Shown here piece after piece: positions 1 through 45,117 of a DNA stretch of 45,117 nucleotides. Within the stretch, counting starts at the first letter, position 1. Every line of letters starts with the position of its first letter. The notes beneath the pieces are model-generated. The model was not told the origin of the DNA. It worked only from the letters and a program-made list of their open reading frames with translations, and did no database searches. The position numbers and the translations under genes were made by a program. Source of the stretch: Alphaproteobacteria bacterium (lineage in GTDB: Bacteria; Pseudomonadota; Alphaproteobacteria; UBA8366; JADFVY01). The stretch is taken from positions 1 through 45,117 of the forward strand of contig JBFGQV010000004.1 in the NCBI GenBank assembly GCA_041563955.1, given 5' to 3'.

Positions 1-61
1 CCGCGAGAACATTTGCCCTCGCGGCGCGCCCCGACTTGTCGGCCGGATCAGACCGGTCGGA

Positions 62-1675
62 TCAGCGGCGCGGGCCGCGTCCGCCGTTCCGCCAGCGACC
101 GTTCGCCATTTGGGTCTGCGGCGGCATCACCTCGAAGACGCTGACCACGCCGCTGCCTTCATTGGCCGCGTAGACGAACAGCGAACCGTTCCTGTCGAGG
201 AAGGCGATGCCCTCCGGCGCCTGGCTGCCCAGCGCGGTGCCGGGATTGACCAGGGCTACGTCTTCGACCAAAGGATTCGCCGGGTCCGCCAGCGAAACCA
301 GCGCAACCGAATCGGCCCGCTCCAGTCCGACGGCGGCATACGGCACGCCGAAATACCGGAACGTCACGAGATTCTCCGGCTCCGAACCCTTGCTGTCGCT
401 GCGGCCGTCCGGGTAGACGCCGGCAAGGAATGCGGCGGCATCGATCTGGTTGCCGGTATCGCCCAGCAGATTGCCGGTCTGCGCGTCGAACACGCTGATC
501 GTGCGGCCACCGGCGGTCGGCAGGCCGGCCGGGGTCTTCGATGCCTTGGGATCGGTGTCGCCCTCATCGGCGGTGACGAAGAACCGGCCGTCCGGGCTCA
601 TCGCGATCCCGTCCGGCTCACGAAGCGCGAAGAGCGCATCTCGTTCGAACACCACAACGCCGTCTTCCCAGATATCGGCGTCGTGCGTCGTGGTCCCGAG
701 ACCGAAGTAGCCGAGAAGCGTGCGCGCCACGACGTCGATCACCGCAACGCCGTTGTTTTCCTGCATGACCACATAGGCGTAGCGGCCGTCCCTTGAGAAC
801 GCGCTCAGCTCCGGCTCGAGGAATCGCGGCGAGTTGTCGAGCAACGGGATCATCACCAGCTCGCCGGCTTCCTCGTTCCCCCACACCTCGTGGCCGTCGA
901 TATAGCCGGCCAGGAATTTGCGATCCTCGATGATGCGGTTTCCGTCCTCATCGAAGCCGCCCACGCCGTCCTCGAACTCGTCGGCGATCTGGCCGTCGCC
1001 GTTCAGGTCGACACCGCGCTCCAGAAACCGTTCGTCCAAGGCCCGCGCCGGATCGGTGAAGTTCACGAAGCCCGGGACCCCGTCGGCGCTGGTCAGCGGA
1101 ACGAGCGTCGCCGTGGCGTTTTCGGGACCTTCGCGCAGATCGACGACGGTGACGCTGCCGTCCGGGGAGTCAAACTCCCGGGTGACGGCGTCAAAGCTGA
1201 ACGATTCCGCTTCGTTCGCCACCACCGCGTAGCGGCCGAACCGATCGAATGCGACAGCATCGGGTTCGGAGCCCGCCGGAAGGACCCTCAGCAGCTCTCC
1301 GTCGTCGGCCTCACGAATCTCGATACGGCCGTTGCGGGTCGTCCCGTCGGCCTCGATAACGACGATGAAGTAATCCTCTTCGGGATGGAACGCGACGGAC
1401 GTGACCCCCTCATCGGGGCCGAGACCCAATCGGACGATGCTTACCGCGGTCGGCGTGGCCGGTACGCTCAGATCGAGAATGGTAACGGTGCCTTCCGCGG
1501 AGTTCGTCACCGCGGCGCGGGCGCTCTCGGACTGTACGCTGATCACTTCCGTGCCTTCGCCGACTCCGCTGTCCCAATGGCCGACCAGATTCAGGCTTGC
1601 GTCGGCGAGAGCGGACGAACCTGACGCCATGATAAGCGCCAACCCCGCACAGACTGTTGGGCTAATATTCCTCAT
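62..1675 (-). CDS. Secreted choice-of-anchor I family beta-propeller protein (often annotated alkaline-phosphatase-associated)
   Basis: N-terminal signal peptide; motifs EPDAVAF, ANEAE, EPDGIA, TADEGD, GRSDSKGSEPE, VGLERAD, APEGIAF. ATG at 1675 follows GGAG (ORF track starts at TTG 1687). Confidence 0.75.
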   Translation of the reverse strand: MRNISPTVCAGLALIMASGSSALADASLNLVGHWDSGVGEGTEVISVQSESARAAVTNSAEGTVTILDLSVPATPTAVSIVRLGLGPDEGVTSVAFHPEEDYFIVVIEADGTTRNGRIEIREADDGELLRVLPAGSEPDAVAFDRFGRYAVVANEAESFSFDAVTREFDSPDGSVTVVDLREGPENATATLVPLTSADGVPGFVNFTDPARALDERFLERGVDLNGDGQIADEFEDGVGGFDEDGNRIIEDRKFLAGYIDGHEVWGNEEAGELVMIPLLDNSPRFLEPELSAFSRDGRYAYVVMQENNGVAVIDVVARTLLGYFGLGTTTHDADIWEDGVVVFERDALFALREPDGIAMSPDGRFFVTADEGDTDPKASKTPAGLPTAGGRTISVFDAQTGNLLGDTGNQIDAAAFLAGVYPDGRSDSKGSEPENLVTFRYFGVPYAAVGLERADSVALVSLADPANPLVEDVALVNPGTALGSQAPEGIAFLDRNGSLFVYAANEGSGVVSVFEVMPPQTQMANGRWRNGGRGPRR

Positions 1676-1790
1676 CACTGTCTCCAATTCTTCCTTTTAT
1701 TGCCAATACGTCTTTGTAAATCGAAAGTTTCTTGGCTGATCTCCCCTCTTGTTCTCCCCAATTGCTCACCGGTGCGCGGCCATGCCGGGT

Positions 1791-3497
1791 CTAGCCCGCC
1801 AGCTGGCCGCGGACACCGTCACCCGAATCCTTTGCGGCGGTGGCCGCCGCGTTGAGCCGCAATCCCTCGAGGAACGCCTCGATCTCCTTGTTCAACAGCT
1901 CCGACTGACCGGAAAGGCTCTGCGCCGCCTCGAGCACCTGGGCCGCCGAGGCGCCGGTCTCGCCGGCGACCTGGCGGACTTCCTCGATGTTCTTCGACAC
2001 CACCTGGGTTCCGGCCGCCGCTTCCTGCACACTGCGGGCGATTTCCTGCGTCGAGGAATCCTGCTGCTCGATCGCCGCCGCAATCGCCGCCGAGTTGTCG
2101 CTGATCCGCTGGATGATGGAGAGGATGCCTTGCGTTGCATCGACGGTCTTGCCCGTCGCCCCCTGGACTTCCTCGACCTGCATGGCGATCTCGCCGGTCG
2201 CGTTCGCCGTCTGCTTGGCAAGGTTCTTGACCTCCTGGGCGACAACCGCGAAGCCCTTGCCGGCCTCGCCGGCGCGCGCCGCCTCGATCGTCGCGTTGAG
2301 CGCCAGCAGGTTGATCTTGCTCGCGATCCTGTTGATCAGATCGACGATCTGGCTGATCTTGTCCGCGGCCCGCGCGAGATCCTGCACGGTGACATCGATG
2401 TCTTCGGCCGCCTTCGCAGCGTTTGAGGCCACTTTGCTGGAGTCCATGATCTGGCGGTTGATTTCCCGGACCGAACACGACAGCTGTTCGGTCGCGGTCG
2501 CCGCCGTCTGGACGTTCATCGACGATTCCTCCGAGGCGGTGGCCACGGCCGTCGATTGCCGGTTGTTGTGGTCGGCATTGGTCGACATCGACCTGGCGGT
2601 TTCCTGCAGCTGCGTCGATGCGGTCGAAACGCTGGTCACGATCGCCTTCACGCTGGCATCGAAATGCCGCGCCAGGCGCTCCATGGTCCGGCGTTTCTCC
2701 TCGCGTAACTCCTCCTCGATCTGCTCCTGCTCGGCCTCGATTCGCTCCTTGTCGGCAATGGCGTCGCGGAATACGCGGACGACATGGGCCATCTGGGCGA
2801 TCTCGTTTTCCTGCGTGTGGTCGCCGAGCGAGACATCCCCGTGGGCGCGCGCCAGCTCGACAAGCTGGGTGATGATCCGGGCCAAAGGTGCGCTGACCAG
2901 CCTCTGGAACAGGACGACGAGAAACACGATCGACCCGAGCAGGATCGCCAGGGACAACAGCGAAGACGTGTGCCACGACGCGGTCAGGTCGGCCTCGATG
3001 GGCCGCATGTCCCAGAATATCAAGACGTGCCCGGCCGGCACGATCTTGTTGTACTTGGCCTGGTAATAAACAGAAGGCGCGGAGACGACCGCGACGTCGT
3101 CGGCCATCCGGTGTTGCGCCTGTTCCGAGCGGACGATGGGATCGGCGGCGAGGTTGTCGGGCAGTACCTCAGCCGTTTCGTCGCGTCGCCATTCGTAGAC
3201 CGTCTCACCGGCCTTGTTGACCGCGACGATGGCGAGCAGATCGCTGACGTCGTTGAGGGCCAGCGTTTCGTGAACCTGGTTGAACACCGGCGTCCGGCGC
3301 CAGCGCAACGCTCCAGACATGGCGGAGGCGATCAGTCCCGTCTGCACCTTCTTGTTCTCGACGATCCGCCCGATGGCGTTCGACCGCTCGTGTGCGACCT
3401 GAACGGCGATCAGGATCGCGAACGAAAGAGCGAAGATTCCCGCCACAATGGAGGTCGCCCGCCCCTGAAAGCTCTTTGTCCAACGTCTCATTATCAT
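1791..3497 (-). CDS. Methyl-accepting chemotaxis protein
   Basis: TM-periplasmic domain-TM-HAMP layout and the signature [30 protein letters not shown]. Confidence 0.95.
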
Positions 3498-3713
3498 TAT
3501 CCAAACCTCTCGCTAGACAGCTCCGGCCACGTGCTCGCCGACAGCATCGATTCGCGCAGATGGTCTTGGGTTGATGCCCGCCATGTCTCGGTTTTCCGCA
3601 CCGACGCCTCTTTTTCTGCATGGGATTCGCATTCCGGGCCTCTTCGCGCGGGGCACGTCCGCTGCGTCGCGAACCCCGGCAGGCCGGGGCCGCGACGACA
3701 GCGAACAACCCAA

Positions 3714-4286
3714 TTAGAGGGCGTCAACGTTGAAGCCGACCGTCACGGCGCCGATCGCCTTGCCGGTGGCCGGATCCTTGACCGTGAAATTGGCCTGCGA
3801 CTGCATCGACTGCGTCGAGTTGTCGAACTCCACGACGTCGACGAACATGGCGTCCGGGCCGATCAGGAAGGTCTTGGTGAACTTGATCTCTTCGCCTTGC
3901 CAGATGTCGGAATTCGGGGTGGATTGCGCGATGCTGAGGCCCATCGCGTCGATCACGCCGATCTCGTTCACCTTGTTGCCGGAAGCTTCGATGACCTTGC
4001 GCATGCGCTCGGCCAACTCATTTTCGACGACGCTCTCGATAAGCGGGCGGTTGGAGCTGTCGATCTCCTTCTGCCAGGTGGCCTCGAGCTTGTCGATGTC
4101 CGACTGGGTCATGTTGCTCCGCCTGGCGTTCGAGGCGCGCAGGGCTGCGATCAGATCGTCCTGCACGATCATCGAGATGATCTCGGGCATGGCGTTCTTG
4201 ATCGGTGTCTCATGGGAGTCTGCAATCGCGGGGGTTCCCGAAAACGCTATGAGGCCCGCCGCAATAAGTGTAGTGGCGCGTAGCAT
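3714..4286 (-). CDS. Stand-alone periplasmic PDC/Cache-like sensor-domain protein
   Basis: Signal peptide ending PAIA-DS; EIGVIDAMGLSIAQS...SDIWQGEEIKF...KAIGAVTVG resembles PDC folds; no output domain; RBS GAGG. Confidence 0.7.
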   Translation of the reverse strand: MLRATTLIAAGLIAFSGTPAIADSHETPIKNAMPEIISMIVQDDLIAALRASNARRSNMTQSDIDKLEATWQKEIDSSNRPLIESVVENELAERMRKVIEASGNKVNEIGVIDAMGLSIAQSTPNSDIWQGEEIKFTKTFLIGPDAMFVDVVEFDNSTQSMQSQANFTVKDPATGKAIGAVTVGFNVDAL

Positions 4287-4350
4287 ACCATCCTCTTCCT
4301 TAGCAGTTTCACAGTGCTCGAATTTCCACCGCAGATTGCCTTGAAATCTC

Positions 4351-4365
4351 TTAACAAAGCGTTGA
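4351..4365. promoter_or_regulatory. Possible CtrA box (TTAA-N7-TTGA, one mismatch)
   Basis: TTAACAAAGCGTTGA in the AT-rich region about 65 bp upstream of the PDC-MCP pair; consensus is TTAA-N7-TTAA. Confidence 0.35.
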
Positions 4366-4763
4366 TCGAAGACGAAAGTCCGCAGGTATTTATTTTACAA
4401 TACGTTATACATTTTCTACCATTCGGTCCTATCGCAACGGATGTGTAAGTTTAGTAAAATTGCGCAAACGGTTTACAGATTGAACTCGCTGCATTTTTAC
4501 CGTGAAAATTGTATTAATGCCGATCTGTCGGGGCGGCGGACGGCGTCGGAACATGGGCGTCAGGCGGCGGTTACCGGCCATGCCGGCACAGGATGTTCGC
4601 GCCCCGAAGACCCGGCATGGGAGGGGCGTCTGGCACCTCGGCGGGCGTGGGCGGCAAGCGATCGAAGGTCCCTTTCCGAAGTGGACGCAACCGGCACGGC
4701 AACGCGACGGACGACGCAACCGCCGGGCCGATTCCCCGTCCCGCGTCGTGTCGCCGCAGCGAG

Positions 4764-6035
4764 CTAGCCGAAAATGTCGGCGGTGATGCCGGCGTACCAG
4801 GCCTCGCCGTCGCGCGCGGCGGCGGCCCGGGTTGCGTCGCTCTCTCCCAGCGGGCTGATTGCAAGCTCGATGCGCTGCAGGGCGCCGCCGACGACGGCAA
4901 AGGCGGCCCGTTCGTGCACCGCGTGATCCGGGGCGACGTGGCTCCAGCACGCGCCGCCCAGCACGCCGGCGCCCGCCTTCTCGCCGGACAGCGCCTCGAG
5001 AATCGCATGCGCGCAGGATTCCGCCTGCTGGTGTGCGGCATAGGCCGCCTTGGGCATCGGCGAGGCCTGCGCGGCGTCGCCGATCACGTGGATGCCGGGT
5101 TGGTGGGTGGACTCGAATGTCAGGGGATCGACCGGGCACCAGCCGCGTCTGTCGGCGAGCCCCGACTGCATGGCGATGCGCCCGGCCATCTGCGGCGGGA
5201 TGACGTTGGCGACGGCGACCGCGAATTCCTCGTCCTCGGCCATGACCGTCATCGTCCCCGGATCGACGCCCCTGATGCCGCCGGCGAAGTCGGCCGGCAG
5301 AACTTCGATCATGCCGGGGTAGAATCGCGTCCAGGCCTCCTGGAACAGGTCCTGGAGCGGAAACTCGTTCTTGGCGTCGAGGACGATGATCCTGGATTTC
5401 GGCTTCTCGCGCTTGAAGTAATGCGCGACCAGCGAGGCCCGTTCGTACGGTGCTGTCGGGCAGCGATAGGGCATGTCGGGCGGGGCGATCAGGAACGTGC
5501 CGCCGTCGTCCATCGCTGCCAGCTGTCGGCGCAGCAGCTCCGTCTGCGCGCCGGCCTGCCAGGCATGCGGCATGAGCTCCGCCGCCTCGAGGCCGTAGCC
5601 GTCGATCGCATCCCACCGGAAATCGATGCCGGGGGCGACGATGAGGCGGTCCCAGGAGAGCACGTCGCCGCCGGCAAGGCGCACCGTCCGCGCGGCCGGA
5701 TCGATCGCCACCGCCACCTGGTGCATGAGCTTGACGCCGTAACGTTCCGACAGGACATCGTAGCTGTGGGTCAGCGACTCCAGCGTGCGCAGCCCGCCGA
5801 TGTAAAGGTTCGAGAAGAAGCAGGTCACGTAGCTCGTCTTGGGCTCGACGAGGGTGACGTCCAGCCCCTCGCCCGACGCCGCCAGAATTCGCGCCGCCGT
5901 CGCCCCGCCGGCGCCGCCGCCGATGACCACGACGCGGCCGCCGGCGGCGCGCGCGTCGCGCCGCCACAGATAGGGGGCGGCGATCAGCGCCGCACCGGTC
6001 GTCTTGAGGAAATGTCGCCGTCGCGTCGCTGCCAT
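4764..6035 (-). CDS. fccB: Flavocytochrome c sulfide dehydrogenase flavoprotein subunit (FccB/SoxF-like)
   Basis: Tat signal TRRRHFLK; GGGAGG FAD motif; YVTCFFSN (covalent-FAD Cys); catalytic Cys pair in YRCPTAPYER and GACWS; MPKAAYAA. Confidence 0.88.
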   Translation of the reverse strand: MAATRRRHFLKTTGAALIAAPYLWRRDARAAGGRVVVIGGGAGGATAARILAASGEGLDVTLVEPKTSYVTCFFSNLYIGGLRTLESLTHSYDVLSERYGVKLMHQVAVAIDPAARTVRLAGGDVLSWDRLIVAPGIDFRWDAIDGYGLEAAELMPHAWQAGAQTELLRRQLAAMDDGGTFLIAPPDMPYRCPTAPYERASLVAHYFKREKPKSRIIVLDAKNEFPLQDLFQEAWTRFYPGMIEVLPADFAGGIRGVDPGTMTVMAEDEEFAVAVANVIPPQMAGRIAMQSGLADRRGWCPVDPLTFESTHQPGIHVIGDAAQASPMPKAAYAAHQQAESCAHAILEALSGEKAGAGVLGGACWSHVAPDHAVHERAAFAVVGGALQRIELAISPLGESDATRAAAARDGEAWYAGITADIFG

Positions 6036-6125
6036 GGTATGCCATCCATCGCGCCGGAGGTTGGTCCCGCCCGATCGCCACTTTACCTTCGAAATTCCGC
6101 TCGCGTAAATCCGCCGGCCGCGGCC

Positions 6126-6821
6126 TCAGGCGGCGCGCGTGGCGCCCGGGGTGGCGGCGAGACCGCCGGCGGCGGCCGCCCCGATGATCTCCCAGCCGCG
6201 CGCGCGCGCTTCGCGGGCGAGGCCCCGGTCGGGACGCACCGCGACCGGCCGCGCGACCCGGGTCAGCAGCGCCAGGTCGTGAATCGAATCCGCATAGGCG
6301 GCTGCCGCAGCCAGCTCGGCGCCGTGCCGGGCGCAGAGGGCGGCCGCCGCGGCCGATTTCTCATCTCCCAGCGGGTGGCGGACCGGCGGCGCCGGCGCGA
6401 ACCGGCCTGCGCGCAGCGCGTAGCGCGCGCCCTGCCAGCCGTCGGCTTCGATCCGCTCGGCCAGCGGCTTGGCGAGGAAATCCGGGGTGCCGGTCAGCAG
6501 CAGGATCAAGTCCCCGGCACGGCGATGCTCGTCCAGGCGCTGCAACACGACGCGATCGAGCAGGGGGCCGAGCTGGCGGTCGGCGAATTCGCGCGCGCGG
6601 GCGGCGACATCGTCGAGCGCGAGGCCAGCCAGATAGGCCTTGTTCTTGCGCAGGGCGTGGCGCCCGTGGCGCGGCCCGTGCACGAGCAGGAACCAGCCGG
6701 CCGCGACCGCCTGCCGCACGCCGATCGCACCTGTCCTGACGAGATGCCTGAAAAACAGGGCTTCGCTGCTGTGCGGCCCGGTCAGCAGTGTGCCGTCGAC
6801 GTCGAAAATAGCTGCGTTCAC
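6126..6821 (-). CDS. HAD-IB family phosphatase (SerB/PGP-phosphatase-like)
   Basis: FDVDGTL motif I, LLTGT, EK, YADSIHD. GTG start overlaps the upstream TGA (GTGA). The 5' extension in the ORF track is spurious. Confidence 0.85.
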   Translation of the reverse strand: MNAAIFDVDGTLLTGPHSSEALFFRHLVRTGAIGVRQAVAAGWFLLVHGPRHGRHALRKNKAYLAGLALDDVAARAREFADRQLGPLLDRVVLQRLDEHRRAGDLILLLTGTPDFLAKPLAERIEADGWQGARYALRAGRFAPAPPVRHPLGDEKSAAAAALCARHGAELAAAAAYADSIHDLALLTRVARPVAVRPDRGLAREARARGWEIIGAAAAGGLAATPGATRAA

Positions 6822-7468
6822 TCCGCCGCCTCTTGATAGGTCGAATCGACGGCCGGCCCCGCTCCGGGAGCCGGCCCTCTCCTCAGGAACTCTACCACAA
6901 CAGGCACGCCGCGGACGAGGCACAATGCCACCGCGACCCACACGAGACCGGTCAGGACCAGCGCGGCCGGGCCGGCCGCCGTGCTCCACGGGCCGGGGTA
7001 GAGCACGGGCAGGGGCTGCAGCAGCAGCGCAAGGCCGAAGGTGGCCGCCTTGACCGTGTTGTAGAGGCCCCGCATGAAACGGCTTGCGACGAGGAACCGG
7101 CCCGACGGCGACTGCATCATGTCGAACGGCGCGACGCCGTCGGATGCGGCCGCGGAATTGCGGATGGCGTCGACGAGGTTGCCGCGCACGATGAAGACGA
7201 TGGCGGCCCAGACCGGCAGCAGTCCGATATGGGCCAGGACCACCCACAGCACGGTCTCGACGATGCGGTCGGCGGCGATGTCGAAGGTCGCCCCGAACAG
7301 GGACGACTCGCCGAACGCGCGGGCGGCGTATCCATCGAGGGCGTCCATGGCCATGACGAGCACGAGCAGCGGCGCGTTCCACAGCTGCCAGGCCGGCGGC
7401 GCCCAGTAGATCATGCCCACCAGGACGAAGAGCAATGTCAGACGACCCAGGGTCACCAGATTGGCCAT
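6818..7468 (-). CDS. CDP-alcohol phosphatidyltransferase (PgsA-like), paralog 2
   Basis: ANLVTLGR start; DALDGYAAR...G...FDIAAD signature; multiple TM segments. Confidence 0.9.
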   Translation of the reverse strand: MANLVTLGRLTLLFVLVGMIYWAPPAWQLWNAPLLVLVMAMDALDGYAARAFGESSLFGATFDIAADRIVETVLWVVLAHIGLLPVWAAIVFIVRGNLVDAIRNSAAASDGVAPFDMMQSPSGRFLVASRFMRGLYNTVKAATFGLALLLQPLPVLYPGPWSTAAGPAALVLTGLVWVAVALCLVRGVPVVVEFLRRGPAPGAGPAVDSTYQEAAE

Positions 7469-7611
7469 GCGCGGACTCCGACGGGGGCTCGTAGCACATC
7501 GCCCGGCCGGGCCGGGCGACGCCATCTTCGATGGGCTGCGATACTAGGGGCGTCGGCTCTTGGATTTCGTTAAGAGTCCGCCGGTTTTGTGCGATCCGGG
7601 ATCCGCCGGCG

Positions 7612-8247
7612 TCATTCCGCGCTGCCGGGTGCGCGGCGCAAACCCGCGAACGGATCCTCGCGCTGGAAGAACTCGGCCAGCACCGGAACGCCGCGCAGGA
7701 AATTGACCACCACGGCCAGCCACACGAGGCCGACCAGCACGGCCTCGAACAGCGCCGCCCACTCGGCCCAGAACGCCGGGGCCACCGCCGGCAGCGGCTG
7801 CATCAGCACGGCCCAGCCGAAGGCCGCCACCTTGCTGCCGCACGACATGCCGCGCATGAACTTGCCGACCACCAGCATCCGGCCCCAGCGCGAACGCATC
7901 ATGTCGTAGGGCGCCTGGCCCTCGCCGGCCCCGACCTGCCGGATCGAATCGGTCAGATGGCCGCGCACGATGAAATAGACGGGCACCCACACCGGCACCA
8001 GGCCGAGATGGGCCAGCACCACCCACATCACGCTCTCGACGATGCGGTCGACGGCGATGTCGAACACCGCCCCGAACAGCGTCGATTCGTTGCGGCGGCG
8101 CGCCACGACCCCGTCCAGCCAGTCCAGCAGCACAACCGCCAGCAGCAGCGGCAGGTCCAGAAGCTGCCAGGCCGGCGGCGCGACATACATCATCACCACG
8201 AGGACAAACAGCAGCAGCAGGCGGGCCAGGGTGATCGCGTTCGCCAT
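7612..8247 (-). CDS. CDP-alcohol phosphatidyltransferase (PgsA-like), paralog 1
   Basis: ANAITLAR start; DWLDGVVAR...G...FDIAVD signature; RBS GGAG. Confidence 0.9.
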   Translation of the reverse strand: MANAITLARLLLLFVLVVMMYVAPPAWQLLDLPLLLAVVLLDWLDGVVARRRNESTLFGAVFDIAVDRIVESVMWVVLAHLGLVPVWVPVYFIVRGHLTDSIRQVGAGEGQAPYDMMRSRWGRMLVVGKFMRGMSCGSKVAAFGWAVLMQPLPAVAPAFWAEWAALFEAVLVGLVWLAVVVNFLRGVPVLAEFFQREDPFAGLRRAPGSAE

Positions 8248-8635
8248 TTCGACCGTCTCCGCATCATCGGGAACATCGGGATTCCGGCAACCCGGAAGGG
8301 CTGGGCCAGGGTTTCAGCACGCGGGCCCGCACGGCTCGGCGGACCCCGTCTTAACCAATATTTTAGAGTGCGCATTATAGCCAGAATAAACGGCTTGAGG
8401 AGGGAGAACCTCACATGCAAACGCGGATGTCGCGCGACAGGCACGGCACGGATTCACGGCGCCGGGCGCGCTGCGGCGCGGTCATCGATGGTGGCCGCGA
8501 GACCGCCATCGGGCACCCGGAATCCGCATCCCGCTCGGTTGGAAGATGGGCCGGCGCGGACTGTCCCGATCCGATCGGATGTCGCCGGCGCGCTACCGTC
8601 GGCCTGCCCGATACGCTCAACACGGAACCAGCACG

Positions 8636-10948
8636 ATGAAACGGGTTGTTGTCGTACTTATTCTGGCGGTGAGCCTGGTCCGGCCGGCGTGGTCGGGCAT
8701 CGAAGAGGCGCAGGAGGCGTACGACCGCGGCGACTACGAGTCCGCGTACGCAGAGCTGCGGCCGCTGGCGGACGCCGGAGATGCGAAAGCCCAGGTGTTT
8801 CTTGGCGCACTGTACGAGTACGGCAAGGGAACGCCCCGCGACGAAAAGGAGGCCGTCCGCTGGTATCGGATGGCGGCCGACCAGGGGTCCGCGCGCGGGC
8901 AGGCCAGCCTCGGTTACATGTACGAGGCGGGCCGCGGCGTGCCGCAGGATTATGCCGAGGCGATGCGGCTGTACCGGCTGTCGGCGGGCCAGGGGTACGC
9001 GCGGGGGCAGACCAGCCTTGGCGCCCTTTACGAGGGTGGCCTGGGCACGGATGCAGATCCTGTCGAGGCGGTGCGCTGGTATCGCCTTGCCGCAGAACAG
9101 GGTTATGCCGCGGCCCAGACGAACCTGGGATGGATGTACGAGAACGGCCGCGGCGTCGCCGAGGACCTCGCCGAGGCGGCGCGATGGTACGGCCTGGCGG
9201 CGGAGCAGGGCAGCGCAGCCGCGCAGTACAATCTTGCGGTCATGTACGCCAATGGGCGGGGCGTCGAAGCCAACGACGAGAAGGCTTCATACTGGTACCT
9301 GCAGGCCGCAGAACAGGGCGACGCGGACGCCCAGGCCATCATCGGATGGCGGTACGAGACGGGACTTGGCGTCGAACAGGACGACACGGAGGCCGCACGC
9401 TGGTATCGCCTCGCGGCCGAGCAGGGACACGCCCGCGCCCGCACCAACTTGGGCTGGATCTACGAGAACGGGCGCGGCGTCGAACAGGACGACCGGGAAG
9501 CCGTGCGCTGGTACCGCCTCGCGGCGGAGCAGGGCTATGCCCGCGCCCAGAGCAGCCTGGGGTGGATGTACGGCGCCGGCCGCGGGGTCCCGCAGGATCA
9601 CCCCGAGGCCCTGCGATGGTACGCTCTGGCGGCCGAGCAGGGGTTTGCCCCGGCGCAATACAATCTCGCCCTGATGTACGAGAACGGCCAGGGAGTCGCG
9701 CAGGACCTTGCGACGGCGGCGCACTGGTATCGGCTGGCGGCGCAACATGGCGATGCCGACGCGCAGACCAATCTCGGCTACCTTTACGAACGCGGGCAGG
9801 GCGTCGCCCAGGACGACGGCGAAGCGGTACGTTGGTACCGCATGGCCGCGACGCAGGGGGATGCCGTGGCCCAGACAAATCTGGGCTGGATGTACGAGAA
9901 CGGCCGAGGCGTTTCGCAAGACGCTGCGGAGGCCGCCCGGTGGTATCGCATGGCGGCCGAGCAGGGATACGCCCGCAGCCAGAACGCCCTCGGCCTGATG
10001 CATCAACTGGGGCGCGGAGTCCCGAAGGACCACGCAGAGGCAGTTCGCTGGTATCTGAGTGCGGCCGAGCAGGGTTACGCCATCGCCCAGTACAATCTCG
10101 GCCTGATGTACGACAACGGCCGCGGAGTCGCGCAGGACAGCGCGACCGCCGTGCTCTGGTACCGCCGCGCCGCCGAGCAGGGCTACGCCGACAGCCAGAC
10201 CAACCTCGGATGGATGTACGACAACGGTCGCGGAGTCGAGCAGGATCACCAGGAGGCGCTGCGCTGGTATGGCCTTGCGGCCGAGCAGGACCATATCATC
10301 GCACAGTACAATCTCGGCATCATGTACCGGTATGGCCGCGGGGTCGGCAAGGATTACGAGCAGGCCCTGCAGTGGTTCCGGCTCGCCGCCGACCAGGGCG
10401 ATTCCGACGCGCAGTACAATCTTGGAGAGATGTACGAGTCCGGGCTGGGCGCAACGCGGGACGGGGCGCAGGCGGCCAGATGGTACCGCCTGGCGGCCGA
10501 TCAGGGCGACGCCGATGCGCAGGCCGAGCTCGGTTGGCTGTATCTCGACGGTACCGCGGTCGAACAGGACTACCAGGAAGCGTTGCGCTGGTTTCGGCTG
10601 GCGGCCGACCAGGGCGACGCGACCGCGCAGTTCAATCTGGGACTCATGTACGAGACCGGTCAGGGGGTCGCGGCGGAAGGCGTGACGGCGGCGGACTGGT
10701 ACCGCCTGGCGGCCGAGAACGGCGACGTCGACGCGCTGTTCCGGCTCGGCGTGATCTACGACGGGGGGTCCGGCGTCGAGCCGGAGGCGGTCGAAGCCTA
10801 CAAGTGGTTCACGCTGGCCAAGCGTCGGGGCAACACCTCGGCGTCCTCGCGCTTGCTGCTGCTGTGGTTGGCCATGAGCGCGGACGCGCTCGCCGAGGCC
10901 GAACGACTGGCGGATGAATGGCAGGAACTGCATCCGGCGCCGGATTGA
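8636..10948 (+). CDS. Secreted Sel1-like repeat protein (19 repeats)
   Basis: Signal peptide MKRVVVVLILAVSLVRPAWS, then 19 contiguous 36-aa repeats of type AQxNLGxMYxxGxGVxQDxxEAxRWYRLAAEQG (counted by hand). Confidence 0.95.
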   Translation: MKRVVVVLILAVSLVRPAWSGIEEAQEAYDRGDYESAYAELRPLADAGDAKAQVFLGALYEYGKGTPRDEKEAVRWYRMAADQGSARGQASLGYMYEAGRGVPQDYAEAMRLYRLSAGQGYARGQTSLGALYEGGLGTDADPVEAVRWYRLAAEQGYAAAQTNLGWMYENGRGVAEDLAEAARWYGLAAEQGSAAAQYNLAVMYANGRGVEANDEKASYWYLQAAEQGDADAQAIIGWRYETGLGVEQDDTEAARWYRLAAEQGHARARTNLGWIYENGRGVEQDDREAVRWYRLAAEQGYARAQSSLGWMYGAGRGVPQDHPEALRWYALAAEQGFAPAQYNLALMYENGQGVAQDLATAAHWYRLAAQHGDADAQTNLGYLYERGQGVAQDDGEAVRWYRMAATQGDAVAQTNLGWMYENGRGVSQDAAEAARWYRMAAEQGYARSQNALGLMHQLGRGVPKDHAEAVRWYLSAAEQGYAIAQYNLGLMYDNGRGVAQDSATAVLWYRRAAEQGYADSQTNLGWMYDNGRGVEQDHQEALRWYGLAAEQDHIIAQYNLGIMYRYGRGVGKDYEQALQWFRLAADQGDSDAQYNLGEMYESGLGATRDGAQAARWYRLAADQGDADAQAELGWLYLDGTAVEQDYQEALRWFRLAADQGDATAQFNLGLMYETGQGVAAEGVTAADWYRLAAENGDVDALFRLGVIYDGGSGVEPEAVEAYKWFTLAKRRGNTSASSRLLLLWLAMSADALAEAERLADEWQELHPAPD

Positions 10949-11124
10949 GCGGACTGCGCGTGCAGCGGCCCCGCAAAACATCTGATGCCAACGCGGCACC
11001 GTTATGCTGATATGTCACCGCGCGCCTGCGCATGGGATAGGGTCCGCCGGCACGGTTCGCATTGCCACGGGGGCCCGCCTCCGACCGTCGCCGGTGCCGC
11101 GGCTCGCTGACGAGACTCTGCCGG

Positions 11125-12243
11125 ATGCATCACGTACAGATCCGCAAGGCAAGACTGGCCGACATACCGGCGCTCGTGACGCTCGAGAACCGCTCGTTCG
11201 AGCATGACCGGCTGTCGCGCCGCAGCTTCCGTTACCTGCTGACCCGGGGTCACGCGGAAACCGTCGTCGCGACGGACGACGGCAACCGGGTTCTCGGTTA
11301 CGCCATGGTGCTGTTCAGCCGCGGCACGTCGCTGGCCCGGCTGTATTCGATCGCCGTCGATCCGGACCAACGCGGTCACGGCCTGGGAACTCGCCTGCTG
11401 CACGCCGCCGAGGATGCCGCGCGCAAACATGGCGCCGCCTATATGCGCCTCGAGGTGCGCGAGGACGATCCGGCGACGCGCCGGCTCTACGAGAAGGAGG
11501 GATATCGCAAGTTCGCGGTCGAGAATCACTATTACGAGGACGACGTCGATGCGATCCGCATGGAGCGGTCGCTGGCGCCGCCGCGCGACCCGAGCCTTGC
11601 CCGCGTCCCGTATTACAGCCAGAGCCTGGACTTTACCTGCGGGCCGGCGGCGATCCTGATGGCGATGCACGCGCTGGATGCGGACCTACCCGTGAACCAG
11701 ACCGCCGAACTGCGCCTGTGGCGGGAGTCGACGACCATCTACATGACGTCCGGCCACGGCGGCTGCAGCCCGCTGGGACTCGCCGTCGCGGTCTCGCGCC
11801 GCGGCTTTCCGGTGGCGGTGTGGCTCAGCCGGCAGTCGCCGCTGTTCGTCGATTCGGTGCGCAGCGCGAACAAGAAGGAGGTCATCCGCCTGGTCGAGGA
11901 GGACTTCCGCACGGAAGCGCGCGAGCGCGGGATTCCGATCAGCTACCGGCCGTTGTCGGTCAAGGCGATGCGAGAGAAATTCGACGCGGGCGGCATCCCG
12001 ATCGTGCTGATCAGCTCGTGGCGGTTCGATCGCGAACGGACGCCGCATTGGGTCGTTGTCACCGGCTTCGATGATGAATATGTCTACCTTCACGACCCCT
12101 ATATCGACCCCGAGCAGGACAAGTCGGCGACGGATTGCATGCAGATACCGGTTCCGCTCAGCGACTTCCGGCGCATGGCGCGTTACGGCCGCGCGCAGCA
12201 GAAGGCAGCGCTCGTGATCGGCCCGCGATCGGGCGGCGGCTGA
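11125..12243 (+). CDS. GNAT (RimI-like) acetyltransferase fused to a C39-like cysteine peptidase
   Basis: GNAT motifs IAVDPDQRGHGLG, LEVREDD, YYEDDVDA; papain-like triad QSLDFTCG, PHWVVVTG, HDP. Confidence 0.88.
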   Translation: MHHVQIRKARLADIPALVTLENRSFEHDRLSRRSFRYLLTRGHAETVVATDDGNRVLGYAMVLFSRGTSLARLYSIAVDPDQRGHGLGTRLLHAAEDAARKHGAAYMRLEVREDDPATRRLYEKEGYRKFAVENHYYEDDVDAIRMERSLAPPRDPSLARVPYYSQSLDFTCGPAAILMAMHALDADLPVNQTAELRLWRESTTIYMTSGHGGCSPLGLAVAVSRRGFPVAVWLSRQSPLFVDSVRSANKKEVIRLVEEDFRTEARERGIPISYRPLSVKAMREKFDAGGIPIVLISSWRFDRERTPHWVVVTGFDDEYVYLHDPYIDPEQDKSATDCMQIPVPLSDFRRMARYGRAQQKAALVIGPRSGGG

Positions 12244-13769
12244 TGCCGCTGCACCTGATCATCGTCGACAGGCCCGACGATCTCCCATGGGTCATCCCGG
12301 ACTGCCGGGTCGTCGCCGCCCGTGAGTTCATCCGCGAGCCGGCGCCGCCCAAGGCGGCCGCCACGCGGGTGATCAATCTGTGCCGCGACCACAGCTATCT
12401 GAGCCTCGGCTACTATTGCTCCCTTTTGGCAGAAGGCCGAGGCCACAGGACCATCCCGTCGATCGAGGTCATGCTGGACCTGCACTGGAAACGGCTGCTG
12501 CGCATCGCCCTGCCCGAGGTCAACGAGCTGGTCGGCGCAACCGTGAAGGCGCCGCCCGACTCACCGCCTGCGACGGCGCACATCTATTTCCGCCAGCCGG
12601 ACGATCCCCGCCTCGCCGAGGCGGCCGGGCGCATCTTCGACCTGTTCCGTTGCCCGATCCTCAAAGTGACCCTCGGCCACCGCAGCGGCCGCTGGGAGAT
12701 CACGGATCTTGCGCCCGGCGCGATCCGAGACCTCGACGAGACGCAGAGGCAGGCGTTTCGGCAGGCGTTGGAACGGCACCTCCAGGTCGCCTGGCGAGAG
12801 CAGCGCGCGACGATTCCGGCGCGCTATTCGCTCGCGATCCTGCACGACCCGACCGAGGCGCTGCCGCCGTCGAACGCGCGCGCGCTGGACAAGTTCGTCA
12901 AGGCGGGCGCAAAGCTCGGCGTCGAGGTCGAGCTGATCACCCGGGCCGACTACGGGCGGCTGCTCGAGTTCGACGCCCTGTTCATCCGCGAGACCACCGC
13001 GCTCAACCACCATACCTACCGCTTCGCGAAGAAGGCGGACGCGGAGGATCTCGTGGTGATCGACGACCCACGGTCGCTCCTGCGCTGCACCAACAAGATC
13101 TACCTCGCCGAACTGCTCCAGGCCAACGGCGTGCCGACGCCGAGGACCCTTGTCATCGACCGCCGCGGCATCGCACGCGTCGAGGCGGAGCTCGGCTTCC
13201 CGGCCGTGATCAAGATCCCCGACGGCTCGTTCTCGCGGGGCATGCACCGGGTGGCCGACGCCAAGGAGCTGACGGCCGTCGCGGCAACGGTATTCGACGA
13301 ATCCGACCTCATCATCGCCCAGGAATACATGCGCACCGACTTCGACTGGCGTGTCGGGGTCCTGGACGGCAAGCCGATCTATGTCTGCCAGTACGAGATG
13401 GCGCGGGGCCATTGGCAGATCGTCAGGCACGAGGGCGACGGCCAGATGGTCGAGGGGGAATCGCGCACGCTGGCGATTGCCGACGCGCCGCCCGCGGTGG
13501 TGGACACCGCGCTGCGGGCCGCTGCGCTCATCGGCGACGGGCTCTACGGCGTCGATTTGAAGGAGACGCCGGCCGGCATCTTCGTGGTCGAGGTCAACGA
13601 CAATCCCAACATCGACGCCGGCATCGAGGACCTCGTGCTGAAGGATTCGCTGTACCAGACCGTCATCAACGCCTTCATCGAGCGGCTCGACCGCCGCTCG
13701 CAGCCGCAGCCGCGCCGCGGCAACGGCGCCAAGGAGACCGGCCCGCAGACGGGCCGGGCGGCAAAATAG
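12243..13769 (+). CDS. RimK-family ATP-grasp ligase with N-terminal RLAN-like domain
   Basis: VINLCRDHSYLSLGYYCSLLAEGRGH N-domain; VIKIPDGSFSRG, IAQEY, YGVDLK, EVNDNP. ATG overlaps the upstream TGA. Confidence 0.9.
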   Translation: MPLHLIIVDRPDDLPWVIPDCRVVAAREFIREPAPPKAAATRVINLCRDHSYLSLGYYCSLLAEGRGHRTIPSIEVMLDLHWKRLLRIALPEVNELVGATVKAPPDSPPATAHIYFRQPDDPRLAEAAGRIFDLFRCPILKVTLGHRSGRWEITDLAPGAIRDLDETQRQAFRQALERHLQVAWREQRATIPARYSLAILHDPTEALPPSNARALDKFVKAGAKLGVEVELITRADYGRLLEFDALFIRETTALNHHTYRFAKKADAEDLVVIDDPRSLLRCTNKIYLAELLQANGVPTPRTLVIDRRGIARVEAELGFPAVIKIPDGSFSRGMHRVADAKELTAVAATVFDESDLIIAQEYMRTDFDWRVGVLDGKPIYVCQYEMARGHWQIVRHEGDGQMVEGESRTLAIADAPPAVVDTALRAAALIGDGLYGVDLKETPAGIFVVEVNDNPNIDAGIEDLVLKDSLYQTVINAFIERLDRRSQPQPRRGNGAKETGPQTGRAAK

Positions 13770-13829
13770 CATGGCCGCCCGCCGGCACCAGCCCCGATCC
13801 TTGCACCGCATCACCATGGCGTCGCGCCC

Positions 13830-14720
13830 ATGATTCGACGACTCGTCGCGCTGCTCCTGCTGACCGTCGGTGCCGATTTGCCGGCGCTGGCGAAGGATGG
13901 CGGGTTCACGCATGGTCTGCTGTGGCGCATCGAGGCGGAGGGGACGGCGCCGAGCCACCTGTTCGGGACGATGCATTCGGCCGATCCGGCGATCGCCACC
14001 GTGCCGGAGGCGCTGCGGCGGATCCTCGACGAGGCCGACAGCCTGACCGTCGAGGTGGTGCTGGACGACGCCGCGAACCTGGCCCTGGCGCGCGCGACGC
14101 TGCTGCCGGAGGGGCGGCGCCTGGGCGACATCGTCGGGCCCGAACGAATGCGCCGGATCGTCGAGACCGGCGCCCGCTACGGCATCCCCGGCGATCAGAT
14201 CGAACGGTTCCGGCCCTGGGCGCTGCAGTTGATGTTCAGCCTGCCGCCGGCCGAGATCCGGCGCCAGGCCGAGGGCGGTCTGCCGCTCGACAAGGCGCTG
14301 GAGGCCCGGGCGACGGCGCGCGGCATCCCGGTGCACGGACTGGAGACGGTCGAGGAGCAGATCGCCGCGCTCACCGGGACCGCGGAAGCGGACCAGATCC
14401 TGCTGCTCGATGCCGCGATGGCACTGAACCCCGACATCGACGCCATCTTCGAGGAGCTGAAGCAGCTCTACCTCGCGGCGGACCTGGCCGGGATGCATCG
14501 CATGGCGCGGATGGTCACCGGCGGCGCGCCAAGCGAACTGATCGACGCCTATACCGAGCGCCTGCTCGGCGCGCGCAACCGCCGCATGGCCGACCGCATG
14601 GCGGCACGGCTCGCCGAGGGCAACGCGCTGATCGCCGTCGGTGCGCTCCACCTGTACGGCGAGGACGGCGTGCTGGGCCTGCTGGCCGCGCGCGGCTACA
14701 CGGTGACGCGGGTGGAGTAG
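13830..14720 (+). CDS. TraB/GumN (TIKI-like metalloprotease) family periplasmic protein
   Basis: Signal peptide; LLWRI, HLFGTMH, GLETVEEQ, RNRRM, AVGALHL. Confidence 0.9.
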   Translation: MIRRLVALLLLTVGADLPALAKDGGFTHGLLWRIEAEGTAPSHLFGTMHSADPAIATVPEALRRILDEADSLTVEVVLDDAANLALARATLLPEGRRLGDIVGPERMRRIVETGARYGIPGDQIERFRPWALQLMFSLPPAEIRRQAEGGLPLDKALEARATARGIPVHGLETVEEQIAALTGTAEADQILLLDAAMALNPDIDAIFEELKQLYLAADLAGMHRMARMVTGGAPSELIDAYTERLLGARNRRMADRMAARLAEGNALIAVGALHLYGEDGVLGLLAARGYTVTRVE

Positions 14721-14788
14721 CGCGTTCTAGCGCGTTATCCGATAAGATGGAATTCGGCGCCGGCTTCCCGCCGGCCGATCTCGTTTGT

Positions 14789-14890
14789 CCCCCTCCCCCT
14801 GCCCCCTCCCACCAGGGGAGGGGGTTAACTTTGTGTCATCGCGCAAAATCTACCCCCTCCCCCTTGATGGGGGAGGGCAGGGTGGGGGTG
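14789..14890. repeat. Palindromic intergenic repeat (CIR/REP-like element)
   Basis: Arms CCCCCTCCCCCTGCCCCCTCCCACCAGGGGAGGGGG and CCCCCTCCCCCTTGATGGGGGAGGGCAGGGTGGGGGTG each fold and are inverted copies of each other. Lies between convergent genes, with a GANTC site at 14892. Confidence 0.75.
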
Positions 14891-14943
14891 GGACTCACCG
14901 CCTCAACAAGGGCAAACCCGCGTCCAAATGATGGGACAATATG

Positions 14944-15510
14944 CTAGCTTCCGCCAACGTGTCCGAACGGTGCGCGCGCGAAGATGCGCCGCACCATCGG
15001 TTCGAAATGCTCCAGCGGCAGGGTGTCGTAGTCCGGGTCGAACGACGCCTGGTCCCAGTCTTGGCAGAAATCGACCGCGGCCTGGTAATACGGATGGTCC
15101 TTGAAGCGGTCGCGCGCATTGCGGTCGCCGCCGAGATGGTGGGCATAGTAGAACGCCTGGAAGATCCCGTGATGCTGGACGACCCAGTACGTACGCTCTG
15201 ACACGTACGGCTGCAGGATCGCCGCCGCAATGGCGCTGTGATTGTGCGGCGCCAGGGCATCGCCGATATCATGCAGCAGGGCGGCCACCACCATTTCCTC
15301 GTCGGCGCCGTCGCGCAGGGCCCGGGTCGCGGTCTGCAGCCCGTGCTCCTGCCGGCTGATCGCGTAACCCTCGAAGGTCTGGTCGAGGCCCCGGAAATAG
15401 TCCAGCACGCGGTCGGCCACCCTGCTTGCGTACGCGTCTTCCAGGCGGCCGAGGAATTCGTACTCCTCCTGCGTGCCGTCTTCCATGCGGGTGAACCGGA
15501 CGATGTCCAT
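14944..15510 (-). CDS. HD-domain protein (possible diiron PhnZ/TmpB-like)
   Basis: EHGLQTA, ALLHDIG, HNH, QHHG, WDQ metal-ligand pattern; RBS GGAG. Confidence 0.85.
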   Translation of the reverse strand: MDIVRFTRMEDGTQEEYEFLGRLEDAYASRVADRVLDYFRGLDQTFEGYAISRQEHGLQTATRALRDGADEEMVVAALLHDIGDALAPHNHSAIAAAILQPYVSERTYWVVQHHGIFQAFYYAHHLGGDRNARDRFKDHPYYQAAVDFCQDWDQASFDPDYDTLPLEHFEPMVRRIFARAPFGHVGGS

Positions 15511-15545
15511 GCCACTCTCCTTTCGGGCTGTACGCGTGCGCGAGG

Positions 15546-16328
15546 TCAGTCGCGGTAGTCGGGCTCCTCTTTGTCGAGGATCGCCTTCATCTCGTTGAAA
15601 TGGTCGATGGCGCTGGCGCGGGTGTCGTCGCGCTGCCACTGCGCGCAGGTCATCGCCGCGATCTCGTCGGAAGCCACGTGGAGGGGCCGGCCGCACGACA
15701 GCGCCAGCACCTGCAGCTTGCAGGCGCGTTCCAGGTAGTAGTTCTCGTCGAACGCCTCGGCGACCGTCTCGCCGATCACGGCCACCCCGTGATTGGCCAT
15801 GAAGACGACGCTCTTGCCCTGTTCGACGGTGCCGCCGATGCGCCTTCCCTCGTCGTCGTCCAGCGCCATGCCGTTGAAGCTGTCGTCATAGGCGATGCGG
15901 CCAAAGAAGCGCATCGCGTTCTGGTCGATCATCTGCAGCCGGTAGCCCTTCAGGCAGGCCAGCGTCGTCGCGTAGAACATGTGGCTGTGCAGCACGCAGC
16001 GCGCCTTGCGATTGCCGGCATGGATTCGCGAATGAATGTACCAGGCGGTCGGATCGGCCTTGCCCGCGCCCTGGCCGATCACGTCGTCGGCGCTGTCGGC
16101 GTCGAGCAGCAGCAGGTCGCTGGCCCGGATGCGCGACCAGTGCCGCCCCTGCGGGTTCATCAGGAACCGCCTGCCGTCGGCGGAGATTGCCAGGCTGAAA
16201 TGGTTGGCGATGCCTTCGTGCCAGTTGTAGCGGGCGGCGATGCGGAAGGCCGCGGCAAGGTCGATCCGGCCCTGGCGCTCGGCCTCGTGCATGGCCGAGC
16301 CGTCCGGCCTTACGGCATGTAGCGGCAT
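15546..16328 (-). CDS. Class II aldolase/adducin family protein
   Basis: EGIANHFS, YIHSRIH, VLHSH, ANHG Zn-site motifs. Confidence 0.9.
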   Translation of the reverse strand: MPLHAVRPDGSAMHEAERQGRIDLAAAFRIAARYNWHEGIANHFSLAISADGRRFLMNPQGRHWSRIRASDLLLLDADSADDVIGQGAGKADPTAWYIHSRIHAGNRKARCVLHSHMFYATTLACLKGYRLQMIDQNAMRFFGRIAYDDSFNGMALDDDEGRRIGGTVEQGKSVVFMANHGVAVIGETVAEAFDENYYLERACKLQVLALSCGRPLHVASDEIAAMTCAQWQRDDTRASAIDHFNEMKAILDKEEPDYRD

Positions 16329-16538
16329 GTCCTTGCCCTCCGGATCAGGGTTTCGCCGGTTAGGGGAGGATCATTCGCATGGAACATGCCGCGAATCAAC
16401 ACGTGCGACGACCGGCGCGAAACGGCTGTCGGCGACCGCGGCCTGCGGCCGGCCGGTGCCCGGTCCGCGAGATGTGATCGGAAACGGGCCGCCGAATCGG
16501 GTATCCTGTGCCAGATCACCGACGGGAGCGTTCCAGAG

Positions 16539-17627
16539 ATGGGGTCAGATGCTGGCGGCGCCGGCGCAGCGACGCAATCGATAGCCAACCCGATGGGCAC
16601 CGACGGGTTCGAGTTCGTCGAGTACACGGCGCCCGACACCAGAATGCTCGACGCCCTGTTCCAGTCGATGGGGTTCGTCCGCGCGGCGCGCCATCGCGCG
16701 AAGGACGTCACGCTGTACCGGCAGGGCGAGGTCAATTTCATCGTCAATGCGGAGCCGGGCAGCTTCGGTACCGAGTTCGCCAAGGCGCACGGCCCGTCCG
16801 CCTGCGCCATGGCCTTCCGCGTCGCCGATGCGGCACAGGCCGTGCAGCGCGCGGTGGCGCTGGGGGCGAAGCCGGTGGCCGGGCAGATCGGCCCGATGGA
16901 GGTCAACATCCCGGCGATCGAGGGGATCGGCGGCAGCCTTCTGTATTTCGTCGACCGCTACGGGAAGCGCGGCTCGATCTACGACATCGACTTCGTGCCG
17001 CTTGCCGAAGGGGCGGACGGCGTGGGCCTGACCTATGTCGACCACCTGACGCACAATGTCGAGCGCGGCCACATGGACGAATGGGCCGGCTTCTACGAGC
17101 GCCTGTTCGGCTTCCGGGAGCTCAAGTATTTCGATATCGAGGGCAAGCTGACCGGGCTCAAGTCCCGCGCCATGGTCAGCCCCTGCGGCAAGATCCGCAT
17201 CCCGATCAACGAATCCTCGGACGACAGGTCGCAGATCGAGGAGTACCTGCGCGCCTATCGCGGCGAGGGCATCCAGCACGTGGCGCTGGGCACCGACGAC
17301 ATCGTCGCCACGGTCGAGGCGCTGAAGGACCGCGGCATCCCGTTCATGGCGCCGCCGCCGGACACGTATTACGAGGCCGTCGATGCCCGCGTCCCCGGCC
17401 ATGGCGAGCCGCTCGCGGAGCTCAGGCGCAACGGCATCCTCATCGATGGCGCGCCGACCGAGGGCGGCGGCCGGCTGCTGCAGATCTTCACCGAGACGGT
17501 GATCGGGCCGATCTTCTTCGAGCTGATCCAGCGCAAGGGCGACGAGGGCTTCGGCGAGGGCAACTTCCGCGCCCTCTTCGAATCGATGGAGCAGGACCAG
17601 ATCCGGCGCGGCGTGCTGAAGGAGTAG
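16539..17627 (+). CDS. hppD: 4-hydroxyphenylpyruvate dioxygenase
   Basis: NPMGTDGFEFVE, DHLTHNV, GIQHVAL, LLQIFT, FFELIQRKGDEGFGEGNF. Confidence 0.97.
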   Translation: MGSDAGGAGAATQSIANPMGTDGFEFVEYTAPDTRMLDALFQSMGFVRAARHRAKDVTLYRQGEVNFIVNAEPGSFGTEFAKAHGPSACAMAFRVADAAQAVQRAVALGAKPVAGQIGPMEVNIPAIEGIGGSLLYFVDRYGKRGSIYDIDFVPLAEGADGVGLTYVDHLTHNVERGHMDEWAGFYERLFGFRELKYFDIEGKLTGLKSRAMVSPCGKIRIPINESSDDRSQIEEYLRAYRGEGIQHVALGTDDIVATVEALKDRGIPFMAPPPDTYYEAVDARVPGHGEPLAELRRNGILIDGAPTEGGGRLLQIFTETVIGPIFFELIQRKGDEGFGEGNFRALFESMEQDQIRRGVLKE

Positions 17628-17631
17628 CGCG

Positions 17632-18066
17632 TCACTCCGCCGCCGCGGTTACCGCGCCCCGGCGGATCATGAGGAATTCGCGCAGCGTGAACCAGCCGAG
17701 CAGCAGCGCCCCGGCCGCCGCGACATAGATGCGTACCGGCTCGAAATAGGTCATCAGCAACTCGCCGCCGAAGATCAGCAGCAGAACCTTGTTGCAGACC
17801 GGGCAGGCAACGCCGAGGAAGGCAAGGAGGCCGCCAGCGCCGGCGCCCTTGACGGAGCAGAACGGGCGGCGGATCGCAACATAGATCCCGGCCGCCAGCG
17901 ACATCGCCGCCAGCATCGCGATCTCCCAGCCGCCGGCCGGCGTCATGCGCACGAAGACCGGATTGTCCCACAGCGCCGCGACGGTGCCCAGCAGCACGAA
18001 GCTCGCCGCCGCCGTCGCCGCGCCCGCCGCGATCCGTTTCGGGGTCACATGGTCCATTTCTGCCAT
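17632..18066 (-). CDS. Small integral membrane protein with Cys motifs (FC...CPVC), function unknown
   Basis: About four hydrophobic segments; GVACPVCNK; RBS GAGGA. Start is 18066 or 18057. Confidence 0.7.
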   Translation of the reverse strand: MAEMDHVTPKRIAAGAATAAASFVLLGTVAALWDNPVFVRMTPAGGWEIAMLAAMSLAAGIYVAIRRPFCSVKGAGAGGLLAFLGVACPVCNKVLLLIFGGELLMTYFEPVRIYVAAAGALLLGWFTLREFLMIRRGAVTAAAE

Positions 18067-18122
18067 TCCTCTTCCGGCCTTTACTTGGTGGACCGTTGGC
18101 GGGACGGCAACCGGTTGCCGTG

Positions 18123-19517
18123 CTAGCCGGCGCAGCACGACAGCTTGCTGACGTCCCGCGCAAACCCTTGGGCTGCCAGTTTCAGACCCTCGACCGTCGT
18201 CAGATACGGGAAGATCATGGTCGCAAGGTCCTGCACGGTGAGGCCCTGGCGAATCGCCAGCGCCGCAGTCTGGATGCTATCGCCGCCCTCCGGCGCCAGG
18301 ATATGCGCGCCGAGCAGCTGGTCGGTGTCGGCATCCGCGACCAGCTTGATGAGCCCCCTCGTATCGCGTGCCGCCAGCGCCCGCGGCAACTGGTCCAGCG
18401 GCAGCAGCGAGGTTTCGACGGCACGCCCCGCTGCACGGGCCGCCGCCTCGGTGAGACCGACGGAAGCGGCCTGTGGATCGGTGAAGACGACCTCGGGCAC
18501 GGCGCTGTCGTCATAGCTGAGCGCGTCGCCATCCAGCGCGTTCCGGGCGGCGATGCGCGCGCCATGCGCCGCCATGTAGACATACATGTCGCGACCGGTG
18601 ACATCGCCGGCCGCGTACACGCCGGAGCGTGTCGTCCGCATGTACGTATCGACACGGATGCCGCCGCCCGTCGTCGTCTCGATCCCCATCTCCGTAAGCC
18701 CGAGACCCTCGGAATTGGGTCGCCGGCCAACGGCCACGATCATCGCTTCCGCCCGCAGCGCGACCGCGTCAACTCCCTCTGCCTCGAGAACGATACCGGC
18801 GCCGTTCTGCGACACCGACCGATAGGTAAGACCGGGGCGGACGTCGATGCAATCCCCGGCGAAACCGTGGGCCAGCGCCGCCGAAATCTCCGGCTCCGCG
18901 TGCGGCAACATTCGGCTGCGGCAGGCCAGGGTGACCTTCGCACCGGCCCGGGCGAACATCTGCGCCAGCTCGCAGCCGATGAACCCCGCACCGACGATCA
19001 GCAGGCTGTCCGGCAGGCGGGTCAGCGCCAACGCCTCGGTGCTGTCCAGCCACGGCACGTTGTCAATGCCGGCGATGGCCGGCACGGCGGGGCGCGCACC
19101 GGTGGCGATGACGATGCGCGGCGCGGCAACCAGCCGGTCGTCGATGAGAACGCCGCCATCGACGAGGCGCGCTTTACCCTCGATATAGTCGACTGACTCG
19201 TAATGGGGCAGGAGATCGACGTACTTGGCCTCTCGCATCGCCGCTACGAGATCGTCCTTGGCCGCGACCGTCGCCGACCAGTCGTCGATCGCGGCACGTG
19301 CGCGGATACCGCCGAATCGCCCCGCCCGGTTTACCGCGTGGACGCCATCCATCGCGCGGATCAGCGTCTTCGACGGTACGCAGCCGACATTGACGCATGT
19401 GCCGCCGATCAGGCCGTGCCCCACCAGCGCCACCTTCGCACCCCTTTCCGCGGCGGCGATTGCGGCGGAAAATCCGGCCGAACCGGCCCCGATTACGGCG
19501 AGGTCGTATGAGCTCAT
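18123..19517 (-). CDS. merA: Mercuric reductase lacking the N-terminal NmerA domain
   Basis: GGTCVNVGCVPSK active site, FPYLTTVEGLKL and C-terminal SCCAG. ATG overlaps the merF stop. Confidence 0.96.
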   Translation of the reverse strand: MSSYDLAVIGAGSAGFSAAIAAAERGAKVALVGHGLIGGTCVNVGCVPSKTLIRAMDGVHAVNRAGRFGGIRARAAIDDWSATVAAKDDLVAAMREAKYVDLLPHYESVDYIEGKARLVDGGVLIDDRLVAAPRIVIATGARPAVPAIAGIDNVPWLDSTEALALTRLPDSLLIVGAGFIGCELAQMFARAGAKVTLACRSRMLPHAEPEISAALAHGFAGDCIDVRPGLTYRSVSQNGAGIVLEAEGVDAVALRAEAMIVAVGRRPNSEGLGLTEMGIETTTGGGIRVDTYMRTTRSGVYAAGDVTGRDMYVYMAAHGARIAARNALDGDALSYDDSAVPEVVFTDPQAASVGLTEAAARAAGRAVETSLLPLDQLPRALAARDTRGLIKLVADADTDQLLGAHILAPEGGDSIQTAALAIRQGLTVQDLATMIFPYLTTVEGLKLAAQGFARDVSKLSCCAG

Positions 19518-19765
19518 GGCTGGCCGTCCCCTGCCTCGGTCGGCATCGGTTGCGAAGCCCGGCGCCGCCGCAGGTAGATGCCGTATACGAGGATCATCAG
19601 AAAAAGAGTCAGCGCCGGAAACAGGATCAAATCCAGCCACCAGCCGACCAGCGCCGACAGGCCAAGCGCACCGAGCGAGACGACGAGCAGCGGGGTGAAG
19701 CAGCACACCCCGGCGAGTAGCGCGCCGACACCGCCGATACCGATGAGTTTGCCGTCCTTCGACAT
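19514..19765 (-). CDS. merF: Mercuric ion transporter MerF
   Basis: 83 aa, two TM segments, VCCFTPLLV...GLSAL...LD...PAL; RBS GGAG; lies between the mer promoter and merA. Confidence 0.88.
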   Translation of the reverse strand: MSKDGKLIGIGGVGALLAGVCCFTPLLVVSLGALGLSALVGWWLDLILFPALTLFLMILVYGIYLRRRRASQPMPTEAGDGQP

Positions 19766-19796
19766 CCGTCTTCTCCCCGCCTTCCGAGACTGTGCT

Positions 19797-19827
19797 ACGC
19801 TACATGCTGTAGCGACTACAGGTTCAA
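19797..19827 (-). promoter_or_regulatory. MerR-type promoter/operator
   Basis: Minus strand reads TTGAAC-19 bp-TAGCGT, with the dyad CTGTAG-N3-CTACAG (19807-19821) inside the spacer. Confidence 0.92.
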
Positions 19828-19838
19828 GGAAAATCGGT

Positions 19839-20243
19839 ATGACCGAACTTTCGATCGGCACGCTGGCCTCCCGCACCGGCGTCAATATCGAGACGATCCG
19901 CTATTACGAGCGTATCGGCGTGATCCCCCCACCGCCGCGCACGGCCGGAGGCCAGCGACGGTATGATGAGGCCCATCTCCGCCGCCTGTCCTTCGTCCGC
20001 CGCTGCCGCGAACTCGGTTTTCCGCTCGACGAGGTCCGGGCTCTGCTCGCCCTGGTCGACGGCGGCGACTACAGCTGCGCCGAAATCCGCGAGACGACGG
20101 TGCGGCAGCTGGAGGCCGTGCGCCGCCGGATCGCCGACCTGCGCGTCATGGAGCGCACCCTCGATGCCATGGCAGCGGCGTGCGCGGGCGGGGCGGTGCC
20201 CGACTGCCCGATCGTCGACGCGCTGTTCGCCGAGCGGCGTTAG
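19839..20243 (+). CDS. merR: Hg(II)-responsive MerR regulator
   Basis: ETIRYYERIG HTH; three Cys (YSCAE, ACAGGAVPDCP); divergent from merF-merA. Confidence 0.9.
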   Translation: MTELSIGTLASRTGVNIETIRYYERIGVIPPPPRTAGGQRRYDEAHLRRLSFVRRCRELGFPLDEVRALLALVDGGDYSCAEIRETTVRQLEAVRRRIADLRVMERTLDAMAAACAGGAVPDCPIVDALFAERR

Positions 20244-20299
20244 GCGGCGCGCGATGGCCGTTGGAGCAATCCCCGCCGCCGGCGATCGGAGCGGGAATT

Positions 20300-20315
20300 C
20301 CGCAGAATTCTGCGG
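20300..20315. promoter_or_regulatory. Perfect 16-bp palindrome; candidate upstream activator site, or merR terminator
   Basis: CCGCAGAATTCTGCGG, about 230-245 bp upstream of the sigma54 promoter and followed by CTTTC. Confidence 0.45.
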
Positions 20316-20491
20316 CTTTCAGGTTGAACCGGCAGGTGCATAAAGGAAAGATACACCCCCCGAATCCGCATCAACCCGTTGAAAATATTAGACTTCACTC
20401 ATGTAGATCGAATGCGGTGTACATAATTTTTGTACTTCAGCAGCGATTCCGCGGCCTTCCGACGACCATCAGATTCGCGCACTCTATGATT

Positions 20492-20504
20492 TAACCAGTT
20501 GAAA
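20492..20504 (-). promoter_or_regulatory. Possible IHF site
   Basis: TTTCAACTGGTTA versus WATCAANNNNTTR (one mismatch), next to an A/T tract, about 45 bp upstream of the -24 element. Confidence 0.45.
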
Positions 20505-20545
20505 AACAAACATTTTATCGAGAACATCTCGATCTCTCCGGGCGC

Positions 20546-20561
20546 TGGCATGGAAGTTGCG
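20546..20561 (+). promoter_or_regulatory. sigma54 (-24/-12) promoter
   Basis: TGGCATGGAAGTTGCG has exact GG-N10-GC spacing and lies 40 bp upstream of the first gene; a GAFTGA activator is encoded in the same block. Confidence 0.85.
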
Positions 20562-20601
20562 CATGCTGTTGCGAGAGCGCATACGCGAGCGAGGTGGCGA
20601 G

Positions 20602-21009
20602 ATGAACGACAAAGCCAACATCCTCATCGTCGATGACGAAGAAGTGGTGCGCCTCAGCCAACTCAGAATACTGGCAGAGGCCCACTGCAATGCGGCGGTG
20701 GCCTGGAATGGGACCGAGGCCCTGCAGGTGATGGAGCAGCACCCGTTCGATGTCGTACTGCTCGACCTGCGCATGCCCGGCCCCGACGGCATGTCGGTTC
20801 TCAAGACGATCAAGGAGAGGTGGCCCGAGAGCGAGGTGGTCATCATCACCGGTTACCCGTCGATCGAGAGCGCCAAGGAGGCGGTCAGGCTCGGCGCCTA
20901 CAACTATCTGGCCAAGCCCGTCAGCCCGGACGATGTCGTCAAGGTCGCGAACGGCGCAGTGATGAAGAAACGGTGGGGTCTCCAAAGGGACCAATCGAAT
21001 CCGATGTGA
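20602..21009 (+). CDS. Receiver-only response regulator
   Basis: ILIVDDE, LLDLRMPG, ITGY, AKP; no output domain; RBS GAGGT. Confidence 0.92.
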   Translation: MNDKANILIVDDEEVVRLSQLRILAEAHCNAAVAWNGTEALQVMEQHPFDVVLLDLRMPGPDGMSVLKTIKERWPESEVVIITGYPSIESAKEAVRLGAYNYLAKPVSPDDVVKVANGAVMKKRWGLQRDQSNPM

Positions 21010-21078
21010 CGGAGTCGGTTGCCCGGCGGATCGCGTCAAACGACGAACCGCTCCACCCATCGAGGAAGGAGACTGGTC

Positions 21079-21852
21079 ATGAAAGCCTTACACAAAGTTC
21101 TCGTAGTTGACGACGACGCGGTCGTCGGTCGGAGTTTCGACAGGGTCCTCGCGGACAAGGGCTATGACGTAAGTACCGCCCTCGATGGCGAGGAGGCCCT
21201 GAACAAATGCGACGACGAGGCCTACGACGTCGTCTTCACCGACATCAAGATGCCGGGGATGGACGGCCTCGAAGTCGCTCGACGGATCAAGGCCAAGTGC
21301 CCGTGGACTCCGGTGGTCATCATCACCGGTTACGGCAGCGAGGAAAACGAGGCCGAGGCCCGCGTGCTCGGGGTCAACGGTTTCGTCCGCAAGCCCCTGA
21401 CGCCGGAGATGATCGAAGGGATCGCGTTGAAGGCCCTCGAGGAAAAGGGGGAAGCGCCGGCGCCGGCGCCTGAGGCGGCGGCAGTGGCCGTCCCGCAGGT
21501 CGCGGCGGACGTTGCCGAGACCGTCGAGACGATCGCACGGCCAGGCAGGTTGCGTGACGTCCTTGCCTTCACCGGCAAGGTTGGGCTGTTCTTCGCGGCA
21601 CCCTTCATCGGGCTGGCCTACGCCCTGTTCCTGCCCTTCTACGGGCTGGCGCTGCTGGCTTGGATGGGCGCGCGGGCGCTGTACCGGGTTGCGGGCATCA
21701 AACGGATTGCCGGCTTCCTTAGAAACGTCGCCCTGTTCATTGCGGCGCCGTTCATCGGGCTGGGCTATGCCCTCCTGCTGCCCTTCGTCGGCCTCGGCGT
21801 CGTGGCCTGGATGGGAATCCGCATGCTGATGAAGCAGCCCGAGCCCAAGTGA
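21079..21852 (+). CDS. Response regulator with duplicated C-terminal membrane anchor
   Basis: REC domain (VVDDD, TDIKMPG, KP), Pro/Ala linker, and two copies of LFxAAPFIGLxYALxLPFxGLxxxAWMG; RBS GGAG. Confidence 0.88.
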   Translation: MKALHKVLVVDDDAVVGRSFDRVLADKGYDVSTALDGEEALNKCDDEAYDVVFTDIKMPGMDGLEVARRIKAKCPWTPVVIITGYGSEENEAEARVLGVNGFVRKPLTPEMIEGIALKALEEKGEAPAPAPEAAAVAVPQVAADVAETVETIARPGRLRDVLAFTGKVGLFFAAPFIGLAYALFLPFYGLALLAWMGARALYRVAGIKRIAGFLRNVALFIAAPFIGLGYALLLPFVGLGVVAWMGIRMLMKQPEPK

Positions 21853-21961
21853 TCCGATGCTCTCATACGACGGCTGGCCGCCGCCCCGCGGATGGTGGCG
21901 GCCACCGCCCGAGGGACGCAACACCCCGATAAATCGGGGATCCCAAAGAGGAGCAAGACCC

Positions 21962-23668
21962 ATGGGAAGCTCCGGAATCGAGAACAAGATCGCAGTCAGC
22001 ACCCGGCACCTGAACGTCATCGCGGTGGCCGCAGTTGCCGTCCTGGTCATTGCCCTGGCCGGCCCGCCGGCCGCGTTCGCCAACACGCTTGGCGAGGACG
22101 ACCAGGCCTGCCTCGCCTGCCACGAATCCGAGGGAATGGAGAAGGACCTCGCCAATGGCGAAACCCTCTCGCTCAACGTGCAAGGCGAGAGTTACGCCGG
22201 CTCGGTGCACGACTGGGTCGGATGCGCAGGCTGTCACGCGGCGGTCGACCTCGACAGCCATCCGGGCGACAAAACGATCGCGAGCCGGCGCGACTATGCC
22301 GCCACGGCATCGGCGATCTGCGCCGACTGCCATGCGCCCGAGGATTTGGTCGAAGGCCCGGCGCACCACGCCCGTGTCGCGACGGCCGACGGTCCTCCCT
22401 GCGCCATGTGCCACAATCCCCATGCCGTCATTCCGATGGCAGAGTGGAAGGCAGCCACCGGGGAAACGGCGTACTGCGTGACCTGTCACGAGCAGGCCCT
22501 GGGCGTTCAATTGACGAGCGGCGAGTTCCTGTCCTTGTCCGTTGACCACGCCGTGCTGCGCGATTCGGTCCATCCGGACCACGACTGCACCGACTGCCAT
22601 GACGGCTTTTCCAAGGATTCCCACGAGACGGGCTCCTATGCAAGCATGCGCGAGCACGTGATTGCGCGGGTCCAGATCTGCCGAAAGTGCCATGAGGACA
22701 AGTTCCAACAGTATGAGGGCAGCATCCATGCCTCGCTGCTCGACAGCGGCAACCTCGCGGCCCCGGTCTGCTCCGATTGCCACGGGTCCCATTCGGTGCG
22801 GCCCAAGGCGGTGTTCGAGACGGTCGCCGGCGTACCCTGCAAGAAATGCCACGGCAACATCTTCGATGCCTATGTCGGCAGCACGCACGGCAAGGCGCGC
22901 GGCATCCTGGGCCACTTCGAGGCGCCCATCTGCGCGGACTGCCATCGGGCGCACGAGGTCGGCGCGGCCGCCGCGAGCAATCAGCTGCGCGAGGCGTGCG
23001 TCGGGTGCCATGCCGGAACGGCGTCGGCTCACCAGGCCTGGCTGCCGAATGCCGCGCTGCACCTCGATGCGGTGTCCTGCCCCGCCTGCCATGCACCGCG
23101 CGCGCTGCGTCGCGTCGAGCTCAGGCTCGTCGACGGCGCTGCCCAGACGCTGATATCGGACTCGGTCGATACGCTGCAGTTCGACGCCCGCGTCCGCGCC
23201 GCCGATGCCGACGGAAACGGCCTGGATGCGAACGAGCTGTGGAATCTGGTCAGAGACATCAACCGCACGGGACAGACCGTGGAGATGACGCTGCAGGGCC
23301 GGATCGGCGTTCGCACCGGTGCCGACGCCCACCAGCTGTCCGACAAGAGCCGCGCGGTCAGGGACTGCGCCAGCTGTCACCGCCAGGGCTCCGACGCGTT
23401 CGAGAACGTCACGGTGTCCGTCGTCGGTCCAGACGGCATGCCGGTGCACTACACCGCCGACAAGGACGTCCTGAATTCCATGACGTCGGTGGACTCGGTC
23501 GGCGGCTTCTATGCCATCGGCGGCACCCGCATCAAGGTCCTCGATGTGCTGCTCGCCTTCGTGTTTCTGGGCGGGATCTCCGTGCCGGTCGGGCACCTGA
23601 CATTGAAGTGGCTGTTCAGGAAATTCTTCAAGAGAACACCGCAGGAGGGCACGACCCCGCAACCCTGA
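21962..23668 (+). CDS. Membrane-anchored multiheme cytochrome c (13 CxxCH)
   Basis: Signal peptide; CLACH, CAGCH, CADCH, CAMCH, CVTCH, CTDCH, CRKCH, CSDCH, CKKCH, CADCH, CVGCH, CPACH, CASCH; C-terminal TM helix followed by His (PVGH). Confidence 0.93.
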   Translation: MGSSGIENKIAVSTRHLNVIAVAAVAVLVIALAGPPAAFANTLGEDDQACLACHESEGMEKDLANGETLSLNVQGESYAGSVHDWVGCAGCHAAVDLDSHPGDKTIASRRDYAATASAICADCHAPEDLVEGPAHHARVATADGPPCAMCHNPHAVIPMAEWKAATGETAYCVTCHEQALGVQLTSGEFLSLSVDHAVLRDSVHPDHDCTDCHDGFSKDSHETGSYASMREHVIARVQICRKCHEDKFQQYEGSIHASLLDSGNLAAPVCSDCHGSHSVRPKAVFETVAGVPCKKCHGNIFDAYVGSTHGKARGILGHFEAPICADCHRAHEVGAAAASNQLREACVGCHAGTASAHQAWLPNAALHLDAVSCPACHAPRALRRVELRLVDGAAQTLISDSVDTLQFDARVRAADADGNGLDANELWNLVRDINRTGQTVEMTLQGRIGVRTGADAHQLSDKSRAVRDCASCHRQGSDAFENVTVSVVGPDGMPVHYTADKDVLNSMTSVDSVGGFYAIGGTRIKVLDVLLAFVFLGGISVPVGHLTLKWLFRKFFKRTPQEGTTPQP

Positions 23669-23742
23669 TGCCCGCGGCGGCGGGCTGCGCCCCGGCAAGG
23701 CCCGCCACGCCGGCCGTGTTCTCCAGCGGAAGGAGAAGAAAG

Positions 23743-24381
23743 ATGCGCAAGATCTATATCCACCCGCTTCCGATCAGAATCTGGCACTGGACCAATGCCA
23801 CGGGTTTCGTTCTGCTGATCCTCACCGGACTGCAGATCAGATACGGCGATCTGATCGACGTGCTGCCCTTCAAGCTTGCCGTCAACCTGCACAACTGGGT
23901 CGGGTTCGTGCTGATCGGCAACTTCTTCATCTGGCTGCTGTTCTACCTGTTCACCGACAAGATCAAGGTGTATCACCCGGAACTCAGCCCGACGAAGTAC
24001 TTCCGCGAAAGCTTCCGGCAGCTCCAGTATTACGGCTATGGGATCTTCAAGGGCGACCCCAATCCGCACCACGCGACCGCCTATCACAAATTCAACCCGA
24101 TGCAGAGCATGTCGTACCAGATCGTCATGATGCTGTTGGTGCCGATCCAGTTCTACACCGGGCTGCTGCTGTGGGACGTGAAGCGTTTCGCGGGCGCGGT
24201 CGCATTCTTCGGCGGCGTGCGCGTGGTGGACACGGTGCATGTGCTGATCTTCATCATCTTCGTGGGCTTCCTGTTCGTCCACGTCTACCTTGCGACGCTG
24301 GGCCGTACGCGTACGGCGCATTTCAAGGCGATGTTGACCGGCTATGAGGAGGTCGAGGACGAGGCGGCGGAACATTCGTAG
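23743..24381 (+). CDS. Di-heme cytochrome b (HydC/FdnI/PhsC-type quinone-reactive subunit)
   Basis: RIWHWTNA, NLHNWVG, KFNPMQ, TVHV, FVHVYL; four TM segments; RBS AGGAG. Confidence 0.9.
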   Translation: MRKIYIHPLPIRIWHWTNATGFVLLILTGLQIRYGDLIDVLPFKLAVNLHNWVGFVLIGNFFIWLLFYLFTDKIKVYHPELSPTKYFRESFRQLQYYGYGIFKGDPNPHHATAYHKFNPMQSMSYQIVMMLLVPIQFYTGLLLWDVKRFAGAVAFFGGVRVVDTVHVLIFIIFVGFLFVHVYLATLGRTRTAHFKAMLTGYEEVEDEAAEHS

Positions 24382-24407
24382 CCGACCGGCTGTCGCAACT
24401 GCCTCTT

Positions 24408-24438
24408 ATCGCCGGGCCGCCATCCGTGGCCCGGCGAT
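24408..24438. terminator. Stem-loop terminator between convergent operons
   Basis: ATCGCCGGGCC-N9-GGCCCGGCGAT (11-bp arms) followed by TTCGACGTTTT. Confidence 0.7.
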
Positions 24439-24453
24439 TTCGACGTTTTCGCG

Positions 24454-25878
24454 TCAGCCTGCTTCGGAGGCGTCGTGGCTTATATCCGAACCGCGGATCC
24501 GGATGTTGTATTTCTTCATCAGTGCCTGAAAATTGGCCCGCTGCATGCCGGTGTCCTCGGCGCTCTTGGTCACGTTCCAGGCGTTCCGCTTAAGCGCCTC
24601 GATAACGAAGAGCTTCTCGATGTTCTCGACCGACTTCTCCCGCGCGACCTTCTTGACGCGCTTGAGCTCGTCTCCGGTCCTCGGCACCTCGACGTCGAGC
24701 CGCGGCAGCATGTCGAGAATGCTCACGAGATGCGCCTGGCGGATGGTGCTCTCGGTGGCGAGGATCACCGCGCGCTGAATCGTGTTCTCGAGTTCGCGGA
24801 CGTTGCCGGGCCAGTCGTAATTCATCAGCAGGTTCATCGCCTCGGCCGAAATATCGGTCATCTGCTTGTCGAGGTCGGCCGCGAAGACGTTGAGGAAGTG
24901 GAAGGCCAGGGCAGGTATGTCATCCTTGCGCTCCCGCAGCGGCGGGATCTGGATCGGAAAGATGTTGATGCGGTAGAACAGGTCCTCGCGGAAGGTGCCG
25001 TCCGCGATCATCGCCTTGAGATCCTTGTTGGTCGCCGTTATCAGCCGCAAGTTGGCGGCCTGTGTGCGGGTGCCGCCCACCGCCTTGAATTCCCGTTCCT
25101 GGATGACGCGCAGAAGCTTGGCCTGGGTCGACAGCGAGATGTTCCCGATCTCGTCGAGGAACAGCGTCCCGTTGTCGGCCACCTCGAACAATCCCTTCTT
25201 ATGGGCCACGGCCCCGGTGAACGCGCCCTTGACGTGGCCGAACATCTCGCTCTCCAGCAGGGTCTCGCTCAGCGAGTTGCAATCGACGGGAACGAACGGC
25301 TGGTCCTTGCGCAGGCTGTTGTAGTGGATGGCGCGGGCGATCAATTCCTTGCCGGTACCGCTTTCACCCTGCAGCAGGACGGTGCTGTTCGTTGGCGCGC
25401 ACTTGGCGATCAGGCGAAATACGTTCTGCATCTGGGGGCTGGAGCCGATGATGTTCTCGAAACGGTATTTCGAACTGACCTCCGTCTTCAGGTTTAGGTT
25501 CTCCTGGAGCAGCTTTCGACGCTCCAGCGCCCGCGCGACGACGAGTTCCAGCTCGTCGGGATCGAAGGGCTTCGGCAGGTAGTCAAACGCGCCGAGCTTC
25601 ATGGAGCGTACCGCGGTCTCGATCTGGGAATGCCCGGTCACCATGATGACGTCGATGTCCGGGTGCGTCTCCTTGACCCGCTGAAGCACCTCCATACCGT
25701 CGATCTTGGGCATCATGATATCGAGGATGATCAGATCGTACTGGCTCTCCTCGATCTTGTTCAGGGCCTCCCAGCCGTCCTGCACGGCGTCGAGCTCGTA
25801 GTCGCCGTTGCCGAGGATGCGCAGGCAGCTCTGGATGACGATCTCCTCGTCGTCCACGATCAGGATCCGGGTGCTCAC
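24454..25878 (-). CDS. sigma54-dependent NtrC-family response regulator
   Basis: REC domain, GESGTGKE, GAFTGA, LFLDEI, WPGNVREL, Fis-type HTH. GTG start overlaps the kinase stop. Confidence 0.96.
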   Translation of the reverse strand: MSTRILIVDDEEIVIQSCLRILGNGDYELDAVQDGWEALNKIEESQYDLIILDIMMPKIDGMEVLQRVKETHPDIDVIMVTGHSQIETAVRSMKLGAFDYLPKPFDPDELELVVARALERRKLLQENLNLKTEVSSKYRFENIIGSSPQMQNVFRLIAKCAPTNSTVLLQGESGTGKELIARAIHYNSLRKDQPFVPVDCNSLSETLLESEMFGHVKGAFTGAVAHKKGLFEVADNGTLFLDEIGNISLSTQAKLLRVIQEREFKAVGGTRTQAANLRLITATNKDLKAMIADGTFREDLFYRINIFPIQIPPLRERKDDIPALAFHFLNVFAADLDKQMTDISAEAMNLLMNYDWPGNVRELENTIQRAVILATESTIRQAHLVSILDMLPRLDVEVPRTGDELKRVKKVAREKSVENIEKLFVIEALKRNAWNVTKSAEDTGMQRANFQALMKKYNIRIRGSDISHDASEAG

Positions 25879-27530
25879 GGATTGCCCTTGCTGTCGGTTG
25901 TCTTGCCCGCGTCGTCGCCGGCCTCGGCCTCGCCGGCGGGCGGGTTCAGCGGCAGGCAGATGCGGAAGGTCGATCCCTTGCCCACGGTACTTTCGACCTC
26001 GATGCAGCCGCCGTGCGCGCGGACGATGCCGTGGCTCACGGACAGCCCCAGTCCGGTGCCCTTGCCGACCTCCTTCGAGGAGAAGAACGGATCGAAGATC
26101 CGCTGCAGGTCATCCTCCGGAATGCCGCAGCCGGTATCGATGATCGAGATCTCCACCATGGGCACGGGGTCCATGCCGACATCGGGAATCCTCGGCTCCG
26201 GTGACATGCGGGCGCGGATGGTGATGCTGCCGTCATCCTCGATGGCGTGCTGGGCATTGACGAGCATGTTCATGATGACCTGCTCTATGAGGTCGGGCTC
26301 GACCCAGATCTGCGGCAGGTCACGATCGAGCTCGAGCTTGATCTCGATATCGTGCAAATGCGCCGGCCGCTCGACGATGTGCACCGTATTCTCGATGATC
26401 TTGTTGATGTCGGCGAATTTCTTCTCCGGCGCCTTGTCGCGGGAGAAGTCGAGCAACCTGCGGATGATCGTGGCGCAGCGCTTGGTCTCGCGGATCACCA
26501 GGTCGAGGTCCTCGGCCTCCGGACTGCCATCGGGCACCTTCTTGCGCATCAGGTGCGAGAAGGTCAGGATCCCGGTGAGCGGATTGTTCAGCTCGTGCGC
26601 GATCCCGGCGGCGAGGAGCCCGATCGATGCGAGCTTTTCGCCGCGGGCCGCTTCGGCTTCGGCGTCGCGCAGCTCCCGGGTCCGCTTCTCGACCTTCTGC
26701 TCCAGCGTGTGTCCCCATTCGCGCAGCTCCGCCTCGGATTTCTTGAGCGCCAGCGTCATGTCGTTGAAACTGGTCGCCAGCTGGCCGAACTCGTCGCCGC
26801 TGCGCACCGGAATCAACTGCTCCAGATTTCCCGACGACAACCGCTTCGCGCCGCTTTCAAGGTCGCGGAGCGGCACGTAGACGAGACGATGCACCAGGAT
26901 GCTGAGCATCAGGGAGGCGACCACGATGAATGCCAGCGAGATGCCGCCCACGGTCATCGAGTTGGTCTGGATCGTCTGGTCGATATCGTCCAGGGAATAG
27001 AGGATGTCGAGCACGCCGAGGACCGTCTGATCCTTGGTATGCTGGTGGCACGCGGCCGTGTAGCAGGACGGCTCGTTGCGGATCATGCCCATGCTGCCGA
27101 GCAGGCGCCGCCCATCCGCCGTCTCGAAGATCCGCGGCCGCTTGCACGCCGGGATCTGTTCGAGGGTCTCGCGCGTCCGGTGACACTGCCCGCATTCCTC
27201 GGCCTTCTCCTGCACCGTGGTGCCGATCTCTTCCGGAAACGTCGAGTGGATGATCGTCCCGTCCTTGCTGAGGATCCGGACCTTCTCGATATTCTGCTGG
27301 TTGCCGACGTCCTGGATGATCTGGCCGACATAGGCGGGTTGGTTCTGAAGCATCGCGAATCGCGTGCTTCGCGTGATCACCTCGGACAGCTGATTGACGT
27401 GGCCCGTCGCCTCCTGCAGAAGTTCCTGCCGGTTGTGCCGCACCACCAGGACGGTGAACAGCAGCATCGCCAGCACCAGAGTGATGGCGAGAAAGACACC
27501 GATCTTCAGCTTGAGGGATACCGTGCGCAT
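25875..27530 (-). CDS. Sensor histidine kinase with heme-c-like motifs in the periplasmic domain
   Basis: TM-sensor (CGQCH, CYTAACH)-TM-HAMP-HisKA (AHELNNPL)-HATPase (DTGCG, GTGLGL). Confidence 0.93.
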   Translation of the reverse strand: MRTVSLKLKIGVFLAITLVLAMLLFTVLVVRHNRQELLQEATGHVNQLSEVITRSTRFAMLQNQPAYVGQIIQDVGNQQNIEKVRILSKDGTIIHSTFPEEIGTTVQEKAEECGQCHRTRETLEQIPACKRPRIFETADGRRLLGSMGMIRNEPSCYTAACHQHTKDQTVLGVLDILYSLDDIDQTIQTNSMTVGGISLAFIVVASLMLSILVHRLVYVPLRDLESGAKRLSSGNLEQLIPVRSGDEFGQLATSFNDMTLALKKSEAELREWGHTLEQKVEKRTRELRDAEAEAARGEKLASIGLLAAGIAHELNNPLTGILTFSHLMRKKVPDGSPEAEDLDLVIRETKRCATIIRRLLDFSRDKAPEKKFADINKIIENTVHIVERPAHLHDIEIKLELDRDLPQIWVEPDLIEQVIMNMLVNAQHAIEDDGSITIRARMSPEPRIPDVGMDPVPMVEISIIDTGCGIPEDDLQRIFDPFFSSKEVGKGTGLGLSVSHGIVRAHGGCIEVESTVGKGSTFRICLPLNPPAGEAEAGDDAGKTTDSKGNP

Positions 27531-27775
27531 TCCCCCATGCACCTCTCTTCAGGTTCCAGACTCGAGAGGGATTTGCCCTCAATTCAGGCACAACCAAAAG
27601 CTGGGCGATCCCTGGCAGCAAATCACCCAAGACTTCATGTAAAAATAAACTAGCAGCGAGCCGGTGGCGAAGAATTGATCCGAATCAATCCGTACACGGC
27701 CGGTCTCCGGCCGCCCTCTGCGGGCGGACCGCAATTTGCGGCTCTTGCAGCCGCCGCGGCAGGGGGACGGTGGCG

Positions 27776-27804
27776 TTGCCACGCCGTAGCGGCGCCGTCA
27801 TAAT
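27776..27804 (+). promoter_or_regulatory. Putative sigma70 promoter of the mttB-corrinoid pair
   Basis: TTGCCA-17 bp-CATAAT, 33 bp before the ATG; dyad CCGCAA-T-TTGCGG at 27729-27741 just upstream. Confidence 0.55.
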
Positions 27805-27837
27805 CCGGACACGAAACCGGCGCTGGGAGGCCGCCAG

Positions 27838-29427
27838 ATGGGGAGTGACGATTTGCCGCTCCGATCGCGACGCCGCCGGCGCGAGCGGCTGGCGAAGACG
27901 GAGGAGGGGGCGCGGCCGGACTCGGGGCCGGCCGCTTCCGCTTCGGACACTCCGGTTCCCGCACCCTATGTCGGGCCGACGGCGGCCGCGCGCCGACCGC
28001 AATTCGCCTATCTCGACGACGGGCAACTGGATGCCCTCACCGAGCGCTGTTTCGCGCTGATCGAACGGCGCGGCGTCGATGTCGGGCACGCGGCGGCGGT
28101 GGAGCTGCTGGCTCGGGCCGGCTGCGGGGTGGACGGCGACGGACGGCGGGTGCGGATCCCGCGGGCTCTTGCCGAGGAGGCGCTGGCGGCGACACCGCGG
28201 AGCGCCACACTGTACAGCAAATCCGGACGCTTCGACCTCGACATCCCGCGCGCGGACAACACCTTCCACATGCGCACGGGGACCGGCGCGCACGGCTTCA
28301 TCGAGCCCGGCGGCCGTTACCGCAAGCTCGTGCTCGACGATGTGCGAATCATCGCGGCGATCGGGGACGGGCTGCCGGAGGTCGGATTCTTGGCCCACCC
28401 CTTCGTCAACGACGCGCCGGAACGCACCGCCGACATTCATGGGCTTGCCGCCCTGCTGGCGACGTCCGAGAAGCACAACTGGATACAGCCGTACGATACG
28501 CAGAATGTCGGCTTCCTGATGCGGTTGGCCGCGATCGCCGCAGGCGGTGAGAGCGCTTTGCGAAAACGCCCGATCGTCAGCTGCATCGCGTGCTCGTTCA
28601 CGCCGCTCGAATTCAAGGAGATGGATGTCGAGGCGATCATCCAATCGGGCCGTCACGGGATCCCGATCCACGCCTGCAGCCTGCCGACCGCGGGCGGCAC
28701 CGCGCCGGTCACCATGCCGGGCACGGTGCTGATGGCCGGCGCGGAGATTCTGGCGATGGTCGTGCTGACCCATGCCCTGGCCCGCGGCACGCCCCTGATC
28801 GCAACGCCGCTGATCTTCGCCCTCGACATGCGCACGGGGCGCAGCCTGCAGTCCAGCGTCGAGGCGCTGACCGGCGCCGCCATGGCGGTGCAGCTGTGCA
28901 AGCGGGGCTTCGGCCTGATGACCCACAGCTACGGCGCCGGGGCGGACACCCCGGACGTCTGCGGCCAATCGCAGGCGGAGCGGGCGCTGACCGGGCTGAT
29001 GGTCGGCCTGTCCGGGGCCGATATCCTCGGCGGGGTCGGCCAGCTCGAATGCGCGACCGTGTTCAGCCCGATCCAGGCGATCCTCGACAACGAGCTGGGC
29101 GCCATGCAGCGGGCCTGGCTGCACACGCCGCAGGTCGACGATGACTCGCTGGCGTGGGAGCTGATGCTCGAGGTCGAGCGCGGCGGTCATTTCCTGGCCA
29201 ACGCGCACACGCTCAAACACTGCCGCGAGGCCTTCGCGCCCAGTGCGTTCGTCAAGCTGGCGCGCGACCCGTACGAGGCGGCGGGCCGCCGGACGGCGCT
29301 GGACGCCGCGATGGCGATCTACGAGGCGCTGGTGTCGCGGCAGGCGCCGGCGGGTCTGCCGGATGCCGACGCCGTCGCGCAGATGGCCGACATCGTCGCC
29401 GCGGCCGACCGGGCGATCCTGGACTGA
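27838..29427 (+). CDS. Trimethylamine methyltransferase (MttB) superfamily, non-pyrrolysine
   Basis: Arg-rich N-terminus, GGTAPVTMPG, LDMRTG, GGHFLANAHT; no in-frame amber codon. Confidence 0.9.
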   Translation: MGSDDLPLRSRRRRRERLAKTEEGARPDSGPAASASDTPVPAPYVGPTAAARRPQFAYLDDGQLDALTERCFALIERRGVDVGHAAAVELLARAGCGVDGDGRRVRIPRALAEEALAATPRSATLYSKSGRFDLDIPRADNTFHMRTGTGAHGFIEPGGRYRKLVLDDVRIIAAIGDGLPEVGFLAHPFVNDAPERTADIHGLAALLATSEKHNWIQPYDTQNVGFLMRLAAIAAGGESALRKRPIVSCIACSFTPLEFKEMDVEAIIQSGRHGIPIHACSLPTAGGTAPVTMPGTVLMAGAEILAMVVLTHALARGTPLIATPLIFALDMRTGRSLQSSVEALTGAAMAVQLCKRGFGLMTHSYGAGADTPDVCGQSQAERALTGLMVGLSGADILGGVGQLECATVFSPIQAILDNELGAMQRAWLHTPQVDDDSLAWELMLEVERGGHFLANAHTLKHCREAFAPSAFVKLARDPYEAAGRRTALDAAMAIYEALVSRQAPAGLPDADAVAQMADIVAAADRAILD

Positions 29428-29441
29428 CCGGTGCGCGCGCC

Positions 29442-30089
29442 ATGACGGATTCGCTGGACGATCGCCTGGACGCCATCTTCGACGCGGTTCTGGATTACGA
29501 GGATGCGACCACGGCGGATCTCGTGCGCGCGGAGCTCACACGCGGCACTGATCTTCACGTGATCCTCAACGACGCCCTTATCGCCGCGATGGACGAGGTC
29601 GGCGACCTGTTCGGCCAGGGTGCGTTGTTCGTTCCGGAGATGCTGATGGCGGCGCGCGCCATGAAGGCGGGACTCGAGGTGCTGCGGCCACAGCTGACGG
29701 AAACCGAGGCGAAGCCGGCCGGCACGGTGGTGATCGGAACGGTGCACCGCGACCTGCACGACATCGGCAAGAACCTTGTCGGCATGATGCTCGAGGGGGC
29801 GGGCTTCACCGTTGTCGACCTCGGCGTGGACGTGCCGCCGGAGGGGTTTGCGGCGGCGCTCGACGCCCACCGTCCCGATATCATCGGCATGTCGGCCCTG
29901 CTGACCACGACCATGCCGAACATGGGCAAAACGGTGGAGCTGCTGCGCAAGACGGGCTGGAACGGCCGCATCATTGTCGGCGGCGCGCCGGTGACGCGCG
30001 ATTTCGCCGACGCCATCGGGGCCGACGGCTTCGCCGCCGACGCCCCCTCTGCGGTCGGTCTCGCACGGCAGATGACCGGCGCGACTTAG
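29442..30089 (+). CDS. Methyltransferase-cognate corrinoid protein
   Basis: MDEVGDLF...FVPEML cap domain; DLHDIGKNLV, SALLTTT and GGAP B12-binding motifs. Confidence 0.95.
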   Translation: MTDSLDDRLDAIFDAVLDYEDATTADLVRAELTRGTDLHVILNDALIAAMDEVGDLFGQGALFVPEMLMAARAMKAGLEVLRPQLTETEAKPAGTVVIGTVHRDLHDIGKNLVGMMLEGAGFTVVDLGVDVPPEGFAAALDAHRPDIIGMSALLTTTMPNMGKTVELLRKTGWNGRIIVGGAPVTRDFADAIGADGFAADAPSAVGLARQMTGAT

Positions 30090-30106
30090 CGGGGCAACTT
30101 AGGGGG

Positions 30107-32179
30107 TCAGCCGCCCCGCAGTTCCGCAATCTCCCGCCGGAACGGGGGTTCGTCGAGGGGGATCTCGGCGTCCAGCTCGCGGGCATAACGGTGGCCGGCA
30201 TACACCGCGGCCGCGAGCAGGCCCGGTGCGAACGCGTCGCCGATCGCGGTGACGCTCCGCAGGCCGGCGGCCGGCCAGTCGTCGCGGCGCGCTTTCAGGT
30301 CGAGATACAGCACCTCGTCCGGCAGGCGGGCCGTCACCAGCACGACCGCACCGCAGGTCGTCTGCTCGGTGCGCCCGGTGAAGATGCAGGCGGTCTCGAC
30401 ATGGTTCTCGGATATCCGGGCGACGGCGCGGTGCGGCACGATGCGCACGCCGCGCTCCAGCAGGCGCGTCTGAACGGCGGCCTGCTCCAGGGTGTTCTGG
30501 GCCCAGTTGGCGACCTCCGCGGCCGGCGTCACCAGCGTTACCGAGCAGCCGCAATCGACCAGCAGCTCGGCCAGCACGCTGCCCATGTAGAAGTGGTCGT
30601 CGTCGAACAGCACGACCGACCCGGCGGGCCGCAGGCCGTCCATCAAATCGTCGGGCGTCAGCACGGTGGCGCGGTCGGCGACGGGGATGGCGCGCTGGTG
30701 GAAGCGCGCAACGCCGTCGCGCCGCCAGTGCGCGCCGGTCGCCACCGCCACATGCTCGAAGCCGAAGTCGAGGACCTGGTCGGCGCTCAGCGCACTATCA
30801 TAGAACATCTCGACATTCGGCAGATCGTTGAGCTGCTGCAGCCGGTAGTCGCGCACGCGCGCCCAGGCGGCAAGGCCGGGCAGCTGCGATTCCCGCGTGA
30901 CCCGCCCACCGGGCTGCTGTCCCGCTTCCGCCACGGTGACGGCGTAACCGCGCTTTCCCAGCGCACGCGCCGCCTCGAGCCCGGCGGGGCCGGCGCCGAC
31001 CACCAGGACGCGACTGTCCGAGCCTTTCGCCGGGATGCGCTCGGGATGCCAGCCACGGCGCCATTCCTCGCCCATCGTCGGGTTCTGGGTGCAGCGGATC
31101 GGCGACATCGTCATGTCGCCAGTGATGCAGATGTTGCAGCCGATGCACTCGCGGATCTCGTCGACCCGCCCGTCCGCGATCTTGCGCGGCAGGAACGGGT
31201 CGGCGATCGACGGCCGCGCCGCGCCGATCAGGTCGAGCACGCCCTTGCGGACCATCGCCGCCATCGCGTCGGGCGAGGTGAAGCGGCCGACGCCGACCAC
31301 GGGCTTCGAGGTGATCGCCTTGACGTTGGCGACGAAGGGCTGCTGCGCGCCTTCCTCGGCGAAGCGCGAGGTCCGCGAATCGTTGTCCCAGCCGCTGAGC
31401 GTCAGGTCCCAGAGGTCGGGCAGCTCGGCCATCAGGGCGATCACGTCCTCGACTTCCTCGCGATGCAGGCCGGCATCGCCCAGCATCTCGTCCATGCTGA
31501 TGCGCACTGCGACCGCGCAGCTGTCGCCCACCGCATCCTTCGTGTCTTCGATCAGCTCGCGCAGCAGCCGGGCGCGGTTCTCGAGGCTGCCGCCATATTC
31601 GTCGCTGCGCCGGTTGAAGCGGCGCGACAGGAAGTGCTGCGGCGCGCCGAAGCCGTGCGCGGCGTAGACATAGACGATATCGAACCCGGCCTTCTTGCCA
31701 CGCAGCGCCGCGTTGCGGTGCCAGCGGCGCAGATTGCGGATGTCCTCCCCGTCCATGGCGCGGGCCTGCACCGGATCGTTGGTGAAGGTGATGATCGGCA
31801 TGTGCGACGGGCCCAGCGGGATCTCGCGGGTATAGAAGTTCGGCCCGTTCATGCCGTTATAGGCGAGCTCGATGCCGGCCAGCGCGCCGTGCTCGTGCAC
31901 CGCCTCGCACATCGCCACCAGCGGCGGCAGATCGCGGTCGTCCCACAGCCGGATCTCGATGAACGGCGTGATCTCGGAGCTGTGGTGGATTTCCGCCTGC
32001 TCGGTGCACACGACACCCCAGCCGCCTTCCGCCTTGATGCGCCGCAGCTCGACCATGCCCGACGGATCGCGGTAGCCCATGCCGTTGCAGTGCGGCACCT
32101 GATAGAAGCGGTTCGGCGCCGTCACCGGCCCGATCGGCACCGGCTCGAACAGGATGTCGTATCGCGGATCGCGGGCCAT
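30107..32179 (-). CDS. TMADH-family iron-sulfur flavoprotein, histamine-dehydrogenase-like
   Basis: NRFYQVPHC (6-S-cysteinyl-FMN Cys), YAAHG, CIGCNIC...C 4Fe-4S motif, GAGPAG; 690 aa. Confidence 0.88.
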   Translation of the reverse strand: MARDPRYDILFEPVPIGPVTAPNRFYQVPHCNGMGYRDPSGMVELRRIKAEGGWGVVCTEQAEIHHSSEITPFIEIRLWDDRDLPPLVAMCEAVHEHGALAGIELAYNGMNGPNFYTREIPLGPSHMPIITFTNDPVQARAMDGEDIRNLRRWHRNAALRGKKAGFDIVYVYAAHGFGAPQHFLSRRFNRRSDEYGGSLENRARLLRELIEDTKDAVGDSCAVAVRISMDEMLGDAGLHREEVEDVIALMAELPDLWDLTLSGWDNDSRTSRFAEEGAQQPFVANVKAITSKPVVGVGRFTSPDAMAAMVRKGVLDLIGAARPSIADPFLPRKIADGRVDEIRECIGCNICITGDMTMSPIRCTQNPTMGEEWRRGWHPERIPAKGSDSRVLVVGAGPAGLEAARALGKRGYAVTVAEAGQQPGGRVTRESQLPGLAAWARVRDYRLQQLNDLPNVEMFYDSALSADQVLDFGFEHVAVATGAHWRRDGVARFHQRAIPVADRATVLTPDDLMDGLRPAGSVVLFDDDHFYMGSVLAELLVDCGCSVTLVTPAAEVANWAQNTLEQAAVQTRLLERGVRIVPHRAVARISENHVETACIFTGRTEQTTCGAVVLVTARLPDEVLYLDLKARRDDWPAAGLRSVTAIGDAFAPGLLAAAVYAGHRYARELDAEIPLDEPPFRREIAELRGG

Positions 32180-32215
32180 GTGTCCCCCCTCGGGTCTCCT
32201 GTGGTTTCGCCGCCG

Positions 32216-33403
32216 CTATTCGAGGGCGCGGCAGATCGCATCGAAGGCGCGCAGATGCGCCCTGTCGAGGGCATCGTCCAGCGGCTCCGGCTGCGCCGAG
32301 AGCTTGGCAATCACGGCATCCGCGGCGGGGTCGATATACAGCCACTGGCCGTGGATGCCGATGGCGCAGAACGCCCCGGCGGCATTGCCGGTCTGATACC
32401 ACTTGCTGCGGTAGCGGCCGTCCGGCAGCAAATCGACATAGACGGGATCGCCGCGCAGCCATGCCGCGCGGTCGCCGCCCGTGCGGATGTCGTCGACCCA
32501 CCACCGCGGCAGGATCTGCCGCCCCCTGGCCGCGCCGCCGTCGCGCATCATCGCGCCGAACAGCACGAGGTCCCGGGCCGTCGCGCAGATGCCGCCGGCC
32601 GTCCGCGGCGCGCCGAGCCGGTCCACGGTCACGTCGGCGCCGTCGCGTGCGCCCAGCGGCTGCCAGATGCGGTCCGACAGGAGCTCGGCGAACGGTCGAT
32701 CCGCGGCGGCTTCGATCAGCCAGCCGAGGAAATCGGAATTCGGCGAGACGTAGTGGAATGCCTCGCCATGCGGTTTGCCGGCGCGCGGCAGCGTGACCAA
32801 AAAGCTCTTGAGGTCGGGCGGATGGCTTGGGTCGGACAGCGGGTTCCAGCCGGTCGCCTCGCGGTAGCGGGCGAAGTCGCCGGTGGGCTCAAGGTAGCTT
32901 TCCTCGAATGCGATATCCACGGTCATGTCGAGGATGTGGCGGACCGTGCAATCCCCGTAGGCGCTGCCCGCGGCCTCGGGGATGTGCCGGACGGCCGGCG
33001 CATCGGGGTCCAGCAGGCCGTCCTCGACCAGCACGCCCGCAAGGCAGGCGGTGATCGACTTGCTGACCGAGAACAGGATATGGGGAAAGTCGGGACGGCA
33101 GCCGGGATCGTACCAATCGTAAAGAAGCCGGTTTCCCTGCAGCACCAGGAAGGCGTCGGTATGACTCTCGGGCAGAAAGCGGCCCAGGGTCGTCCCGGCG
33201 CCCGCGGGGCCCGCGAAGGCGATCGGCGAGAGATCCCGCGGGTCGCGCGACAAGTGATCGTCCACCGGGCCGGCGCCGCGAATCGCGGCGGTGGGCAGCA
33301 GCTCGCGCACGTGATGGAAGGCCCAGCGGCTGTGCGGTGCGGTGCGCCAGTTGGAAAGGTCTGTCGCCGCATCCCGGCGCCGGACGGTCGCCGCCATCGT
33401 CAT
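32216..33403 (-). CDS. Serine hydrolase, beta-lactamase fold (NylB/6-aminohexanoate-dimer hydrolase-like)
   Basis: SVSK, LDMT, YVSPN, GIHGQ; no signal peptide. Confidence 0.88.
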   Translation of the reverse strand: MTMAATVRRRDAATDLSNWRTAPHSRWAFHHVRELLPTAAIRGAGPVDDHLSRDPRDLSPIAFAGPAGAGTTLGRFLPESHTDAFLVLQGNRLLYDWYDPGCRPDFPHILFSVSKSITACLAGVLVEDGLLDPDAPAVRHIPEAAGSAYGDCTVRHILDMTVDIAFEESYLEPTGDFARYREATGWNPLSDPSHPPDLKSFLVTLPRAGKPHGEAFHYVSPNSDFLGWLIEAAADRPFAELLSDRIWQPLGARDGADVTVDRLGAPRTAGGICATARDLVLFGAMMRDGGAARGRQILPRWWVDDIRTGGDRAAWLRGDPVYVDLLPDGRYRSKWYQTGNAAGAFCAIGIHGQWLYIDPAADAVIAKLSAQPEPLDDALDRAHLRAFDAICRALE

Positions 33404-33410
33404 CCCCCGA

Positions 33411-34841
33411 TCACAGGTTCGGCCGACCGCCGCCGTCGGCGAACCACGGGCCGGTTGCCGCCTCGTAGGCCATGGCGGCGCGGAATACGTCGGCATCGCG
33501 GTAGGTGCGGCCGACGATCTGGATGCCGGTCGGCACCCCGGTCTTCGCCCGGCCCGACGGGACGGTGATCACCGGGCAGCGGCTCAGCGTGTTGAAGGGC
33601 GCCGTCATCACCCAGCCCAGCATCGGATCGACCGGCCGCCCGTTGATCCGGACCTTATCGCGCGACTGGTCGAAATCGGCCGGCACCGCGGGCAGTGCCG
33701 TGGTCGGGCAGATGAACACGTCGTGTTTCTCCATGATCGGCCCGAAGGAGCGGTACATCTCGGCCGCGACCTCCAGCGACCAGACGAAGTCGGTGGCTTT
33801 CGAGGTGCGGCCCTTCTCGCCGAAGGCCCGTGCATAGCTCGTCATCTGGTCTGCATGCGCGTCGAGGATCTTGGCGATCCAGGCGCCGAAAAGATGCTCG
33901 AGATAGGTGAGCGCCGCCTTCTGCACGTCCGCGGTCCAGCCGAGGTCGACCTCCTCGACGGTGGCCCCGAGCGACCGGAACACGTCGAGCGCCGCCCGTG
34001 TGTTCCGGACGACTTCCCGGTCGACCTCGTAATTGCCGAGATCCATCGAATAGGCGACCTTCCAGCCCGTGATCGGCTTGTAGGCCAGCGGCAGGCGCAG
34101 CTTCGGGCGCAGCGTCGAGATGTCCTCCGGATGCGGACCGCTGATCACGTTCTGCAGCAGGATCGCGTCCGACACCGTGCGGGCCAACGGCCCGGTGTGA
34201 CAGTAGAAGTCGAGGTTGAACGGCGGATCGTCCGGGTTCCGCCCATAGGGCGGCTTGAAGCCGACGAGCCCGCAGGTCGCGGCCGGGATGCGGATCGAGC
34301 CGCCGATGTCGGAGCCGGTGGCGATCGCGGAGGTGCCGGCGGCGAGCGACGCCGACGAGCCGCCGGAGGAGCCGCCCGGCGTGAACTTGCGGTTCCAGGG
34401 ATTCGAGGTCACGCCCCAGAGCCGCGAATGGGTGTAGCCGGCGCAGCAGAACTCCGGCGTCGCCGTGCGGGCATGGACGATGCCGCCGGCGCGCAGGATG
34501 CGCGCGTTGATCGGCGAGGTGTGCTCGGCGACGTAATCCTTGTAGATCAGGGAGCCAGTCGAGGTCGGCTTGCCCTTGATGTAGCTCTCGTCCTTGATGC
34601 CGACCGGCAGGCCCTCGAGGGCGCGGACCCGCGCACCGGGCTTCATGAATTTCGCTTCCGCCCTGCGCGCAAGGTCCATGGCCTCGTCGAAATGGGTAAA
34701 GGTGAAGGCCCCGATGGCGCCGTCCACGGCCTCGGCGCGGGCGATGACAGCCTCCATCAGCTCCACCGGCGACAGCTTGCGGCTGCGGAACAGGCGGGCG
34801 GCCGCCACGGCCGGCAGGTAACAGAGGTCAAGATCCGGCAT
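33411..34841 (-). CDS. Amidase-signature family amidase
   Basis: GLPVGIKD, PGGSSGGS, GSDIGGSIRIPA; RBS GGGAG. Confidence 0.93.
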   Translation of the reverse strand: MPDLDLCYLPAVAAARLFRSRKLSPVELMEAVIARAEAVDGAIGAFTFTHFDEAMDLARRAEAKFMKPGARVRALEGLPVGIKDESYIKGKPTSTGSLIYKDYVAEHTSPINARILRAGGIVHARTATPEFCCAGYTHSRLWGVTSNPWNRKFTPGGSSGGSSASLAAGTSAIATGSDIGGSIRIPAATCGLVGFKPPYGRNPDDPPFNLDFYCHTGPLARTVSDAILLQNVISGPHPEDISTLRPKLRLPLAYKPITGWKVAYSMDLGNYEVDREVVRNTRAALDVFRSLGATVEEVDLGWTADVQKAALTYLEHLFGAWIAKILDAHADQMTSYARAFGEKGRTSKATDFVWSLEVAAEMYRSFGPIMEKHDVFICPTTALPAVPADFDQSRDKVRINGRPVDPMLGWVMTAPFNTLSRCPVITVPSGRAKTGVPTGIQIVGRTYRDADVFRAAMAYEAATGPWFADGGGRPNL

Positions 34842-34867
34842 GTGCGCACTCTCCCGCTCTGGCACCG

Positions 34868-36067
34868 TCACCTGTCGGCATTGAGCTTCGCCGCGATGGC
34901 GCCGACCGCGGCAAGGAAGGTCCGGCTGCGGGCCGGGGACCGGAATTCCGGCCAACTGGAGAGCTTCACAGTGACCATCTCGTGGTCCGGATCGATATGG
35001 ATCATCTGGCCGAAGACGCCGCGCGCCATGTAGGCCGGCTTTCCCGCCTCCGGAATCCAGAACTGGTTGCGGTAGGCGCCGGCCGGCAGGACCTCGGTGT
35101 AGGGCGGGCCGAACAGCGCGGGGTCCCCGTTCCGGGTATCCGCGATCCAGGCCGCCGGCAGCACCCTCCGTCCATCGGCAACGCCTTCGTCCAGATGCAG
35201 CTGGCCGAACCGCGCGTAATCGCGCAGCGACGCGTTGAATCCGCCGTCGGCCAGAGCATAGCCGGCGGGGTCGACCGTAAAGCAGGCGCTTTCCTCCGCG
35301 CCCATCGGCGCCCAAAGTTCGCGGCCGACAAGCTCTGGCAGGCGGGTTTCGGTGACCCGTTCCATGCAGTGCGCCAGCACGTCGGTCTCGATCGACTTGT
35401 AGCGGAAGACCTCGCCGTGTTCCCGGTCCCGGACCTGGAGCCCCAATATCTGCTCCCAGATGCAGGCCGGCGCATCGGGCCGGGCGGACCGCGGCGCCCA
35501 GCCGGCCGCGACATCCGAGAGCGCGATATCGGACGTCGGGTCCTCGTATTCCTCGACGAACCGGACGCCGCTGGTCATGTCGAGGACGTAACGCAACAGG
35601 GCGCCGTTCCAGGCGGTGTCCTCAAGCTCAGGCAGATAGTCGGTGACCGGCCGGTCGGGATCGAGCAGGCCGCGCCCGACGAGAATTCCGGCCACGGTCG
35701 CGGTCACCGATTTGGCGACCGACTGCGACAGGTGCAGCGTGCGCTCATCCATGCCGTTCAGGTAGCGCTCGTAGACGATCGCCCCGCGGTGCAGGACGAT
35801 GAAGCCGTCGGTGAAATCCGCCTCCAGCCAGTCGGCGACGGTGAGGTCACGGCCGTCATCCGCGCGGAAGGCGATATCGTCGAGGCCGCGCCCGGCGCGG
35901 GGCAGCACCCAGGCCGGTCCGCTGCCGCGCCACACCTCGGCGGTCGGCAGAAGTTCGCGGACATGCTGGAAGGTCCAGCGATTCCACGGCGCCCGCGTCC
36001 AGTCCGCGCGCGGCACACGGGCTGCAGGCGGAACGGGAAAGCCCTGCATGATACCGGAGACGGTCAT
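34868..36067 (-). CDS. Second NylB-like serine hydrolase
   Basis: SVAK, LDMTSG, YKSIET, GVFGQ. True start is MTVSGIMQGFP; the ORF-track extension to 37948 is an off-frame shadow. Confidence 0.88.
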   Translation of the reverse strand: MTVSGIMQGFPVPPAARVPRADWTRAPWNRWTFQHVRELLPTAEVWRGSGPAWVLPRAGRGLDDIAFRADDGRDLTVADWLEADFTDGFIVLHRGAIVYERYLNGMDERTLHLSQSVAKSVTATVAGILVGRGLLDPDRPVTDYLPELEDTAWNGALLRYVLDMTSGVRFVEEYEDPTSDIALSDVAAGWAPRSARPDAPACIWEQILGLQVRDREHGEVFRYKSIETDVLAHCMERVTETRLPELVGRELWAPMGAEESACFTVDPAGYALADGGFNASLRDYARFGQLHLDEGVADGRRVLPAAWIADTRNGDPALFGPPYTEVLPAGAYRNQFWIPEAGKPAYMARGVFGQMIHIDPDHEMVTVKLSSWPEFRSPARSRTFLAAVGAIAAKLNADR

Positions 36068-36095
36068 GACGGCATTGTCCCGGCTCGAAACGACA

Positions 36096-36123
36096 ACCCC
36101 GGGAGCCGTGCAGCCCCCGGGGT
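36096..36123 (-). terminator. Intra-operon stem-loop after the substrate-binding-protein gene
   Basis: ACCCCGGGGGCTG-CA-CGGCTCCCGGGGT followed by TGTCGTTT on the minus strand. Confidence 0.55.
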
Positions 36124-36138
36124 CGGTGCCGGACCGGC

Positions 36139-37167
36139 CTATTTCATCAGGTTGGTCCAGATCTTGGTGTAGAGCTCGTTCACGTCCTGCGGGCAGGGCG
36201 GAACGAAGACCGGCTTGTACCAGCCCGGTGCCTTGATCTCCGGCGCGTCCGCGAAATCCGCCGGCAGGAACTTCTCGCTGCCGTCGATGGCGTTGGCGTA
36301 TTTGGCGAAGTCGGAGATCAGCGCCGCATTCTCCGGATCCATGATGAAGTTCTGGAAAAGCTTCGCGTTCTCGACGTTCTTGGCGTCCTTCAGCACAACG
36401 ACATTGTCCATCCAGGTGCCGATGCCCTCCTTGGGGTAGCCGTAGGCGACCGCAGGGTTGGACAGCCGGGCGCGCATCGAGGCGCCGTTCCAGTTGACGC
36501 CGGCATGGATGTCCTCCTTGCCGAACCGCTCGACATTGCCGTACTCCATCGACAGCCAGTGTTTCTTGGCCGCCACCAGCATGTCGCTGACCTGCTTGAG
36601 CTGCTCCCGGTTGCTGTTGCAGTAGGGGAAGCCCTTGTAGAACAGCGCGGCGTTCAGCACGTCGTTCATCTCCGGCACGACGTTGATCTTGCCCTTCAAC
36701 TCGTCCGGCGGATCGAAGATGACGGACCAGGTATTGATGTCGCCCTTGTAGGTCTTGGTGTTGACGGTGACGCCCGTCGTGCCCCACTGCCACGGCACCG
36801 AGTAGTTCCGGCCCCCGTCGAAATAGACGTCGACCCACTGCTTGCTGAGGTTCTTGAAGTTGGACATCTGGTTGGGCTTGGTCTCGAGCAGCAGCCCCTC
36901 GCCGATCATGATCTTCACCATGTAGTCGGAGGGCACGACGATGTCGTAGCCGTGGCCGCCGGCCTTGACCTTGGCCAGCATGGAGTCGTTCGAATCGTAA
37001 TCCGACAGCGTGACCGTGACGTTGTGGGCCTGCTCGAACTTCTCGATCAGCTTCGGGTTCGTGTAGTTGCCCCAGTTGAAGATGTTCAGTTCGCCTTCCG
37101 CGGCCGCCGGCCCTGCCGACAGCAGCAGCGCCGCCGCCGCGATCGCACCGATAAGCGGTCTTTTCAT
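36139..37167 (-). CDS. Polyamine-type ABC transporter substrate-binding protein (PotD/PotF family)
   Basis: Signal peptide; NIFNWGNY, YDSND, YDIVVPSDY, PWQWGTTG, PKEG, WMDN. Confidence 0.93.
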   Translation of the reverse strand: MKRPLIGAIAAAALLLSAGPAAAEGELNIFNWGNYTNPKLIEKFEQAHNVTVTLSDYDSNDSMLAKVKAGGHGYDIVVPSDYMVKIMIGEGLLLETKPNQMSNFKNLSKQWVDVYFDGGRNYSVPWQWGTTGVTVNTKTYKGDINTWSVIFDPPDELKGKINVVPEMNDVLNAALFYKGFPYCNSNREQLKQVSDMLVAAKKHWLSMEYGNVERFGKEDIHAGVNWNGASMRARLSNPAVAYGYPKEGIGTWMDNVVVLKDAKNVENAKLFQNFIMDPENAALISDFAKYANAIDGSEKFLPADFADAPEIKAPGWYKPVFVPPCPQDVNELYTKIWTNLMK

Positions 37168-37203
37168 TTCTTGCTTCTCCCTGTGGTGTTGGTTCGCGAA
37201 ATC

Positions 37204-38028
37204 TTACTTCCGTCGGCGGCTCAGAAAGAAGAACAAAGTGACGAGCAGCGCGGAAACCAGAAGGAACAGCGAGGACACCGCGTTCATCTCGGGCGTCACG
37301 ATACGGCGCAGCTGGCCGATGACGTAGAGCGGCAGCGTGTCCTGCCCCGGCCCGGCGACGAACAGGGTGATCACCACGTCGTCCAGCGAAATCACGAAGG
37401 CCAGCATGGCGCCGGCGAGGATGCCGGGCAGCAGCAGCGGCAGGGTGACATGCCGGAAGGTCTGCCACGGCGTCGCATAGAGGTCGGCGGCGGCCTGTTC
37501 CAGCGTCAGGCTCATATCCTCGAGCCGGGCCCGGATCGGCATGTAGGCGAACGGGATGCAGAACGCGGTGTGCGCCGCCAGCAGGTAGCCCATGCCGGTA
37601 TAGCCGGTAAACCCCTTGATGATGGCGAAGAACACGAGAAGGGCGACGGCGGTCACGATCTCCGGGACCATCAGCGGCTGGTTGATCAGCCCGTAGATGA
37701 ACGTCAGCCCGCGATAGCTCGGAGTCCGCGTCGTCGCCAGCGCCGCCATCGTCGCGGCAATCGTCGAGACCACGGTGGCGAAGGACGCAACCTGCAGCGA
37801 TCGGACCGTCGCCTGGCGGATCTCGCGGTTGTTGAAGGCGCTTTCGTACCAGCGCCACGAAAATCCTTCCCAGACGGCGATCGAATCGCCGTCGTTGAAG
37901 GAATAGATCACCAGCGTCACCATCGGCGCGTAGAGCATCACGAAACACAGGATGGCAACGGTGGTGAAGCCGCGTTGCTCACGGACCGAGAAGCGGGCGC
38001 GGGGCGCGGCGGCGGCGCGGTCAGCCAT
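37204..38028 (-). CDS. Polyamine-type ABC permease (PotC-like)
   Basis: YSFN, PLMVPEIV, EQAAADL EAA loop, SLDD, TLPL. Confidence 0.92.
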   Translation of the reverse strand: MADRAAAAPRARFSVREQRGFTTVAILCFVMLYAPMVTLVIYSFNDGDSIAVWEGFSWRWYESAFNNREIRQATVRSLQVASFATVVSTIAATMAALATTRTPSYRGLTFIYGLINQPLMVPEIVTAVALLVFFAIIKGFTGYTGMGYLLAAHTAFCIPFAYMPIRARLEDMSLTLEQAAADLYATPWQTFRHVTLPLLLPGILAGAMLAFVISLDDVVITLFVAGPGQDTLPLYVIGQLRRIVTPEMNAVSSLFLLVSALLVTLFFFLSRRRK

Positions 38029-38971
38029 ACTCGCCCCCCTTCCGGGTGGTGCTGCGCACATAGACGATCAGCGCCACCATGACCAGCGCCATCAGGGTCA
38101 GCGACAGGGCCGAGCCCAACGGCCAATTGCGGCCCTGGCCGAACTGGAACTCGATCAAATTGCCGAGCATCATGTTCTTGCCGCCGCCGAGGACCCGGGG
38201 GGTGACATAGGCGCCGAGCGCCGGGATGAATACCAGGATCGACCCGGCCACGACGCCCGGCCTGACGAGCGGGAAGATCACGTGCCGTAGCACCTGCCAG
38301 CGGGTGGCGTAGAGATCGTACCCGGCTTCGACGAGTCGGAAATCGAGCTTCTCGATGCTGGCGTAGAGCGGCAGCACCATCAGCGGCAGGTAGACGTAGA
38401 GCAGCCCGACGGCGATCGCGAAATCGGTGTACAGCATCTGAATCGGCTCCTGGCGGAGGCCGACCGAGAGCAGCGCCACGTTGATCACGCCCTCGTTGCG
38501 CAGGATCTCCATGATCGCGAAGGTCCGGATCAGAAGGTTGGTCCAGAACGGGATGGTGATCAGGAACAGCCAGATGTTGCGGCTCCGGGGCGGCCGGGTG
38601 GCGATGAAATAAGCCGTCGGGAAGCCGACGAGAAAGGCGAGAACGGTGGCGAGGAAGGCGAGCCGTAACGACCGCAGGAAGATCGACAGATGGGCATCGG
38701 CGAATGAGACCGTGTCGTCGAAGATGTCCCGCTCGAGGAACACGTTGAACCAGGCCTCGGGCGAGAGCTCCCAGATGACGCCGGCATAGTTGCCTTTCTG
38801 CAGGAAGGAATAGACCAGCACGATGAGCAGCGGGCCGGCCGCCGCCAGGCCGATGATGCCGAGGGCGGGCAACAACAGGAACCAGCGGTTTCGCGCCGCC
38901 TGGCGGGCCGCGGCATGGCCAGCCAGCTCGCCGCTGGTCCGGCCCTGCAGCAGACCCGCCTGATCGGTCAT
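38021..38971 (-). CDS. Polyamine-type ABC permease (PotB-like)
   Basis: PFWTNLLIRT, YLPLMVLPLY, EAGYDL, NWPLGSA. Confidence 0.92.
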   Translation of the reverse strand: MTDQAGLLQGRTSGELAGHAAARQAARNRWFLLLPALGIIGLAAAGPLLIVLVYSFLQKGNYAGVIWELSPEAWFNVFLERDIFDDTVSFADAHLSIFLRSLRLAFLATVLAFLVGFPTAYFIATRPPRSRNIWLFLITIPFWTNLLIRTFAIMEILRNEGVINVALLSVGLRQEPIQMLYTDFAIAVGLLYVYLPLMVLPLYASIEKLDFRLVEAGYDLYATRWQVLRHVIFPLVRPGVVAGSILVFIPALGAYVTPRVLGGGKNMMLGNLIEFQFGQGRNWPLGSALSLTLMALVMVALIVYVRSTTRKGGEYG

Positions 38972-38975
38972 CGGC

Positions 38976-40115
<1,140 letters not shown>

Positions 40116-40145
40116 GCGCTCCCTGCCTCAGGCTGATTGCCCTGC

Positions 40146-40174
40146 AGGATAGGCACGCGGGCCGCCGTTGCCAA
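40146..40174 (-). promoter_or_regulatory. Putative sigma70 promoter of the ABC/hydrolase operon
   Basis: Minus strand reads TTGGCA-17 bp-TATCCT, 30 bp before the ATPase ATG. Confidence 0.45.
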
Positions 40175-40231
40175 CCGGTTTGGCGGCCCACATGGGGCGA
40201 CAGACGCCCGAAGTCGCGCGGTCGAACCGCC

Positions 40232-40756
40232 CTAGTCGCAGCAGCGTTCCTGCAGGTTGCTGCCGAGGCTCAACAGGAACATCAGGCTCTTCTGCGAATC
40301 CGGCTTCGACAGCAGCGAGAGGGTCGACCACACGCCGCCGGACGGCTGGGCCTCCGCGGTCTGCCGGACGGCGTCCTCCATCGCCCTGGTGGCGCCCTCG
40401 GCGAAGCGGGACAGATTATCGCTGCCCAGCGTGTTGACCATCTGCTCGAAGAACGCGAACAGCCGGTCGACAATGTTGTCGGTCGAGGCCGACCTCGCCG
40501 TATGGAGGAGCGCCACGAGATCGAACAGGGTGTTCAGCGCGCCGATCCGGTGCAGTTCCGTCAGCCGGTCGAGCGCCGTATGAATGGCGTCCTTGGTGGT
40601 CTCGTCATTGATGCGGTCGAGGACCTCCAGCGCATTCGAGCCGGTGAGGGCGATCCGCTCGACCATGGCGTCGGTCAACGCGTCGCGGGCCGCCTGGATG
40701 AGTCGTGCGGTCTCGTCCTCGGGCAGGTTCGAGAGCACTTGTGCGTGTTCTGTCAT
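40232..40756 (-). CDS. DUF1641-like helical protein
   Basis: Helical; C-terminal GGVWSTLSLLSKPDSQKSLMFL resembles DUF1641; directly after the SQR gene; RBS GAGGAGG. Confidence 0.7.
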   Translation of the reverse strand: MTEHAQVLSNLPEDETARLIQAARDALTDAMVERIALTGSNALEVLDRINDETTKDAIHTALDRLTELHRIGALNTLFDLVALLHTARSASTDNIVDRLFAFFEQMVNTLGSDNLSRFAEGATRAMEDAVRQTAEAQPSGGVWSTLSLLSKPDSQKSLMFLLSLGSNLQERCCD

Positions 40757-40766
40757 CGCTACCTCC

Positions 40767-41906
40767 TCACAGAAGGCCGCGGGCCGACAGCCAGTACAGG
40801 CGGTTGTAGGCCAACTTGAACCAGTGAAGCATCTGCGACGGCGGCCCCGGGTTCGGCGGCGTGGTGTAGTTGAACCACACATAGGTGCCGCTGTTCATGC
40901 CGGTCTCGACGAAGCAGAACACCTTGCCGTCGTAATTGCGCGCCCACTGCCCCTCGCTGACCAGCGAGGAGATGTTGTCGATGATCGTATCGGCTTCGAA
41001 ATGGGCCGTCGAGCCGGCCTTCGAGATCGGGATGTTGGTGGTATCGCCGACCACGAAGACATTGGTCGATCCCTCGCGCAGCAATGTCTCCCGTTCCGTC
41101 GGCACCCAGCCCCCGGCGCCGAGATCGGAGTCCGTGATGACCTGGGCCCCGGTATGCGGCGGGATGACCACCAGCATGTCGTAGTCCAGGGTCGTGCCTT
41201 CCTCGGAGGTGACGGTCTTCTTCTTCGGGTCGACCTCCTTGGTGTTGAAGAACGTCTCCGACTTGATGCCGAACTTGTCGAATTCGGGCGCCGCCCAGTT
41301 GGCGACGGGTTCCAGCGTGTGCAGGCGGCCGACCGGATAGGTGTAGGTGATCTCGGTCTTGTCCATCAGGCCCCGTTCCTTCAGGTAGTCGTATAGCATG
41401 AAGGTGATCTCGAGCGGAGCCACGGGGCATTTGTGCGGCACGTTGACGTTGACCACGATCTTGCCGCCTTCGAATTCGCGCAGCGCGTCGCGCATCTTGC
41501 GCGCGCCTTCGAGATCGTAGAACCAGTGCGCGCCCTCTTCCATGCCGGGAATCTGGTCGGGCCGGATGCGCGAGCCGGTGGCGATCACGACGTAGTCGTA
41601 ATCGAGGGTCATTCCGGATTCGCAGGTTACGCGGTTGTTGTCGACATCGATATTGGTCACCGGGTCGATATGAAAGGTCACCCGGCGGTCCAGGACCTTG
41701 CGCTGGTCCCGGAACAGTTCGGATTCGCGGAATTTGCCGAACGGCAGATACAGCAGGCCCGGCTGATACATGTGCCTGTCGGTATTGCCGAGCATGGTGA
41801 TACGGACCTCGCCTGACCGCAGCTCGTCACCGAGCTGGCGGCACAGGCCGTTTCCGACAATGGTGCCGGCGAGTCCTCCGCCGACGATGACGATGTGTTT
41901 TGCCAT
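40767..41906 (-). CDS. sqr: Sulfide:quinone oxidoreductase-like flavoprotein (short, type III-like)
   Basis: GGGLAG, HMYQPG, KCPVAPLE, VGD, SKAG, YDGKVFCF; no export signal; RBS GGAGG. Confidence 0.8.
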   Translation of the reverse strand: MAKHIVIVGGGLAGTIVGNGLCRQLGDELRSGEVRITMLGNTDRHMYQPGLLYLPFGKFRESELFRDQRKVLDRRVTFHIDPVTNIDVDNNRVTCESGMTLDYDYVVIATGSRIRPDQIPGMEEGAHWFYDLEGARKMRDALREFEGGKIVVNVNVPHKCPVAPLEITFMLYDYLKERGLMDKTEITYTYPVGRLHTLEPVANWAAPEFDKFGIKSETFFNTKEVDPKKKTVTSEEGTTLDYDMLVVIPPHTGAQVITDSDLGAGGWVPTERETLLREGSTNVFVVGDTTNIPISKAGSTAHFEADTIIDNISSLVSEGQWARNYDGKVFCFVETGMNSGTYVWFNYTTPPNPGPPSQMLHWFKLAYNRLYWLSARGLL

Positions 41907-41978
41907 TGCATTTGCCTCCCTTGTTAATGCCGGCGTTCGTCTCCCATTGCCTCTCTTTCGCGCCATTCCTCCTCGGCG

Positions 41979-42209
41979 TTATTTCGCCTTGCGGACGACG
42001 ATGCTGTCGTAGCCCTCGCAGTGCTCCACGCCGACCATCTCGTGGCCGACCTTGGCAACCCACTCCGGGATGTCCTTGGCGGAGCCCTTGTCCGACGACC
42101 AGACCTCGATTTCGTCGCCCACCTCGATCAGCTTGAGCCCGGCGATCAGCTCCATCAGCGGACCCGGGCAGAATGCGCCGCGCGCATCGATCTTGGTGCG
42201 TTGGGACAT
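41979..42209 (-). CDS. tusA: TusA/SirA-family sulfur carrier
   Basis: 76 aa; IDARGAFCPGP, SSDKGSAKDIPEW; RBS GGAGAGG. Confidence 0.9.
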   Translation of the reverse strand: MSQRTKIDARGAFCPGPLMELIAGLKLIEVGDEIEVWSSDKGSAKDIPEWVAKVGHEMVGVEHCEGYDSIVVRKAK

Positions 42210-42235
42210 TGTTCGATCCTCTCCTGTTGCGGCGT

Positions 42236-42634
42236 CTACAGCGTGACGAACTGTCCGCCCTCGGCCTCGGACAGGAACTTGGTCAATCCGAGGGCCTCGT
42301 CGAACAGGCCGTCCACCAGCCTGTCCTCGCTCCAGCCGGTGATATCGAGCGCCATCGAGCAGACATACATCTTCAGATCGCCGAGCATCTTGCCCTGCTC
42401 GAACAGCTGCATCGCGTCGGGCGCGCCCTTGTCGACCAGCAGACCGGAGAACGCGCCGCCGCGGTAACGCTCGTCGGACAAGGCGTTCTTGTCGAACGCG
42501 AACAGCGCGTTCATGCTGACGAAGACATGCACGGTCCGGTCCGAGACCGCGCCGACCGAAGCCATCATGGCGGCCATCTGGATCTTTTCGTGCTCGCCGG
42601 AGCACAACAGGATGAACAGGGGTTGCGCTGTCAT
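42236..42634 (-). CDS. DsrE/DsrF-like sulfur-transfer protein
   Basis: Small alpha/beta protein; VHVFVSMNAL, KMYVCSMALD, GLTKFL. Confidence 0.75.
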   Translation of the reverse strand: MTAQPLFILLCSGEHEKIQMAAMMASVGAVSDRTVHVFVSMNALFAFDKNALSDERYRGGAFSGLLVDKGAPDAMQLFEQGKMLGDLKMYVCSMALDITGWSEDRLVDGLFDEALGLTKFLSEAEGGQFVTL

Positions 42635-42673
42635 CGATTAACCCGTTCGTTTGCGTGCGCTCAATACGAAGCG

Positions 42674-42705
42674 TCCATTCTACGCATTAATTTGCGTAGA
42701 ATGGA
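42674..42705. promoter_or_regulatory. Perfect 13-bp inverted repeat, operator-like, upstream of dsrE-tusA-sqr
   Basis: TCCATTCTACGCA-TTAATT-TGCGTAGAATGGA; contains a -10-like TAGAAT; no U-tract in the direction of transcription. Confidence 0.6.
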
Positions 42706-42745
42706 ACCGAAAAAACACCACTGAGTGTCAGGACATTCGGCGCAG

Positions 42746-43639
42746 CTATCTTTTGGGGTTGCCTTTGGCCTTCTTTTTCGGCGTACCTGTCGCCCGGTTG
42801 GCGATGTCCGCAAAGCCGTCCCCCAGAGTCGGACGTTCCTCTCGGTAGAACAGGCCGAGCGCCGGTGTGGCGGTGCGGGCGGCCTGCGCCATGGCCGCCA
42901 GGCGATCCGCCGGATCGTGGTCCGCCGGCAGGTCACGCACCCTGATGTCGAGATTCGAATAGGTCATCTCGGTCTTGTCGAAGGTCACGCACGGTGAGAG
43001 GATGTGCAGATAGGAAAACCCCCTGTGGGCAATCGCCTCCGCGATCATGTCGGACAGGTGGTGCGGCCGGCCCGCATAGGCCTGTCCCACCCAGCTGCTC
43101 CCGTAGGACAACAGCATCATCAGCGGGTTGAGCGGCTCGTCATGGCTCTCATAGGGCGTCGACGGCGTCACAAACCCGTAAACCGAGGTCGGGGAAGTCT
43201 GGCCCTTGGTCAGCCCGTAGACACCGTTGTCGAACACCATGTAGGTGATATCGACGTTGCGCCGCGCCGCGTGGGGAATGTGGCCGCCGCCGATCGCGAA
43301 GGCATCGCCGTCGCCGCCCACCGCGATCACCGTCAGCCTGTCGTTGGCCACCTTGACTCCGGTGGCGACCGGCAGGGTGCGGCCGTGCAGGGTGTGCAGG
43401 CCATAGGTGTCCATGAAGAACGGGAAGCGCGAGGCGCAGCCGATCCCCGAGACAACGACGGCATCTTTCAGCGGCACGCCGAGGCGGTTCAGCGCCACCG
43501 CCACCCCCTCGGCCACGCTGAAATAGCCGCATCCCGGGCACCAGGTCGGCAACGAGCGCGACCGATAGCGCAGATGTCCGTCGCCACGGACCTGCTGCAG
43601 CTTGTCTTCCAGATAGACGGGCTTGAGCGGTTCGGTCAT
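42746..43639 (-). CDS. 2-oxoacid:ferredoxin oxidoreductase beta subunit (KorB/PorB family)
   Basis: WCPGCG, SGIGC, HGR, GGDGD, DNGVYGLTKGQ, SPCVTF. Confidence 0.95.
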   Translation of the reverse strand: MTEPLKPVYLEDKLQQVRGDGHLRYRSRSLPTWCPGCGYFSVAEGVAVALNRLGVPLKDAVVVSGIGCASRFPFFMDTYGLHTLHGRTLPVATGVKVANDRLTVIAVGGDGDAFAIGGGHIPHAARRNVDITYMVFDNGVYGLTKGQTSPTSVYGFVTPSTPYESHDEPLNPLMMLLSYGSSWVGQAYAGRPHHLSDMIAEAIAHRGFSYLHILSPCVTFDKTEMTYSNLDIRVRDLPADHDPADRLAAMAQAARTATPALGLFYREERPTLGDGFADIANRATGTPKKKAKGNPKR

Positions 43640-43656
43640 GGTCTCTCTCCCACGCG

Positions 43657-45117
43657 TCAGGCGGCCTTCGCCTGGGCCAGCCGGCGGACTTCCGCCAGAA
43701 TCTCTTCAACCTGCATCGGCGCCCCCGTGGCCCGGGTCAGCTTCGTGACCGGGCGACCGAGGGCGCCGGAGATCAGATTCGCGAGCTGTCCCTCGTAGTT
43801 GAGCTCGGGCAGCAGCACCGCGTTGCAGTCGTCCATGAACGCCGCGATGTGCTGCTCGGGGAGCGGCGACAGCATCACCACCTTCATCGCCGAACAGCGG
43901 ATGCCTTCCGCCTGGGCGGCGAACATCGCCTCGAGGATTTCGCCGAAGGTCGACCCCCATCCGAGGATGCCGACATCGACCGGCCCTTCGTCGCCGAACC
44001 GCTTGCAGATCGTGAAATCCGGATGTTTCAGCGCGGCCTTCAGCTTCTCGTGGCGCTTGGCGCTCATCGCCATGTGGTTCTCCGGCAGGTCGCTGGGCTT
44101 GCCGAATTCGCTGTGTTCCAGCCCCGTGACCGTATGCATGCCCCCCTCCTCGCCGGGCAAGGCGCGCGGACTGACGTGGTCTTTGGTCCGCTGGTAGCGC
44201 TGGTATTCACCCTTGCCGGTCCATGCCGCCAGCCCCTTGTTCAGATCGGGCGCGAAAGGATTCTTGGCCGGCGGCACGACGGTCTCGTAGCGATTGGACA
44301 GATACAGGTCGAGCAGCACGATGACCGGCGTCTGATACTTCTCCGCCATCTCGAAGGCCTTGCCGGCGGTCCGGTAGCAGCCGTCCACGTTGGTCGGCGC
44401 GAGGACGATCCGCTGCGCGTCGCCGGCACCGCCGAACACCGCCAAGTTGAGATCGGACTGTTCGGTCTTGGTCGGCATGCCGGTCGACGGGCCGCCGCGC
44501 TGGCTGACGAACACCACCGAGGGGATCTCGCCCATGACGCCGAGCCCCAGCATCTCCGCCATGAGCGCAAGACCGGGCCCGGACGTTGCCGTCGCCGCGC
44601 GCGCGCCGGTATAGCCGGCGCCGATCGTCGCCGAGATCGCGGAGATCTCGTCCTCGGTCTGCAGGACGCGGCCGCCATGCCTGGGAAGTTCGGCCGCGAG
44701 CCGCTCCAGGATCGTGGTGGCCGGTGTGATCGGATAGCCGAAGAACGTTTCGAGCCCGGCGTCGATGCAGCCGCGGACGATGGCGCCGTTGCCGGTCATC
44801 ATGGTCGCCGTCTCACCCTTGTCCGCATGGACCGGCTCGCCCAGGCGGCCCTGGTCCAGCTTGAAGACCCTCTGGCCGACCTCGTAGGCGGCATCGAATG
44901 CGGCAGTGTTGCTGGTCGTGACGATCGGCGCCTTGCTCTGGAACTTGGCCGCGATGACCTTGCGGAAGGCCTGAGGCTCGATGCCATAGAGCGCGGCGAG
45001 AAAGCCCAGGATCACGATGTTGCGCGAGCGGGCCGAGCTCGTCGCACGCTCCGATATCTCACGCTGGTTCAGGCCGTAGGGAAGCTGCGTCGGGCGGATA
45101 TGCGCGGTGATATGGGC
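43657..45117 (-). CDS. 2-oxoacid:ferredoxin oxidoreductase alpha subunit (5'-truncated by window edge)
   Basis: GYPITP, QTEDE, ATSGPG, QRGGPSTGMPT, GWGST. The frame stays open to 45117. Confidence 0.95.
   Translation of the reverse strand, partial: AHITAHIRPTQLPYGLNQREISERATSSARSRNIVILGFLAALYGIEPQAFRKVIAAKFQSKAPIVTTSNTAAFDAAYEVGQRVFKLDQGRLGEPVHADKGETATMMTGNGAIVRGCIDAGLETFFGYPITPATTILERLAAELPRHGGRVLQTEDEISAISATIGAGYTGARAATATSGPGLALMAEMLGLGVMGEIPSVVFVSQRGGPSTGMPTKTEQSDLNLAVFGGAGDAQRIVLAPTNVDGCYRTAGKAFEMAEKYQTPVIVLLDLYLSNRYETVVPPAKNPFAPDLNKGLAAWTGKGEYQRYQRTKDHVSPRALPGEEGGMHTVTGLEHSEFGKPSDLPENHMAMSAKRHEKLKAALKHPDFTICKRFGDEGPVDVGILGWGSTFGEILEAMFAAQAEGIRCSAMKVVMLSPLPEQHIAAFMDDCNAVLLPELNYEGQLANLISGALGRPVTKLTRATGAPMQVEEILAEVRRLAQAKAA

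Follow-up and report, generated by a model that had tools for sequence, protein, structure and literature searches.

The six-gene block analysed here is a larger, 13-haem relative of the CbcBA system of Geobacter, a recognisable respiratory wire and not a new kind, and its assignment as a CbcBA-type module is very probable. An earlier note on this DNA had read the block as a heme-sensing, sigma-54-controlled quinone-to-periplasm wire, and this interpretation is partly supported. The explanation that we favour overall, tentatively and at somewhat less than an even chance, is that the genes specify an inner-membrane oxidoreductase of the CbcBA type together with a dedicated regulatory circuit, and that the direction of electron flow leans inward.

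A conserved six-gene cassette

The window (the whole stretch of DNA that was analysed, 45,117 nucleotides) derives from an uncultured marine-sediment alphaproteobacterium. Its block consists of six ORFs, identified from the reading frames and Pfam, coding for a receiver (REC1), a membrane-anchored receiver (REC2-TM), a multihaem cytochrome c, a cytochrome b, an activator and a kinase (Table 1). ORFs, Pfam matches and motif reading placed these genes, the 13 CxxCH motifs of the cytochrome, the CxxCH and CxxxxCH of the kinase, the GAFTGA of the activator and the -24/-12 element all where the earlier note had located them. The check that it had proposed, a search for six-gene neighbourhoods in other genomes, found the synteny complete in all six relatives fetched (three genera of one family) and an identical gene order in 17 of 34 long metagenome loci; of the other 17, 11 were cut by contig ends and 6 were variants. 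The block is a tightly conserved cassette. The claim that it has no catalytic subunit of its own also held, as the window yielded no such subunit of the molybdopterin, NiFe or Fe-S kind.

Table 1. Features of the block and of its upstream DNA, together with the sulfur genes of the window.
Feature	Position	Strand	Basis or remark
FCSD-type flavoprotein	4764-6035		
Candidate activator-binding site 1, TGCATAAAGGAAAGATACA	20337..20355	+	imperfect inverted repeat TGYAY-N9-RTRCA; ~209 nt upstream of -24 element
IHF-like motif ATCAACCCGTTGA	20370..20382	+	read from sequence
Candidate activator-binding site 2, TGTACATAATTTTTGTACT	20418..20436	+	~127 nt upstream of -24 element
A/T-rich IHF-like motif TAACCAGTTGAAA (reverse complement TTTCAACTGGTTA)	20492..20504	+	between candidate site 2 and promoter
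Sigma-54 type -24/-12 promoter element TGGCATGGAAGTTGC	20546-20560	+	sole exact TGGCAY-N5-TTGC match in window
REC1, stand-alone receiver, 135 aa	20602..21009	+	Pfam Response_reg E 5e-28
REC2-TM, receiver domain and two membrane hairpins, 257 aa	21079..21852	+	Pfam Response_reg E 4e-28; hydrophobic windows
13-haem c-type cytochrome, 568 aa	21962..23668	+	13 CxxCH motifs
Four-helix dihaem cytochrome b, PhsC/HydC/FdnI type, 212 aa	23743..24381	+	PF01292 E 1e-27
Sigma-54 enhancer-binding response regulator, BccR-like	24454..25878	-	Sigma54_activat E 9e-70, Response_reg E 1e-32, HTH_8; AAA+ GAFTGA
Sensor histidine kinase, 551 aa, ATG at 27530	25875..27530	-	Pfam HAMP, HisKA, HATPase_c
SQR-like flavoprotein	40767-41966		
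DsrE-like gene	42236-42634		

The cytochrome b and c subunits

The cytochrome c begins with a signal-like segment ending in AFA, followed by a pair of 4-haem modules in tandem, a C-terminal part that holds five haems and a beta-rich insert and, at the C-terminus, a hydrophobic membrane helix in which P542 and H545 (His545) are invariant in 40 of 40 sequences. Residues 50-167 align with residues 172-290 at 32% identity (E 9e-15), and the thirteen haems presumably arose through internal duplication of a 4-haem unit. Within the C-terminal half, a match to PDB 28pb_A (7 CxxCH, 278 aa) spans the block of haems, the beta insert and the final haem, with E 4.9e-17 for the single sequence and E 3.7e-28 for a profile of 40 homologues. 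This entry is titled only "Cytochrome c" and is probably the Geobacter CbcA; the CbcA structure is listed as solved in a 2026 review, with the code printed as "2BPB" and not "28PB".

In the cytochrome b, His15, His50, His166 and His180 are invariant in 22 of 22 sequences, and close relatives (72-75% identity) stand in records named Georgfuchsia toluolica, Rhodoferax sp. and Sterolibacterium sp. Natural fusions, in which the b domain lies C-terminal to a cytochrome c, make up 83 of the best 150 cytochrome b representatives (fusions of at least 400 aa), those nearest to the b subunit of the window being of the CbcA-CbcB type. One of them (P0365) has 13 haems, with an identity of 38% along the entire cytochrome c and of 47% within the b domain, another (P0367) has nine, and the P-x-x-H helix is kept at all three fusion junctions inspected. 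Because the two genes are adjacent here and other organisms have them fused into one protein, the cytochrome b and the 13-haem cytochrome c are predicted, on sequence grounds, to work as one b-c complex. The earlier description of the pair as a module between the quinone pool and the periplasm, accompanied by its regulators, is supported.

Receivers, activator and sensor kinase

REC1 carries the canonical DD, D, T and K residues and is conserved over 34 sequences, with the LLD, ITG and KP blocks retained. The hairpins of REC2-TM are built on a repeated motif (AAPFIGLxYxxxxPFxGL), and its alignment of 19 sequences (A4) is invariant at D11-D13, D55, T83, K105 and the hairpin residues AP..GL.Y....P; the membrane part matches no family in Pfam or NCBIfam. 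The activator is 77-93% identical among members of the family, and the figure for the cassettes from metagenomes is 66-84%.

The kinase is composed of a transmembrane segment, a periplasmic sCache/PAS-like domain, a second transmembrane segment, HAMP, HisKA and HATPase_c, with CGQCH and CYTAACH located between the two hydrophobic segments. Both motifs are found in 119 of 120 database homologues. Among the locus copies CxxxxCH is present in 34 of 34 and CxxCH in 31; the other three have CxxCY, and all four cysteines are invariant, so that a metal or disulfide site in place of the first haem is conceivable. The AF2 model (pLDDT 75.8) matches WalK (Z 16.7) and CitA (Z 13.1), and Foldseek aligned the sensor model to the haem sensor GSU0935 (3b42) with E 2.6e-4. 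"Heme-sensing", as the earlier note had it, is the wrong term: the periplasmic domain most likely bears covalent haem c and responds either to redox state or to a ligand of the haem, as the Geobacter haem-c sensors do.

The promoter and its upstream region

With one mismatch allowed, TGGCAY-N5-TTGC has 4 matches in the window against 5.3 expected by chance, and the -24/-12 motif taken alone is not significant. It is nevertheless more than chance because it is conserved across loci: the exact element lies 51-67 nt upstream of the REC1 start in 7/7 family loci and 23/33 loci overall, and the remaining 10 have near-consensus GG-N10-GC elements, read by eye, at the same place. The block is probably sigma-54-dependent. 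The rpoN gene was found in four of the five relatives searched; it was found neither in the window's own genome (G000, 71%-complete) nor in G005.

Candidate site 1 recurs at -205 to -209 in seven of the nine alphaproteobacterial-type loci scanned (the window, L030-L035, L042 and L051), having been missed in L035 and L051; the intergenic DNA around it is otherwise poorly conserved, and it may well bind the activator. At candidate site 2, the column block GTGTACAT...GTAC is conserved in a 7-locus alignment, with matches of the site-2 regular expression at -127 in L034 and L035 and a window copy that deviates in its last bases. IHF-like motifs are present upstream, as the earlier note had reported. 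The one that it meant is probably ATCAACCCGTTGA, partly conserved in the same alignment as CAAC/TAAC-N-TTGAAAA, for which an IHF function would be conceivable. The other, TAACCAGTTGAAA, appears as TAA-N4-TTGAAA in 5/7 family loci, with CAA for TAA in one and TGAAT for TTGAAA in another; its reverse complement TTTCAACTGGTTA was set against WATCAANNNNTTR, which we take to be the IHF consensus.

Taken together, these parts suggest a circuit in which one or two covalent c-haems in the sCache domain would report the periplasmic redox state and the kinase would phosphorylate the NtrC-type activator. The latter would bind both repeats upstream and open the sigma-54 promoter, aided by a bend in the DNA at the IHF-like site. 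The soluble and the membrane-anchored receivers probably take phosphoryl groups from this kinase too, which would provide feedback or tuning.

Direction of electron flow

The b-c complex would move electrons between the ubiquinone pool and a periplasmic cytochrome network, including an MtrA/MtrB-type outer-membrane conduit whose genes lie elsewhere in the genome. The window's own genome has an MtrB/PioB porin (543 bits) and a 10-haem MtrA-like gene, a pair seen also in G001 and G004; the MtrB match in G007 was only weak. Judging by gene content, menA being found in 0/5 family genomes and ubiA in 5/5, the host appears to have only ubiquinone, and because of this we somewhat favour electron entry, in which periplasmic cytochromes would pass electrons on to ubiquinone. 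Entry is given a little better than an even chance, and the outward direction of Geobacter a little less than one. The literature offers precedent for horizontal transfer of CbcBA and for its operation in reverse, with electron entry proposed in Seep-SRB2.

An outward machine of the CbcBA type is possible, if rather doubtful, as a complete explanation. Its b subunit would oxidise ubiquinol and feed the 13-haem chain, periplasmic carriers and MtrAB, with extracellular Fe(III)/Mn(IV) or some other acceptor of high potential at the end, and it would be turned on when the periplasmic cytochrome pool is reduced. The close b-subunit relatives in the Georgfuchsia and Rhodoferax records speak for it, as these genera include metal reducers, and so do genes beside some cassettes: CymA-like NapC/NirT genes in L090 and, adjoining the cassette of L047, a gene for an MtrC/OmcA-like outer-membrane cytochrome of a type characteristic of metal reducers, a point in favour of outward flow at that locus. 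In Geobacter, CbcBA is described as running in this way, induced by BccR as the potential falls. The quinone genes of the family count against it. So does the absence of an MtrC-like gene beside MtrA and MtrB in G000 and G004, an arrangement typical of the MtoAB/PioAB Fe(II) oxidisers. Moreover, ubiquinol (potential about +0.1 V) would donate poorly to a bis-His multihaem chain should the potentials of this chain resemble those of CbcA. For CbcA, a table in a 2026 review gives an apparent midpoint of -279 mV.

Two other roles were weighed against electron entry through a CbcBA-type complex. In one, the b-c pair would be the membrane anchor, and the point of electron entry or exit, for a periplasmic enzyme encoded elsewhere, for example one that reduces thiosulfate, polysulfide or tetrathionate or one that oxidises sulfur. 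The sulfur donor or acceptor that the earlier note had offered as a possibility is not supported. The sole link to one is that PhsC (thiosulfate reductase cytochrome b) is the best NCBIfam match of the b subunit, at 136.8 bits, below the cut-off of 204; the Geobacter paper states that CbcB homologues are routinely mis-annotated as "thiosulfate reductase"-like, and a search for a PhsA/B-like partner gave none. The FCSD-type and SQR-like flavoproteins and the DsrE-like gene of the window would fit such an enzyme, but they lie 15-20 kb from the block, outside the conserved cassette. None of 57 flanking ORFs (of 83 candidates) around 12 cassettes coded for a molybdopterin or NiFe subunit, and the 13-haem chain already occupies the place of the electron-transfer partner of a catalytic subunit, which makes this role improbable. 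Less credible still is a non-energy-conserving redox valve or protective shunt, relieving an over-reduced periplasm or quinone pool into soluble periplasmic acceptors with no tie to extracellular electron transfer. It has indeed been suggested that CbcBA forms a dissipative pathway of low yield in Geobacter, 9/12 cassettes have no Mtr-type neighbour, and one genome with the cassette (G002, 88% complete) gave no MtrB match; however, Mtr-type genes share the genome in G000, G001 and G004 and directly adjoin the cassette in 3/12 loci (L047, L090 and L114), and a chain of thirteen haems is long for a shunt that acts locally.

Comparison with known systems

The earlier note cited CbcBA as an analogue only and overstated the novelty of the block, the whole design of which is that of the Geobacter Cbc5/BccR/GSU0599 locus. 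The G. sulfurreducens locus comprises CbcBA (GSU0593-0594), BccR (GSU0598) and the haem-motif kinase GSU0599; in its sigma-54 operon cbcA codes for 7 haems and a C-terminal helix with a histidine and cbcB for four transmembrane helices (Joshi, Chan and Bond 2021). BccR is described as REC-sigma54-HTH; the two-component protein GSU0599 is described as carrying a pair of CX2-4CH motifs and a PAS-like periplasmic domain. Both loci have a sigma-54 promoter, small regulatory or membrane leader genes, an anchored multihaem c followed by a four-helix dihaem b, and an adjoining REC-AAA+-HTH activator and kinase with two haem motifs; for three of the four shared parts (CbcB, BccR and GSU0599) the likeness is one of domain architecture and published descriptions. 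They differ in the haems of the cytochrome c (13 in the window, with a duplicated 4-haem module and extra haems, against 7 in CbcA), in the leader genes (two canonical receivers, one of them membrane-anchored, against two hypothetical proteins and one response regulator) and in the regulators, which are convergent and downstream in the window and divergent and upstream in Geobacter. All four canonical b-haem histidines are in the b subunit of the window, whereas three are reported in CbcB and the fourth in CbcA, and the host is an apparently ubiquinone-only alphaproteobacterium as against the menaquinone-using Geobacter.

A 9-haem betaproteobacterial form, known from metagenomes and from Georgfuchsia, Rhodoferax, Sterolibacterium and Burkholderiales records, has the same six genes, order, orientation, promoter position and kinase motifs, with identities to the window of 69-78% in the b subunit, 66-84% in the activator and 51-75% in the kinase. 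It is without the first 4-haem module, its cytochrome c matching the window from residue 166/172 onward at 38-57% identity. We found no characterisation of this form in the literature searched; most of the publications naming CbcBA were judged by title, and none of these dealt with alpha- or betaproteobacteria, which agrees with the earlier note in that it knew of no characterised alphaproteobacterial example.

The Geobacter CbcL and the MtoC-type fusions likewise join a periplasmic multihaem c to a PF01292 dihaem b as a gate of the quinone pool, but as one fused protein instead of separate genes; the Geobacter paper states that CbcL is not homologous in sequence to CbcB and has a different number of helices. 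Relatives of the window genome have a fusion of the CbcL/MtoC type with 739 aa and 9 haems (L039). Finally, the chemoreceptor sensors GSU0582 and GSU0935 (PDB 3B47 and 3B42) also have a single PDC/sCache fold with a c-haem motif between two transmembrane helices, and NEQRCQSCH of GSU0935 aligns with NEPSCYTAACH of the kinase, the sequence similarity alone being not significant (E 0.15). In the window, by contrast, the output is through a histidine kinase, and the motif in the alignment is CxxxxCH, with a second motif, CxxCH, upstream of it.

Organization and conservation of the cassette

The region 20300-27741, which the earlier note had described as a sigma-54-controlled electron-transfer module built on a multihaem cytochrome c and a cytochrome b, does contain six genes arranged in two convergent units, with the expected motifs present (table below). 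A terminator scan of the 72-nt convergent gap between the two units (24382-24453) found none. The window forms contig C4 in an assembly of 2.45 Mb, 71% complete. A whole-genome search with the cytochrome c, covering this genome and 60 relatives, gave matches in 11 of the 61 genomes; it is present in 10 of the 13 other genomes of the same family, and in none of the 47 that represent the order's five other families. In eight other genomes the matches are full-length, at E ≤ 1e-186. The earlier note had proposed looking for neighbourhoods that hold all six genes, and their order is indeed identical in the six relatives from which the stretch was fetched (G001, G002, G004, G005, G007 and G012, representing three genera); a seventh locus, L001, begins within the cassette and has the last four genes. 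The regulators are better conserved within the family (activator 77-93% identity, kinase 69-92%) than the cytochrome c (53-79%). The G+C content of the cassette is 62.6%, against 67.9% and 69.6% in the flanks.

Coordinates of the cassette genes, other window genes and regulatory elements, and of the kinase sensor copies with a modified haem motif
Feature	Sequence	Position	Strand	Remarks
FCSD-type sulfide dehydrogenase flavoprotein	window	4764-6035		
Membrane protein	window	17632-18138	-	168 aa
merA-like reductase	window	18123-19706	-	
MerF-type transporter	window	19514-19885	-	
merR	window	19839-20243	+	
Candidate activator-site repeats	window	20337-20355 and 20418-20436		conserved in the family
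Putative IHF site	window	20492-20504		conserved TAA-N4-TTGAAA, between repeats and promoter
REC1	window	20602-21009	+	stand-alone receiver
REC2-TM	window	21079-21852	+	receiver fused to two hydrophobic hairpins
Cytochrome c	window	21962-23668	+	568 residues, 13 CxxCH
Cytochrome b (b subunit)	window	23743-24381	+	212 residues, PF01292
NtrC-type activator	window	24454-25878	-	REC, AAA+ with GAFTGA, HTH_8
Histidine kinase	window	25875-27530	-	CGQCH and CYTAACH between two membrane helices, then HAMP, HisKA, HATPase_c
Pyr_redox_2 flavoprotein	window	40767-41966		possibly SQR-like
DsrE-like protein	window	42236-42634		
Kinase copy with CxxCY	L081	4622-5143		
Kinase copy with CxxCY	L099	5464-5985		
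Kinase copy with CxxCY	L092	3233-3754		

Outside the family the b subunit is highly conserved, with 2518 database proteins matching it at E ≤ 1e-10. The named ones, 72-78% identical, come from Betaproteobacteria, including records labelled Georgfuchsia toluolica, Rhodoferax sp., Sterolibacterium sp. and Burkholderiaceae. When 400 other genomes of the phylum were sampled evenly, a single match was obtained at E ≤ 1e-40 (36% identical), so that the distribution must be considered patchy. The b-subunit alignment was used to scan metagenomes; 531 relatives were confirmed and the best 80 kept. The loci include 34 of at least 7 kb. All six genes appear in the window order and orientation in 17 of these loci, 11 fit the same order until interrupted by the contig end, and six are variants: in L094 and L096 the two receiver genes are inverted and located downstream, L098 and L117 carry an additional kinase-like gene upstream, L048 is devoid of regulators within 4 kb downstream, and L120 has a different arrangement. 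In L094 and L096 the genes of the 9-haem cytochrome and b subunit are also preceded by a diverged second kinase-like gene (34-37% identical); the canonical activator and kinase genes of L096 are found ca. 8 kb upstream. A pattern scan of genome contigs recovered one close locus, the rest being distant cytochromes of Campylobacterota and Aquificota, and the family search in 14 control genomes gave E. coli as its sole match. A search for sequencing runs listed 20 DNA holders from 10 studies (marine, sediment, soil and mangrove) and no RNA holder.

Promoter and regulatory proteins

The window has a single exact TGGCAY-N5-TTGC, the sequence TGGCATGGAAGTTGC (20546-20560). At one mismatch the -24/-12 motif has 4 matches versus 5.3 expected by chance; since this is no excess, we have weighted the element by its conservation and not by the match itself. 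It is exact in the seven loci of the family, 56-67 nt 5' of the REC1 start, within DNA that is otherwise poorly conserved. Where 300 nt or more of sequence precede REC1 (33 loci overall), the element is exact in 23, at -51 to -67 from the start of this gene, and the other 10 have near-consensus GG-N10-GC elements (read by eye) at the same place. The activator contains PF00072, PF00158 (E 9e-70), PF25601 and PF02954, with GAFTGA in the translation, and is an NtrC-family sigma-54 enhancer-binding response regulator. The suggestion of a sigma-54 type promoter with a neighbouring REC-AAA+-HTH activator holds at the level of sequence, and the operon is probably under sigma-54 control, with a predicted dependence on RpoN. 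The rpoN gene was not found in the incomplete genome of the window and was found in four of the five relatives searched.

Upstream of the promoter, the alphaproteobacterial family has two imperfect inverted repeats (TGYAY-N9-RTRCA), ca. 209 and 127 nt from the -24 element. These would be the sites of the activator, and the TAA-N4-TTGAAA element that follows them a putative IHF site. The repeats came from the alignment; the inverted-repeat finder, run on the promoter region, gave only a 16-nt palindrome (GAATTCCGCAGAATTC / GAATTCTGCGGCTTTC, 20295-20320) downstream of merR and just 5' of the first repeat. TGYAY-N9-RTRCA repeats were not found in the betaproteobacterial loci scanned, and the activator binding site is therefore defined no further than the alphaproteobacterial family.

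The periplasmic segment of the kinase matches 1745 database proteins at E ≤ 0.001, and both haem motifs are present in 119 of the best 120. Among the kinase copies of the loci, CxxxxCH is found in 34/34 and CxxCH in 31/34; in the other three CxxCY replaces the first motif and CxxxxCH is kept. This pattern argues either for the second motif as the essential site of haem attachment or for a different role of the first cysteine pair, which may involve a metal or a disulfide. None of the four cysteines varies in the alignment, nor does H136 (alignment numbering). In the window kinase the periplasmic domain covers residues ca. 38-195, and the motif residues are C117/C120/H121 and C160/C165/H166. 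The AF2 model of the sensor (pLDDT 75.8) is a single PDC/sCache domain, similar to WalK (Z 16.7, rmsd 1.9, 137 aligned), CitA (Z 13.1) and the haem protein Tll0287 (Z 7.6), and Foldseek retrieved GSU0935 (3b42, E 2.6e-4), which like GSU0582 is a PAS-like periplasmic haem-c sensor. The sensor profile matches 3b42 only at E 0.15, with its NEQRCQSCH aligned to NEPSCYTAACH of the window. The module had been called haem-sensing. Given the sCache fold, the two motifs and the alignment of the second with 3b42, the kinase is best read as a predicted haem-containing redox or ligand sensor and not as a sensor of haem.

All aligned copies of the two receivers (34 sequences of REC1, 31 and 19 of REC2-TM) have the acidic pocket, the phospho-acceptor Asp, and the conserved Thr and Lys. 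The membrane part of REC2-TM consists of a hairpin that occurs twice, in which the residues AP..GL.Y....P are invariant, and this motif and the phospho-acceptor residues are both kept in 19/19 aligned copies. It belongs to no described family in Pfam or NCBIfam, and its best hit in the ESM Atlas (0.81) was to unnamed small proteins. Both receivers would compete for the phosphoryl groups of the kinase, acting as feedback. REC2-TM is conserved with the cassette and located directly 5' of the cytochrome c gene, and could instead serve the b-c complex as a subunit or gate controlled by phosphorylation, not as a mere phosphate sink; we regard this as improbable. A complex prediction that combined the b subunit and the last 74 residues of the cytochrome c with the REC2-TM membrane part gave no answer (score 0.00 versus a mark of 0.32), which speaks neither for nor against binding. 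If such a gate did exist, the haem-c kinase would act on the wire at two levels, on transcription through the sigma-54 activator and directly in the membrane through a receiver docked on the cytochrome b, and we would be dealing with a respiratory complex under the post-translational control of a two-component system.

The cytochrome pair

The cytochrome c has a signal-like N-terminus ending in AFA, 13 CxxCH motifs and a C-terminal hydrophobic helix. Its best 120 homologues contain 13 motifs in 49 cases, 9 in 67, and 8, 10 or 12 in the remaining 4; most long metagenome loci have the 9-haem form, which matches the window protein from residue 166 or 172 onward. The four extra haems of the window protein are a tandem duplicate, residues 50-167 and 172-290 being 32% identical (E 9e-15). 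P542 and H545 are invariant in 40/40 aligned sequences. Structure searches say nothing about the fold: Foldseek with the AF2 model (pLDDT 70.3) found nothing in the PDB at E ≤ 0.001, and in a wide VIA-align search the only matches were to single helices or, weakly, to generic multihaem proteins (HAO-like Z 4.8, NrfB Z 4.5).

The b subunit is a PF01292 protein (E 1e-27) in which H15, H50, H166 and H180 are invariant in 22/22 aligned sequences, and we take these to be the positions expected in an FdnI/HydC-type dihaem b. Its profile found no match among PDB sequences at E ≤ 1, and the single sequence gave chance matches only. Against 1.84 billion representatives there were 833 matches at E ≤ 0.001, and 83 of the best 150 are fusions 400 or more residues long in which the b domain is C-terminal, 66 of these with 7 CxxCH. 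One such fusion (P0365, 777 aa) has 13 haems and is 38% identical across the whole cytochrome c, another (P0367) has 9, and a P-x-x-H membrane helix is retained ahead of the b domain in the three junctions inspected. These natural fusions, together with the invariant H545 and b-subunit histidines, are evidence for the two proteins forming one complex.

Neighbouring genes

A mer set (17632-20243) is located directly upstream of the cassette promoter region, and at the same place in G001 and G002. It is absent from G004 and G012, which retain the cassette; a reading of the block as a mercury-linked unit was rejected on this account, and the mer set is a separate, variable insertion between the HPPD gene and the cassette. 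Sulfur species had been considered as a possible donor or acceptor, an idea that found no backing: the sulfur genes of the window are without linkage to the cassette in the other loci.

Beside the kinase (27838-32179) there are genes for an MttB-family methyltransferase, a B12-binding protein and a 690-aa OYE/flavin plus Pyr_redox_2 oxidoreductase with a trimethylamine-dehydrogenase-like architecture, a set that suggests methylamine or betaine demethylation. Within the family they recur as neighbours in part: MttB and B12 in G004 and G007, the OYE protein alone in G001 and G002, and all three in L001. Elsewhere in the window (8546-10948) an 800-aa protein has 18 Sel1 repeats (Pfam E 3.5e-196).

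Possible redox partners and direction of electron flow

As the earlier note had remarked, the block has no catalytic subunit; neither the window nor the annotated ORFs (57 of 83 candidates) flanking 12 complete metagenome cassettes yielded a molybdopterin or NiFe subunit. Potential partners are found elsewhere in the same genome. Its 6.5-kb contig C125 (locus L122) encodes, at 1139-4499 on the minus strand, an MtrB/PioB-family porin of 745 aa (543 bits) and, ahead of it, a 10-haem MtrA/PioA-like cytochrome (356 aa), with no MtrC-like gene seen on that contig. The pair is also present in G001 and G004; G002 has no MtrB match and G007 a weak one only. In the metagenome set, the cassette is adjoined by MtrA- and MtrC-like genes in L047, by MtrB and MtrA, two NapC/NirT genes and a CbcL-like fusion in L090, and by MtrB and MtrA in L114; L089 and L108 have other cytochrome modules, and the other seven of the 12 unrelated neighbours. 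G004 has in addition (L039, 6666-10124, minus strand) a 739-aa CbcL/MtoC-like fusion with 9 CxxCH and a C-terminal PF01292 domain, beside a cytochrome c of 406 aa that has 4 CxxCH. Most genomes of the family, though not the incomplete genome of the window, have weaker matches to CbcL/MtoC-like ORFs.

Five family genomes contain ubiA (5/5) and none menA (0/5), so the host quinone would be ubiquinone and the quinone partner must differ from that of Geobacter. With ubiquinone and a low-potential chain, flow from the multihaem cytochromes into the pool becomes the easier direction, and an inward run, after horizontal transfer, has been proposed for CbcBA in Seep-SRB2. Flow from the pool to extracellular acceptors would agree with the MtrC-like neighbour in L047 and with the named metal-reducing genera among the relatives of the b subunit, and we favour it slightly less. 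We lean slightly towards the inward direction, from the cytochromes to ubiquinone.

Comparison with the CbcBA system of Geobacter

CbcBA, described in Geobacter and relatives, acts there as the inducible gate of lowest potential that joins the quinone pool to extracellular electron transfer, serving menaquinol oxidation and respiration below about -0.21 V. According to the CbcBA study, a sigma-54 promoter heads an operon of two hypothetical proteins plus a response regulator; CbcA (GSU0594) has 7 haems and a C-terminal helix anchor that apparently gives a histidine to a b haem; and CbcB (GSU0593) is a 4-helix dihaem protein whose homologues are usually annotated as 'thiosulfate reductase'-like, CbcB supplying three histidines and CbcA one (Joshi et al., 2021). 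The adjoining BccR (GSU0598) is a REC-sigma54-HTH activator required for induction at falling redox potential, and GSU0599, neighbour of bccR by gene number, is described in two papers as a two-component protein whose PAS-like periplasmic domain has two CX2-4CH motifs.

The cytochrome c of the window matches PDB entry 28pb_A (278 residues, 7 CxxCH in the alignment) at E 4.9e-17 as a single sequence and at E 3.7e-28 as a profile of 40 homologues, over the last haems, a beta-rich insert and the final haem. This entry, titled only 'Cytochrome c', is probably CbcA, for which a 2026 review mentions a solved structure with the code printed as '2BPB'. The sequence evidence linking the window to the Geobacter system (Cbc5) comes only from this protein. 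The best NCBIfam match of the b subunit is PhsC (NF011582), at 136.8 bits, below the cut-off of 204, as the Geobacter paper predicts for CbcB-like proteins. An assignment to PhsC of a PhsABC enzyme was rejected, given a score below the equivalog cut-off and no molybdopterin partner in the window or the 57 flanking ORFs. A cluster look-up of 10 stand-alone b-subunit representatives gave no named Geobacter member. Taken together, the cassette is very probably related to the CbcBA/BccR/GSU0599 system, the putative orthology of three of the parts being drawn from description. The carriers named in the text of Joshi et al. (2021) are Anaeromyxobacter, Caldithrix, Bacteroidetes, Verrucomicrobia and Chloroflexi, with no Proteobacteria outside the delta group, and among the CbcBA papers listed (34 of 38) not one has a title on alpha- or betaproteobacterial homologues.

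What this adds is that the gate, the haem-motif kinase and the sigma-54 switch also exist as a mobile and highly conserved cassette in ubiquinone-using Proteobacteria, and in an enlarged 13-haem form, alongside an MtrAB-type conduit, in an uncultured alphaproteobacterial family of marine sediments. The design has already been described in Geobacter, so the gain is incremental and not conceptual. If studied in a cultured carrier, the cassette could mark mineral electron exchange beyond the classical metal reducers; such a carrier would permit a direct test of the direction of the gate with ubiquinone. The cassette is also a tractable example of a predicted haem-c redox sensor whose target promoter is defined.

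The window has a counterpart of every described part of Cbc5, the b subunit, activator and kinase being compared by description only. Both systems share a 4-helix PF01292 b subunit with a C-terminally anchored multihaem c carrying a conserved helix histidine and, at the sequence level, a sigma-54 promoter with an adjacent REC-AAA+-HTH activator. The two haem motifs in the periplasmic domain of the neighbouring kinase are likened to those of GSU0599 from its published description. The differences are several. CbcA has 7 haems, whereas the window protein has 13; the leader genes are two canonical receivers instead of two hypothetical proteins and a response regulator; and the regulators are convergent and downstream here, divergent and upstream in Geobacter. 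The b subunit of the window has all four haem histidines of its own, whereas CbcB has three and takes one from CbcA, and the quinone of the host differs from the menaquinone of Geobacter.
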